A stretch of 59,584 bases of DNA from Macrostomum lignano (lineage: Eukaryota), in assembly GCA_002269645.1 (NCBI GenBank), contig NIVC01001417.1, positions 1 through 59,584 on the forward strand, in the 5' to 3' direction. Below the pieces are notes generated by a model, which saw nothing but the letters and a program-made list of their open reading frames with translations, did not search any database and was not told the origin of the DNA. The translations under genes and the position numbers were made by a program. Below are positions 1-59,584 of this stretch, piece by piece. Within the stretch, counting starts at the first letter, position 1. The number at the start of each line of letters is the position of its first letter.

Positions 1-709
1 TTCCCCTTTTAGCGCAACACGTGAATTGTCATGATACTATTTTGGATCAAAAACTTGTCTATAATACAAGCGATCTGAAGCGGTACCGGAGCCATTCTCC
101 CACGGAAGAGGAGCGCTCCGAAGAGGAAGCCTTAGGAGGACTTCCTGATCTACCAAGTCAATCGAGACTCGGTCGAGTTGTTGGCGGTAAGCCTTATATT
201 GCGCCCGTTGTGTTAGAGACGTCTCGCTCAAGTCTATTGAGACTTGAGTCTAATTGAGTCTGTTGAGAACTCTTGAGTCTGTTTAGACTCCATTGGTTGC
301 AGTCTCCAGAAGGACTGCCCCTGATAGATCTTAGAGGACTATCAGTGGTTTCCGGAGCTATACCTAGAGTGCATAGAGGCACTGCTAGAAGAAGGAGGCT
401 TAATTTAGACGGCAGTTTGGCGCAGGGTACCCATTGTTGCTACGAGGCGCTCTGATTGGTCCTGACGCGAAGATACCGGCCGGAAGAACTTATCGGAAGT
501 ACAAGAGGAACCAGGACCAGAGCAACTGAAGAATCAAGGCGCCTGATCTACGAGATCTACTGACAAGTTCCTAGCGAGAACTACTCAAGAAATTCAAATC
601 CGGATTAAAGGTAATTGAATACCTTCGTTTGACTTACTGGTTGCCTAGCTGTTGAGCTAGAAGTGATTGTCCTTGATTATCGAAAAGTCGGGTAATAAGG
701 AACACATCA
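1..709 (+). repeat. 5' LTR (partial; about 153 bp lie left of the window)
   Basis: Base 1 aligns to 9725 of the 3' LTR; the shared sequence ends at ...GGTAATAAGGAACACATCA (709), followed by the PBS. Confidence 0.95.
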
Positions 710-711
710 AT

Positions 712-725
712 TGGTGATCTCGCCC
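712..725 (+). promoter_or_regulatory. Primer-binding site TGGTGATCTCGCCC (probably tRNA-Val)
   Basis: Starts with TGG 2 nt after the LTR CA end. Its complement GGGCGAGATCACCA resembles eukaryotic tRNA-Val 3' ends (from memory, not searched). Confidence 0.8.
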
Positions 726-1218
726 TCTCGGCACTACTCAAACCTTGAGCAATAGCCTGGCCAAGCTATTGTAAAGTGACGACAGAGCGACTTCATTAAT
801 TTTGCGCGCACGTGTTAGAGTTAACACTTTTTAAGTCCGTTACGTTTTGAAACTCGAGTAAAATTTGGTGTACAGGTTTGAGCACCTGTCAAATTTGAGT
901 ACAGTTTGAGCACGCGTGTTAAATTTTGTTTTAACGAGCTCGAGCAAGTGTGAGTTAAAATAAAACCGAAATTAAATTCATCGGTACACTGAAAACAAAC
1001 CAAAAATAAAAAGAATCGTCGACGCAAAACAAACAAAAAATAACTGAAACATTTTGCCGGCACAAAAACTAAAACAAAACCGAAATTAATTGAAACTTCG
1101 TGGAGAGCAGAGTTAATTGACAAAAGAGAGAGAGTCAAAGAAGAGAAGAAAGACTTTGCAAAGCAAGAAGACAAGTCCACTTCAACTTGAAGATACACTT
1201 TGCGGCGACGCCGCATAA

Positions 1219-2421
1219 GTGCGAAATCAGCAAGCGAACAGAACAAGTTCATTTGAGGACAACCAGTGGCAGCAAGCCACACCGCATCCGAGGCCAGCGA
1301 ATAACAAATCGACACCACAAGGCAATTCGTTACAGTCGAGGTTTATTCCGAGGCAAACACCACACTGGACGATCGCGTTACAAATCGATCCAGATCTTGA
1401 AACTACCGTTCTACCTCTATCAACAACATGGCGCGGCGCAAATCCAACGGTACACAGAGACATCAAAGAAACGGTCGGTACTTTCTCGATGGAGAAAGAT
1501 TTTAACACATTTGTCGACCATTTTGACCTGGTATGTAGGGAATACAACCTACAAAATCCAGAGAAGGCACAGCTGCTGCCACCTCTTCTCCAAGGTACTG
1601 CGCGAGAAATTTACGGCAAGCTGGATGCGGCAACACAGCAAAATTATCCAGCACTAATCATTCAACTGCGCGCGCATTTCAACCGTTGCGGCACAAACAG
1701 ATCAGTGCTGCTGCACAAGTTGCATAAAGAAGGATGCAAGCAACAGAATCCTTCCTCGCCTTTGTGGACGATAATCCGCCAGATAATTAAGGCACTGCAT
1801 CAGCCACCGCTGCAAGCTGCGGACAACCACCACTGGGAGCGGCAGAATTGGCCGCCAGAGAAAGACAACGATTGATGGATCGCGAACAAAACCTCATCCT
1901 GCACGTAATAAACAACGCACAGCGTCACTTCGGGATAGACTTTTGCTTTTGACGTGAAAATATCGAAACCGAAGAAGACCTTTTGCGGTGCGGAATGCAG
2001 TGGGAAGCCAGTGCCCATTAATGACGACAGGCAACAATGAAGTGCAGAAACTGACGCAGCAATTAAACAAGTTAATGCAGCACCAGACAGCTGCTATCGC
2101 CGAACAAAAAAGACGAAATGAACAAGCCTCAGCCAGATGTTACTACTGCGGACAAGAAGGACATTATCAGATTAATTGTCCTCATTGGTCAACAAGATAC
2201 GACAAGCCGCGACAGATATTCAACAATCAGAAGCCGCAGAAACCATGGCAGCAATATCAAAATCGCCAACAACAAGGCATAAGACGCTTCGGAAATGATA
2301 GACGCTTCGGAAATAATGACCGCTCCGGAAATGATGGCCGCTTCGGAAACGAAGGCCGCTTCAGAATAATGGCTACAGGCCACGCAACGTCAGATACACA
2401 CAAAGACAGCCGACGCAAGCA
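1219..2421 (+). CDS. gag: Gag (capsid plus CCHC nucleocapsid), broken by several 1-nt indels; true start not resolved
   Basis: Gypsy CA-like segment FSMEKDFNTFVDHFDLVCREYNLQNPEKAQLLPPLLQGTAREIYGKL; zinc knuckle CYYCGQEGHYQINC at 2138-2179; RFGND repeats after it. Base 1219 is a GTG from the ORF track, not an ATG. Confidence 0.85.
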
Positions 2422-3283
2422 ATGCCACGATACGCGAATGCCATCACGTACACACCGGAAAATGAACAGCAAGAACAGCAAGTGTTCACAATTGACGACT
2501 TGGAAATGGACTTCACAGTCCCGGAACTTGACATCAGCTTGATCGAAAAGAAGACGACGCACGAGGACAACACTGACAACACAGAAGAGACGAATGAAAC
2601 CGAAATGATCAAATTAAAAGAGACCACCGGAGACAGCAGAGAAAACAGGAAGAAAGTAAATCACAAGACAAGGGAGGAGGCGGAGAGCGACATCGGCAAC
2701 GAAGAAAAGATGAAACCGGCGAAGAAAACAACTATGAATCGACAACAGTGGATGACGACAAAACGAGCATGAAAGACAAAGAAATGAAAGAAGAAGAAGA
2801 ATGTAGAAGTTACGGCAACGACCACGACTGCGAGGTGCGTGATGACACGAACGACTACCAAGCCGAAAGAGGAATGCAGGAAGAACGAGAGCGGAGAATC
2901 TAAGTTCCGACAGCGATCAAGGCTACGAAATACAATGGAAAGATGAAGAAATGGAAAAAGAACAGGTGAAAGAAAAGCCGAGTTCCGACAGCGACGAATG
3001 CTACGAGATCCGATACAAACGAAATGGTGAAGCCTATATTCAAACGGTCGACTACAAGACAGAGAAAAGATACCAAACGCAATGGAGTGAAACAACGGAA
3101 ACATCGGAAGAAGCCGCAGACGAAGATAATGAAATAACCAAAAAGCAAAGCGAATCAGAAGCCTTCCGCCTGGATCAGCCAATGGAACAACCGAAAGAAT
3201 ATGATGCGGACATGGAAGATAACGAATGGCGATCGCAGCCAATGCCAGCAAGGACAACGGCAAAATCCAAGAAGTGGAAAAAC
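2422..3283 (+). CDS. Acidic low-complexity spacer between Gag NC and the Env signal sequence (frameshifted in assembly)
   Basis: E/D/T/K-rich reading frames chain across 2422-2772, about 2745-2900 and 2890-3283; duplicated motif SSDSDQGYEIQW / SSDSDECYEIRY. Confidence 0.65.
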
Positions 3284-5349
3284 TGGCTATTCTGGATCAT
3301 CGTGATACTACTGATAGCAGTAGTCGCCAAAGCAACGGCAACGGAAAAGCCAATGATTTGTCCAACGGATGCGCATATCCAACCGATGATCTACAAGATA
3401 CCAACCGACATCAAATGCAGTTACTTCAAGACAAACCAGACAAAACCAAAGAAGATTACACTCGATCTCTACAAGGCTAACATCAAGAAGCATCGACAAC
3501 ACGGGATAGTATGCTTCAGAGACAAGCACCTGGTGGAAAAAGTTTGGCGCGGACAATGGAACCGGATCCGATTTAAACAACATGAGCTACATGTGTCGCA
3601 CGCGGAATGCCTACAATGGAATCAAACACTATTTTCAAAGGATGGTGAACTGGAACCAGATGAGAAGGTCGGCAACGCACAGCTGTTCAGAACAAAGAAT
3701 TCAGCCAACGGTCGATATATTCACTTCTTCGGAAAATGGAAAGAATATATGGCACGCAACAGCTACTTGATCAGAAATATTCCATTCTACTACAATCCGT
3801 ACGAGAAAATGGAATCGTTACAGCTGCAACTAAGCGAATGTCGATACAGTGAAGGATGGTGTCCAACGCCGATTCTACGGAAGGAAGAACTACACAGTCT
3901 ACCACTGAGTCCAACATATCATCAAGACTATCGATGGCAGATTGAGCACAGAGCACAATCACACTATGAGGAACCGTACAAATCACGACAATATTTCTTC
4001 GCATGTGAAGTTGAGCCGGAAATTGACTGCAAGCTTCAAAAGTATCACACAGTGAAGGAGGACTACTGTCAAATACGTTTTTGGCAAAGTCAGGAGACTT
4101 GGCACTGACGTTTCAAAAGAAACCAGTCGAGCAAAAACTGAAATGCAAGGATACAGACAAGACACTATTCATCTCGGACAAGAATACCAGTCTACGTAAA
4201 GGATGAAGACAAACAAACCTTCTGGCAATCATCAATGGAACGTATCAGCAACAAACAGAGAGACAACGACGCGACATCGAACGTCCAAACTGGTGTCAAA
4301 CCGCTGTGTCAGCAAAGATAACGGCTTTGGATCACAATCTGCATAACCAGTTAAACCACTTGCATCGAACACTGGTTCAGCTAACTTGCAAAATGCACGC
4401 AATCAACTTAAATTATGCAGACAACTACTATGTCAACCCTACGATGACATTTCGCAAATCACGGAATGAGAACGTTTGGCATTCCAATATACGAGCATCT
4501 GTTGATATACAAGTGCACGCCGATACAGCACTTTAACATCTTGCCGTCGAACACGTCAACAACTTGCTACGACAAGCCAAGATTGAAGCGTTCTACGAAG
4601 GAAAAGATTCAGGATTCTTGGACACGGTACACAACATCATCGTTGGCACCGCAATACCGAGACCTTGCACCACGGCAGTAAACTACTATCAACTGGACAA
4701 TGCACTACACGTCATCAAAACAACTGGAACGACAGCAAACGTCACAGAACCGGAAGTAATCGTCGACGAAAACTACGACATGGAGGATTTGAAAATCCGA
4801 TTCAACAGAACGAAGTATACGCCATTCGCCGATATCCAACTTGACGAGATAACACCAGGATGGACGATCAACGACTTCTTGCAAGCGTTCATCACCCAAC
4901 GCAAGATGATTCACCAGCTGTTCACAAGAAAGGACAAAGGAACCGGGACAGGAAGATTTCCCGTCCTTGTTTCAATGGACAGCGCCATCAAATCATTTTG
5001 GACAAATAGCTTCTGGGAGCTGCTCAATGGAAGAGGCAGTCTCTATCAAGGATTCATCTTCTACGGTGCTTGCATTGTGTGGATTGTCACGGCAATCTTC
5101 ATCATTTCATCGATCGTACGGTGCTTCAGTCAAACTTGTCCAAGAGCTAAGAAGACAGTGAATGCCATAATGCAAAGAACGACAACGGAAAGCGACAACA
5201 GTTTAGAACTAACAGAAACTGCACATTGTGAGGTTCAAGGGCAACCGACACTAGCAACGCGGCTATATCCATCGATTCCGACAACACCAACGGCACCAAG
5301 GATACAACCACCCAACTATCAAGCAGAACAGCACGAGCCAAAATGGCCG
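3284..5349 (+). CDS. env: Envelope glycoprotein, class III fusogen (herpesvirus gB-like), with TM and cytoplasmic tail; several 1-nt frameshifts
   Basis: Hydrophobic signal WLFWIIVILLIAVVAKATA (3284-3340); Cys-containing ectodomain; RQRR furin site (4261-4272); gB-like helix/NPT, C-T-P, CYxxP and PC motifs; TM FIFYGACIVWIVTAIFIISSIV (5053-5118). Confidence 0.85.
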
Positions 5350-5690
5350 GAAAACTACGTCTGTACGCTACACGCCGAGATTGGCAAAGCAATGGCTCAG
5401 GTCATTGTCAACAACTTGCCATGTCGAGCACTACTGGATTCAGGCAGCTCGATCACAGTCATCTCGCAACAATTATGCAACAAGCTACGACTCGCGGTAC
5501 GACCAGCAGCAATCGCAGTTGCAGGAGCAGGAGGACATTCGCTCAACATCCTAGGAAAAGCAGATATACTTGAAAATTGCTAATAAACAGCTGACGGTCC
5601 CGACGTACATCATCGACAGACTACCAAACCAAGACGTCATCGTTGGAATCGACACGTTCAAACAGCTTCACTACCATTGACCTTCGACTT
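5350..5690 (+). CDS. pro: Aspartic protease, in frame with the Env C-terminus
   Basis: ALLDSGSSITVIS (DSG at 5437-5445), flap VAGAGGHSL, and DVIVGID in the adjacent frame after a 1-nt shift near 5570. Confidence 0.92.
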
Positions 5691-7650
5691 CAACAAGCAA
5701 ACGTTTAGGATCGACGCGGTGGAGCAACCGCTGATCAATCAGATTCGAGTACTACCGAAAGTAACTCTGCAGCAAGATGTCATCATCCAGCCTGAAAGCG
5801 CATGCTGGGTCAGAGCGAAAACGACCAGCGCGGCAGATGAAGCAATGATATTTGATCCACACAGGAGAGTCACGGCAAAACATCAAATCATGATGCCTAC
5901 GGCACTAGTGCTGGTTGCAAAGGATAAGCAACTGCCAGTACAAATCTTCAACCCGAACACAGAAACGGTTCATCTACGACAAGGAATGTGCATCGGTCAT
6001 CTCAACACCCAAGCATCGGTTATGCTGATTGAACAAGCGACTCCACGACTAACAGAGGAAGAATTTCAAAAGAAGATCAATTTGGATGACAGCCCGATTA
6101 CGGAACAGCAAAAGAGGAAAGTTCGACAGCTGTTGTGGAAGTACAACGAAGCCTTCTGCCATCATGATTACGACATCGGACGAGCCAAGGACATCAAACA
6201 GGAAATCAAACTTCTGCCGCACACGGAACCAATTCAGTGCAAGCCGTACCCGATCGCCAAGCATCTGCAACAACACTTTGACGAAATCATCGATAAAATG
6301 CTAAAGCACGGCATCATCAGCAAAGCTATTTCGGCTTACTCCTCACCGTGCCTACTGGTACAGAAGAAGGAGACAAACGAAAGACGACTCGTATGCGACT
6401 TCAGACTGTTGAACAAGTACATACCGACGGATCAGCAAAGCCTACCGAAGATCTCCGAACTACTAGCAAAGCTCAACACGGCAAAATTGTTCACGGTGTT
6501 CGACCTACGTCATGGATTTTGGCAAATTGAAATCGAGAAAGAGTCACGACAGTACACGGCTTTCAAAACCTACAATGGACAAGTATACGAGTACAATCGA
6601 TCGCCGATGGGACTTAGCAACAGCCCAGCAACGATGAGTCGACTAACAGCATACATGCTAGCAGGATGCACGAACCTGCTGCACTATGTCGACGACATTT
6701 TAGCCTACGGAGAGGATTTCGAGCGACTCTACGAAGCTACGGAGAAGGCCCTAGCGCTCATTCAACGCCAAGGTCTGAAGCTACAACCAACTAAATGCAA
6801 ATTCTTCCGAGACAACGTGCGTTACCTGGGACATCAGGTGACAGCCAAAGGAATCTCACCGGACCCAGACAACGTGGAAAAGGTGAAGAAGTTTCCTACG
6901 CCAACCAGTATAACGAAGGTCCAATCATTCCTTGGACTTGCGCAATACTTCAGGAAGTTCTTACCTAACTTCGCAAAGACAGCAAAGCCACTGTACGACC
7001 TGCTCAAGTTCGACAAATGGAAGCAAGACAACTGGACACAGAGACAACAGGAAAGTTTCGACGAAATCAAACGACAGCTGACATCAGACGCACTGCTACA
7101 GCATCCGGACTTCGACAAGCCCTTCATCATCGAGACAGACGCCTCAGGAACGGGACTCGGAGCAGTCCTACTACAGGAAACCGAGGACAAGAAGGAACGA
7201 CCTATTGCTTACGTCAGTCGAGCACTCAAACCAAATGAGACAAAGTGGTCAGCTACGGAACGAGAGCTACTAGGAGTCTTGTTCGCCCTGCGACAGTTTC
7301 ATTACTACATCTATGGTTCTCCAATACAGACGATAGTACGCACGGATCATGCACCATTGACCTACGTCGTAACTACAAAAGGACAGACCAACAACCGACT
7401 CATCAGGATGACACTCAAGATCCAGGATTACAACTACAAACTCGTCTACAAACCAGGAATTACCAACAAAGCCGCGGACGCCCTGTCAAGAGCCTATGAA
7501 GTCAACGCCATTCATCCAATCCCTAACATCAAGGAGTTGGTGGATGAAACCGAGCGCGACAACTTCTACCAAGCGGTTAAAGACGACGACAAGAACATCA
7601 AACTCAGCCCATGGAACGAAAATTCCTACGCAAGCAACGACAACACCTAA
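5677..7650 (+). CDS. pol: Pol: pre-RT domain, reverse transcriptase and RNase H
   Basis: SSPCLLVQKK, RLVCDFRLLN, DLRHGFWQI, PMGLSNSPA, HYVDDIL (6685-6696), YLGH; RNase H ETDASGTGLGAVL, ERELLGV, TDHAPL, ADALSR. Confidence 0.97.
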   Translation: MTFDFNKQTFRIDAVEQPLINQIRVLPKVTLQQDVIIQPESACWVRAKTTSAADEAMIFDPHRRVTAKHQIMMPTALVLVAKDKQLPVQIFNPNTETVHLRQGMCIGHLNTQASVMLIEQATPRLTEEEFQKKINLDDSPITEQQKRKVRQLLWKYNEAFCHHDYDIGRAKDIKQEIKLLPHTEPIQCKPYPIAKHLQQHFDEIIDKMLKHGIISKAISAYSSPCLLVQKKETNERRLVCDFRLLNKYIPTDQQSLPKISELLAKLNTAKLFTVFDLRHGFWQIEIEKESRQYTAFKTYNGQVYEYNRSPMGLSNSPATMSRLTAYMLAGCTNLLHYVDDILAYGEDFERLYEATEKALALIQRQGLKLQPTKCKFFRDNVRYLGHQVTAKGISPDPDNVEKVKKFPTPTSITKVQSFLGLAQYFRKFLPNFAKTAKPLYDLLKFDKWKQDNWTQRQQESFDEIKRQLTSDALLQHPDFDKPFIIETDASGTGLGAVLLQETEDKKERPIAYVSRALKPNETKWSATERELLGVLFALRQFHYYIYGSPIQTIVRTDHAPLTYVVTTKGQTNNRLIRMTLKIQDYNYKLVYKPGITNKAADALSRAYEVNAIHPIPNIKELVDETERDNFYQAVKDDDKNIKLSPWNENSYASNDNT

Positions 7651-8896
7651 CAATCAATAAGTCACGGCTCTACTGGATGAGCGACAATAAACCCAAGATC
7701 TACATACCATATTCGTTTCGGCAAGCAATTCTCAACGAGCTACACGACAACCCACTCGCTGGACACCTGTCGGCACAAAGACCATCGCGAGAGTGGAACA
7801 ATACTACTTTTGGCCAACTATGTACGGCGACATCAAGCAGTATTGCAACAACTGCCATTCATGTGCTGCATCAAAGACAGGACGACGACAGAAACCGCAG
7901 CTACAGTCCATTCCGAAGTCGACTACAATGGACTGTCTAAGCATCGACATCACCGGACCGCTACCACCGAGCTGTCTCCAGGGCATCGCCTACACCTACA
8001 TTCTAACCGCCTTGGATATCTTCTCGAAGTTTGCTATCGCCATACCGATACCGGACATCACAGCTCAGACAGTGGCAATGAGTTTCTTCAACGAAATCAT
8101 TTGCAAGTACGGCACGCCGAAGAACCTCACATCGGACAACGGATCGCAGTTTACATCGCAACTGTTTCAGCAAGTCGTAAGGATTCTCAACATTACGCAG
8201 ATCTACACATCGACCTACAATCCGAAGGCAAACATGGTTGAACGGTTTCACCGCAACCTGCACGAGATGATTACACATTTCGCGCACCAACAGCCGGAAG
8301 ACTGGATCATCTACCTGCAATCTGTAACAATGGCCTACAACAGCGCTATTCATCGATCAACGGACAATACGCCATTCTTCCTAATGTTTGGACGAGACTT
8401 CCAACCGCCGAATCTGCTCGCACAGCAATTGCTACCATCGCAGTACGTGGAAGTACCGACTTCCATTCAGAAATTCGTCACGCAACTACACCTCGCATGG
8501 AAGATCGCCAAGCACAACATTGACAACCAGGTGGCTCTGACCACCGGCAACGACGCGAGATCGACAACCCTGACGGCCGGCGACATCGTCTACCTACACT
8601 ACCCGCCACAGCAGACGCATAAACATGCACAGAAGTACAAAGGACCCTATCGAGTGGTCCAACTAACGTCACCAACAACGGCACGCCTGGCTAATGTACA
8701 AGATCCACATCAGCACCAGTTCTACGTACACATTCATCGACTAAAGAAGATCAACACTGACACAGCGACGTTTCTACCGACATTAGACAACGCTGATCGC
8801 ACGCGTTCAACGAACCGCCACATCGCGACGAAGCACGAGGAGACTCAAACGACAGATGTGAGCCAGCCACATGGCTACAACCTACGACCACGCTAG
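7611..8896 (+). CDS. int: Integrase (HHCC zinc domain, DDE core, GPY/F motif); one 1-nt frameshift near 7780
   Basis: HDNPLAGH...CNNCHSC; IDITGPL, SDNGSQF, VERFHRNL; KYKGPYRVV; C-terminal HGYNLRPR then TAG. Confidence 0.95.
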
Positions 8897-9016
8897 AGTT
8901 TAGAGAACAACCCCGTGTAGTGACCGGGATAAAGAATAGCACTACAGCTTCGCAAGCTTGTCGTAAAAGGCGACTAATCCGAGCGACACAAAGACAGCGA
9001 CAAATTGACGACAATT

Positions 9017-9391
9017 ATGGGCAACGCACTGTCAAAACAGGCGCCCCAGCCTCAGCAGCTATATGACTGCCCGATATGTTTAACTGATGACTTGGCTGTC
9101 AAGCCACCGACTATTTGCATCAATGGACATAAAGTTTGCGGACAATGTTTAAGTGATTCACACTATATTCAGCCCTGGCAGAATTGTCCCCTCTGTAGAG
9201 ATAGTTTGCGACAATGTGCCTATTGTTATTCTTGGCGCACGTTTCAATATTGTAACCATCAACATTTTATTTGCATGCACTGTTTGAAGCAAACCGCTAG
9301 TAGGGGCGTTATAGGATGCCCCTTATGTAATAGTATGCCGCGAGACTGCACGTTTCGAAAGTGGTGTCGGATCAAACCTGATGCCACTTGA
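9017..9391 (+). CDS. Accessory ORF: 124-aa tandem RING-finger protein with N-myristoylation motif
   Basis: ATG at 9017 gives MGNALSKQ (MGxxxS). Two C3HC4-like arrays: CPIC..CINGHKVCGQC..CPLC and CAYC..CNHQHFICMHC..CPLC. Uninterrupted ORF inside the element. Confidence 0.85.
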   Translation: MGNALSKQAPQPQQLYDCPICLTDDLAVKPPTICINGHKVCGQCLSDSHYIQPWQNCPLCRDSLRQCAYCYSWRTFQYCNHQHFICMHCLKQTASRGVIGCPLCNSMPRDCTFRKWCRIKPDAT

Positions 9392-9556
9392 TGTCTACGC
9401 GATATTCGAGTTTTGACCGCAATATGTACTGAAAAGTTTTTAGAGTTTTGACCAAACCCTCGCTTCACTAGACGCGCACAAAATCAATTGTTTATTTCCT
9501 ATATTAACTGATCACCACAGAATTTTATTGTTAAAACTCGGGACGAGTTTTTTCGT

Positions 9557-9568
9557 AAAAAAGGGAGA
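9557..9568 (+). promoter_or_regulatory. Polypurine tract AAAAAAGGGAGA
   Basis: Purine run ending 3 nt before the TG that starts the 3' LTR at 9572. Confidence 0.85.
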
Positions 9569-9571
9569 TTT

Positions 9572-10435
9572 TGTAGAGTGTTCTACCTCCCGTTAAAAAA
9601 GGAAAAAAGAAGATAATCGTATAATACTACTATAAGTAAGTAAGTACACGCATGTGCGCCTAAGCTTTGAATGAATCACGCTACCAGAAAAAGATGTTAC
9701 CAGAATAATACGCCATGAGCCATTTTCCCCTTTTAGCGCAACACGTGAATTGTCATGATACTATTTTGGATCAAAAACTTGTCTATAAATACAAGCGATC
9801 TGAAGCGGTACCGGAGCCATTCTCCCCACGGAAGAGGAGCGCTCCGAAGAGGAAGCCTTAGGAGGACTTCCTGATCTACCAAGTCAATCGAGACTCGGTC
9901 GAGTTGTTGCGGTAAGCCTTCCTTATTTGCGCCCGTTGTGTTAGAGACGTCTCGCTCAAGTCTATTGAGACTTGAGTCTAATTGAGTCTGTTGAGACTCT
10001 TGAGTCTGTTTAGACTCCATTGGTTGCAGTCTCCAGAAGGACTGCCCCTGATAGATCTTAGAGGACTATCAGTGGTTTCCGGAGCTATACCTAGAGTGCA
10101 TAGAGGCACTGCTAGAAGAAGGAGGCTTAATTTAGACCGCAGTTTGGCGCAGGGTACCCATTGTTGCTACGAGGCCTCTGATTGGTCCTGACGGAAGATA
10201 CCGGCCGGAAGAACTTATCGGAAGTACAAGAGGAACCAGGACCAGAGCAACTGAAGAATCAAGGCGCCTGATCTACGAGATCTACTGACAAGTTCCTAGC
10301 GAGAACTACTCAAGAAATTCAAATCCGGATTAAAGGTAATTGAATACCTTCGTTTGACTTACTGGGTTGCCTAGCTGTTGAGCTAGAAGTGAGTGTTCTT
10401 TGATTACCAAAAGGCGGGTAATAAGGAACACATCA
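9572..10435 (+). repeat. 3' LTR, 864 bp, TG...CA
   Basis: Starts TGTAGAGTGTTC and ends GAACACATCA; TATAAATA at 9784-9791; repeats 1-709. Confidence 0.93.
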
Positions 10436-10600
10436 TCTGCATCACTCTCTGCATCACTCTCTGCCTCACTCTCTGCATCACTCTCTGCATCACTCTCTGC
10501 ATCACCCTCTGCATCACTCTCTGCATCACTCTCTGCATCACTCTCTGCATCACCATCTGTCTCCCTTTTCCTCACCTTCTGCCTCACCCTCTGCCTCCCC
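10433..10600. repeat. 12-bp minisatellite (GCATCACTCTCT)n directly flanking the 3' LTR
   Basis: Visible tandem copies. Confidence 0.9.
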
Positions 10601-11139
10601 TTTGCCTCACCCTTTGGTTCCAAGACCCAAAATATAATACAACATGCTTCCCGAAAAATTTACCCCCATTTAAACTAGAGGGCAGCTGACCCCCCCCTGC
10701 TTCTCTTTTATCTCTCTCCCCTCTCTCTCTCCTTCATCATCCTACCCCTTACCCCTACCCGTCCTTTGTTACTCCTTCAGCAATTACCTCAGTTCAGCTC
10801 TATGCCTCAGCTTCCTCCATTCAGATAATTTTTAAAGAAGATAATTTCAGCTTTTCAAACTGAAATTAAAGTCATTTCACTACTAGCCATAGCTACTACT
10901 GAAAGTAAGCAAATCGAACTACGCAGTTTTTCTCGACAAAGACTGTCAGAAAGAGTATTAGTACAAAAACGAACTCTAATAATAGATGAGAAAAACAAGA
11001 ATCAAGCGACCGGGGCTTCTTGCACGTGACGAATGAAGTTTGTATTATATAACGACGCAGAAGAGCAAAATATTCATTGGGCTTCCTATAAAATAGTCAT
11101 GAATGTTCGGATTGCAAAAAGCTCTGCCTTTTCTCCTCC

Positions 11140-11650
11140 CATATTACTCTCTCGTTCCCCTCTCGCTCGCCTCTTGTTCCCCTCTCGTTCCCCTCTCGTT
11201 CCCCTCTCGTTCCCCTCTCGTTCCCCTCTTGTTCCCCTCTCGTTCCCCTCTCGTTCCCCTCTCGCTCGCCTCTTGTTCCCCTCTCGTTCCCCTCTCGTTC
11301 CCCTCTCGTTCCCCTCTCGCTCGCCTCTTGTTCCCCTCTCGTTCCCCTCTCGTTCCCCTCTCGTTCCCCTCTCGTTCCCCTCTCGTTCCCCTCTCGTTCC
11401 CCTCTCGTTCCCCTCTCGTTCCCCTTCTTGATCCCCACTCGTTCCCCTCTCGTTCCCCTCTCGCTCCTCTTTCGCTTCCCTCCCGCTCCCCTCTCGCTCC
11501 CCTCTCATTCCCTTCTTGTTCCCCTCCCGTTCCCCTCTCATTCCCCTCCCGTTCCCCTCTCATTCCCCTCTCGTTCCCCTCTCATTCCCCTCCCGTTCCC
11601 CTCTCGCTCCCATCTCGTCCCCCTCTCATTCCCTTCCTGTTCTCCCGTTC
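11140..11650. repeat. Pyrimidine-rich 11-bp repeat (CTCGTTCCCCT)n
   Basis: Visible tandem copies. Confidence 0.9.
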
Positions 11651-11700
11651 CCCCAGCCTGCCTCTCTTTCTCTCCCAGCGGCAAGCCGCAGTTGTCTCAC

Positions 11701-11749
11701 CAGTTTTGGGCTCCAAATCGGCTGGTTTCACCTGCATCGGGCGAGTCAT
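11701..11749 (-). CDS. CELF: CELF/Bruno-family RNA-binding protein, coding exon 3 (49 bp)
   Basis: cag|ATG...MTRPMQVKPADLEPKT-G|gtgaga; matches the CELF MNRPIQVKPAD linker after RRM1. Confidence 0.9.
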
Positions 11750-12294
11750 CTGCGGGCGGAGCAAAGTGGGGATGGTTAATAGAGGGATAAACTGGGAATA
11801 AAATTGAGGGGGGGAATAATTTGGGATTTCAAAGGCAAATTATGCTAGCGCAAGCTGGTGCCCGACTGAAGTCGGTCCTGCAGTAATCAGTGAACACGTT
11901 GCAGCTTGTCGCACCTGATAAGCATACAGCCCCCCAAGGCGGGGCACTTCGCATAATGAAAGCTCAAAGGGAATTTTATCCCATCTGTTTTTGGGATTAG
12001 CTTTTATTCGAAATTAAGATAAAAAACAGCCAGCTGCGAAGATGATCAACTTGAAATTCGCGTCAAAGGAGACGGGCGAAAGAGGCGGCTGGTCGGCTTT
12101 AATTATTTTATGCCCCCCCGTGTCTTCACGGCTGTCGTAGCGAGCAAAAGATGAGATGGTCTTTTATTAATCCGTTATCGATCTCACTCGGAAATTAGAT
12201 TTCAGTGTGCGATAGCGATAAATAAAATTTGATAGAGATTGATGCAAATTAATTAAGATTGGTTGAGACTGATAAAAAATTGATTGCGATCGAT

Positions 12295-13800
12295 CGAGAT
12301 TGATAAACATTGATAGACATTGATAGAAACTGATAGACATTGATAGAAATTGATAGACATTGATAGAAATTGATAGACATTGATAGACATTGATAGACAT
12401 TGATAGACATTGATAGAAATTGATAGACATTGATAGACATTGATAGACATTGATAGAAATTGATAGACATTGATAGAAATTGATAGACATTGATAGAAAT
12501 TGATAGACATTGATAGACATTGATAGAAATTGATAGAAATTGATAGACATTGATAGACATTGATAGACATTGATAGACATTGATAGACATTGATAGACAT
12601 TGATAGACATTGATAGACATTGATAAAAATTGATAGACATTGATAGAGATTGATAGAAATTGGTTGAGATTGATAGAGATTGATAGAGATTGATGGAGAT
12701 TGATAGTCATTGGTAGAGATTGATAGAGATTGATAGTCATTGGTAGAGATTGATGGAGATTGATAGAGATTGATGGAGATTGATAGTCATTGGTAGAGAT
12801 TGATAGAGATTGATAGTCATTGGTACAGATTGGTAGAGATTGATATAGATTGATAGAGATTGATGGAGATTGATAGTCATTGGTAGAGATTGCTATATAT
12901 TGATAGAGATTGATGGAAATTGATAGTCATTGGTAGAGATTGCTATATATTGATAGAGATTGATGAAGACTGATAGTCATTGGTAGAGATTGATATAGAT
13001 TGATAGAGATTGATGGAGATTGATAGAGATTGATAGAGATGGATTGAAATTGATAGAGATTGATAGAGATTGATAGAGATTGATGGATATTGATAGTCAT
13101 TGTTAGAGATTGATATAGATTGATAGAGATTGATGGAGATTGATAGTCATTGGTAGAGATTGATAGAGATTGATAGTCATTGGTACAGATTGGTAGAGAT
13201 TGATATAGATTGATAGAGATTGATGGAGATTGATAGTCATTGGTAGAGATTGCTATATATTGATAGAGATTGATGGAGACTGATAGTCATTGGTAGAGAT
13301 TGATATAGATTGATAGAGATTGATGGAGATTGATAGAGATTGATAGAGATGGATTGAAATTGATAGAGATTGATAGAGATTGATAGAGATTGATGGAGAT
13401 TGATAGTCATTGTTAGAGATTGATATAGATTGATAGAGATTGATGGAGATTGATAGTCATTGATAGAGATTGATAGACATTGATAGAAATTGGTAGAGAT
13501 TGATAGAGATTGATAGAGATTGGTTGAGATTGATAGAGATTGATAGAGATTGATAGAGATTGGTTGAGATTGATAGAGATTGATAGAGATTGATAGAGAT
13601 TGATAGTGATTGGTAGAGATTGATAGAGATTGATAGAGATTGATAGAGATTGAAAGAGATTGATAGAGATTGATAGAGATTGATAGTGATTGATAGAGAT
13701 TGATAGAGATTGATAGAGATTGATAGAGATTGATAGTGATTGATAGAGATTGATAGAGATTGATAGTGATTGGTAGAGATTGATAGAGATTGATAGAGAT
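12295..13800. repeat. 10-bp minisatellite (TGATAGACAT / TGATAGAGAT)n in CELF intron 2
   Basis: Visible tandem copies with variant blocks. Confidence 0.95.
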
Positions 13801-13843
13801 TGACAGTCAAGATGGGCAGCTGCAGGTAGTCAACTCCACTCAC

Positions 13844-13926
13844 CCCCGGCAGGGTGCACTGGTCGTGCAGCACCGACTGACAGCGGATAGCGCTGTCCTT
13901 CTGGGCGAACGTCAGGAATGCGCAGC
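13844..13926 (-). CDS. CELF: CELF coding exon 2 (83 bp, RRM1 RNP1)
   Basis: cag|GC TGC...GCAFLTFAQKDSAIRCQSVLHDQCTLPG|gtgagt; phase matches exons 1 and 3. Confidence 0.92.
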
Positions 13927-13959
13927 CTGCGGGCGGATCGGAGCGGCATAAATTTCTTG

Positions 13960-15220
13960 CACACCCCTGCCTGCCCCTCTTGCACACACCTGCCTGCCCT
14001 CTTGCACACCCCTGCCTACCCTTTTGCACACCCCTGCCTGCCCCTCTTGCACACCCCTGCCTGCCCTCTTGCACACCCCTGCCTGCCCTTTTGCACACAC
14101 CTGCCTGCCCTTTTGCACACACCTGCCTGCCCTTTTGCACACCCCTGCCTACCCGTCTTGCACACCCCTGCCTACCCTTTTGCACACCCCTGCCTGCCCC
14201 TCTTGCACACCCCTGCCTGCCCTCTTGCATATCCCTGCCTGCCCTCTTGCACACCCTGCCTACCCTTTTGCACACCCCTGCCTACCCCTCTTGCACACCC
14301 CTGCCTGCCATCTTGCACATCCCTGCCTACCCTCTTGCACACCCCTGCCTGCCCCTCTTGCACACCCCTGCCTGCCCTCTTGCACATCCCTGCCTACCCT
14401 CTTGCACACCCCTGCCTGCCCCTCTTGCACACCCCTGCCTGCCCCTCTTGCACACCCCTGCCTGCCCCTCTTGCACATCCCTGCCTACCCTTTTGCACAC
14501 CCCTGCCTGTCCTCTTGCACACCCCTGCCTGCCCCTCTTGCACACCCCTGCCTGCCCCTCTTGCACACCCCTGCCTGCCCCTCTTGCACACCCCTGCCTG
14601 CCCTCTTGCACACCCCTGCCTGCTGCCCTCTTGCACACCCCTGCCTACCCTTTTGCACACCCCTGCCTGTCCTCTTGCACACCCCTGCCTGCCTTCTTGC
14701 ACACCCCTGCCTGCCCTCTTGCACATCCCTGCCTGCCCCTCTTGCACACCCCTGCCTACCCTCTTGCACAACCCTGCCTACCCCTCTTGCACACCCCTGC
14801 CTGCCCTTTTGCACACCCCTGCCTGCCCTCTTGCACATCCCTGCCTGCCCCTCTTGCACACCCCTGCCTACCCTTTTGCACACCCCTGCCTGTCCTCTTG
14901 CACATCCCTGACTGCCCCTCTTGCACACCCCTGCCTGCCCTCTTGCACATCCCTGACTGCCCCTTTTGCACACCCCTGCCTACCCTCTTGCACAGCCCTG
15001 CCTACCCCTCTTGCACACCCCTGCCTGCTGCCCTCTTGCACACCCCTGCCTGCATTCTTGCACACCCCTGCCTGCCCCTCTTGCACACCCCTGCCTGCCC
15101 TCTTGCACACCCCTGCCTGCCCCTCTTGCACACCCCTGCCTGCCCTCTTGCACACCCCTGCCTGCCCTTTTGCACACCCCTGCCTGCCCTTTTGCACACC
15201 CCTGCCTACCCTCTTGCACA
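13960..15220. repeat. 22/23-bp minisatellite (TTGCACACCCCTGCCTGCCCTC)n
   Basis: Visible tandem copies. Confidence 0.95.
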
Positions 15221-15324
15221 CCTGTGGAGATCTACCTGGTTCCAGAATGTTTCGGAGCGAGTTAATAAAGCTCATGTTTTATTAAAAATTGAATATTATC
15301 GACTAACAATTGAATTGTAGAGGT

Positions 15325-15490
15325 TTGCCATCCCGCAGCGGGATTAACGTAGGGAGCCTCCAGGAGCGGGGATCGAGTCCCACGCGCCGACTCTCCCACC
15401 TGAATAGCCTATGTGGGACAGCGGAAATGGCCTCTTAATTAAAATCCCGCCCCAACTCTGTCACCTCCGCGCAAAATTAATAAAGCAAGC
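15325..15490 (+). mobile_element. Possible tRNA-derived SINE
   Basis: B-box-like GGATCGAGTCCC about 40 nt after a weak A-box-like GCAGCGG, with an AATAAAG-type tail; no TSD confirmed. Confidence 0.3.
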
Positions 15491-15884
15491 TTGATGAGGC
15501 TCAGCGGAGGCTGGGGGCGGAAAAGGGAGTTGGAGCGCTTTTTTGACTGGAGCGGGAGGGGCTGTTATTTCCCTTTAATTCCCTCCGGATTTGGCATTCA
15601 ACACGTGCCTCACGGATGCTGCGCGAAATGAGTAGCCTAAAATCCCCGCCCAATTCGAATCCCTCCCAGGAAGATGTCTCGTGTTTCTCCCTTGCCTCTG
15701 CCAGCCTCGGCACGGGGGCCCGCATCCGATGCAGCTCTCGAGCCCCCCTGCCCTCTGCCACCAGACGATTGCGCACCTGGGCCCCCGCTCCGTTCTCAGG
15801 AAAATTGGCCATTAAGTTTCTTTTGAAACTGTGTTGGAGAAAGCAGATCAGTTGCTGCTTCTGCCTTGCTGCTGCATAAAAGCC

Positions 15885-16200
15885 GTCCTCCCGTCACCCG
15901 CCCTCAGCTCCTCCCGTCACCCGCCCTCAGCTCCTCCCGTCATCCGCCCTAAGCTCCTCCCGTCACCCTCCCTCAGCTCCTCCCGTCACCCGCCCTCAGC
16001 TCCTCCCGTCACCCGCCCTCAGCTCCTCCCGTCACCCGCCCTCAGCTCCTCTCGTCACCCGCCCTCAGCTCCTCCCGTCATCCGCCCTCAGCTCCTCCCG
16101 TCACCCGCCCTCAGCTCCTCCCGTCACCCGCCCTCAGCTCCTCCCGTCACCCACCCTCAGCTCCTCCCGTCACCCGCCCTCAGCTCCACCCATCACCAGC
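15885..16200. repeat. 23-bp repeat (CCGTCACCCGCCCTCAGCTCCTC)n
   Basis: Visible tandem copies. Confidence 0.9.
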
Positions 16201-16839
16201 CACCTGTCCTCTCCCCCCTCCCTCACCTGTCTCACACCCCTTTTCATGCCAATATACCCTCCCACGACATACTGCAGCAGCCCTGTATACCAAACACGCT
16301 TACTCTTCCTATATCATTCAAAGCTGATGCAGTGGAGAGACTGGGGAAGGAATGAAGATCCTAAGTGCCTCTGTAATAACTAAAGGTTTCCTCACGGGAC
16401 ATGCGTGCGAGCAGAGGAGCAGAGGGTCCGGTCAGGAAGATTTGAGTAGAGATCCGATTCGGGGTCAAGGGCGAGAGCTGTGTAAAAAACTGCATGGAGC
16501 CCCAGAGATTATCCACTAAATTTATTGTATTAAAAGTCCTCGCGATCCCCTTTTAAAAACTCTTTCATAAATAGGCAGCCCCCACCCAGTCGTGCATTCA
16601 ATTTCTCCCTTTTTCTCCCTTTGTATCTACCCGAAACGTTTCTGGGGATTTGGAGCGAAACTGCATGCAAGACAATACAGCGGCTGAATCAGGACTTCAG
16701 TCTGCTGCAGTCACGGATGCGAGTTGCCGACCAAGCTGGGGACTCTGACTTTCATCCTCAAATCCCAAGGCCGTGCTCCTAGCATGCTCGCCCAAAAACC
16801 CATCATTTACAGCTGCTGACTCAGTCCGCCTCTCATCAC

Positions 16840-19800
16840 ATCTCTCACCCTACCTCACCGAATCACGCTACCGCTCTCACCCTACCTCACTGCGTCACTA
16901 CTCTACCGCTCTCACCCTACCTCACCGAATCACGCTACCGCTCTCACCCTACCTCACCAAATTACGCTACCGCTCTTACCCTACCTCACCGAATCACGCT
17001 ACCGCTCTCACCCTACCTCAACAAATTACGCTACCGCTCTTACCCTACCTCACCGAATCACGCTACCGCTCTCACCCTACCTCACCAAATTACGCTACCG
17101 CTCTTACCCTACCTCACCGAATCACGCTACCGCTCTTACCCTACCTCACCGAATCACGCTACCGCTCTCACCCTACCTCACTGCGTCACTCTACCGCTCT
17201 CACCCTACCTCACTGCGTCACGCCATCGCTCTCACCCTACCTCACCGAATCACGCTATCGCTCTCACCCTACCTCACTGCGTCACTACTCTACCGCTCTC
17301 ACCCTACCTCACCGAATCACGCTACCGCTCTCACCCTACCTCACCAAATTACGCTACCGCTCTTACCCTACCTCACCAAATCGCGCTACCGCTCTCACCC
17401 TACCTCACCAAATTACGCTACCGCTCTTACCCTACCTCACCGAATCACGCTACCGCTCTCACCCTACCTCACCGAATCACGCTACCGCTCTCACCCTACC
17501 TCACTGCGTCACTCTACCGCTCTCACCCTACCTCACTGCGTCACGCCACCGCTCTCACCCTACCTCACCGAATCACGCTATCGCTCTCACCCTACCTCAC
17601 CAAATTACGCTACCGCTCTTACCCTACCTCACCGAATCACGCTACCGCTCTCACCCTACCTCACCGAATCACGCTACCGCTCTCACCCTACCTCACTGCG
17701 TCACTACTCTACCGCTCTCACCCTACCTCACCGAATCACGCTACCGCTCTCACCCTACCTCACCAAATTACGCTACCGCTCTTACCCTACCTCACCGAAT
17801 CACGCTACCGCTCTCACCCTACCTCACCAAATTACGCTACCGCTCTTACCCTACCTCACCGAATCACGCTACCGCTCTTACCCTACCTCACCGAATCACG
17901 CTACCGCTCTCACCCTACCTCACTGCGTCACTCTATCGCTCTCACCCTACCTCACCGAATCACGCTACCGCTCTTACCCTACCTCACCTAATCACGCTAC
18001 CGCTCTCACCCTACCTCACCGAATCACGCTACCGCTCTTACCCTACCTCACCGAATCACGCTACCGCTCTCACCCTACCTCACCAAATCACGCTACCGCT
18101 CTTACCCTACCTCACCGAATCACGCTACCGCTCTCACCCTACCTCACCGAATCACGCCACCGCTCTCACCCTACCTCACCGAATCACGCTACCGCTCTCA
18201 CCCTACCTCACCGAATCACGCTACCGCTCTCACCCTACCTCACTGCGTCACTCTACCACTCTCACCCTACCTCACTGCGTCACGCCATCGCTCTCACCCT
18301 ACCTCACCGAATCACGCTATCGCTCTCACCCTACCTCACTGCGTCACTACTCTACCGCTCTCACCCTACCTCACCGAATCACGCTACCGCTCTCACCCTA
18401 CCTCACCAAATTACGCTACCGCTCTTACCCTACCTCACCAAATCGCGCTACCGCTCTCACCCTACCTCACCAAATTACGCTACCGCTCTCACCCTACCTC
18501 ACCGAATCACGCTACCGCTCTCACCCTACCTCACTGCGTCACTCTACCGCTCTCACCCTACCTCACCGAATCACGCTACCGCTCTTTCCCTACCTCACCG
18601 AATCACGCTACCGCTCTCACCCTACCTCACCAAATCACGCTACCGCTCTTACCCTACCTCACCGAATCACGCAACCGCTGTCACCCTACCTCACCGAATC
18701 ACGCTATCGCTCTCACCCTACCTCACCGAATCACGCTACCGCTCTCACCCTACCTCACCAAATCACGCTACCGCTCTCACTCTACCTCACCGAATCACGC
18801 TACCGCTCTCACCCTACCTCACCGAATCACGCTACCGCTCTCACCTTACCTCACCGAATCACGCTACCGCTCTCACCCTACCTCACCGAATCACGCTACC
18901 GCTCTCACCCTACCTCACCGAATCACGCCACCGCTCTCACCCTACCTCACCGAATCACGCTACCGCTCTTACCCTACCTCACCGAATCACGCTACCGCTC
19001 TCACCCTACCTCACCAAATCACGCTACCGCTCTTACCCTACCTCACCGAATCACGCAACCGCTGTCACCCTACCTCACCGAATCACGCGACCGCTCTCAC
19101 CCTACCTCACCGAATCACGCTACCGCTCTTACCCTACCTCACCTAATCACGCTACCGCTCTCACCCTACCTCACCGAATCACGCTACCGCTCTCACTCTA
19201 CCTCACCGAATCACGCTACCGCTCTCACCCTACCTCACCGAATCACGCTACCGCTCTCACCCTACCTCACCAAATCACGCTACCGCTCTCACTCTACCTC
19301 ACCGAATCACGCTACCGCTCTCACCCTACCTCACCGAATCACGCCACCGCTCTCACCCTACCTCACCGAATCACGCTATCGCTCTCACCCTACCTCACCA
19401 AATCACGCTACCGCTCTCACCCTACCTCATTGCATCACTCTACCACTCTCACCCTACCTCACTGCGTCACTCTACCACTCTCACCCTACCTCACTGCGTC
19501 ACGCCATCGCTCTCACCCTACCTCACCGAATCACGCTATCGCTCTCACCCTACCTCACTGCGTCACTACTCTACCGCTCTCACCCTACCTCACCGAATCA
19601 CGCTACCGCTCTCACCCTACCTCACCAAATTACGCTACCGCTCTTACCCTACCTCACCAAATCGCGCTACCGCTCTCACCCTACCTCACCAAATTACGCT
19701 ACCGCTCTCACCCTACCTCACCGAATCACGCTACCGCTCTCACCCTACCTCACTGCGTCACTCTACCGCTCTCACCCTACCTCACCGAATCACGCTACCG

Positions 19801-20770
19801 CTCTTTCCCTACCTCACCGAATCACGCTACCGCTCTCACCCTACCTCACCAAATCACGCTACCGCTCTTACCCTACCTCACCGAATCACGCAACCGCTGT
19901 CACCCTACCTCACCGAATCACGCTATCGCTCTCACCCTACCTCACCGAATCACGCTACCGCTCTTACCCTACCTCACCTAATCACGCTACCGCTCTCACC
20001 CTACCTCACCAAATCACGCTACCGCTCTCACTCTACCTCACCGAATCACGCTACCGCTCTCACCCTACCTCACCGAATCACGCTACCGCTCTCACCTTAC
20101 CTCACCGAATCACGCTACCGCTCTCACCCTACCTCACCGAATCACGCTACCGCTCTCACCCTACCTCACCGAATCACGCCACCGCTCTCACCCTACCTCA
20201 CCGAATCACGCTACCGCTCTTACCCTACCTCACCGAATCACGCTACCGCTCTCACCCTACCTCACCAAATCACGCTACCGCTCTTACCCTACCTCACCGA
20301 ATCACGCAACCGCTGTCACCCTACCTCACCGAATCACGCGACCGCTCTCACCCTACCTCACCGAATCACGCTACCGCTCTTACCCTACCTCACCTAATCA
20401 CGCTACCGCTCTCACCCTACCTCACCGAATCACGCTACCGCTCTCACTCTACCTCACCGAATCACGCTACCGCTCTCACCCTACCTCACCGAATCACGCT
20501 ACCGCTCTCACCCTACCTCACCAAATCACGCTACCGCTCTCACTCTACCTCACCGAATCACGCTACCGCTCTCACCCTACCTCACCGAATCACGCCACCG
20601 CTCTCACCCTACCTCACCGAATCACGCTATCGCTCTCACCCTACCTCACCAAATCACGCTACCGCTCTCACCCTACCTCATTGCATCACTCTACCACTCT
20701 CACCCTACCTCACTGCGTCACTCTACCACTCTCACCCTACCTCACTGCGTCACTCTACCACTCTCACCCT
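16840..20770. repeat. 32-bp minisatellite (CTCTCACCCTACCTCACCGAATCACGCTACCG)n with higher-order duplication
   Basis: The 32-aa period in translation equals 3 x 32 nt; identical variant blocks at 19430 and 20681. Confidence 0.95.
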
Positions 20771-20891
20771 ACCACTCAAACTATACGTTTCCTATTTCTT
20801 CACTTTACTCCTCATACTCTGCCTAGCTCCGAAATTTTATCCTTCTCATTCTACATCAATCTTTACACAGCATCCGACAGCATCGCCTCAC

Positions 20892-21075
20892 CCTTGTGTA
20901 CTCCAGTCAGGCGGTCTCTGAGCACTGTCAGGTCCAGAATCTGTCCAAACTTCTCAAACATCGGGCGCAGCGACTCGGCGTCCATGCTGCGGGGTATCTG
21001 GCCAACGAAAAGCTTCATCAGCCTGGCAGGAGGCTGGGCCGGCACGAGCTCTTGGTTGTGACAGCTTGACAGCAT
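20892..21075 (-). CDS. CELF: CELF coding exon 1 (RRM1 N-terminal half)
   Basis: MLSS...[43 protein letters not shown]|gtgagg (RNP2 LFVGQI). Confidence 0.92.
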
Positions 21076-21207
21076 TGTGACTTGGGTAAAAAGACTCGAC
21101 TGTCTGCCTCTGTCTCAGTCACTGAGGACTCATCAGAAAATTTGATACTCCAGTCTGAGAGGCAACATTTCTTGAGGAGAGCGGATGTTCCACAGCAGAG
21201 GAACTCG

Positions 21208-21229
21208 ATTGGGCCACCGCCGCGATTGG
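21208..21229 (-). promoter_or_regulatory. Pair of CCAAT boxes upstream of CELF
   Basis: ATTGG at 21208-21212 and 21225-21229, about 140 nt upstream of the ATG. Confidence 0.4.
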
Positions 21230-21364
21230 CTCGCAGTTTCTGCTTCTAAAAGGCTCAAGCAAATCGTTGGCAGTTCATCTTTTTATATTGCAAAGGTGAA
21301 GCTATCTTTTCATTAGAGAAGTCAAATGGCAGCCTCTTGCTGCTGAAGAGCAGAGAAGAAAGGA

Positions 21365-22250
21365 GACTTGAAGGGTGGGAGAAGAAGGGGTTTGAAGGGT
21401 GAAGGGAGAGAAGAAGGGAGGCTTGAAGGGTAGAGAAGAAGCGAAGCTTGAAGGGTAGAGAAGAAGGGAGGCTTGAAGGGTAGAGAAGAAGGGAGGCTTG
21501 AAGCGTGAAGAAGAAGGGAGGCTTGAAGGGTAGAGAAGAAGCGAAGCTTGAAGGGTAGAGAAGAAGGGAGGCTTGAAGGGTAGAGAAGAAGGGAGGCTTG
21601 AAGCGTGAAGAAGAAGGGAGGCTTGAAAGGTAGAGAAGAAGCGAGGCTTGAAAGGTAGAGAAGAAGGGAGGCTTGAAGGGTAGAGAAGAAGCGAAGCTTG
21701 AAGGGTAGAGAAGAAGCGAGGCTTGAAAGGTAGAGAAGAAGGGAGGCTTGAAGGGTAGAGAAGAAGCGAAGCTTGAAGGGTAGAGAAGAAGGGAGGCTTG
21801 AAAGGTAGAGAAGAAGGGAGGCTTGAAGGGTAGAGAAGAAGCGAAGCTTGAAGGGTAGAGAAGAAGCGAAGCTTGAAGGGTAGAGAAGAAGCGAAGCTTG
21901 AAGGGTAGAGAAGAAGCGAAGCTTGAAGGGTAGAGAAGAAGGGAGGCTTGAAGGGTAGAGAAGAAGCGAGGCTTGAAAGGTAGAGAAGAAGGGAGGCTTG
22001 AAGGGTAGAGAAGAAGGGAGGCTTGAAGGGTAGAGAAGAAGGGAGGCTTGAAGCGTGAAGAAGAAGGGAGGCTTGAAGTGTAGAGAAGAAGGGAGGCTTG
22101 AAGCGTGAAGAAGAAGGGAGGCTTGAATGGTAGAGAAGAAGGGAGGCTTGAAGGGTAGAGAAGAAGGGAGGCTTGAAGGGTAGAGAAGAAGGGAGGCTTG
22201 AAGCGTGGAGAAGAAGGGAGGGTTGAAGAGTAGAGAAGAAGGGAGGGTGG
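21365..22250. repeat. 25-bp purine-rich minisatellite (GAAGGGTAGAGAAGAAGGGAGGCTT)n
   Basis: Visible tandem copies. Confidence 0.95.
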
Positions 22251-22697
22251 GCGGATAAATCCACAGGGTGCAAGGCGGAGTTCATATATTACAGAGAGGC
22301 ATTACAATTCAAGATTCAAGTAATTAACGAGTCCCAAAACAGGTGAATTCGCGGCACAGCAGAGCAACCCGAGACGGAGAAGCCAACCTTCCGTTCTTCC
22401 GTGACAGAAATCCCGGCCTGCGAGGCTGAACTTCCTGCCGCTTCAAGCAGTCCCGTTTCCCTCTCACTCTCTCCCTCACTCACTCACTGCCGCTTACGGC
22501 GGCTCGTTGTGTCAAAGCGCGTTTTGATTTCAATGAGCTCAGAAACAAAGAGACAGGTTGTAGCGAGCTGCAGAATCAGAGCTGGCCCGTGCTGAGACTG
22601 CGGCTGTCTCCTGACCACATCCTTCTCAGGGCGTTCCACTGCTTGCATTGCAAACAGCTTTTCCTGCTCAAGGCTGGGCGATTCGTTACTGCAGCTC

Positions 22698-23288
<591 letters not shown>

Positions 23289-23689
23289 CCTCTGCAGCCC
23301 GAAAAACGGACAATGTGCCTCACCCGGAAACCATGCCGAAATCGCCGAAGCCCAGGAGAGGCTGCTGGCCCAGATGGGAGCTCATTTACCCCCCGCAGGC
23401 TTCAGGCCATCTCAGCCGCCTCTCCCAGGCAATTCGCGCCCACTTGAAGCCACGTGGCTGCAGCTGCAGCTGCCATGAGGAATCCAATCTCCACATGCCA
23501 CAGGTGCAACTCGGGTCAGAATTAATTCCTAATAATTTCACAGCACAGCAGCGCCAGCAGCATTCTCGCCAAGGTCTGACATCCTCTGCCTCAACGTGGC
23601 GTTTACAGCCCCGCAGCGCGTTAGTTCTGCGGGTCTTTTGCACGTCTAACTCCCGCTTTCAATCTGCTAAACCCAATTACACCAATGCC

Positions 23690-36478: not shown

Positions 36479-39367
36479 TTCTTTGTTGTTTTGAAAGTTC
36501 ACTGATAATAGAATTTTTTTATATTTCAGCCAAAGAGAAAGTTCATCCAGCAGTAGATTGGGGTTGGAAAAAAATTAACAAAAAGTAGCATTTAACATAC
36601 AAAAATATATCAATCAATATATTAAACCTCCCTTTTGCAACTTTTGCATGCTTTATTAGAGTAGAATAACACAGGCATAAAAATGGTAGTAAGAAGCTTA
36701 ATTAAAATATCAATTGGATATATATTACAGTGTTTAGTCTAACTCATTACTCAAGGTTATATTAAGACATAAAATAAAGAGATTTCAATGTTAGTTTTAT
36801 ACCTAAAACAAGACTTAATCTTTAGTATTAATTTTATGATATCTTATGTGACGAGATCTAGATTATTAAAAGTTATCAAAATTTGAACTGAATATCTAGA
36901 ATTTTTTAACCTTTAAATACTTTATATGAGCAATAGCATATAATCTATATACTATACTAAAAATGGTTTGTCTGTCCATATGTGATTGATTGGTAATCAG
37001 TCTTAAGACTAGTGCTTACTTCCATGTTAATCATTTTAGTAATAAGTAGAAACATAGGAATAGTCTCAATTTTGGAGAATTAACCATCCTAGAATAAGAA
37101 CATCTAGATTTAGAATCTAAGAACTTGTCTTAAAGCAAAAACAGAATATCTACTAGAGTATAAACTGTGACCTTCAAATCCTAAAATGCCTAGACTAAGA
37201 AAGAAACCCTCAATAGGAGCAAACATAAGAGACTGAACTTGAGAATACTTTTAGAAATAGGATAAATATAGTGCCATAAGACTGCTTAGGCCAATAATAC
37301 AAAATATGCTACTGATACACTTAGTATAAAGTAATAGTATTAAAAGTACATCAGAATATTATATCAAGGATAAATAAATAGAAAAAAGCAAACCCCTATG
37401 ACAATTTTTATGATAGCTGTGAGATTATTTTTAGAAGCTAAAACTAATACCCCTACTAAAACTAGTCAATGGTCATTTTGTCCTTAAACTGTTTTGGCCA
37501 TGGAAATTTAATCCCCCAGACCATTTTGCCTATAGCCCATTTTGACAACTATTAGTAAGTGATAGAAATGGAATATTTAAAGACAATAAATAGCCCTATT
37601 ATGTTATAATATATATTTATCTATCTATTTACCAGTGTAAAGGCAATAATATTTACAAGGCAAGAATGTTATGATAAATATACTTGATTCAACAACCAAA
37701 AAAACATTTCAATTGTTAGTATTTATAACCTTGGCTTGGCTTGGCTTAGGTTTTTATATAATAGGGATAGTATATAATAATAGGCAGTGCTTATTCCTAT
37801 AGTTCCATGCTAATAATAATATATCTACATGGTGCCATGCCGATATGATTCTGAGCTACTTATTGGCATAATAGTTAAATTATAGACAATGGCTAGAGCT
37901 CTGGCACTAGATCTTGTTTTCTAGTGGCTATGGATCTAGCAGTGCATTCTGCAAGCAGTTATCTACTAATGAAGTCTGAATAATAAAATTAGGCCTATCT
38001 TGTTTTGATTCTTATTATATTGTCTTGATCTCAATTTGAAGCAAATCTCAATATCTAGGCTAGGCTTACTATCCAATAAAAAGTATAAATAGTATTATGC
38101 TTCTGCTAGGCTTATAATATCCATAAATTATAACTGTAAGAATACTATTGTCAGATTCATAGCCATTAGGAAATGGGTTCTAGGGGTCCTAGTGCTAGAG
38201 CTCTAGCCATTGCCTAAATTATAATACCTATACTATAGTATATGAGCCTAATACTCTTAGCATATGTTATGTTTAACTATTTAAATGCAGAGTAGGTACA
38301 ATCATCTCCCTATCCAAGACAAGGTCACATACTTTGAAATGATTATAGATAGATATATAGTGTATACTTTTGTCAAGTTTTGCTTAAAGTCTATAAAATA
38401 GGTAGTCTAGTCTGTAAATTAGCAAATATAAAAATGGCATTAATCTAGGTCTAAGTCTGAGTCCATAAATTAGTTATACTGGAGAATTTGCCACAATGGC
38501 CTAACATTGTTACCAAAGTGACTGTCACCAAAATGTCTTGTTGTCAAAGTGTCTACTATTGAAATGTCTTGTTGCTGAAATAATTGGTAGCCTATATATT
38601 ATAGGCCTACTTAGTACAATATATATAATAGACTCCATAGCTATATATATATATATAATATAATAGCTTATAAATTTTTACTTAGGCCTAAGATATCTCT
38701 ATATATAGGCTATAAAAATCAAAACTCTGTGTGTGTATATGTGTGTATATATGTCTATCTATCTATGGACAATTTTGTTCACTATGGACTCCCAAACTGC
38801 TCAAGCAAATTATATTAAATTTTGTAAGCACCCTAAACTCACTATGGAAAATATCTTAGGCTATCTTCAAATTTCTTAAATTTGAGTCTTCCTACCTAAA
38901 AGTGTAAAAAACTGCTTAAAATGTGTGATTTTTTTCACTAAATTCTCCATAGCATTGCTCCACTTTTACCAATCATCTTCAAATTTGACACAATCAATCT
39001 TCAACTATTTTGACACAATTATGTAAAATTTTGAGTCTTAAATTTAATTCTGAATGGCACTGTGCACTTTTAAAGTTAGGCTGCTTTTTCAGTGTGGTAG
39101 CCAACCCAACCTCTGCCCACCTGCCTCTCCTAATCTGGGCAAAGGGTGCAAATAGGTTTTAAAATGACTAACTTTTGGCTGCCATAAGTTTGCTCCACAT
39201 GAAGTGATTGACTTTAAATTTGACACAATTCTTTATCGACCCATTCTTTGTCTAAATATAAAGTCTCATCTCTGTATCTCAATCAGGACAGAAACTATAA
39301 GCATGTGAAGTTTGTCTGCTTTTTCTATTGTTTTTGCCACTCACTTATTCATTCCCCCAGAGCCTGA

Positions 39368-39614
39368 CTGGTTTCCTGTCAATCTGGCAACAGGACAATC
39401 TGGCGATAGACAATCTAGTGATAGTCAAAATGACAATAGTTAGTCCTAATCTGGCAACAATTTGTAGTAAAAAGCTATTACATGAAAGCCAGCGCCGGCA
39501 ATTGCTATTTAAACAGATTAAATGGAGTTTTGATTGCTATAGTTATTATAATTAGTATTATTGCTATTAACTTTTAATAAGGATTGTCTTGTCGCCAGAT
39601 TGTTTGGAAGCCAG
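39368..39614. mobile_element. Decayed MITE-like inverted repeat
   Basis: CTGGTTTCCTGTCAATCTGGCAACAGGACAATC vs reverse complement CTGGCTTCCAAACAATCTGGCGACAAGACAATC. Confidence 0.5.
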
Positions 39615-41553
39615 CCAGACCAAGGTGTTAGACAATAGGGCTGAATTTACATGGCAATGTACAATGTTTTGGAATAGCTTTGTTTATAGCCTTCTCTGCT
39701 GCTCTGCACCCCCATCAAGAGGCTACATTTAGCCATTGTAATAAATTGCACATTGCAGTAAAAAAATTCAAACCCAAAACATAGTAGGCCTACAAAAGTG
39801 TGCTGGATTCAGGAAAATTTATAAACTATCTTAGCAGAGCAAAGGCCAAAGTCGAAAGCTATGAATACAGCATACAATGCAAGCATGATAAGAAGGAATT
39901 AAATCAAAGGCTATGCTAGATTGATAATATTCTTTCAAGAGGCTCTTCATATTGCTTGTTCTGGTTCTAGAACCAGAACCAATTTGTAAAGTATAACTTT
40001 TTGTCTCCTTAACTAGAGGGATATACTTGCTATAAACTCTTAATTATTGAATGAAAATCGTCAAGAAGAAAATGAAAAATTATGCAAAGTGAGGCTGTTA
40101 AGGCAGTCAAATATTAACAGAGTTAAATAGTTATACTGCTGTTTTTCTTGGAAGATCCGAACCGATTCTGGTTCTGGAATTGGTAATGTGAAGAGGCTGT
40201 GAAGAATGTGAAGACGCACTGCTCTATTAAGCTGTTTACCTCCAAAAATTATTGAAATTCGAATTTCGAACAGATAGCCTAACCACTTGTACACAAATTA
40301 TGCATTAAAAATATACAATTTAGAAAGACTAAATGTAATATTTAAAACTTTAAGAGACATAGGAGGTCCAAAACACTATTATCGATTTCTTAAAGAAAGA
40401 AAAATTAAAGCGCTGCATTGTTTTACTTATTATTTCATTTCACCCTAACTATTTAAACTAAGATTGCGATGTAGTTTCATGAATCAAAAAATTTTAGTGA
40501 ATTCTCAGATTTTTTAATTTCTTAGAAGAGTACACTCAATTTAGCAACATCTGTAAGTCGATGTAACATATTAGCGGAAGTCGAGGTCCCATCTATTGAG
40601 CAATCTCTTAGCACAAAGTAGTATATTGCAATATTTGTTGTATATTTCGGTCCCAGGTCAATTCGGTGACAAGACATTTCGGTGACAACAACTTCGGTGA
40701 CAACTTGGGACGTTTCGGTGACACCAGTGGTCAATTCGGTGACAAGCTTTTTAGACTTGATTTGACTATTTTTCGTTGTTAAATATTAAAATATAGCTGT
40801 CACTATAAACTCTTATTAAAGTATTGATGGTTCGTATGCTATCAATTATCATTTTGTTTGAGTGCGTTTCGAGGCATAATCACTTATAGCGCGCACTTAA
40901 TTTTATCCATACTTTTCATTTTTCAACTCAAATCAACTGTCAACGATCCAATTGATGATTCGATTTTTTGTACTACATCTACTACATGTACATGTATTGT
41001 AGATGTACATGTACATGTACGTCTTAAAAGCCATTGAACGAGTTTAGAAAACAACTGTATACCTATAGCGTAGCTTATGACTGTATATACGAGTATGTTA
41101 TGTGCTAATTCAGGGACTAAGGCAAGGGGCGCCAATAGGGGCGGACCCGCGGATAGAGCTTGATAGAACTTATTGACCCCCCTAATTAAAACCTAAAAAC
41201 TTATTAACCCAAAAACTTATTGAGCACCATTTAAACTAGATTTTTCGCCTCCTACACGCATTTTTGCACCCCTAGCTTAAAATAAATTAGCGCCCCTCAT
41301 ACTCATGTTGGCGCCCAAAACTTGGACCGACGCCCCCCCTTTCGGCCCCCAAATGAAATTCTAGATCCGCTACTGTATGTGCGCCTCACAGAGTATAGGT
41401 TACGAGTGTGGGTGAGTTGGCTTGAAATTATCTTGTAATTAGTTTTGGCGCTTATTGACAACTGTCCTGTGCGTGTACAGTAAACTTATGGTCGCGGCTC
41501 GTGACCATGTCAACATAAACACGTACATGTGTATAAATGTAAAGTCATTTTAG

Positions 41554-42252
41554 TCCCTTAAAGCCATTTTAAGGGAAGTTCAAAGATTCGCTCCCGATTT
41601 CTCACCCGCGAGATTCGTTCTCGACTATGAGCAGCCAGCCTGGAAGGCGGTTCAATGCATCTTTCCGCAGGCTGAAGTGCAGGGCTGCAATTTCCACTGG
41701 ACCCAGGCAGTCTGGCGAAAAGTTCAGAACGTGGGTCTGCAGCAGTCCTATCGTGATGATGATGGCACAGAACGGTTCGTCCGGAAGTTGATGGCACTGC
41801 CGTACCTGCCACGTGACGAGATTAACGAGGTGTTTGAAAGCCTCCGAGCTTCGCAAGCTGCTCAGGTAGACGAAAGGCTGCAGGAACTATGTGAGTACAT
41901 TGGCAGTACATGGTTGGGCGAAGGCAGCAACTGGAAAGCGGATGACATTTGCGTGTTTGGTCAGCCCATCAGGACCAACAACGACCTGGAGGGCTGGCAC
42001 TATCGCCTAAACCGTAAAGCTGGGAGGCGCAACCTCCAGTTCTATCTATTGCTGCAACTGCTCCACGAGGAAGCTATCCTGGTGCCACTCCAGGCTCACC
42101 TGCTGTCCAGAGGGGTACTGCGTCGAGAGCAGTGGCAAGGGTACCACACAGTTCAGTCTCGTTTATTTCGCTACTGGGCGGAATATGAACAAAGTACTCG
42201 AAGCACTCGGCGGCTGCTTAAATCCTGTGGTCGTCTCTTTAATCCGAAGTGA
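41554..42252 (+). pseudogene. MULE transposase C-terminal exon (N-terminal exons absent)
   Basis: Open from a tttag acceptor: ...FVLDYEQPAWKAVQCIFPQAEVQGCNFHWTQA...RTNNDLEGWH; first catalytic D motif not present. Confidence 0.88.
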
Positions 42253-43441
42253 CATGACGACTGTGTTGCACCAAAGACTACATATGTACTAGACATATAC
42301 ACCAGACTGTACATGTACTAGAATCGAAGGCCGGATATTTAGGGAACTATACTACTCGTGTATACCATGTACTCTCGCAGTAGCGCAACCAGAAATTTGT
42401 TGAGGGGGGGGCGAATCATTCGCTTGGTCCCCTTTGATTTTTTCCGGTGTCCCCGAAGGAGGGGCAACCGCCCCCCCCCGGTTGCGCCACTGTGAGTATT
42501 CTGACAGTGATCAGAATAAATGAGTATTCTGATTCGTATACTCATTATATTAAATACTGTACTGTACATGTTGTGTCGACTTGTGTTGACGCCTTTTTTG
42601 GTGCAAATATGTTTACTGCTTAGTTCTCTGTCCTTACTAAAATACACTGCTAAATAACTCAACTATCATTCCGCTCATTATACTATCGATTCATATACTT
42701 GCACTGCACTGTAACTACTGCTTTGAAATAGCTTGATTTAGTAACGACAATAAATTTGTTTACGAAAATCAGACACCAAGAAGAAGCTATAGCTTTTGAC
42801 TATACATCAAAGGGGGGAGGGGGCGGGGGGCGCGGTCGGTCCAAGTTTTGGGCGCCAACATGAGTATGAGGGGCGCTAATTTATTTTAAGCTAGGGGTGC
42901 AAAAATGCGTGTAGGAGGCGAAAAATCTAGTTTAAATGGTGCTCAATAAGTTTTTGGGTTAATAAGTTTTTAGGTTTTAGGGGGGTCAATAAGTTCTATC
43001 AAGCTCTATCCGCGGGTCCGCCCCTATTGGCGCCCCTTGCCTTAGTCCCTGAATTAGCACATAACATACTCGTATATACAGTCATAAGCTACGCTATAGG
43101 TATACAGTTGTTTTCTAAACTCGTTCAATGGCTTTTAAGACGTACATGTACATGTACATCTACAATACATGTACATGTAGTAGATGTAGTACAAAAAATC
43201 GAATCATCAATTGGATCGTTGACAGTTGATTTGAGTTGAAAAATGAAAAGTATGGATAAAATTAAGTGCGCGCTATAAGTGATTATGCCTCGAAACGCAC
43301 TCAAACAAAATGATAATTGATAGCATACGAACCATCAATACTTTAATAAGAGTTTATAGTGACAGCTATATTTTAATATTTAACAACAAAAAATAGTCAA
43401 ATCAAGTCTAAAAAGCTTGTCACCGAATTGACCACTGGTAT

Positions 43442-44496
43442 TGAGGCGGGGGTGGAGGAGAGTTTCTTGGAAATTGGGCGGTTTTGAAAATTTGCTGACA
43501 CCAGTGAGCTGGGCGGATTCCTCGTTTGAATTTCCGCCGAATGTTGAGTTCGCACGAATAAAACCGGAAAAATCGCGCAGACGAATCTCAACAGGAAAAT
43601 CTTTCTCCTTTTACTCCGGCTGCCGGGTTCTCAAGTCCGGGGGGAGGGTAGTCGTAATCGTAGCGGAGCGGTCGTGTAGCGGCGAGGTCGTTCAAATCGA
43701 TGAAACACTGTAATTGGAGATTCCTGACTCCGTAAAATAATGCGTCGAATAGCTGAGTTTGCTACTTTCAGTAGGGTAGTTGCTGCCACCACCGTAATTT
43801 ACGTATTACGGAACGGATAAGTCCCAGAGCTATCTTTGAGATGAGGACTTGGTTATTTTATGCCCCACGGGCAAATGATTCAATAAAACGCTATGGCTTA
43901 ATGTCAACGGATAAATATAGATTAATGTATGGTTAATGGTTAACGTTATTATTATTAACTGTAAGCAGGCGAAAGTAAATAATATTATTATTGTCGACGA
44001 GGATGATGTTCGCAGGCGGTACCTGGGTGCTGAATGCGATCGGGATTTAATACAACTGGGCGCGCTGAATATTAAGTACGAACAGAAAGGAAAAAAACGC
44101 GGGCACAGAAGAGGAAGAGAAAAGGGAGCGGGAGAGAGAGGGAGCGACAGCAATTACACCAAAAGATAAGGGGTTTAAATAGACCGCAGAAATGGTTCTC
44201 ACAATGGAGCAACGGCTGGGCTAGGTGATGGGCACGCACCATTCACAACATGGATTTTCGAAAAAGTTACCGTAATGAGCGCATTTTAACAAACCTCCAG
44301 TATGAGGGCATGCATGAACACCGCGTGGATTAAACGGTGGACAAACCCGATGGACGAAGTCCAACTCGGGGAAAGGTTGGACTCGAACCACGCTAAGGAA
44401 AAAAAAACAGAAACGAAGCATCACGCGGACAGTCAAAATTAGTCACCGTCACAGGTCCCGTTCACTAAAAATCAACAGTGGCATCCGCCTGCCACA
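43442..44496 (-). mobile_element. Solo LTR (1055 bp) inserted in the right TIR of the MULE
   Basis: TG...CA ends with imperfect inverted termini TGAGGCGGG / TGTGGCAGG; 4-bp TSD GTAT (43438-43441, 44497-44500); TATA-like TATTTAAA on the minus strand near 44175. Confidence 0.85.
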
Positions 44497-45480
44497 GTAT
44501 CACCGAAACGTCCCAAGTTGTCACCGAAGTTGTTGTCACCGAAATGTCTTGTCACCGAATTGACCTGGGACCGTATATTTCATTTCTATTCTGAAAGCCA
44601 ATTTTGGCCATTAGGGCAGACCTCACACGTCACACTTAAGGACTGCTTACTGTTACTTATACCATGACTACAGTAAGGACATTATTTTTGTAATAAAACC
44701 AGACAACAGATGACTTTATAAAAAAGCTCTTTATTCTAGGCCTACTAATATTAGGGTTAGACCCTACTAGTACTACTAAGCCTAAAGCAAAAAATATAAA
44801 TTGTAGGCCTAATATATTTAATATACATAATACCATATAAGGGGGCCTAACATATCATGACATATGTAAAATAAGAAACATTTTAGGCAATCCTCTAGTT
44901 TTGCATGTCTAATTATTTTTCAAAAAATAGCTACTAGTTGTTAATTACTGCAAGTAAATTTTTGAACTTGCATGAGTGTAAAACATGGTAGTGACATGGC
45001 AGACATGATCAATGTTATGTTTATAGGCCTAGGCCTAGTTATTAGTTTGATTTAAATAAAGGCTATGTGTATAGCAAAAACTTGCAATTGCTCCTTGTTT
45101 TTTTAATGGGACTGTGATTCTGAGAGATTTCTTGCCTTAGCCCTTACTTAGACCTACTTTCCTAAACAATCTTGATTATCAATCTTAATAAGCAATACCT
45201 CTTTTTGATCATGGCTAGATGCCCTGCAGTACATTGCAGCCATTGCTATTTTTATAGCACTGTTGCTACCTATGTTACATTTTCAGCAAAATACTTTTTT
45301 AGGTGGCACACTATTACAATATCTAATGCAACTAGACATGATATAACAAACTTGCTAATTGTTAGTTAACTTTGTTAAAAGTCCATTCAAACTTTATTTA
45401 ATTCAAAAAATAATTAAAATATATGTTAAACTTGAGGATTATCCAAATTTTAATACATTGATAAAATGATTTACTTTTTC

Positions 45481-45705
45481 TATATACTAAAAATGTGATG
45501 TCTCTCAATCTATCTATATATGTATATATATACTAAAAATGTGATGTCTCTCAATCTATCTATATATGTATATATATACTAAAAATGTGATGTCTCTCAA
45601 TCTATCTATATATGTATATATATACTAAAAATGTGATGTCTCTCAATCTATCTATATATGTATATATATACTAAAAATGTGATGTCTCTCAATCTATCTA
45701 TATAT
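45481..45705. repeat. 46-bp AT-rich tandem repeat x5
   Basis: CTAAAAATGTGATGTCTCTCAATC... recurs at 45487, 45533, 45579, 45625 and 45671. Confidence 0.9.
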
Positions 45706-45713
45706 ATATGCAA

Positions 45714-45976
45714 CCCTATTGCAGCGCATAGCTTAAGTACGCCAGACGCCTACACAACCTGCGCCACGCTGTGAAATGACTTACCTGTGAAAGAAACCCT
45801 AAAGCAAAATTAACGCAGTTTTGGGTAAACGGCAGAAGTAACTATGACTGTCTTATCAAGCCTAAATGCCTCGGCATCTAATTAGTACCGCGCCGCGCCG
45901 TACTAATCGCCGCGCCGCGCCGTATTAGATCCGCGCCGGACGCCGTCCGCCAAAATGCCCATGCGCTGCAATCAGG
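45714..45976. mobile_element. 263-bp MITE with 8-bp TSD
   Basis: TIR CCCTATTGCAGCGCAT / ATGCGCTGCAATCAGG; TSD ATATGCAA at 45706-45713 and 45977-45984. Confidence 0.85.
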
Positions 45977-47289
45977 ATATGCAATAGATTAGAAAAAAAT
46001 AGCTTAACCAATTTTCATGAGATTTGCACTGTTCAATTAGAAATTTTCCCGAGACTGCACGTGTGTCTTGGCTAAAAATTTGATCAATGCTAAAGGCATT
46101 AAATATAAAAAAACATGCTTTTTTGCAAAGGTCAAGTAAACTTTTAAACTTAAAATGCATTGTAAAAATGCTAGAGAAAAAACTCACTGGTTGAATTCTG
46201 ATTCTGAAATAGATTGCATCATAACTGAATTGTAACTCTGACTTGAATTGAAAATGCAGTGTGGAAGTGTAGCACGAGACTTTATTTAGATTATGTAAAC
46301 ATATTATTAAATGATACTGACTGAGAAATTTATTATATCATAATTGCTTTGTATGATTTATTCTATATTTGGAGTTTGAAGTATTGAATTATATAAGTGC
46401 TAAATTTCATGCTATCAAAATGATAAGAGCTAGCCTAAAGGTAAACAGACTGAACATCTATTCTCTATTCTCTATTCTCTATTCTCTGAACTCTATTCAT
46501 AGAATAGAGTTTTTTTAATTAAAACTTTCGAACATTAGGAAAACTAAAAGACGTTTTACAAAAAAGCATCATTTAAAGAATAAAAAGTGTCATAAAAAAT
46601 CATAGAAGTGTCATATAAAAAATTATCAAAGCATTATATACACAATCATAGAAGCATCATCTAAAAAATCATAGAAGCATCATATAAAAAGTCATAGAAA
46701 TGTCATGTAAAAAATCATAGAAGCATCATGTAAAAAATCATAAAAGCGTCATGTAAAAAAGAGGGGAATAGCTGAGATGTCAAGACTTGCAAGGAGAATA
46801 GTTGAGATGTCAAGACTCACAAGGGATTGCTGAGGTTATTGCAAAGAGAAACTGTAGTTTAAACATGTAGTTTATTCAAAAGTAGAATAAAGTCCAAAAG
46901 AAGTATCATGTCAGATATAAAAGAAGTGTCGTATAAAAATGTCACATAAAACTGTGTGCTGTGACGTGACTCTTGGGTAGAATTACTATTGATGTCAAAG
47001 CTTATGGGGGAATAGCTAAGATGTCAAGGCTCATGGGGAAATAACTAAGATGTAAAGGCTAAAGTCAAAAGCAACATATAGTTTATTCAAAACTTTCTAT
47101 TATATTATTTGTTGGCTCCTCATGGGGGTGTTGCTGATAGAAAAAGTGTCATGTAAAAAATAAGAAAGTGTCATGTTGAACTTAAAATATTCATTTGGGA
47201 ATCCCTACAATGTCAAGGCTTACAGGGAATTGCTATAATGCTGTAGTGGTATAATAATTCTTTGGAAAAATTACTGAACTGTCAATGCT

Positions 47290-47347
47290 TTAGGGTTAAG
47301 GTTAGGGTTAGGGTTGGGGTTAAGGTTAGGCTAGGGTTAGGATTAGG
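47290..47347 (+). repeat. Degenerate (TTAGGG)n telomere-like tract
   Basis: About 9-10 imperfect hexamers. Confidence 0.7.
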
Positions 47348-49051
47348 TTGATAGATTTTTTAAGATTTCAAGGCTTATAGGGAAGATGTCAAGGGGGGAA
47401 CTTTATATGTTAAGGCTTGTTGGGGGACTTGCTGACATGTCAAGGCTTACAAGGGACTGCTGAGGTATATTATTGCAAAGAGATGCTACATGTAGTTTTT
47501 AAAAAACTTCTACTGCATTTTTTGGCTTTCCAATGGGGGGTGCTGATTGCTCTAAACTTCTAATAGTTCTTGTCATCAACTTTAGTCCTTAGTTAGCTTT
47601 ATTTAATACAATGAAATTTCTTCTAATAACTATAAAAAAACATTTTGCTTTTTAGAATATTTAACATAAAAGTCAAATGACTATGACTTTGATATTTTTA
47701 TAGTTATATTTAGTTATAAAGATGTCAAATTTTTTTAAAGGTAAAAGGCAAGTACTATATACCATTGTCCATTGATGCCCCCCTCTCACTTTAAAAGAGT
47801 AGGGAAGGGCCATAGCCTAGCCTATGGTCCACTGCCCTTTTGTTCTAATGCCTAGGATCATTACTCATTTGTTATAATCAATTAATTGCTAATCCAAAAG
47901 ATCTTGGATCCTGGATTTGACATAATATAGTCTCTTTAGTCTCTATTTCATATAAAATATAAGAATAATAAATAGCTTATACTTAAATAGAAAAATTTAG
48001 CACTCTAGGCCTATTTAGAGAAAATATAATAAAAGTTACTAGAAAAAAGGTAAAGGATAAGCTAGGTACCATTGATGGCCTTTCCTTTTTTGAAAATCAA
48101 AGGGCCATAGCCAATGCCCCTACCCTTCTTGTTCCCCTTTTCTAGTACTTATGTATTATGTTAATTACTTAGGAATAGGACTAGCCTTGATATTACAAGC
48201 ATATTTAGTGTTAACTATAATAATAAGCCTAACCATGTCATTATTTTTATTGTAATTATAATTATAATTAGATTAATAATCTAAGAGCCTAATAAAAAGA
48301 CAATTTATATAATTTTTTATTCTTTGATTCATAAAACTAGCAATAGGCAAAGGTAGAAAAGACAAAGACTATATTTTATAGACTATATTTATAAAGATAA
48401 ATAAGATAAATAAAAAGAATCCAAACAATAAAAAATCAATATAGATTTAAATACTTTTTTATTGCAATGCATTTTGGTCTGCATTGACCATTTTCAAGCA
48501 GTTTATTGGCTAAAGCAAAATTGAAAAAATGAAAAGGATGCAATAGTATATAATATTGAAAAATTGGGCAAGTAAAGCAGAAATTTAAATAGGGTTTTTT
48601 TAAATGAGCTTAGTAAAGAAGATTTTTCTAGAGAATTGTCACAAATATAACTTTTTTTGTTTGTAATATACATATCTGTACATATATGTACATAAGTGGT
48701 TAAAAGGGCATTGCAACATTTTTTGAGCAGAAAAGAAACATGTATATTCCTTAGCCGCATTGCAGTCACATTAATTTGGGGCTAAATTGAAATTTTGGCT
48801 TGTCTCTGCTTGTGCAAGGCACAGTAAAGTTATAGTAAATGTGTGTTCGCCTGCTCACCGGTTGGTGGAATGGGCAGTTAAGCCTCTCGTCGGTTGTGAC
48901 AATGTCGCTTAAAGTACACTATGGTGCACACAGCCTTCGTGACGGCTTCAATCATTAAATTTCTAATTTCTTCTTTCCAGACAGCACAAGTCCAAGTGCT
49001 CGATTTGAGTTCGAGTCTTGATAAAAAGCAGAAAAAAGCCTTTGAAAATTC

Positions 49052-49384
49052 ATGTCTCTCGCTGTTTTATTGCTGCTTGTGCTTGGAACTCAGGCCTACC
49101 CAAGCCTAGCATTCACCAGCTCTGAGCAGGGCGTCAAAGAGGCCGATTTGACTAGCCAGAATCAGTACATGACATTCGCCAAGAGTCTGTACAAGAATGC
49201 CGAAATTCTTGTGCACATTGTTTGTGAGGGCGATGCTCCTGCAGCTGTGCCAACTGGCGCCAATGCTACTCGCTTCCGGATTGGCTGGCGGCTCCGCCAA
49301 TCGCCTTGCGCCGAGGAGTACACCGGCGTTGATAAAGATGCTAGGCGAGCGCCTTTGTACTATGAACAGCCGGAGCTGGTGCAG
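49052..49384 (+). CDS. TMEM87: TMEM87/GOST seven-TM protein, exon 1
   Basis: Signal peptide MSLAVLLLLVLGTQA; FAKSLYKNAEI..RIGWRLRQSPC; CAG|gtaggg. Confidence 0.85.
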
Positions 49385-49439
49385 GTAGGGTCACCGGGAT
49401 GTTGATCGCAAATAGATCGCAAATGTGATACTGATCACA

Positions 49440-50210
49440 ATCCATGTTATACTGATCCCAATCTGTGGGATACTGATCCCAATCTATGGGATACAGATCC
49501 CAATCTATGGGATACTGATCCCAATATTATGGGATACTGATCTCAATCCATGAGATACTGATCTCAATCTATAGGATACAGATCCCAATTTATAAGATAG
49601 TGATCCCAATCCATGAGGTACTGATCCCAATCCATGAGGTACAGATTCCAATCTATGGGATACTGATCCCAATCCATGAGGTACAGATTCCAATCCATGA
49701 GATACTGATCCCAATCCATGAGGTACAGATTCCAATCTATGGGATACTGATCCCAATCCATGAGGTACAGATTCCAATCCATGAGGTACAGATTCCAATC
49801 TATGGGATACTGATCCCAATCCATGAGGTACAGATTCCAATCCATGAGATACTGATCCCAATCTATGGGATACTGATCCCAATCCATGAGGTACAGATTC
49901 CAATCCATGAGATACTGATCCCAATTTGTGGGATACTGATCTCATCTATGGGATACAGATCCCAATCTATAGGATACAGATCCCAATCCATGGGATACCG
50001 ATCCCAATCTATGGGATACTAATCACAATCCATGTGATAATGATCCCAATCTATGGGATACTGATCCCAATCTATGGGATACTGATCCCAATCCATGAGA
50101 TACTGATCCAAATCCATGAGATACTGATCCAAATCCATGAGGTACAGATCCCATTCTATGAGATACAGATCCCAATCTAAGAGATACTGATCCCAAACTT
50201 ATGGATATTA
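49440..50210. repeat. 21-bp minisatellite (GATACTGATCCCAATCTATGG)n, TMEM87 intron 1
   Basis: Visible tandem copies. Confidence 0.92.
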
Positions 50211-50314
50211 ATCCTAATTCAGGAAAATGCATACTCAAATCCAAGTTATTATGATCCGAATTCTTAAATTCCAATTAATAAATTACTGCTACTTCTCCAC
50301 CACCTTGAATCCAG

Positions 50315-50654
50315 GTAAAAGAGTTCAACTACAAGCAGGTGAAAACCAAGAAATTTCCGGACTGGAACCAGGGCGATGCGGACCAGTGCCTGGTGTGCCA
50401 CCCGGGCCAGACCACCACCCTGCTATTGAAAAATGTCGACCAACGTGGCCCATCCATAATTGCCACCAAGTTTAATCGGGACGGCTCTTCGCTAAGCAAC
50501 TTTACCGACAATGTCTCCTCTGCTGCTTCTTCGCCTCACTCTTCTGCTTCTGCTGCTTCTGGAAGTTCCGCCAACAAAAAGCCGACAAGCAATGGCAGGC
50601 GTAAACGCAAAGCTGCAGCCCCATCGGCTGGAAAAAAAGTTGCTTCAACGAAAG
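50315..50654 (+). CDS. TMEM87: TMEM87 exon 2
   Basis: tccag|GTA AAA...ACG AAA G|gtgaat; phases consistent with neighbouring exons. Confidence 0.75.
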
Positions 50655-50699
50655 GTGAATGCGTAAATTTGATTTTGGATATCAACTTCTTTTCTCATC

Positions 50700-51300
50700 T
50701 CCATGGTCACTCGTGACTGTCATCTCCATGGTCACTCGTGACTCTCATCTCCATGGTCACTCGTGACTCTCATCTCCATGGTCACTCATGACTCTCATCT
50801 CCATGGTCACTCATGACTATTTAATCTGTTATCAAAGATCCTAACTTTCTCATCAAAGATCCCAAATTTCTCATTAAAGATCCCAACTTTCTCATTAAAG
50901 ATCCCAACTTTCTCATCAAAGATCCCAACTTTCTCATCGAACATCCCAACTTTCTCATCGAACATCCCAACTTTCTCATCGAACATCCCAACTTTCTCAT
51001 CGAACATCCCAACTTTATCATCAAAGATCCCAACTTTCTCATCGAACATCCCAACTTTCTCATCAAAGATCGCAACTTTCTCATCAAAAATCGCAACTTT
51101 CTCATTAAAGATCGCAACTTTCTCATCAAAGATCGCAACTTTCTCATCAAAAATCGCAACTTTCTCATTAAAGATCGCAACTTTCTCATCAAAGATCGCA
51201 ACTTTCTCATCGAAGATCGCAACTTTCTCATCAAAGATCCTAACTTTCTCATCAAAGATCCCAACTTTCTCATCAAAGATCCTAACTTTCTCATCAAACT
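50700..51300. repeat. 25-bp repeat x5 then 21-bp repeat (AAGATCCCAACTTTCTCATCA)n, TMEM87 intron 2
   Basis: Visible tandem copies. Confidence 0.9.
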
Positions 51301-51341
51301 TGAAAGTTATAAGCTTAGAAATGCTCGCCAACCTTCCGCAG

Positions 51342-51718
51342 CCCCGGCCACCACGCCCGCCCCTCCAGCCGGCAAAGCGGGCCTAATAACTCGCACCTGG
51401 GAAGACGGCATCTACCTATTAGTACTGCACGCCTACGAGTGCGACACCGCTAGTCTGCCAAACAATTTTCAAGTTCGAGCTCGCGTTGAAATTGTCAACA
51501 GGTTTGGCTATTTGTCCGCTATTGACTGGCCCCTGCTGCCGTTCTTCGGCTCAATGTGCCTGCTGTATCTGCTGTTCGGCCTGCTCTGGCTTGGCCTGTG
51601 CGCCAAGTATTGGCGAGAAATGCTGCGCATCCAGTTTTGTATATCCGGCGTTATCTTTCTGGGCATGCTGGAGAAGGCCCTGTTCTATGCCGAATATCAG
51701 AGTATTAATAGCACTGGG
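51342..51718 (+). CDS. TMEM87: TMEM87 exon 3
   Basis: TWEDGIY...GYLSAIDWPLLPFFGSMC...LRIQFCISGVIFLGMLEKALFYAEYQSINSTG|gtgagt. Confidence 0.92.
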
Positions 51719-51769
51719 GTGAGTTTAGTTTTGTATCAGTTCTCCTTACTCTGACCCGTAATTTATAAT

Positions 51770-52910
51770 ATCCATCGTTGGCACCACTCTGACCCATTGC
51801 TGACCAAAGCTGACCCATCGTTAGCACCACTCTGACCCATTGCTGACCCAAGCTGACCCATCGTTGGCACCACTCTGACCCATTGCTGACCAAAGCTGAC
51901 CCATCGTTGGCACCACTCTGACCCATTGCTAACCAAAGCTGACCCATCATAAGCACCACTCTGACCCATTGCTGACCAAAGCTGACCCATCATAAGCACC
52001 ACTCTAACCCATTGCTGACCCAAGCTGACCCATCATAAGCACCACTCTGACCCATTGCTGACCAAAGCTGACCCATCATAAGCACCACTCTGACCCATTG
52101 CTGACCCAAGCTGACCCATCATAAGCACCACTCTGACCCATTGCTGACCAAAGCTGACCCATCGTTAGCACCACTCTGACCCATTGCTGACCAAAGCTGA
52201 CCCATCATAAGCACCACTCTGACCCATTGCTGACCCAAGCTGACCCATCATAAGCACCACTCTGACCCATTGCTGACCCAAGCTGACCCATCATAAGCAC
52301 CACTCTGACCCATTGCTGACCCAAGCTGACCCATCATAAGCACCACTCTGACCCATTGCTGACCAAAGCTGACCCATCGTTAGCACCACTCTGACCCATT
52401 GCTGACCCAAGCTGACCCATCATAAGCACCACTCTGACCCATTGCTGATCCAAACTGATCCATTATCGCCAACACTCTGACCCATCAGTGACCCAAGCTG
52501 ATCCATTATCGCCAACACTCTGACCCATCAGTGGCCCAAGCTGATCCATTATCGCCAGCACTCTGACCCATCAGTGGCCCAAGCTGATCCATTATCGCCA
52601 ACACTCTGACCCATCAGTGACCCAAGCTGATCCATTGTCGCCAGCACTCTGACCCATCAGTGACCCAAGCTGATCCATTATCGCCAGCACTCTGACCCAT
52701 CAGTGACCCAAGCTGATCCATTATCGCCAACACTCTGACCCATCAGTGGCCCAAGCTGATCCATTATCGCCAGCACTCTGACCCATCAGTGGCCCAAGCT
52801 GATCCATTATCGCCAACACTCTGACCCATCAGTGACCCAAGCTGATCCATTGTCGCCAACACTATGACCCATCAGTGACCCAAGCTGATCCATTATCGCC
52901 AGCACTCTGA
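51770..52910. repeat. 43-bp minisatellite (GCTGACCCATCATAAGCACCACTCTGACCCATTGCTGACCAAA)n, TMEM87 intron 3
   Basis: Visible tandem copies with two variant blocks. Confidence 0.92.
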
Positions 52911-52983
52911 CCCATTATTCATCATGGGTGACCTGTATGCGGCAGTCAATCACGCATAGATCAATCGCTCAAATCTCGCTCAG

Positions 52984-53589
52984 GTCAGCGTACGCGGAGC
53001 CGTCATGCTAGCTGAGCTGGTGTCCTGCGTGAAGCGTTCGGTCGCTCGCATGCTGGTCCTGATAGTCTGCCTGGGCTATGGCATTGTGAAACCCCGGCTA
53101 GGCCAGCTGCAGCACAAGGTGATTGCAATCGGACTCGTTTACTTCATCTTCTCAGCCGTTGAGAGCTCCATCAGAGCCATGCGACCGCGGTTTGATCAGT
53201 CGCGTAACGCCTTCTACGCCACCATCCCCCTGGCCGTGACCGACGCCATCATCTGCTGGTGGATCTTCAGCTCGCTGGTGCAGACAATTCGCAACCTGCG
53301 AGTTCGGCGCAACCTGGTGAAGTTGTCTCTGTACAGGCATTTCACCAATACCTTGGTGTTCTGCGTTGTCTGCTCCGTTGTGTTCATGACCTGGACTGTT
53401 AGCAGGCATAAATTCGCGCTCTGCATTGCCGCCTGGCGAGAGCTTTGGATTGATGACGCATTCTGGCATCTGCTGTTCTCCGTCATACTGTTTGTTATTA
53501 TCATTCTGTGGCGGCCTTCGCAGAATAACCAGCGATACGCGTTCACTCCGCTGCTGGATGCTGGAAATGATAGCGATGAGGATGAGGAG
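52984..53589 (+). CDS. TMEM87: TMEM87 exon 4
   Basis: cag|VSVRGAVMLAELVSCVKRSVARMLVLIVCLGYGIVKPRLG...WRELWIDDAFW...LWRPSQNNQRYAFTPLLD..EEE|gtgagg. Confidence 0.95.
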
Positions 53590-53619
53590 GTGAGGGCGCT
53601 GATGACGGATCTAAAATAA

Positions 53620-54660
53620 CCACGTTATGAAATATCCCATTAATCTGTAGTTATGAAAAATCCCATAAATCTGTAGTTATGAAATATCCCATCAATCTGT
53701 AGTTATGAAATATCCCATAAATCTGTAGTTATGAAATATCCCATCAATCTGTAGTTATGAAAAATCCCATCAATCTGTAGTTATGAAATATCCCATCAAT
53801 CTGTAGTTATGAAATATCCCATAAATCTGTAGTTATGAAATATCCCATCAATCTGTAGTTATGAAATATCCCATAAATCCGTAGTTATGAAATATCCCAT
53901 CAATCTGTAGTTATGAAACATCCCATAAAATCTGTAGTTATGAAAAATCCCATCAATCTGTAGTTATGAAATATCCCATAAATCTGTAGTTATGAAATAT
54001 CCCATCAATCTGTAGTTATGAAAAATCCCATCAATCTGTAGTTATGAAATATCCCATCAATCTGTAGTTATGAAACATCCCATAAAATCTGTAGTTATGA
54101 AATATCCCATCAATCTGTAGTTATGAAATATCCCATAAATCTGTAGTTATGAAATATCCCATCAATCTGTAGTTATGAAACATCCCATAAAATCTGTAGT
54201 TATGAAATATCCCATCAATCTGTAGTTATGAAATATCCCATAAATCTGTAGTTATGAAAAATCCCATAAATCTGTAGTTATGAAATATCCCATTAATCTG
54301 TAGTTATGAAATATCCCATCAATCTGTAGTTATGAAAAATCCCATCAATCTGTAGTTATGAAATATCCCATCAATCTGTAGTTATGAAATATCCCATCAA
54401 TCTGTAGTTATGAAATATCCCATAAATCTGTAGTTATGAAATATCCCATCAATCTGTAGTTATGAAACATCCCATAAAATCTGTAGTTATGAAATATCCC
54501 ATCAATCTGTAGTTATGAAATATCCCATAAATCTGTAGTTATGAAATATCCCATCAATCTGTAGTTATGAAATATCCCATTAATCTGTAGTTATGAAATA
54601 TCCCATAAAATCTAGTTATGAAATATCCCATAAAATCTGTAGTTATGAAATATCCCATAC
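53620..54660. repeat. 26-bp minisatellite (TCTGTAGTTATGAAATATCCCATCAA)n, TMEM87 intron 4
   Basis: Visible tandem copies. Confidence 0.95.
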
Positions 54661-54743
54661 ATCAATAGTTATTAAATCTATTAAATTAGAAATTTCTATT
54701 TCTAAAACATCCCAGCAATCTAATTTCAACCTCCCAATACCAG

Positions 54744-54974
54744 GTGGTGATGGACAACCTGGCCGAAGGTGTCAAAGCTCGAGGCTCGGGCGCCTCTGCC
54801 CAGCAACAGCAGCAGCAGCAGCGATCTCGCCAGTCTAGCAAAGGCGAGGACAGCCTACGCTGGGTGGAAGAGAACATACCACAGTCTCTGGTTGAGAGCA
54901 CTCTGCCCTCGCTGCTTCAAGACAGCGACGAGGAAGTACTGACTACTAAATACGAGATGTCGAAGCTGCTGTAA
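54744..54974 (+). CDS. TMEM87: TMEM87 exon 5 (terminal); the joined CDS is 1887 nt, 628 aa
   Basis: ccag|VVMDNLAEGVKAR...DSDEEVLTTKYEMSKLL*; the five exons join in frame. Confidence 0.9.
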   Translation: MVMDNLAEGVKARGSGASAQQQQQQQRSRQSSKGEDSLRWVEENIPQSLVESTLPSLLQDSDEEVLTTKYEMSKLL

Positions 54975-55119
54975 TTGAAATACTAATTGCGTAACTAGAT
55001 GTGTGATTTTCTGGTTTCTTGTGGTGTCACTTAGAAGTTGTTTTATTTATTTATAGAACCTGTCTGAAAATTTGAAGTTACGAGGCTATATACATTCTTA
55101 CGAAATATCCAGATCTGAG

Positions 55120-55650
55120 GTTAAAATCCAGGTGCCAGGTATAATATTCAGGTGCCCAGGTATAATATCCAGGTGCCAGGTATAGTATTAAGGTGCCTGG
55201 TATAATATCCAGGTGCTCAGGTATAATATCCAGGTGCCAGGTATAATATCCAGGTGCCAGGTATAATATCCAGGTGCCCAGGTATAAAATCCAGGTGCCA
55301 GGTATAATATCCAGGTGCCCAGCTATAGAATCCTGGTGCCCAGGTATAAAATCCAGGTGCCCAGGTATAAACTCCAGGTGCCAGGTATAATATCCAGGTG
55401 CCCAGCTATAGAATCCTGGTGCCCAGGTATAAAATCCAGGTGCCCAGGTATAAACTCCAGGTGCCAGGTATAATATCCAGGTGCCCAGGTATAAAATCCA
55501 GGTGCCAGGTATAATATCCAGGTGCCCAGCTATAGAATCCTGGTGCCCAGGTATAAAATCCAGGTGCCCAGGTATAAACTCCAGGTGCCCAGGTATAAAA
55601 TCCTGGTGCCCAGGTATAAAATCCAGGTGCCCAGGTATAAAATCCAAGTG
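55120..55650. repeat. 20/21-bp repeat (CCAGGTGCCCAGGTATAAAAT)n
   Basis: Visible tandem copies. Confidence 0.9.
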
Positions 55651-56336
55651 GCATTTAATTATTGCATCTGAGTATCGAACTAATGATCTATTTCTTGGCT
55701 GGAAAAGTTCGCGAGCAACAAGTATCTTAATAATATATTTATTAACAATTTTAATTTCACTTTGCTAAGCAACTGATATGGATAAAATGTCTATTCATAA
55801 GTTATTATTTACTCAGCCGAAAAAAACTTTTTTCTGCCCAAGTAGTTTCTTTTGTAGTACCTTTTCGTCTTCAATTTTTTGCACTATTAGTTATCCTGGA
55901 GGCTAGAATGTATGCATGGTTTACTTTTCATTTTCATTTATTCACCTGTGTTAAATCAATTTTCTGATATAATAAGTGCTAATTTTTATCATTCAAAATA
56001 CTTCTCGTACTATACCCAATCGATGCGACTACTATGAGTAGGAATAAGCGGACTTTTTAATGTTACACTCGTATTGTATTGAAAAAAAATATGTATACAC
56101 ATTTCAATGATGCCTTGGTGAGTAGTATATTTTGCGTTTTTTATATAAGTTTCATTCCATGACCAATGCGGTTTGATGTTGTTAATTTAAGTATGCTTTC
56201 TGTGTTATTCTTGTATATTAAATATAGTAACTAGTAACTTTCTGTCTGTCTACAGGCATCCTCAGGCAGTCGAATGTGAGTAATAATATGAACTATTTCT
56301 GCTGGAACAAACTGAGATATTATATTGTAGCATTGT

Positions 56337-56576
56337 GCCGTATGCAGAAGCTCTGCCTAGGGTAGTCCGGTCTTGAAAAGCTAGTCTGGACTTGGATTTG
56401 GTTGTTTAGTTCGGCGATGCAGTTTCAATTTCGGCCTGGTTTTCATTTTGTTATTTCTAAAAGATTGATTAAGAGTTATTTTTAGCTACAGAACTAGGGT
56501 AGCTAGACCATAGACTATAGACTGAACTACCCAAGTCCGGACTAGCTAGTCTGGACTAGGCTTTCTGCATACGGCC
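56337..56576. mobile_element. About 240-bp MITE
   Basis: TIR GCCGTATGCAGAA / TTCTGCATACGGC; CATTGT on both flanks (possible TSD). Confidence 0.6.
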
Positions 56577-58723
56577 CATTGTCCCAGCCAGTTGTTGGCC
56601 TGGCTAGGGGCAAGCAATTCAATCCTTTTCATTGTCTATGGCCCAACCTCTGAACTTGGCTGCTCCACAGACCTTTTCTTATGGCCATAAACAATTATCC
56701 CAAAGGCTTGGAAAACTCTGTAGTAATGATCCACACATTAATTTTGCCTATCTTACTACCTGCGTGTCAGCGGGTAAAATGATGATATTTAAGTGTTTTT
56801 TAAAACCCTGATAAGTTCCTCTTTTTAAGCTTGCCTAGTTCCGCGATGCAGTTTTAATTTCGGCCTGGTTTTCATTTTGTTATTTTTTAAAGAAACCTCT
56901 AACAGACCCATTGCAAACGGAGCAAATTTTTGTCATTGCAACTCTTAGCTACTAACTCAAGTAGTCTAGAAAGAGTTGTTATAAATGCGAAATGCGATTA
57001 TAATTTATAAATTGACGCAGATGCGGTCTGGACAGAATTCAATTATTGCACGCATCAGATACGAATCTACGGCCCCTGAGTCGCAGACAATGAACCGCCT
57101 CAAATTGACTTTTTGGCGACTTCTACCACGACATCTCGTTTTTGAGTCGTCTAGATTCACTTCTTTCCTATTATTTTTACCTATGCTACCTACAGCGACT
57201 CTGTGGTTGACTCTGGATGCTTCTTGGCCTCGGTACCGTTTTCATTGGAGAAACGAGACTGTTGCATTCGATCCGCAGTCTATAGCCTTGCTTATTGAAT
57301 TTTGAACTGTATTTTTCCTTCTGTTTTTCTCGGTATAATACCAATATTTTTGCTTTTCTTTGTTGTCAGTTGTTGTTATTTTATTACTACTTGTTTGCTT
57401 CTCTGTCTGTAACTAGCTTAAATGTACAAGACCCGGAGTTTTTTCTTTTTAGTAACTTGCTGGATTCATTTATTCGGGCTTTTTAAACTCGTGTTTAGTG
57501 AATATTTCTGTCTTGTTTCACTGTAGTTGTGCGGTTCGGTAAAAACACATTCTATTTATTTATGGACAAATATGTGTAGCTTGCTACTCAGCGTCTTAAA
57601 CTTGACGATATAATAAATATAACCGACTCACCGTATCTCAATAGAAAAAGGCAAACCTGTGACTCTCTTCAATACTGTCACTAAACAGAATTATTATTTA
57701 TATGTTATTGTTTTGTAAAAAATATTATTATCTTTGTTATTAAAATGGGGCTATTTATGGGCTTAAGGCTCGTTCACACTGTCGTCAAATGAGCCACCAA
57801 ATCGCAGTCCAATGTACTAGTTGTAGGACCCGGAGGTGGGGTGGGGCAGGCCTAAGGCGGATCCCGGTAGGCTGGAACATTTTGAGGTTTTTATAAGTGT
57901 CCATGACTCTGGATGTGTCCACAGTTAAAGGGCTCGCGTGTGGTGCGTGACACGCGATGTTGGATAGGGTTGGATCTAGTGTTTTGAGTGGTTAAGAAGA
58001 CAGGATGAGTTTCTGGCGAACGGTCCGGTTTCCTTGCAATTTTCGAGTAGAGTAGACTAGAGCTTGAGAGTAGAAAATATTGTACATTTAAGCTTAAGTG
58101 AAAAACCGGCTGGCGGAGAAAAGGAGGGAAGGAAAAGAGGGGACAGGGGGACGGCACCGGCCCGCTAGCCAATCACAAGCCGCCGCCGTGGGGAGGGGCT
58201 ATAAGGCAGAGAGAGAGCGTAGGCCAGGCCAGGGTTGAGGCGTGAACCCCCAAACCCGGCCTGACCTAGCCGGGCCAATCAGAGCGCGGGATAGACTGCA
58301 TATAGCACAAAAAAACCAAAGTAGATGTCAACTTAAGCCCGAAGTTTAGCTCCGGACAAAACCGACTTGCAAGTGAAAACTTTCCAAACTTCCGAGCCAT
58401 GCAGCTGCGAGCCAGAAACGCCAGTTGCAGCAAACGCAAATAGTGAGATGAAATTGGCTGTGACACTTTCGAAGCAACAGTTTTGTCCGGGCTTCACTCA
58501 TTCCGGCTCTTAAGAGCGCCAGTTGACCTCCCTTTTCGTCTGTTTGTTACATCAGGAAAGAAAACTCCTCCAGAGTCTGCATTGGAGTTTTTATCGCGTT
58601 ATCGAAAAATAACAAATTTATTCTTTCTATGCAATTTAAAGTTAGTAAATTTTTGTCCTTGACTCCTTGGGTAGCGTTGTGATTTTTTATCATTTAATGT
58701 CAGAAACAAGTTCATCTGTCATC

Positions 58724-59584
58724 TCAGCGAACCAGCTGTGTTTCAATGCATCTGCTGTTGCTGCCTCCTGTGCCGCCGCCGCCGCCGCTTCTGCTGCTGC
58801 TACGGTTAGCTTTGGTCAAAGGAAAATGCCAGAACAGCAGGCGAGCGAATAGTTCTAGAAATTCAAACGTACTAATGATTGATACTCCGAGCCAGAGGCC
58901 GAGAATGCCTCCAATGTCCGACGCCAGATTTCGGTCCGGATAGGCCCAGCTCTCGCGCATCACACTGCCCATTGTAGAATGGGTATAGATTGTCAGTTTG
59001 GCGAACGACTCTCTAAAGGCTGGCTCTCGGTGCTCGTCGGACATTCGACGCTGAATCTCCACCAAGGTGGTCAAATCGTCGCCCTGTTCAGCGGCAAGTG
59101 CGATTGTCCGCTCGACGGCTTCGGCCAGGGCCTGGCTGGTCTCGTTGCAGGCGCTCGGCCAACGGTTCTGCGTGAAGCGCATCTCGTAGCGCACGTTTTT
59201 GCAGCGCAGCGGGCAAACGTCCGGGGCTAGGCCAGACGTCTTCTTGTGAATCTCGCTGACTACGGAATCGTGACAGGCCCTCCGGTGCTCGGCGGCTTGG
59301 TTGCGCTCGATTGCCGCCTCGGCCTCGGTGGCCGCCTGCTGGTCGATGCTCTCCATGAGGCTCTCCGGCTAATGCTGTGGCAGAACGGCACGCTCAGATT
59401 AGAATTCAGATTGGCTGGCAGCGGCAGAGCCTCCGAAACGCAGGAACAGTTAGTGCGCAAGTAGGTTTGGTAAGTGTTGACGAGGCAGTCCCTGATAGTG
59501 TACCTGTACTCAGTGATTCGGTTATACCTGTCGACAAACTTCACCGTTTGAAAGTTAGCATCAAGCGAGCAGTTTTTCAGCACG
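58724..59584 (-). CDS. DEG/ENaC (ASIC-like) sodium channel, 3' part; one 1-nt indel near 59365; 5' end outside the window
   Basis: Y...DC......CSC...LP.....C thumb cysteines; CPLRC..VRY; TM2 SDIGGILGLWLGVSIISTFEFLE with GxS selectivity filter. Confidence 0.93.

Follow-up and report, generated by a model that had tools for sequence, protein, structure and literature searches.

A Ty3/Gypsy GAG-ENV-POL element of Macrostomum lignano with a predicted gB-type fusogen in a single frame, probably expressed as a membrane-threaded polyprotein with tail-driven budding

Saccharomyces Ty3 (Metaviridae) shares the RT-RH-IN order of the element described here but carries no env and links its Gag to its Pol through a programmed frameshift. 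In Drosophila-type errantiviruses (gypsy, ZAM) the third ORF, downstream of pol, is an F-type env, whereas the Env of our element is predicted to be gB-type and precedes the protease (PR). Members of the Belpaoviridae (BEL/Pao) encode a Peptidase_A17 protease and carry env after the integrase (IN); neither feature is found in our element. Certain nematode ERVs reportedly possess a continuous gag-env-pro-pol ORF with a nyamivirus-like Env. The title of the study by Sacco et al. 2022 (doi 10.1099/jgv.0.001739) refers to an RNA-virus glycoprotein captured by a metavirus, and its nematode ERVs are cited in PMC13524379 for flipped env and pol. Where env lies 3' of pol, its expression usually relies on a spliced RNA, as a previous sequence-only reading of this locus stated, but exceptions exist: Atlas virus (Belpaoviridae, hookworm; PMC9094657) has identical LTRs and a single stop-free Gag-Pol-Env polyprotein of 2828 aa. 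It resembles our element in uniting Gag, Pol and Env in one stop-free chain but differs in its order, its class II phlebovirus-like Env, its BEL/Pao pol and the absence of any enzyme behind the membrane anchor (PMC9094657).

The in-frame gag-env-pol layout is already in print and is not new, although the sequence-only reading knew of no described example. Arkhipova and Yushenova 2019 (PMC6431247) present planarian Burro/GYPSM1, whose polyprotein holds Env in frame after Gag and before PR, as the first case of an in-frame env between gag and pol; its Env matches mononegavirus fusion glycoproteins and it carries extra ubiquitin-related domains. Burro exceeds 30 kb and its 4873-aa ORF includes BIR, MATH, ankyrin, BCL2-like and dUTPase-like domains (PMC6431247), whereas our element measures ~10.6-11.7 kb, its main ORF encodes 2498 aa and its RING ORFs lie separately on the 3' side. 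No Pfam match to BIR, MATH, ankyrin or BCL2-like domains was found in the 2498-aa ORF, and only the in-frame layout is common to both. GAG-ENV-POL elements with a gB-type env, catalogued in nematodes, bryozoans and flatworms, are described by Chary and Hayashi (eLife 2026; PMC13524379) as 'errantiviruses' with HSV/gB-type ENV, whose gB ectodomains are flanked by two TM segments. According to the same source they are non-monophyletic and their entry mechanism is unknown.

The window analysed here is the whole 59,584-nt stretch of contig NIVC01001417.1. On its forward strand follow a CCHC knuckle, an acidic spacer, a basic patch with a hydrophobic segment, a Cys-rich ectodomain, a TM, a tail, protease, RT, RNase H (RH) and integrase:

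1..709, + strand: 5' LTR, cut by the contig start (full length 864 nt in other copies)
712..723, + strand: primer-binding site (PBS), beginning 2 nt past the LTR
1428..2460 (end approximate), + strand: Gag, capsid-like region and CCHC knuckle (2138-2179); frame broken in the window copy
2461..3262 (start approximate), + strand: acidic spacer, about 267 aa, 30% D+E
3263..3345, + strand: basic patch and first hydrophobic segment TM1 (basic patch plus hydrophobic stretch 3263-3328), putative internal signal anchor or signal peptide
3346..5052, + strand: Cys-rich ectodomain, predicted gB-type (class III) fusogen, bearing RRRR as a furin-like site; frame broken in the window copy
5053..5109, + strand: second hydrophobic segment TM2, putative Env membrane anchor (hydropathy)
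5110..5390 (end approximate), + strand: predicted cytosolic tail/linker with YPSI (5263-5277), PTAP (5287-5298) and PPNY (5308-5319)
5391..5760 (limits approximate), + strand: aspartic protease, LLDSG at 5431-5445 (Asp_protease_2, E=2.7e-7); frame broken in the window copy
6361..6840, + strand: reverse transcriptase core, YVDD at 6685-6696 (RVT_1, E=1.3e-28)
7033..7431, + strand: RNase H (RT_RNaseH_2, E=1e-37; RT_RNaseH, E=3.6e-35)
7704..8896, + strand: integrase with zinc-binding domain, core and GPY-like C-terminus (Integrase_H2C2, rve); polyprotein stop at 8896
9017..9391, + strand: accessory ORF of 124 aa with a Met-Gly start and RING-like zinc fingers (Sina_RING/zf-RING_2, E about 5e-4, under cut-offs)
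9557..9568, + strand: polypurine tract (PPT)
9572..10435, + strand: 3' LTR, 864 nt, TG...CA

The best solved-structure match for the element Pol is Ty3-G Gag-Pol (E=4.9e-96, all others 3e-48 or weaker), which bears out the Ty3/Gypsy identity first proposed. The Pfam order is PR-RT-RH-IN, and neither Peptidase_A17 nor RVT_2 has a Pfam match in the polyprotein. Several features of Metaviridae are present: TG...CA LTRs, PBS, PPT and a short TSD. The truncated 5' LTR is 97.5% identical to positions 9725-10435 of the window; complete LTRs in other copies end TG...CA and their pairs differ by 0-4 mismatches. The PBS is identical in 11 of the 11 copies listed, and a 4-bp TSD flanks all 10 copies with both ends in hand (15 examined). 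The element is a recently active virus-like LTR retrotransposon. Its initial delimitation to 1219..8896 has to be revised, since coding begins at an ATG near 1428 and the element continues past 8896 through the RING ORF to the end of the 3' LTR.

This family very probably corresponds to Platyhelminthes_Rhabditophora_Mlig_errantivirus_2 of PMC13524379, as judged from its table row rather than the deposited sequence. In that row the host is a rhabditophoran flatworm, Macrostomum lignano, the LTRs measure 863-864 nt and their spacing is 9727 (864 and about 9724 in the window family). The 12-nt PBS located 2 nt past the LTR is identical, and both have the gag-env-pol order, a gB-type Env, a Ty3/gypsy pol and several near-identical copies. 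Features of the gB-type GAG-ENV-POL elements of PMC13524379 are present, namely env between gag and pol, a gB-like ectodomain between two hydrophobic segments and near-identical uninterrupted copies. If the row match is right, the host phylum differs from that of the nematode ERVs of Sacco et al. The main text of PMC13524379 does not contain 'polyprotein', 'fused', 'in-frame', 'single ORF' or 'RING'.

Natural copies of the family show a single reading frame, recent insertions of the integrase type and conservation of the class III Env. The position of env between zinc knuckle and protease, seen at first in the window alone, was confirmed there and in the other copies. The two partial frames on which it was based also hold: 2846-4108 is open from stop to stop (first ATG at 2951) and joins spacer, signal segment and ectodomain, while the ORF 4564-5583 lies within 4537-5583, stop to stop, and unites the end of the ectodomain with TM, tail and protease. 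In the window copy the coding region does not form a single ORF. This copy shows 34 frame-changing indels relative to a natural uninterrupted copy, mostly 1-nt losses, and is an error-laden or decayed family member. However, the postulated polyprotein of about 2500 aa exists in natural copies: 3 of the 19 others scored, 13 of which are full-length at 99% identity, contain a single stop-free frame that measures 2538 codons between stops, gives 2498 aa when counted from the first Met and covers Gag-Env-PR-RT-RH-IN. In three further copies the frame stays open between zinc knuckle and integrase core (2487, 2461 and 2370 codons, the last in a 94%-identical copy). Not every copy thus has stops at the gag/env or env/PR junctions, and none of the 18 other full-length copies lacks env. 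Five copies have a single break, at a different site in each; three have a frame change in one common 30-nt bin of the tail, which is absent among the short-read indels listed. Gap-free short-read contigs extend from the knuckle to TM1 in three runs and from TM2 to PR in one. The element is present in 19 of the 24 runs listed, whose type is guessed or unrecorded, none being on record as RNA.

Programmed -1 frameshifting was rejected, as no slippery X XXY YYZ heptamer occurs in the reading frame. None of the 8 joints listed in short-read contigs from runs of four studies has GT..AG ends, such contigs dropping rare forms. Nor does contig depth rank gag against pol. A joint from 4354 to 9236 (L009 coordinates), considered as a splice, occurs in two runs. 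Its ends are AG..AA and about 40 bases match on its env side, pointing to a rearranged fragment.

The Gag knuckle matches zf-CCHC (E=4.7e-5). The capsid region has no direct Pfam capsid match but matches homolog P0074 (E=2.8e-8), which carries Retrotrans_gag. Residue 2 of Gag is Ala and therefore does not provide an N-myristoylation glycine. The acidic spacer is weakly constrained (pN/pS 0.34-0.41 for the three copies differing there), while Env, with pN/pS of 0.07-0.11 in five diverged copies, is under purifying selection like pol.

Env is, according to its structure model, a conserved class III (gB-type) fusogen. As a sequence search against solved structures gave nothing below E=0.5, a fold search was needed. 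Foldseek matched the model to herpesvirus gB (E=3e-20) and to nyamivirus-like G (E=8e-25 to 4e-23), with a model pTM of 0.47 and whole-chain TM-scores of only 0.2-0.35. The match to nyamivirus-like G would fit the nyamivirus-like Env ascribed to nematode ERVs. The ectodomain also matches PF24664 at E=1.1e-5, under the curated cut-off. Only two hydrophobic windows occur in the 2498 aa, with positive-inside charges: TM1 (hydropathy 2.41) has a net charge of +5 on its N side and -1 on its C side, and TM2 (2.43) has 0 and +3. These segments and their charges agree with the proposal that Gag and Pol lie in the cytosol and Env in the lumen, and suggest the threading. In 11 of 16 homologs TM1 is more basic on its N side. 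Of these 16, 15 show a (-3,-1) signal-peptidase pattern, which is permissive, has no control and is not counted as evidence.

A full HMMER scan recovered 71 Env homologs against 1 for a word-indexed protein search. In 15 of the 71, one of which is the window family itself, a knuckle precedes env and a protease motif follows it in one chain. RT identity to ten polyprotein homologs is only 28-38%. Being gene predictions, these chains may include chimeras; P0005, for instance, bears a glycoside hydrolase domain that is unrelated. Homolog P0065 is a BEL/Pao element with env after IN.

These features make it probable that the element is a Ty3/Gypsy GAG-ENV-POL element with a gB-type fusogen, encoded in a single frame and expressed as a membrane-threaded polyprotein with tail-driven budding. 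An unspliced RNA would be translated as one polyprotein, which, as the sequence-only reading proposed, would fix a 1:1:1 stoichiometry. TM1 would act as an internal signal, leaving Gag in the cytosol and sending the ectodomain into the ER lumen; TM2 would stop transfer, so that tail, PR and Pol again come to lie on the cytosolic side. Cleavage is probable behind TM1 by host signal peptidase and at RRRR by furin. TM1 may hold Gag on the membrane, replacing a myristoylated matrix domain, while Pol would be carried in on the Env tail, whose YPxI, PTAP and PPxY motifs may recruit ESCRT for budding. The element protease would then free CA, NC, RT and IN during maturation.

The tail changes fast (pN/pS 0.23-0.27), and YPSI, PTAP and PPNY are all kept in 20 of 20 copies. 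Five of the 22 candidate homolog tails were dropped because they lacked a clear TM2; 8 of the 17 used contain late-domain-like motifs and 9 have none. P[TS]AP occurs 3 times among 1796 tail residues and 3 times among 25,984 residues elsewhere, a level reached by 0 of 2000 shuffles, and the 4 YPx(L/I)-type motifs are reached by 12 of 2000, for motifs chosen after their sighting in the window element and homologs that are interrelated. PPxY is not enriched over shuffled tails (190/2000). No description of YPSI/PTAP/PPxY late-domain motifs in the Env tail of such elements, nor of paired RING accessory ORFs, was found in the literature searched; the putative late-motif cluster of the inner tail is possibly a new detail.

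A family variant longer by 1.06 kb carries a RING ORF of 222 aa followed by a second one of 210 aa. The RING ORF has no sequence homolog at E<=0.001. It may resemble arenavirus Z, a myristoylated RING matrix protein. Its matches in the Atlas resource are generic viral RING proteins (0.91 or less, recognition below threshold) and serve as a lead only. We tentatively propose, at somewhat under even confidence, a budding design unlike that of retroviruses. Gag without a myristoylated matrix would be anchored by the Env signal segment, Pol packaged as the Env tail, and ESCRT late domains (YPxI, PTAP, PPxY) placed in this tail and not in Gag. The two paralogous RING proteins, of which one has a glycine that could be N-myristoylated, may give ubiquitin ligase or matrix-like help.

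It is extremely improbable that Env is a secondary insertion or assembly chimera, or that gag, env and pol each have an ORF of their own. Viewed by itself, the window copy is indeed split into many frames, and copy divergence is concentrated in and around env. However, the divergent tracts begin and end inside env and tail and not at the env borders, a pattern that recombination between subfamilies would produce. Moreover, knuckle, env and pol share one frame in six copies, every other full-length copy has env, and the order recurs in distant homologs; the uninterrupted copies and the short-read contigs spanning the junctions lead us to reject a chimera or secondary insertion. A rather doubtful, though quite conceivable, alternative keeps the continuous genomic frame but has Gag made in excess by an unobserved route, such as alternative splicing, early polyadenylation, drop-off of ribosomes or selective Env-Pol degradation; the ratio would then depart from 1:1:1, with the full chain in the minority. 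The lack of an in-frame heptamer and of GT..AG ends among the 8 joints listed argues against it, whereas capsids normally require far more Gag than Pol, and short-read joints are compatible with it since contigs drop rare forms. It also has precedents among single-ORF LTR elements, copia using a spliced Gag RNA and Tf1 degradation of Pol. The proposed topology is compatible with such an excess and only the ratio would change.

Assembly and budding into the ER or other internal membranes, with intracellular transposition and Env serving as a scaffold or for entry into nucleus-side cytosol rather than for cell-to-cell infection, is unlikely. Charges and hydropathy suggest that each half is tethered to the membrane as soon as it reaches the ER, and PMC13524379 leaves entry of gB-bearing elements unexplained. 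On the other hand, the ectodomain is as constrained as pol and its predicted gB fold is kept, the furin-like site kept within it implies Golgi passage, and the late-domain motifs persist despite the fast-changing tail.

If the tentatively proposed budding design is real, one membrane-threaded chain would encode a complete enveloped particle, with a class III fusogen working without gH/gL-like partners. The element is a good test case, being compact, multi-copy and recently inserted, with natural uninterrupted copies. Its tail motifs offer a testable handle on the assembly, budding and cell entry of gB-bearing retrotransposons, the question raised in PMC13524379. If the late domains truly lie in the Env tail, enveloped retroelements would have an assembly solution distinct from that of retroviruses.

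The copy in the window starts within the 5' LTR, with bases 1-709 showing 97.5% identity to 9725-10435. Both reading frames named by the sequence-only reading are present, and the parts follow one another in gag-env-pol order:

full LTR, 864 nt, with TG...CA ends
712-723, + strand, PBS, 2 nt 3' of the LTR
2138-2179, + strand, CCHC knuckle of Gag
between the knuckle and the basic patch, + strand, acidic spacer
3263-3328, + strand, basic patch and first hydrophobic segment (TM1)
between the two hydrophobic segments, + strand, Cys-rich ectodomain of Env
5053-5109, + strand, second hydrophobic segment (TM2), with the tail next
5431, + strand, protease
6685, + strand, RT
end at 8896, + strand, integrase, preceded by RNase H
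from 9557, + strand, polypurine tract, upstream of the 3' LTR

This copy carries 34 frame-changing indels relative to an uninterrupted natural copy, predominantly single-base losses. Such fragmentation looks like sequencing error but could reflect decay. A DNA search within the element's own genome, with 20 of 152 candidates scored, found 19 other copies, 18 of them full length and 94-99% identical. The sequence-only reading had predicted a single ORF, and three of the 19, translated unedited, indeed carry one uninterrupted frame of 2538 codons that runs from Gag through to the stop of integrase. Two further copies have frames of 2487 and 2461 codons, and a 94%-identical copy one of 2370 codons running from upstream of the knuckle through integrase; the remaining 13 are broken or partial. 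The break position is different in each of the five single-break copies. One observation speaks against the single frame: a 30-nt bin of the tail has a frame change common to three copies.

Contigs of four public runs (four studies) were aligned to one natural copy. In three runs gap-free contigs cover the stretch between the knuckle and TM1, and in one run that between TM2 and the protease motif. The 12 indels listed (one further entry aside) all lie outside the ORF, and the 22 coding substitutions listed (104 further entries aside) include 18 synonymous changes and no stop. Since the RNA nature of the runs is only a guess, the contigs confirm the sequence of the element rather than a transcript. 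Neither a GT..AG joint, among the 8 joints listed for the aligned contigs, nor an in-frame slippery heptamer was seen. With a continuous genomic frame, Gag may still be made in excess by a route other than a frameshift or an observed splice joint, and Gag, Env and Pol would then not be produced 1:1:1.

Sacco et al. 2022 reportedly described a continuous gag-env-pro-pol ORF. The sequence-only reading knew of no retroelement with this layout; it is not new, an env between gag and pol being already described in two papers (PMC6431247, PMC13524379). In planarian Burro, Env lies in frame between Gag and PR, which was called the first such case (PMC6431247), and a study that came after Sacco et al. 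2022 records GAG-ENV-POL elements with a gB-type Env from Nematoda, Bryozoa and Platyhelminthes, about 55 rows of its table (PMC13524379). The words 'polyprotein', 'in-frame' and 'RING' are absent from the main text of the latter. Its supplementary table includes Mlig_errantivirus_2, which like our element has a gB-type Env and an identical PBS, also placed 2 nt from the LTR, with LTRs of 863-864 nt, a spacing of 9727 (about 9724 here) and 16 copies (PMC13524379). Because PBS, offset, LTR length, spacing and Env type agree, the two very probably belong to the same family, as judged from the table description. A belpaovirus also encodes a single polyprotein, but in Gag-Pol-Env order (PMC9094657). 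The gag-env-pol element is real, its kind is already known and its family is probably already listed.

Env shows a weak Pfam match to Monjiviricetes_fusion (E=1.1e-5, under the cut-off). Its AlphaFold2 model (47 sequences, pLDDT 75.5, pTM 0.47) retrieves herpesvirus gB from the PDB as all the top matches listed (best E=3.3e-20). Compared with viral models, it matches glycoproteins of nyamivirus-like, entomopox and chuvirus-like type (best E=7.7e-25). TM-scores over the whole chain reach only 0.2-0.35, so that the resemblance is one at the level of domains. A furin-like RRRR occurs at polyprotein residue 948. Among solved structures, Pol is nearest to Ty3-G (E=4.9e-96).

A HMMER scan returned 71 Env homologs, all predicted proteins, some of which may be chimeric gene models. 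A knuckle precedes env in 28, a protease motif follows it in 23 and 15 have both, including one from the element's own family. Pfam profiles run on the 26 longer homologs placed PR-RT-RH-IN downstream of the env match in 8 and PR-RT in 2 more; in one BEL/Pao homolog env is downstream of integrase. RT identity to the element is 28-38% in ten homologs. In three homologs (P0028, P0045 and P0050) env is followed by two protease-like motifs separated by about 190-300 aa, and in P0028 and P0050 each of the two coincides with a Pfam protease match; these motifs make a tandem protease possible. P0005 is a database protein of 3074 aa in which a sequence 97% identical to the element's Env is joined to unrelated fragments of RNase H and of a glycoside hydrolase; it is probably a chimeric gene model across a copy of the element.

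Both ends were examined in 15 copies: one is cut by a contig end, four have a more distant 3' LTR and ten have both ends. All ten exhibit distinct 4-bp target duplications, with 0-4 LTR-LTR mismatches. The four with a distant 3' LTR correspond to a variant longer by 1.06 kb, whose LTR pair is identical in the one checked. Crude pN/pS values, obtained for the reference against five diverged copies, are 0.07-0.11 for Env, 0.00-0.09 for pol where measurable, 0.23-0.27 for the tail and 0.34-0.41 for the spacer. Divergent tracts start and stop within env and the tail, in copies whose gag and pol can be nearly identical. Relative to copy L009, the mosaic copies L013 and L015-L019 carry tracts 10-18% divergent, mostly synonymous, at polyprotein residues about 600-1350. 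This pattern suggests recurrent recombination between subfamilies rather than a separately mobile env. Copies L011 and L013 have an identical seven bases 3' of the 3' LTR and may represent one insertion assembled twice, not independent copies. Contigs begin or end at or inside the 5' LTR in the window (1-709), L003, L005 and L011, so that the assembly appears to be interrupted by this family.

Invertebrate LTR elements commonly carry captured 3' ORFs (PMC5408684). Here an ORF that starts with Met-Gly and encodes RING-like zinc fingers lies 3' of pol. It is 124 aa long in the window, a short form shared by most copies, and about 220 aa in five copies. The long variant carries a second RING ORF downstream of the first, which there has 222 aa; the second is 210 aa long in three of the four regions fetched and shorter in the fourth:

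L022:118-1489 and L036-L039 (copies L004, L006, L008 and L009), between pol and the 3' LTR, two RING ORFs of the long variant

Copy L003 was assigned to this variant by ORF length. The two ORFs are paralogous (25% identity, E=1e-13) and both match RING models under the cut-off. A sequence search restricted to the first found no database homolog.

Directly downstream of the element, 10436-36032 is made up, over about 25 kb, of short tandem arrays of many kinds with periods of 4-46 nt, such as a 32-mer repeated 122 times at 16842-20773. The segment 40648-44573, a candidate Mutator-type DNA transposon by its motifs, has long inverted repeats (40723-41185 and 42977-43439, 463 nt, 100%) enclosing a 232-codon ORF (41554-42252) with no Pfam match at E<=0.001. 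On the + strand, 51401-53619 contains exons of a gene for a GOST seven-transmembrane protein (PF06814, E=5e-60 and 1e-20), with a 43-nt tandem array interrupting them. On the - strand, 58724-59368 is the 3' portion of a gene for an amiloride-sensitive (DEG/ENaC) channel (PF00858, E=6e-19).

Only two hydrophobic windows exceed the threshold used in the 2498-aa chain. Net charge is +5 before and -1 after TM1, and 0 before and +3 after TM2; the N side of TM1 is the more basic in 11 of 16 homologs. Under the positive-inside rule, these charges would leave Gag cytosolic, the Env ectodomain luminal and Pol cytosolic. Gag lacks Gly2, making TM1 its likely membrane anchor.

The tail contains YPSI, PTAP and PPNY within 20 residues, which match the ALIX, TSG101 and Nedd4 late-domain classes respectively. 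Every one of the 20 copies retains all three motifs, PPNY being PPTY in the three with diverging tails, and Gag has one additional YPAL. With the own family excluded, 22 of 70 homologs have env and a downstream protease motif; five without a clear TM2 were dropped, and 8 of the remaining 17 carry a late motif in the tail. In this post hoc test, whose statistics ignore kinship of the homologs, P[TS]AP occurs 3 times per 1796 tail residues versus 3 per 25,984 elsewhere, a number reached by none of 2000 tail shuffles. Motifs of the YPx(L/I) type occur 4 times in tails, one at the TM border (reached by 12 of 2000 shuffles), and enrichment of PPxY is not significant (2 in tails, reached by 190 of 2000). 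A literature search for late domains in retrotransposon Env tails gave only an HIV review listing, thin ground for calling such motifs unreported, with Sacco et al. 2022 and the figures and most supplements of PMC13524379 outside its scope. The polyprotein would be cleaved by signal peptidase, furin and the protease, and the element would bud through ESCRT and may infect other cells.

Follow-up and report, generated by a model that had tools for sequence, protein, structure and literature searches.

Retroelements with a GAG-ENV-POL layout and a gB-type envelope have been described in nematodes, bryozoans and flatworms by Chary and Hayashi (PMC13524379), who call the spread of env-bearing retroelements outside Drosophila elusive. 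Their catalogued gB-type errantiviruses have a Ty3/gypsy pol, a gB-type env between gag and pol, an ectodomain between two hydrophobic helices and many near-identical copies, and the catalogue lists one Macrostomum lignano element, with 16 copies. We analysed a window of 59,584 nucleotides from this flatworm (contig NIVC01001417.1), in which an LTR element of the same build occupies positions 1-10435. It matches the row Platyhelminthes_Rhabditophora_Mlig_errantivirus_2 in the supplement of that paper, with an LTR of 863-864 nt and an equal primer-binding 12-mer. Since the M. lignano element is catalogued there, the element and its layout were already known; supplement file 3 holds no row for it. 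The difference lies in the motifs of the Env tail and in a RING-finger ORF, neither of which we found in that source. Its main text makes no mention of late domain, ESCRT, PTAP, budding, cytoplasmic, RING or accessory.

The motifs themselves are familiar from retroviral Gag proteins, where the same three classes occur several together and free of position (HIV p6 with PTAP and LYPxnL; MLV with PSAP, LYPAL and PPPY; EIAV p9; PMC8402826). That review describes multiple, movable late domains as typical of retroviral Gag and matrix proteins, and it mentions neither a cytoplasmic tail nor a retrotransposon. Whereas the late domains of retroviruses lie in Gag or matrix, the family studied here has no late motif on the Gag side of its first transmembrane helix, and all three follow the Env anchor, on the Pol-bearing chain. 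Some membrane proteins also have late motifs that attract TSG101 or ALIX from the cytosolic side: bluetongue NS3, E-cadherin through P(S/T)AP (PMC9511404), and Toxoplasma GRA14 through PTAP and LYPxL (PMC13532356). Unlike the present element, none of these three proteins is a retroelement fusogen fused to Pol. Within the non-subscription literature, we found no paper on late domains or TSG101 in gypsy retrotransposons, and Env-tail late domains of such elements are unreported in titles and abstract openings.

All parts of the element lie on the + strand, and we refer to its family as the focal family. The 5' LTR (1-709) is truncated by the window start and is 97.5% identical to 9725-10435, with 6 mismatches and 11 gap openings. 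It is followed by the primer-binding site TGGTGATCTCGC (712-723), the 12-mer identical to that of the published row. The gag region (1219-2179) ends in a CCHC zinc knuckle (2138-2179; Pfam zf-CCHC), and pol (5350-8896) comprises a protease with the motif LLDSG (5431-5445), RT, RNase H and an integrase with GPY, all recognized by Pfam. A polypurine tract (9557-9568) and an 864-nt 3' LTR (9572-10435, TG...CA) close the element. The LTRs, the primer-binding site, the polypurine tract and the PR-RT-RH-IN order are those of a Ty3/gypsy LTR retrotransposon. The window copy is broken in gag, ectodomain and pol, with reading frames ending at 1875, 2542, 4108, 4536, 5583 and 7650. In unbroken copies a single frame of 2,538 aa encodes Gag, a 366-aa acidic spacer, the helix TM1, a 570-aa ectodomain, the helix TM2, the tail and Pol, which places env between the CCHC knuckle and PR. 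The Env tail is therefore not a free C-terminus, as the frame continues through it into PR-RT-RH-IN. The spacer between zinc knuckle and TM1 (window ~2180-3280) is 23% Asp+Glu; in other families it measures 105-343 aa and is less acidic.

TM1 (3284-3340), behind this long spacer, is a predicted internal signal/anchor helix that precedes the ectodomain (3341-5049). In unbroken copies, which provide the evidence for this region, the ectodomain has 12 Cys and 6 sequons. It was classed with the Atlas PF24664 clusters (score 0.94), and its Pfam match to PF24664 (E 8e-6) is below the cut-off of that entry. A structure model of its C-terminal half (pLDDT 69) matched herpesvirus gB with an E-value of 2e-8; this model had 87 PDB matches at E<=0.001, with gB in all matches listed and TM-scores of 0.31-0.39. 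By these three lines of evidence the ectodomain belongs to class III (gB-like), with the modelled fold covering its C-terminal half, outside the fusion-loop half. In family D (L075), another env-bearing family of M. lignano, a Thr/Ser-rich, mucin-like insert of ~220 aa lies inside the ectodomain. TM2 (5050-5106; hydropathy 2.43 over 19 aa) is the C-terminal transmembrane helix of Env, and the cytosolic tail or Env-protease linker (5107-5349) ends in a WP dipeptide, which may mark the N-terminal cut of the protease.

Between pol and the 3' LTR lies an accessory RING-finger ORF (9017-9391) of 124 aa from its ATG, with Pfam RING matches under the cut-off. It is kept in related copies, with 222 aa in the copy L062, and in sister families at 50-55% identity. 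The copies L062, L066, L107 and L118 have another, distant RING ORF behind the first, and none was seen within 0.8-1 kb after IN in L078, L084 and L105. Five genome contigs (C272, C4009, C1063, C1064 and C1405) hold several relatives of the ORF clustered within a few kb. The product may be an E3 ligase that counters host defence, or it may assist the PPxY route. We dropped an arenavirus-Z-like reading, prompted by its MG start: its counterparts in sister families begin with MD or MA, the ORF contains no late motif, and the Z match scored 0.88. Outside the element, long satellite arrays with 12-, 10- and 32-nt units adjoin it (10436-10560, 11150-11650, 12150-13800, 13900-15250 and from 16740 onward), and positions 40648-44573 contain near-perfect inverted repeats with arms of 463, 153 and 77 nt, which may be a DNA transposon or stem from the assembly.

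By translation of the + strand, the tail carries LYPSI at 5263-5277, PTAP at 5287-5298 and PPNY at 5308-5319, exactly where the sequence-only reading had placed them. ATR precedes LYPSI, PTT and RIQ separate the three motifs, and QAE follows PPNY. The motifs are in frame with TM2 and with the LLDSG motif (Pfam Asp_protease_2). The frame 4537-5583 encodes the helix 5050-5106, then 52 residues, then LYPSIPTTPTAPRIQPPNY at 5263-5319, and then the protease with LLDSG at 5431. The 19 residues that had been described between the transmembrane helix and the protease are the length of the cluster itself, which begins 52 residues past the helix within a linker of ~80 aa (108 aa up to the catalytic motif). 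PTAP matches the TSG101-UEV-type pattern P[TS]AP, PPNY the WW-domain-type PPxY, and LYPSI the ALIX-V-domain-type YPx[LI], with I as its last residue. That final I, previously called a non-canonical replacement of L, is indeed present, but it is the commoner form in this lineage (6/7 families). The short LYPxL pattern of ELM permits I. The three motifs are the sole matches to these patterns in the unbroken polyprotein, and none of 200,000 shuffles of the window tail contained all three classes. As expected of late domains, they lie on the predicted cytosolic side, a topology taken from hydropathy; they are conserved above their flanks, PPxY within the focal family only; and they are free of position.

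A DNA search of the genome gave 74 candidates, 40 of which were scored: 27 at >=98% and 13 at 91-92% identity. With 27/40 scored matches at 98% or more, the focal family is young by this measure, and several of its copies are intact and near-identical. All three motifs were present in 30/30 loci from this search, among copies that are 91-100% identical. From 62 fetched loci, which include some copies twice, we obtained 17 distinct haplotypes of TM and tail. Nine of the ten core motif residues were fixed across them, and the wildcard positions varied. PTAP occurred in 16/17 haplotypes and read PPAP in the other; Y, P and I of LYPSI were fixed, as was S56, with L or M at the first position; the P, P and Y of PPxY were fixed, with N, T, I or G at x. 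Variable positions made up 1/10 of the core compared with 21/40 of the linker outside the cluster (Fisher p=0.029). In the same haplotypes, neither the N:S ratio (p=0.10) nor the whole-cluster test (p=0.09) was significant. A comparison of the two closest subfamilies was uninformative for motif conservation because their tails barely differ.

The subfamilies are mosaic: synonymous divergence among L062, L064, L074 and L102 switches just past the motif cluster (window ~5330-5350), in opposite directions by pair, pointing to recombination at the border between Env tail and protease. On contig C2447 of the assembly (G000), two copies at positions 187009 and 196738 lie 9,729 bases apart, about the element length minus one LTR, and are likely tandem copies with a common LTR. 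None of the runs listed is recorded as RNA. The element is covered by contigs of four runs whose RNA origin is a guess, and these include pieces that span TM and cluster, which speaks to presence only; no joint listed for these contigs removes the cluster. A database gene model (P0002) that omits exactly the cluster region and another stretch of env was taken as a prediction artefact.

We next compared the tails of related elements. Four protein searches of the genome yielded env-bearing elements that fall into 10 families when their tails are clustered at 80% identity and L118 is counted with the focal family. In the RT tree, where L082 gave no RT row and the row of L108 is a neighbouring env-less element, the env-bearing families group in a single clade (94/93) that comprises three deep lineages at 38-45% RT identity. 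As the ten families share ancestry, they amount to about three deep lineages rather than ten trials. Tails are 15-28% identical between lineages. P[TS]AP occurred in 8/10 tails compared with 0.27 expected, and [LMI]YPx[LI] in 7/10 compared with 0.05 expected, each reached in 0/2,000 shuffles. I at the first position of the latter pattern was added after data inspection, and the strict form [LM]YPx[LI] occurred in 4/10. With the focal family left out, the counts were 7/9 and 6/9. Family C is represented by L071, and 4/5 of its copies have PTAP. PPxY was found in the tail of the focal family and in 0/9 others; three families have a single tail motif, and L082 (contig C103) lacks every motif as well as a WP ahead of its protease. 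The WP dipeptide is kept in 9/10 families. The YP motif precedes PTAP in the focal family, and PTAP comes first in the five others that have both, 8-25 aa apart. Such shifts in order and spacing are expected of position-independent late domains (PMC8402826). The tail motifs look selected. Relative to the surrounding tail, conservation thus holds for P[TS]AP and YPx[LI] across the env-bearing lineage of this genome, but not for PPxY or the cluster of all three, which is confined to one of ten families.

Of 63 env relatives outside this genome, we set aside two host entries and 19 that were incomplete, without a clear TM or without an ectodomain match; the remaining 42 have a TM followed by 60 or more tail residues. 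P[TS]AP was found in 5 of these tails, compared with 0.40 expected, and 9 had at least one motif, compared with 1.5 expected. The proteins contained 10 motifs in 4,764 tail residues compared with 11 in 49,062 residues elsewhere, so that tails are about nine times denser. Env-less elements mostly lack the motifs. Among 115 outside RT relatives, 66 were without a TM and had a protease motif preceded by 100 aa or more; within 160 aa upstream of PR, P[TS]AP occurred in 3 of them, slightly above shuffles (3/500), PPxY in 2 and YPx[LI] in none. In M. lignano, 0/20 env-less loci, which had no env by tblastn and several of which are redundant, carried the motifs in gag, PR or RT frames of at least 200 aa. 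The excess of the external env tails over the external env-less controls is weak (P[TS]AP, p=0.26; any motif, p=0.044). From these counts, the feature is strong in this M. lignano lineage and patchy elsewhere.

The host encodes the partners that such motifs would need: TSG101, ALIX and WW-HECT ligases. The UEV domain of its TSG101 (E 1e-44 to human) keeps Y68, N69 and M95 and differs from the human domain at Y63 (H) and F142 (V). Positions 63 and 142 line the PTAP pocket, and these two differences are a point against the budding reading given below. Host ALIX (E 1e-150) keeps the equivalent of F676, and in 2/6 regions examined the HECT matches are preceded by WW domains. A predicted complex of the host ALIX V domain with 40 aa of the tail scored 0.56 compared with 0.43 for a control, to which we gave no weight either way. 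The tail probably binds ESCRT adaptors.

The explanation that we favour, as slightly more likely than not, is that the tail motifs are working, ESCRT-recruiting late domains through which budding would proceed by the Env-Pol half of the polyprotein. TM1 would act as an internal signal, leaving the ectodomain luminal and the tail and Pol cytosolic. Signal peptidase would cut after TM1 and yield a membrane-anchored Gag and an Env-tail-Pol protein with its tail facing the cytosol; budding signal, fusogen and enzymes would thus be on one chain. At the budding site, the tail would bind TSG101 through PTAP and ALIX through LYPSI, and in the focal family also a NEDD4-type ligase through PPxY. ESCRT-III and VPS4 would then sever the enveloped particle, either from the plasma membrane or into endosomes, and the protease would later release Pol near the WP site. 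ESCRT recruitment through the glycoprotein tail, as first proposed, is in keeping with the conserved P[TS]AP and YPx[LI] and with the host partners, but the full cluster is found in the focal family only, and just 9/42 external tails have any motif. ESCRT motifs in membrane-protein tails can also sort proteins to vesicles (PMC9511404), so the "real enveloped particle release" of the sequence-only reading is a further step that we infer.

The main rival, which we consider rather unlikely, is that the motifs do bind ESCRT but for ends other than virion scission: they would direct Env(-Pol) to multivesicular bodies or extracellular vesicles, or dispose of the excess Env that results from 1:1 production with Gag. 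The same conservation data fit this, and with a single frame Gag and Env must be made in equal amounts. The P(S/T)AP of the E-cadherin tail drives TSG101-dependent vesicle loading (PMC9511404), and GPCRs are sorted to lysosomes by ALIX via YPX3L (PMC3341166). However, late motifs also occur on the Gag side, in the spacer before TM1 (PPPY in family C, a second PSAP in D and PPRY in F), in keeping with a requirement for them at any position where budding takes place. If the particles budded into endosomes, this explanation and the favoured one would coincide.

It is improbable that ALIX is uninvolved and that LYPSI serves instead as a YxxPhi signal for AP-2 endocytosis, or is cut by the element protease as an aromatic-Pro site. 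All seven YP instances, including LYPSI, do fit YxxPhi, which occurs in 10/10 tails (4.4 expected); in 4 families the motif starts just 7-11 aa before WP, and Y|P is a retropepsin type of site. However, all seven also have Pro after Tyr and L, I or M before it, neither of which YxxPhi requires, and three families have the motif 24-27 aa away from WP. P[TS]AP and PPxY would also remain unexplained.

Still less probable is that the linker descends from a p6-like end of Gag, which the insertion of env between NC and PR left stranded downstream of Env and which may now be cut free or be a leftover, an account of origin that is compatible with function. HIV p6 does sit just before PR, and 3/66 external env-less polyproteins have P[TS]AP in the corresponding 160 aa. 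Against a relic, the env-less loci of M. lignano have none of the motifs (0/20). The motif order varies by family, the gain of PPxY in the focal family is unlike a neutral relic, and motifs also occur in some external matches without a protease motif after the TM, several of which may be incomplete. Finally, chance matches in a Pro/Thr-rich disordered linker are hardly credible: the tails are proline-rich and 33/42 external ones have no motif, but composition-preserving shuffles, letter-order controls (rearranged versions of P[TS]AP turn up in 0-3/10 tails) and variation restricted to wildcards reject them.

On the sequence evidence, then, the tail motifs are a real, selected feature of a catalogued element that we did not find in print in the non-subscription literature. 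If they are late domains as we favour, a wider and more tentative scheme is possible, in which the retroviral arrangement is inverted. The elements would form infectious enveloped particles from a polyprotein split by signal peptidase, with late domains on the Env-Pol half; scission would occur only where fusogen and enzymes are present, Pol would be packaged without a Gag-Pol frameshift, and late domains would shift from one to the other of the cytosolic spacers on either side of Env.

Conserved late domains provide sequence evidence, independent of the fusogen fold, for the use of host membrane-scission machinery. With late domains on a fusogen tail that is fused to Pol, assembly would follow a different scheme from that of retroviruses, which is driven by Gag. 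M. lignano offers a direct test system, as a flatworm with transgenic tools and a young family with intact copies. The motifs on the inner tail of the envelope suggest that these elements exit the cell as membrane-wrapped particles.

Follow-up and report, generated by a model that had tools for sequence, protein, structure and literature searches.

A known type of flatworm Gag-Env-Pol errantivirus carries, after its integrase gene, a cassette of tandem double-RING genes that is kept by selection and is apparently undescribed. The cassette is represented in Macrostomum lignano by a 124-codon open reading frame (ORF1) in the window, the 59,584-nucleotide stretch of DNA analysed here, and in fuller form by related copies elsewhere in the genome. 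We propose, at about an even chance of being right, that the RING cassette encodes trans-acting E3-type accessory proteins directed against host restriction, anchored to membranes in one clade. The RING proteins probably tag host proteins for destruction rather than aid the budding of particles.

The retrovirus-like element occupies positions 1-10436 of the window, and ORF1 sits near its 3' end. The element is composed of the following features:

1-709, forward strand: 5' LTR, corresponding to LTR positions 153-863; its start is missing, as the contig begins inside it
~186 and ~610, forward strand: candidate splice donors in the 5' LTR
712-723, forward strand: primer-binding site (PBS), the reverse complement of which equals the PBS entry of a catalogued errantivirus (supplement of PMC13524379, available part)
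1428-3280, forward strand: gag with an acidic linker, starting MARR; broken into several frames in the window copy
2138-2179, forward strand: zinc knuckle in gag (zf-CCHC, E 4.7e-5)
3284-5118, forward strand: class III-type env within the polyprotein, with a signal/anchor segment (3284-3328) and a transmembrane segment (5053-5118) predicted from hydropathy
5266-5319, forward strand: late-domain cluster (YPxI, PTAP, PPxY) in the Env cytoplasmic tail, before the protease
5428-8896, forward strand: protease, reverse transcriptase, RNase H and integrase, from Pfam matches; frameshifted in the window copy
8912-8977, forward strand: conserved non-coding block with a short hairpin, a candidate acceptor AG (8946-8947) and a second hairpin
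9017-9391, forward strand: RING ORF1, truncated form, 124 codons, starting MGNALS; RING1 spans residues 18-60 (then Arg61) and RING2 residues 67-104, both C3HC4
9392-9520, forward strand: decayed remnant of the ORF1 C-terminal helical domain, from alignment with sister copies; ends at a deletion
9557-9571, forward strand: polypurine tract (PPT), from sequence
9573-10436, forward strand: 3' LTR, 864 nt, with a TATA box at 9784 and donor-like sites at 9911 and 10335

The protease-reverse transcriptase-RNase H-integrase order, the LTRs, the PBS and the PPT are together those of a Ty3/gypsy errantivirus. Over 716 columns, the two LTRs share 97.5% identity, with 6 mismatches and 12 gap positions. 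Frameshifts interrupt gag, env and pol in the window and may be either real or assembly errors; in a related copy, the three form a single continuous frame of 2480 aa. The closest named polyprotein record, P0006 from M. lignano, is 84-99% identical to the window over five segments. The window element is an already known type of flatworm Gag-Env-Pol errantivirus. The catalogue entry Platyhelminthes_Rhabditophora_Mlig_errantivirus_2 has the same PBS, an LTR of 864 nt and an LTR spacing of 9727, which is that of the short-tailed form described below, and shares the GAG-ENV-POL order and a class III (HSV/gB-type) env (PMC13524379, available part); the match is one of listed LTR length, LTR spacing and PBS. 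Tandem-repeat arrays (periods of 10, 12 and 32 nt, among others) succeed one another at positions 10407-21000, starting right at the end of the 3' LTR. Farther along the window, a possible DNA transposon is marked at positions 40648-44573 by long inverted repeats of 463 nt (100% complementary), 153 nt and 77 nt.

The initial annotation described an intact 124-aa ORF with two RING-like arrays between the integrase stop and the PPT. Its position and open frame are borne out: ORF1 starts 120 nt past the integrase stop and ends upstream of the PPT and 3' LTR. The arrays also hold, since residue shuffles give even one such C3HC4 pattern in only 1 of 20,000 trials. Pfam matches of the window ORF to RING, Sina_RING and C3HC4 profiles have E-values of 7e-4 to 2e-3, all under the curated cut-offs. 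The ORF is not intact, however, as sister copies extend to 222 aa and the stop in the window is premature. A deletion of more than 1 kb behind the decayed remnant also takes out a second, paralogous RING gene (ORF2). The tail of the window element matches that of L067, a decayed copy whose LTR differs, and the part up to 9381 shares 98.8% identity with a long copy, so that the short form looks recombinant. Both RINGs and the anchor motif remain in the 124-aa form, but the helical domain, which is under selection, is gone, so the short protein probably has reduced function or is a passenger.

It is possible, at only slightly less than an even chance, that the window ORF is a dying pseudogene, into which a clean RING half was lately copied by recombination, and that the cassette functions only in long copies. 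The two matches that make the short form look recombinant are what such a history would leave, and Gly2 is gone in 2 of 22 short copies and zinc ligands in single copies. Nevertheless, 15 of these 22 retain the same 124-aa frame, and the short tail is present in contigs of three of four sequencing runs, the RNA status of which is only guessed. The pseudogene reading covers the window form alone and is compatible with trans-acting E3 proteins in the family as a whole. The window ORF is the least informative form, and it is the 222-aa gene and its paralogs that are worth studying instead.

The protein of the window ORF has 151 matches in its own genome (150 of 215 candidates scored), which agrees with an element-borne gene present across copies and not with a one-off host fragment. 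Among the best 30 copies, 22 are short-tailed (15 of 124 aa, six of 144 aa and one of 113 aa) and eight are long-tailed (six of 222 aa, one of 202 aa and one of 141 aa). Long copies hold ORF2, a gene of 210 aa, ahead of the PPT. Full genes of ~200-222 aa encode RING1, RING2 and a five-helix bundle. The cassette behind the integrase comprises two to three intact genes per element, in more distant families as well, with up to five homologous segments in one unit. In a tree of the RING genes, a first-position clade separates from a downstream clade (99/99), and both are old. The examined loci adjoin the integrase, PPT or LTR of the window element family, with the exception of a few context-less fragments (e.g. 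L061/L101), and no intron-bearing host paralog was seen among them. A captured host gene fragment was considered and rejected, given purifying selection and the element linkage, or fragment status, of the loci examined.

About 20 further matches, the subfamily of L046 and L047, cover residues 1-90 only; their ORF1 is broken near codon 71 by an internal stop, and both copies examined are without ORF2. Since 22 of the best 30 copies are short-tailed and this subfamily has a broken ORF1, the cassette is dispensable in cis. An amplified, young, non-autonomous derivative, represented by L044 on G000:C301 and five loci like it, has lost most of pol and the second half of env, but both its RING genes are open. 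Dense nested copies of several subfamilies, all on one strand, occur at L031-L037 (G000:C2121:1-70000) and on C1130 and C87. The L031-L037 arrays hold many long-cassette copies, and could be a self-insertion hotspot or a locus resembling a piRNA cluster.

A word-indexed search with the 222-aa protein for outside relatives found nothing. A full HMM search recovered the whole architecture in one named M. lignano gene model and otherwise only in Logan proteins (P0008-P0010 at full length, P0011 and P0021 in part, and P0158 in addition). Proteins from other sequencing data fall into both the first-position and the downstream clades, on long branches. No full-length RING-RING-helical match outside the family exists among 1.84 billion representatives, a metagenome scan with P0008 found no locus, and in the ESM Atlas the RING protein resembles only generic viral RING clusters (at most 0.91).

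The RING genes are under purifying selection, and the C-terminal half lost by the window is as constrained as the RINGs. Pairwise dN/dS of ORF1 is 0.10-0.30 in 10 of 12 pairs (two saturated), that of its C-terminal half 0.10-0.41 in seven of eight (one saturated), and that of the downstream genes 0.14-0.53 in 10 of 11 (one saturated), with P<0.001 in 10 of 11. The integrase control gave 0.04-0.12 in four of five pairs (one saturated). These values are whole-gene averages over pairs that share branches and are not independent; they lie well below 1, which speaks against neutral evolution of the family, and give no hint of the fast adaptive evolution that is common in genes of conflict. The 22 short copies have a pN/pS of 0.40, yet several of their shared synonymous variants are also found in long copies. 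Between the window and L048, synonymous divergence is 1.8 in ORF1 and 0.53 in integrase, a gap that suggests swapping of cassettes between subfamilies.

An alignment of 22 ORFs has little or no variation at the 16 zinc-ligand positions, at the Arg after RING1 and at the Pro of a WP motif. In all 57 sequences that were parsed out of 73 tried, Arg comes right after the final Cys of RING1, at what we take to be the linchpin position of RING E3s; only one of the 57 has Arg or Lys at the equivalent site of RING2. A linchpin-position Arg together with E2-binding residues is a mark of RING-HC E3s, to which RING1 conforms by its Arg. By analogy, RING1 would be the E2-activating domain, and RING2 is probably structural or substrate-binding. 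The best PDB matches of the family profile are RING E3s, namely RING1B (E 2e-6) and TRIM21.

The AlphaFold model of the 222-aa protein (pLDDT 88.8, pTM 0.79) has an all-helical C-terminal domain and supports the two predicted cross-brace RINGs, as it is confident and both arrays align to RING structures. A Foldseek search with the RING protein gave no match at E<=0.001, and fold searches indicate generic RING likeness only. The helical domain has middling, non-specific structural matches, with a best Z of 6.7. The C-terminal matches, including the N-domain of ATP-synthase delta and TAP (Z 5-6.7), were rejected as common helical arrangements.

The SINA/SIAH family is defined by a SINA RING followed by zinc fingers and a TRAF-like substrate domain. 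The SINA-like signature reported for the window ORF corresponds to a SIAH likeness confined to RING1, which scores 20.1 bits against the Sina_RING cut-off of 29.3 in Pfam; with the C-terminal domain modelled as all-helical as well, membership of the SINA/SIAH family does not follow. As to the suggested E3 ligase, RING1 has the sequence marks of one and may act as such, while the likeness in fold extends to RINGs in general. RING domains can also be non-catalytic scaffolds. Viral and cellular RING-HC E3s (ICP0, baculovirus PE38, RING1B, TRIM21, SIAH and RNF125) share with the family the C3HC4 spacing, the Arg after the last Cys and the fold; they differ in overall layout, since the search described above found no protein beyond the family that matches the RING-RING-helical bundle over its full length.

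We hypothesize that the RING proteins are produced from subgenomic RNAs, in which an LTR donor would be joined to the acceptor before ORF1 or to downstream AG/ATG sites. RING1 would bind and activate E2~ubiquitin, and RING2 together with the helical bundle would choose the substrate. Acting in trans, the proteins would target restriction factors of the host, such as silencing or antiviral proteins, and in the clade of the window a myristoyl anchor may place the ligase at membranes. Trans action would explain the amplification of subfamilies with a shortened or broken cassette, but loss in cis also fits a dispensable regulatory or tissue-specific gene.

The conserved 65-nt block ahead of ORF1 is near-invariant across subfamilies whose ORF1 proteins share ~40% identity, and exceeds the flanking genes in conservation. 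It includes the motif YACAG/CT at 8940-8950, which is invariant in 9/9 aligned copies from several subfamilies. Given this candidate acceptor, the earlier statement that no polypyrimidine acceptor precedes the ORF was too strong. A GTAAG-type donor is located 109-127 nt downstream of the TATA box in four of five LTR types. AG directly precedes the ATG at 16 of 26 downstream-gene starts, which are related and not independent, versus 11 of 152 background ATGs. The public gene model P0007, a prediction, links LTR exons to a downstream RING gene. The conserved LTR donors and acceptors suggest spliced subgenomic RNAs. It is also possible that spliced-leader (SL) trans-splicing takes place at the AG/ATG sites, where the gaps measure 16-73 nt; the available text of PMC8629364 gives SL trans-splicing for 30% of M. 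lignano genes and an operon spacing of ~100 bp.

Contigs of four of 24 sequencing runs, with their RNA status guessed, cover the long-copy element. None of the joints listed for these contigs against a long copy runs from a donor in the LTR to the acceptor of a RING gene. Two contigs of run X1 follow the reference as far as the second donor and switch precisely there to dissimilar sequence. A DNA search in which 40 of 97 candidates were scored found no processed (spliced) genomic copies starting at the acceptor. One mini-element (L097, G000:C530:281000-284100) consists of an LTR, the leader, the 3' half of a RING gene, the PPT and an LTR, with the LTRs identical over 968 nt; it was rejected as a spliced copy and is a deletion derivative.

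The RING proteins could instead be zinc-binding products of a spliced RNA that regulate the element's own RNA, in the manner of Rev or CERV, by promoting nuclear export or translation of unspliced RNA, perhaps via the block at 8912-8977; we consider this unlikely. An element with donors and acceptors must export intron-containing RNA, for which Cer1 of C. elegans uses a protein made from a spliced mRNA (PMC10309623, available text), and both the conservation of the block beyond that of the ORFs and the loss of the cassette in cis accord with a trans-acting regulator. However, a myristoylation motif under selection in one clade speaks against a nuclear role, a single RNA target would hardly account for two to five diverged paralogs, and the Arg of RING1 is invariant. 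The block has no covariation and no Rfam match, and may be a mere acceptor.

The place of ORF1 was initially called the usual env position, which is correct for the site, but an env of the element's own lies between gag and protease. It is because env is located there that the site after the integrase is free. In the homologous env region of three of three related copies, PF24664 is matched at E 1e-5 to 5e-5, below the cut-off. Compared by ESM Atlas features, the env region reaches 0.96 to clusters of Monjiviricetes/rhabdovirus (mononegavirus-type) glycoproteins. These matches indicate a putative class III fusion glycoprotein between gag and pol. Another element, more distant (L106 and L108, G000:C1405:258800-267300), bears an env that is 24% identical; toward its 3' end it holds an open frame of 266 codons that is of another, non-RING kind.

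Among 12 distinct Env tail segments, YPx[LI] is present in 12, PTAP in 11 and PPxY in eight, and the motifs are kept across subfamilies (e.g. L045, L054). The late-domain cluster of the Env tail is likely a budding signal outside Gag. The reported absence of an MG start from Gag is confirmed by its MARR start, and the hydrophobic anchor of Env, which comes next after Gag in the polyprotein, could tether Gag to the membrane. Placed in the Env tail of one polyprotein, such late domains suggest how a Gag that is not myristoylated can bud.

The cassette might encode E3 ligases for the element's own Gag or Env tail, serving ESCRT-dependent budding or the tuning of Env levels, a role that we regard as quite unlikely. 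The E3 marks of RING1, the membrane anchor of one clade and the ESCRT-type late domains would suit it. Against it, PPxY recruits host Nedd4-like ligases (PMC3497041, available text) and is already present in eight of the 12 tail segments, the anchor is absent from most of the family, and the L044-type derivative, although young, keeps both RING ORFs open with half of env and most of pol gone.

In the clade of the window, distinct ORF1 starts have Gly2 in 11/12, Ser6 in 12/12, encoded by all four TCN codons, and Lys or Arg7 in 12/12. The myristoylation-type start noted at the outset thus belongs to an MGxxxS/T(K) motif that selection has maintained in this clade. The MG start is present in nine of 16 distinct ORF1 starts, all in one ORF1 clade, and in none of 26 starts of downstream paralogs, one of which is a mis-called internal Met. 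PTAP, PPxY and YPx[LI] late domains are found in 0/69 distinct RING ORFs, and the RING proteins have no transmembrane segment. The suggestion of a matrix or budding cofactor is not supported, in view of the single MG clade, the RING ORFs without late domains and the loss of part or most of the cassette from two amplified subfamilies.

Arenavirus Z proteins have Gly2, one RING and almost always a late domain at the C-terminus (PMC3497041, available text). They resemble the family as small zinc-binding proteins with Gly2, which here occurs in one clade only. Their single RING, universal Gly2 and late domain set them apart from the family, whose members have a second RING and a helical domain, mostly lack Gly2 and are all free of late domains. 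A Z-like matrix role is unlikely, and a myristoylated protein that joins the capsid to the membrane and drives budding as Z does is very improbable: the small size of the window form, the Gly2 and Ser6 conserved in its clade next to a Gag without an MG start, and an alignment of RING2 to Lassa Z (Z 4.3, rank 48, level with many unrelated RINGs) are set against a real gene of 222 aa with two RINGs and a helical domain, an MG missing from other ORF1 clades and every downstream gene, RING ORFs free of late domains, an Env anchor that could itself tether Gag, and losses from amplified subfamilies that are not expected of a structural protein.

With trans-acting E3-type proteins as the preferred reading, we speculate, as a rather doubtful extension, that the element is an invertebrate 'complex retrovirus'. 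An expanding, swappable array of ligases of a new RING-RING-helical type on a Gag-Env-Pol element would be expressed from nested spliced or (operon-like) leader-trans-spliced RNAs, each ligase acting against a different host defence protein, with one branch that newly gained a myristoyl anchor and with cheater subfamilies that are devoid of the cassette and rely on the protein made by others.

No account of RING genes after integrase turned up in the openly accessible literature searched, which includes the two papers that catalogue these flatworm elements. In the available version of PMC13524379, which lists Mlig_errantivirus_2, 'RING' occurs 0 times in the main text, and 'RING finger', 'C3HC4', 'ubiquitin' and 'extra ORF' are absent from the supplement (seven files). 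The main text of PMC12801592, as available, has neither 'RING' nor 'env', and its supplement contains RING-annotated transcripts with no link to the element.

Three groups of elements offer partial parallels in the text available for each. The giant gypsy elements Burro/GYPSM1 of planarians share the flatworm host and the in-frame env between gag and pol, and also encode domains of ubiquitination and apoptosis (MATH/TRAF, BIR, SUMO-like and an AIR1 'RING Zn-finger' motif); these however lie in or upstream of a 4,900-aa polyprotein, and no separate post-integrase tandem double-RING genes are described there (PMC6431247). LTR elements of rotifers have ORF3 accessory genes after pol, typically expressed from spliced messages, but the terms RING and ubiquitin are absent from the paper (PMC5408684). 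The sORF2 of the insect MDG1 group is an accessory ORF after pol, and four of six sORF2 proteins have an MGxxxS/T motif; it is a transmembrane fusogen, unlike the RING proteins (PMC11952523).

The host, M. lignano, is a stem-cell-rich flatworm open to transgenesis, and its natural series of long, short and broken cassettes permits a comparison of helpers and cheaters. Vertebrate retroviruses counter host restriction by hijacking the ubiquitin ligases of the host. Were an LTR element to encode several such ligases itself, it would provide a direct handle on the proteins that such a flatworm uses against retroelements.
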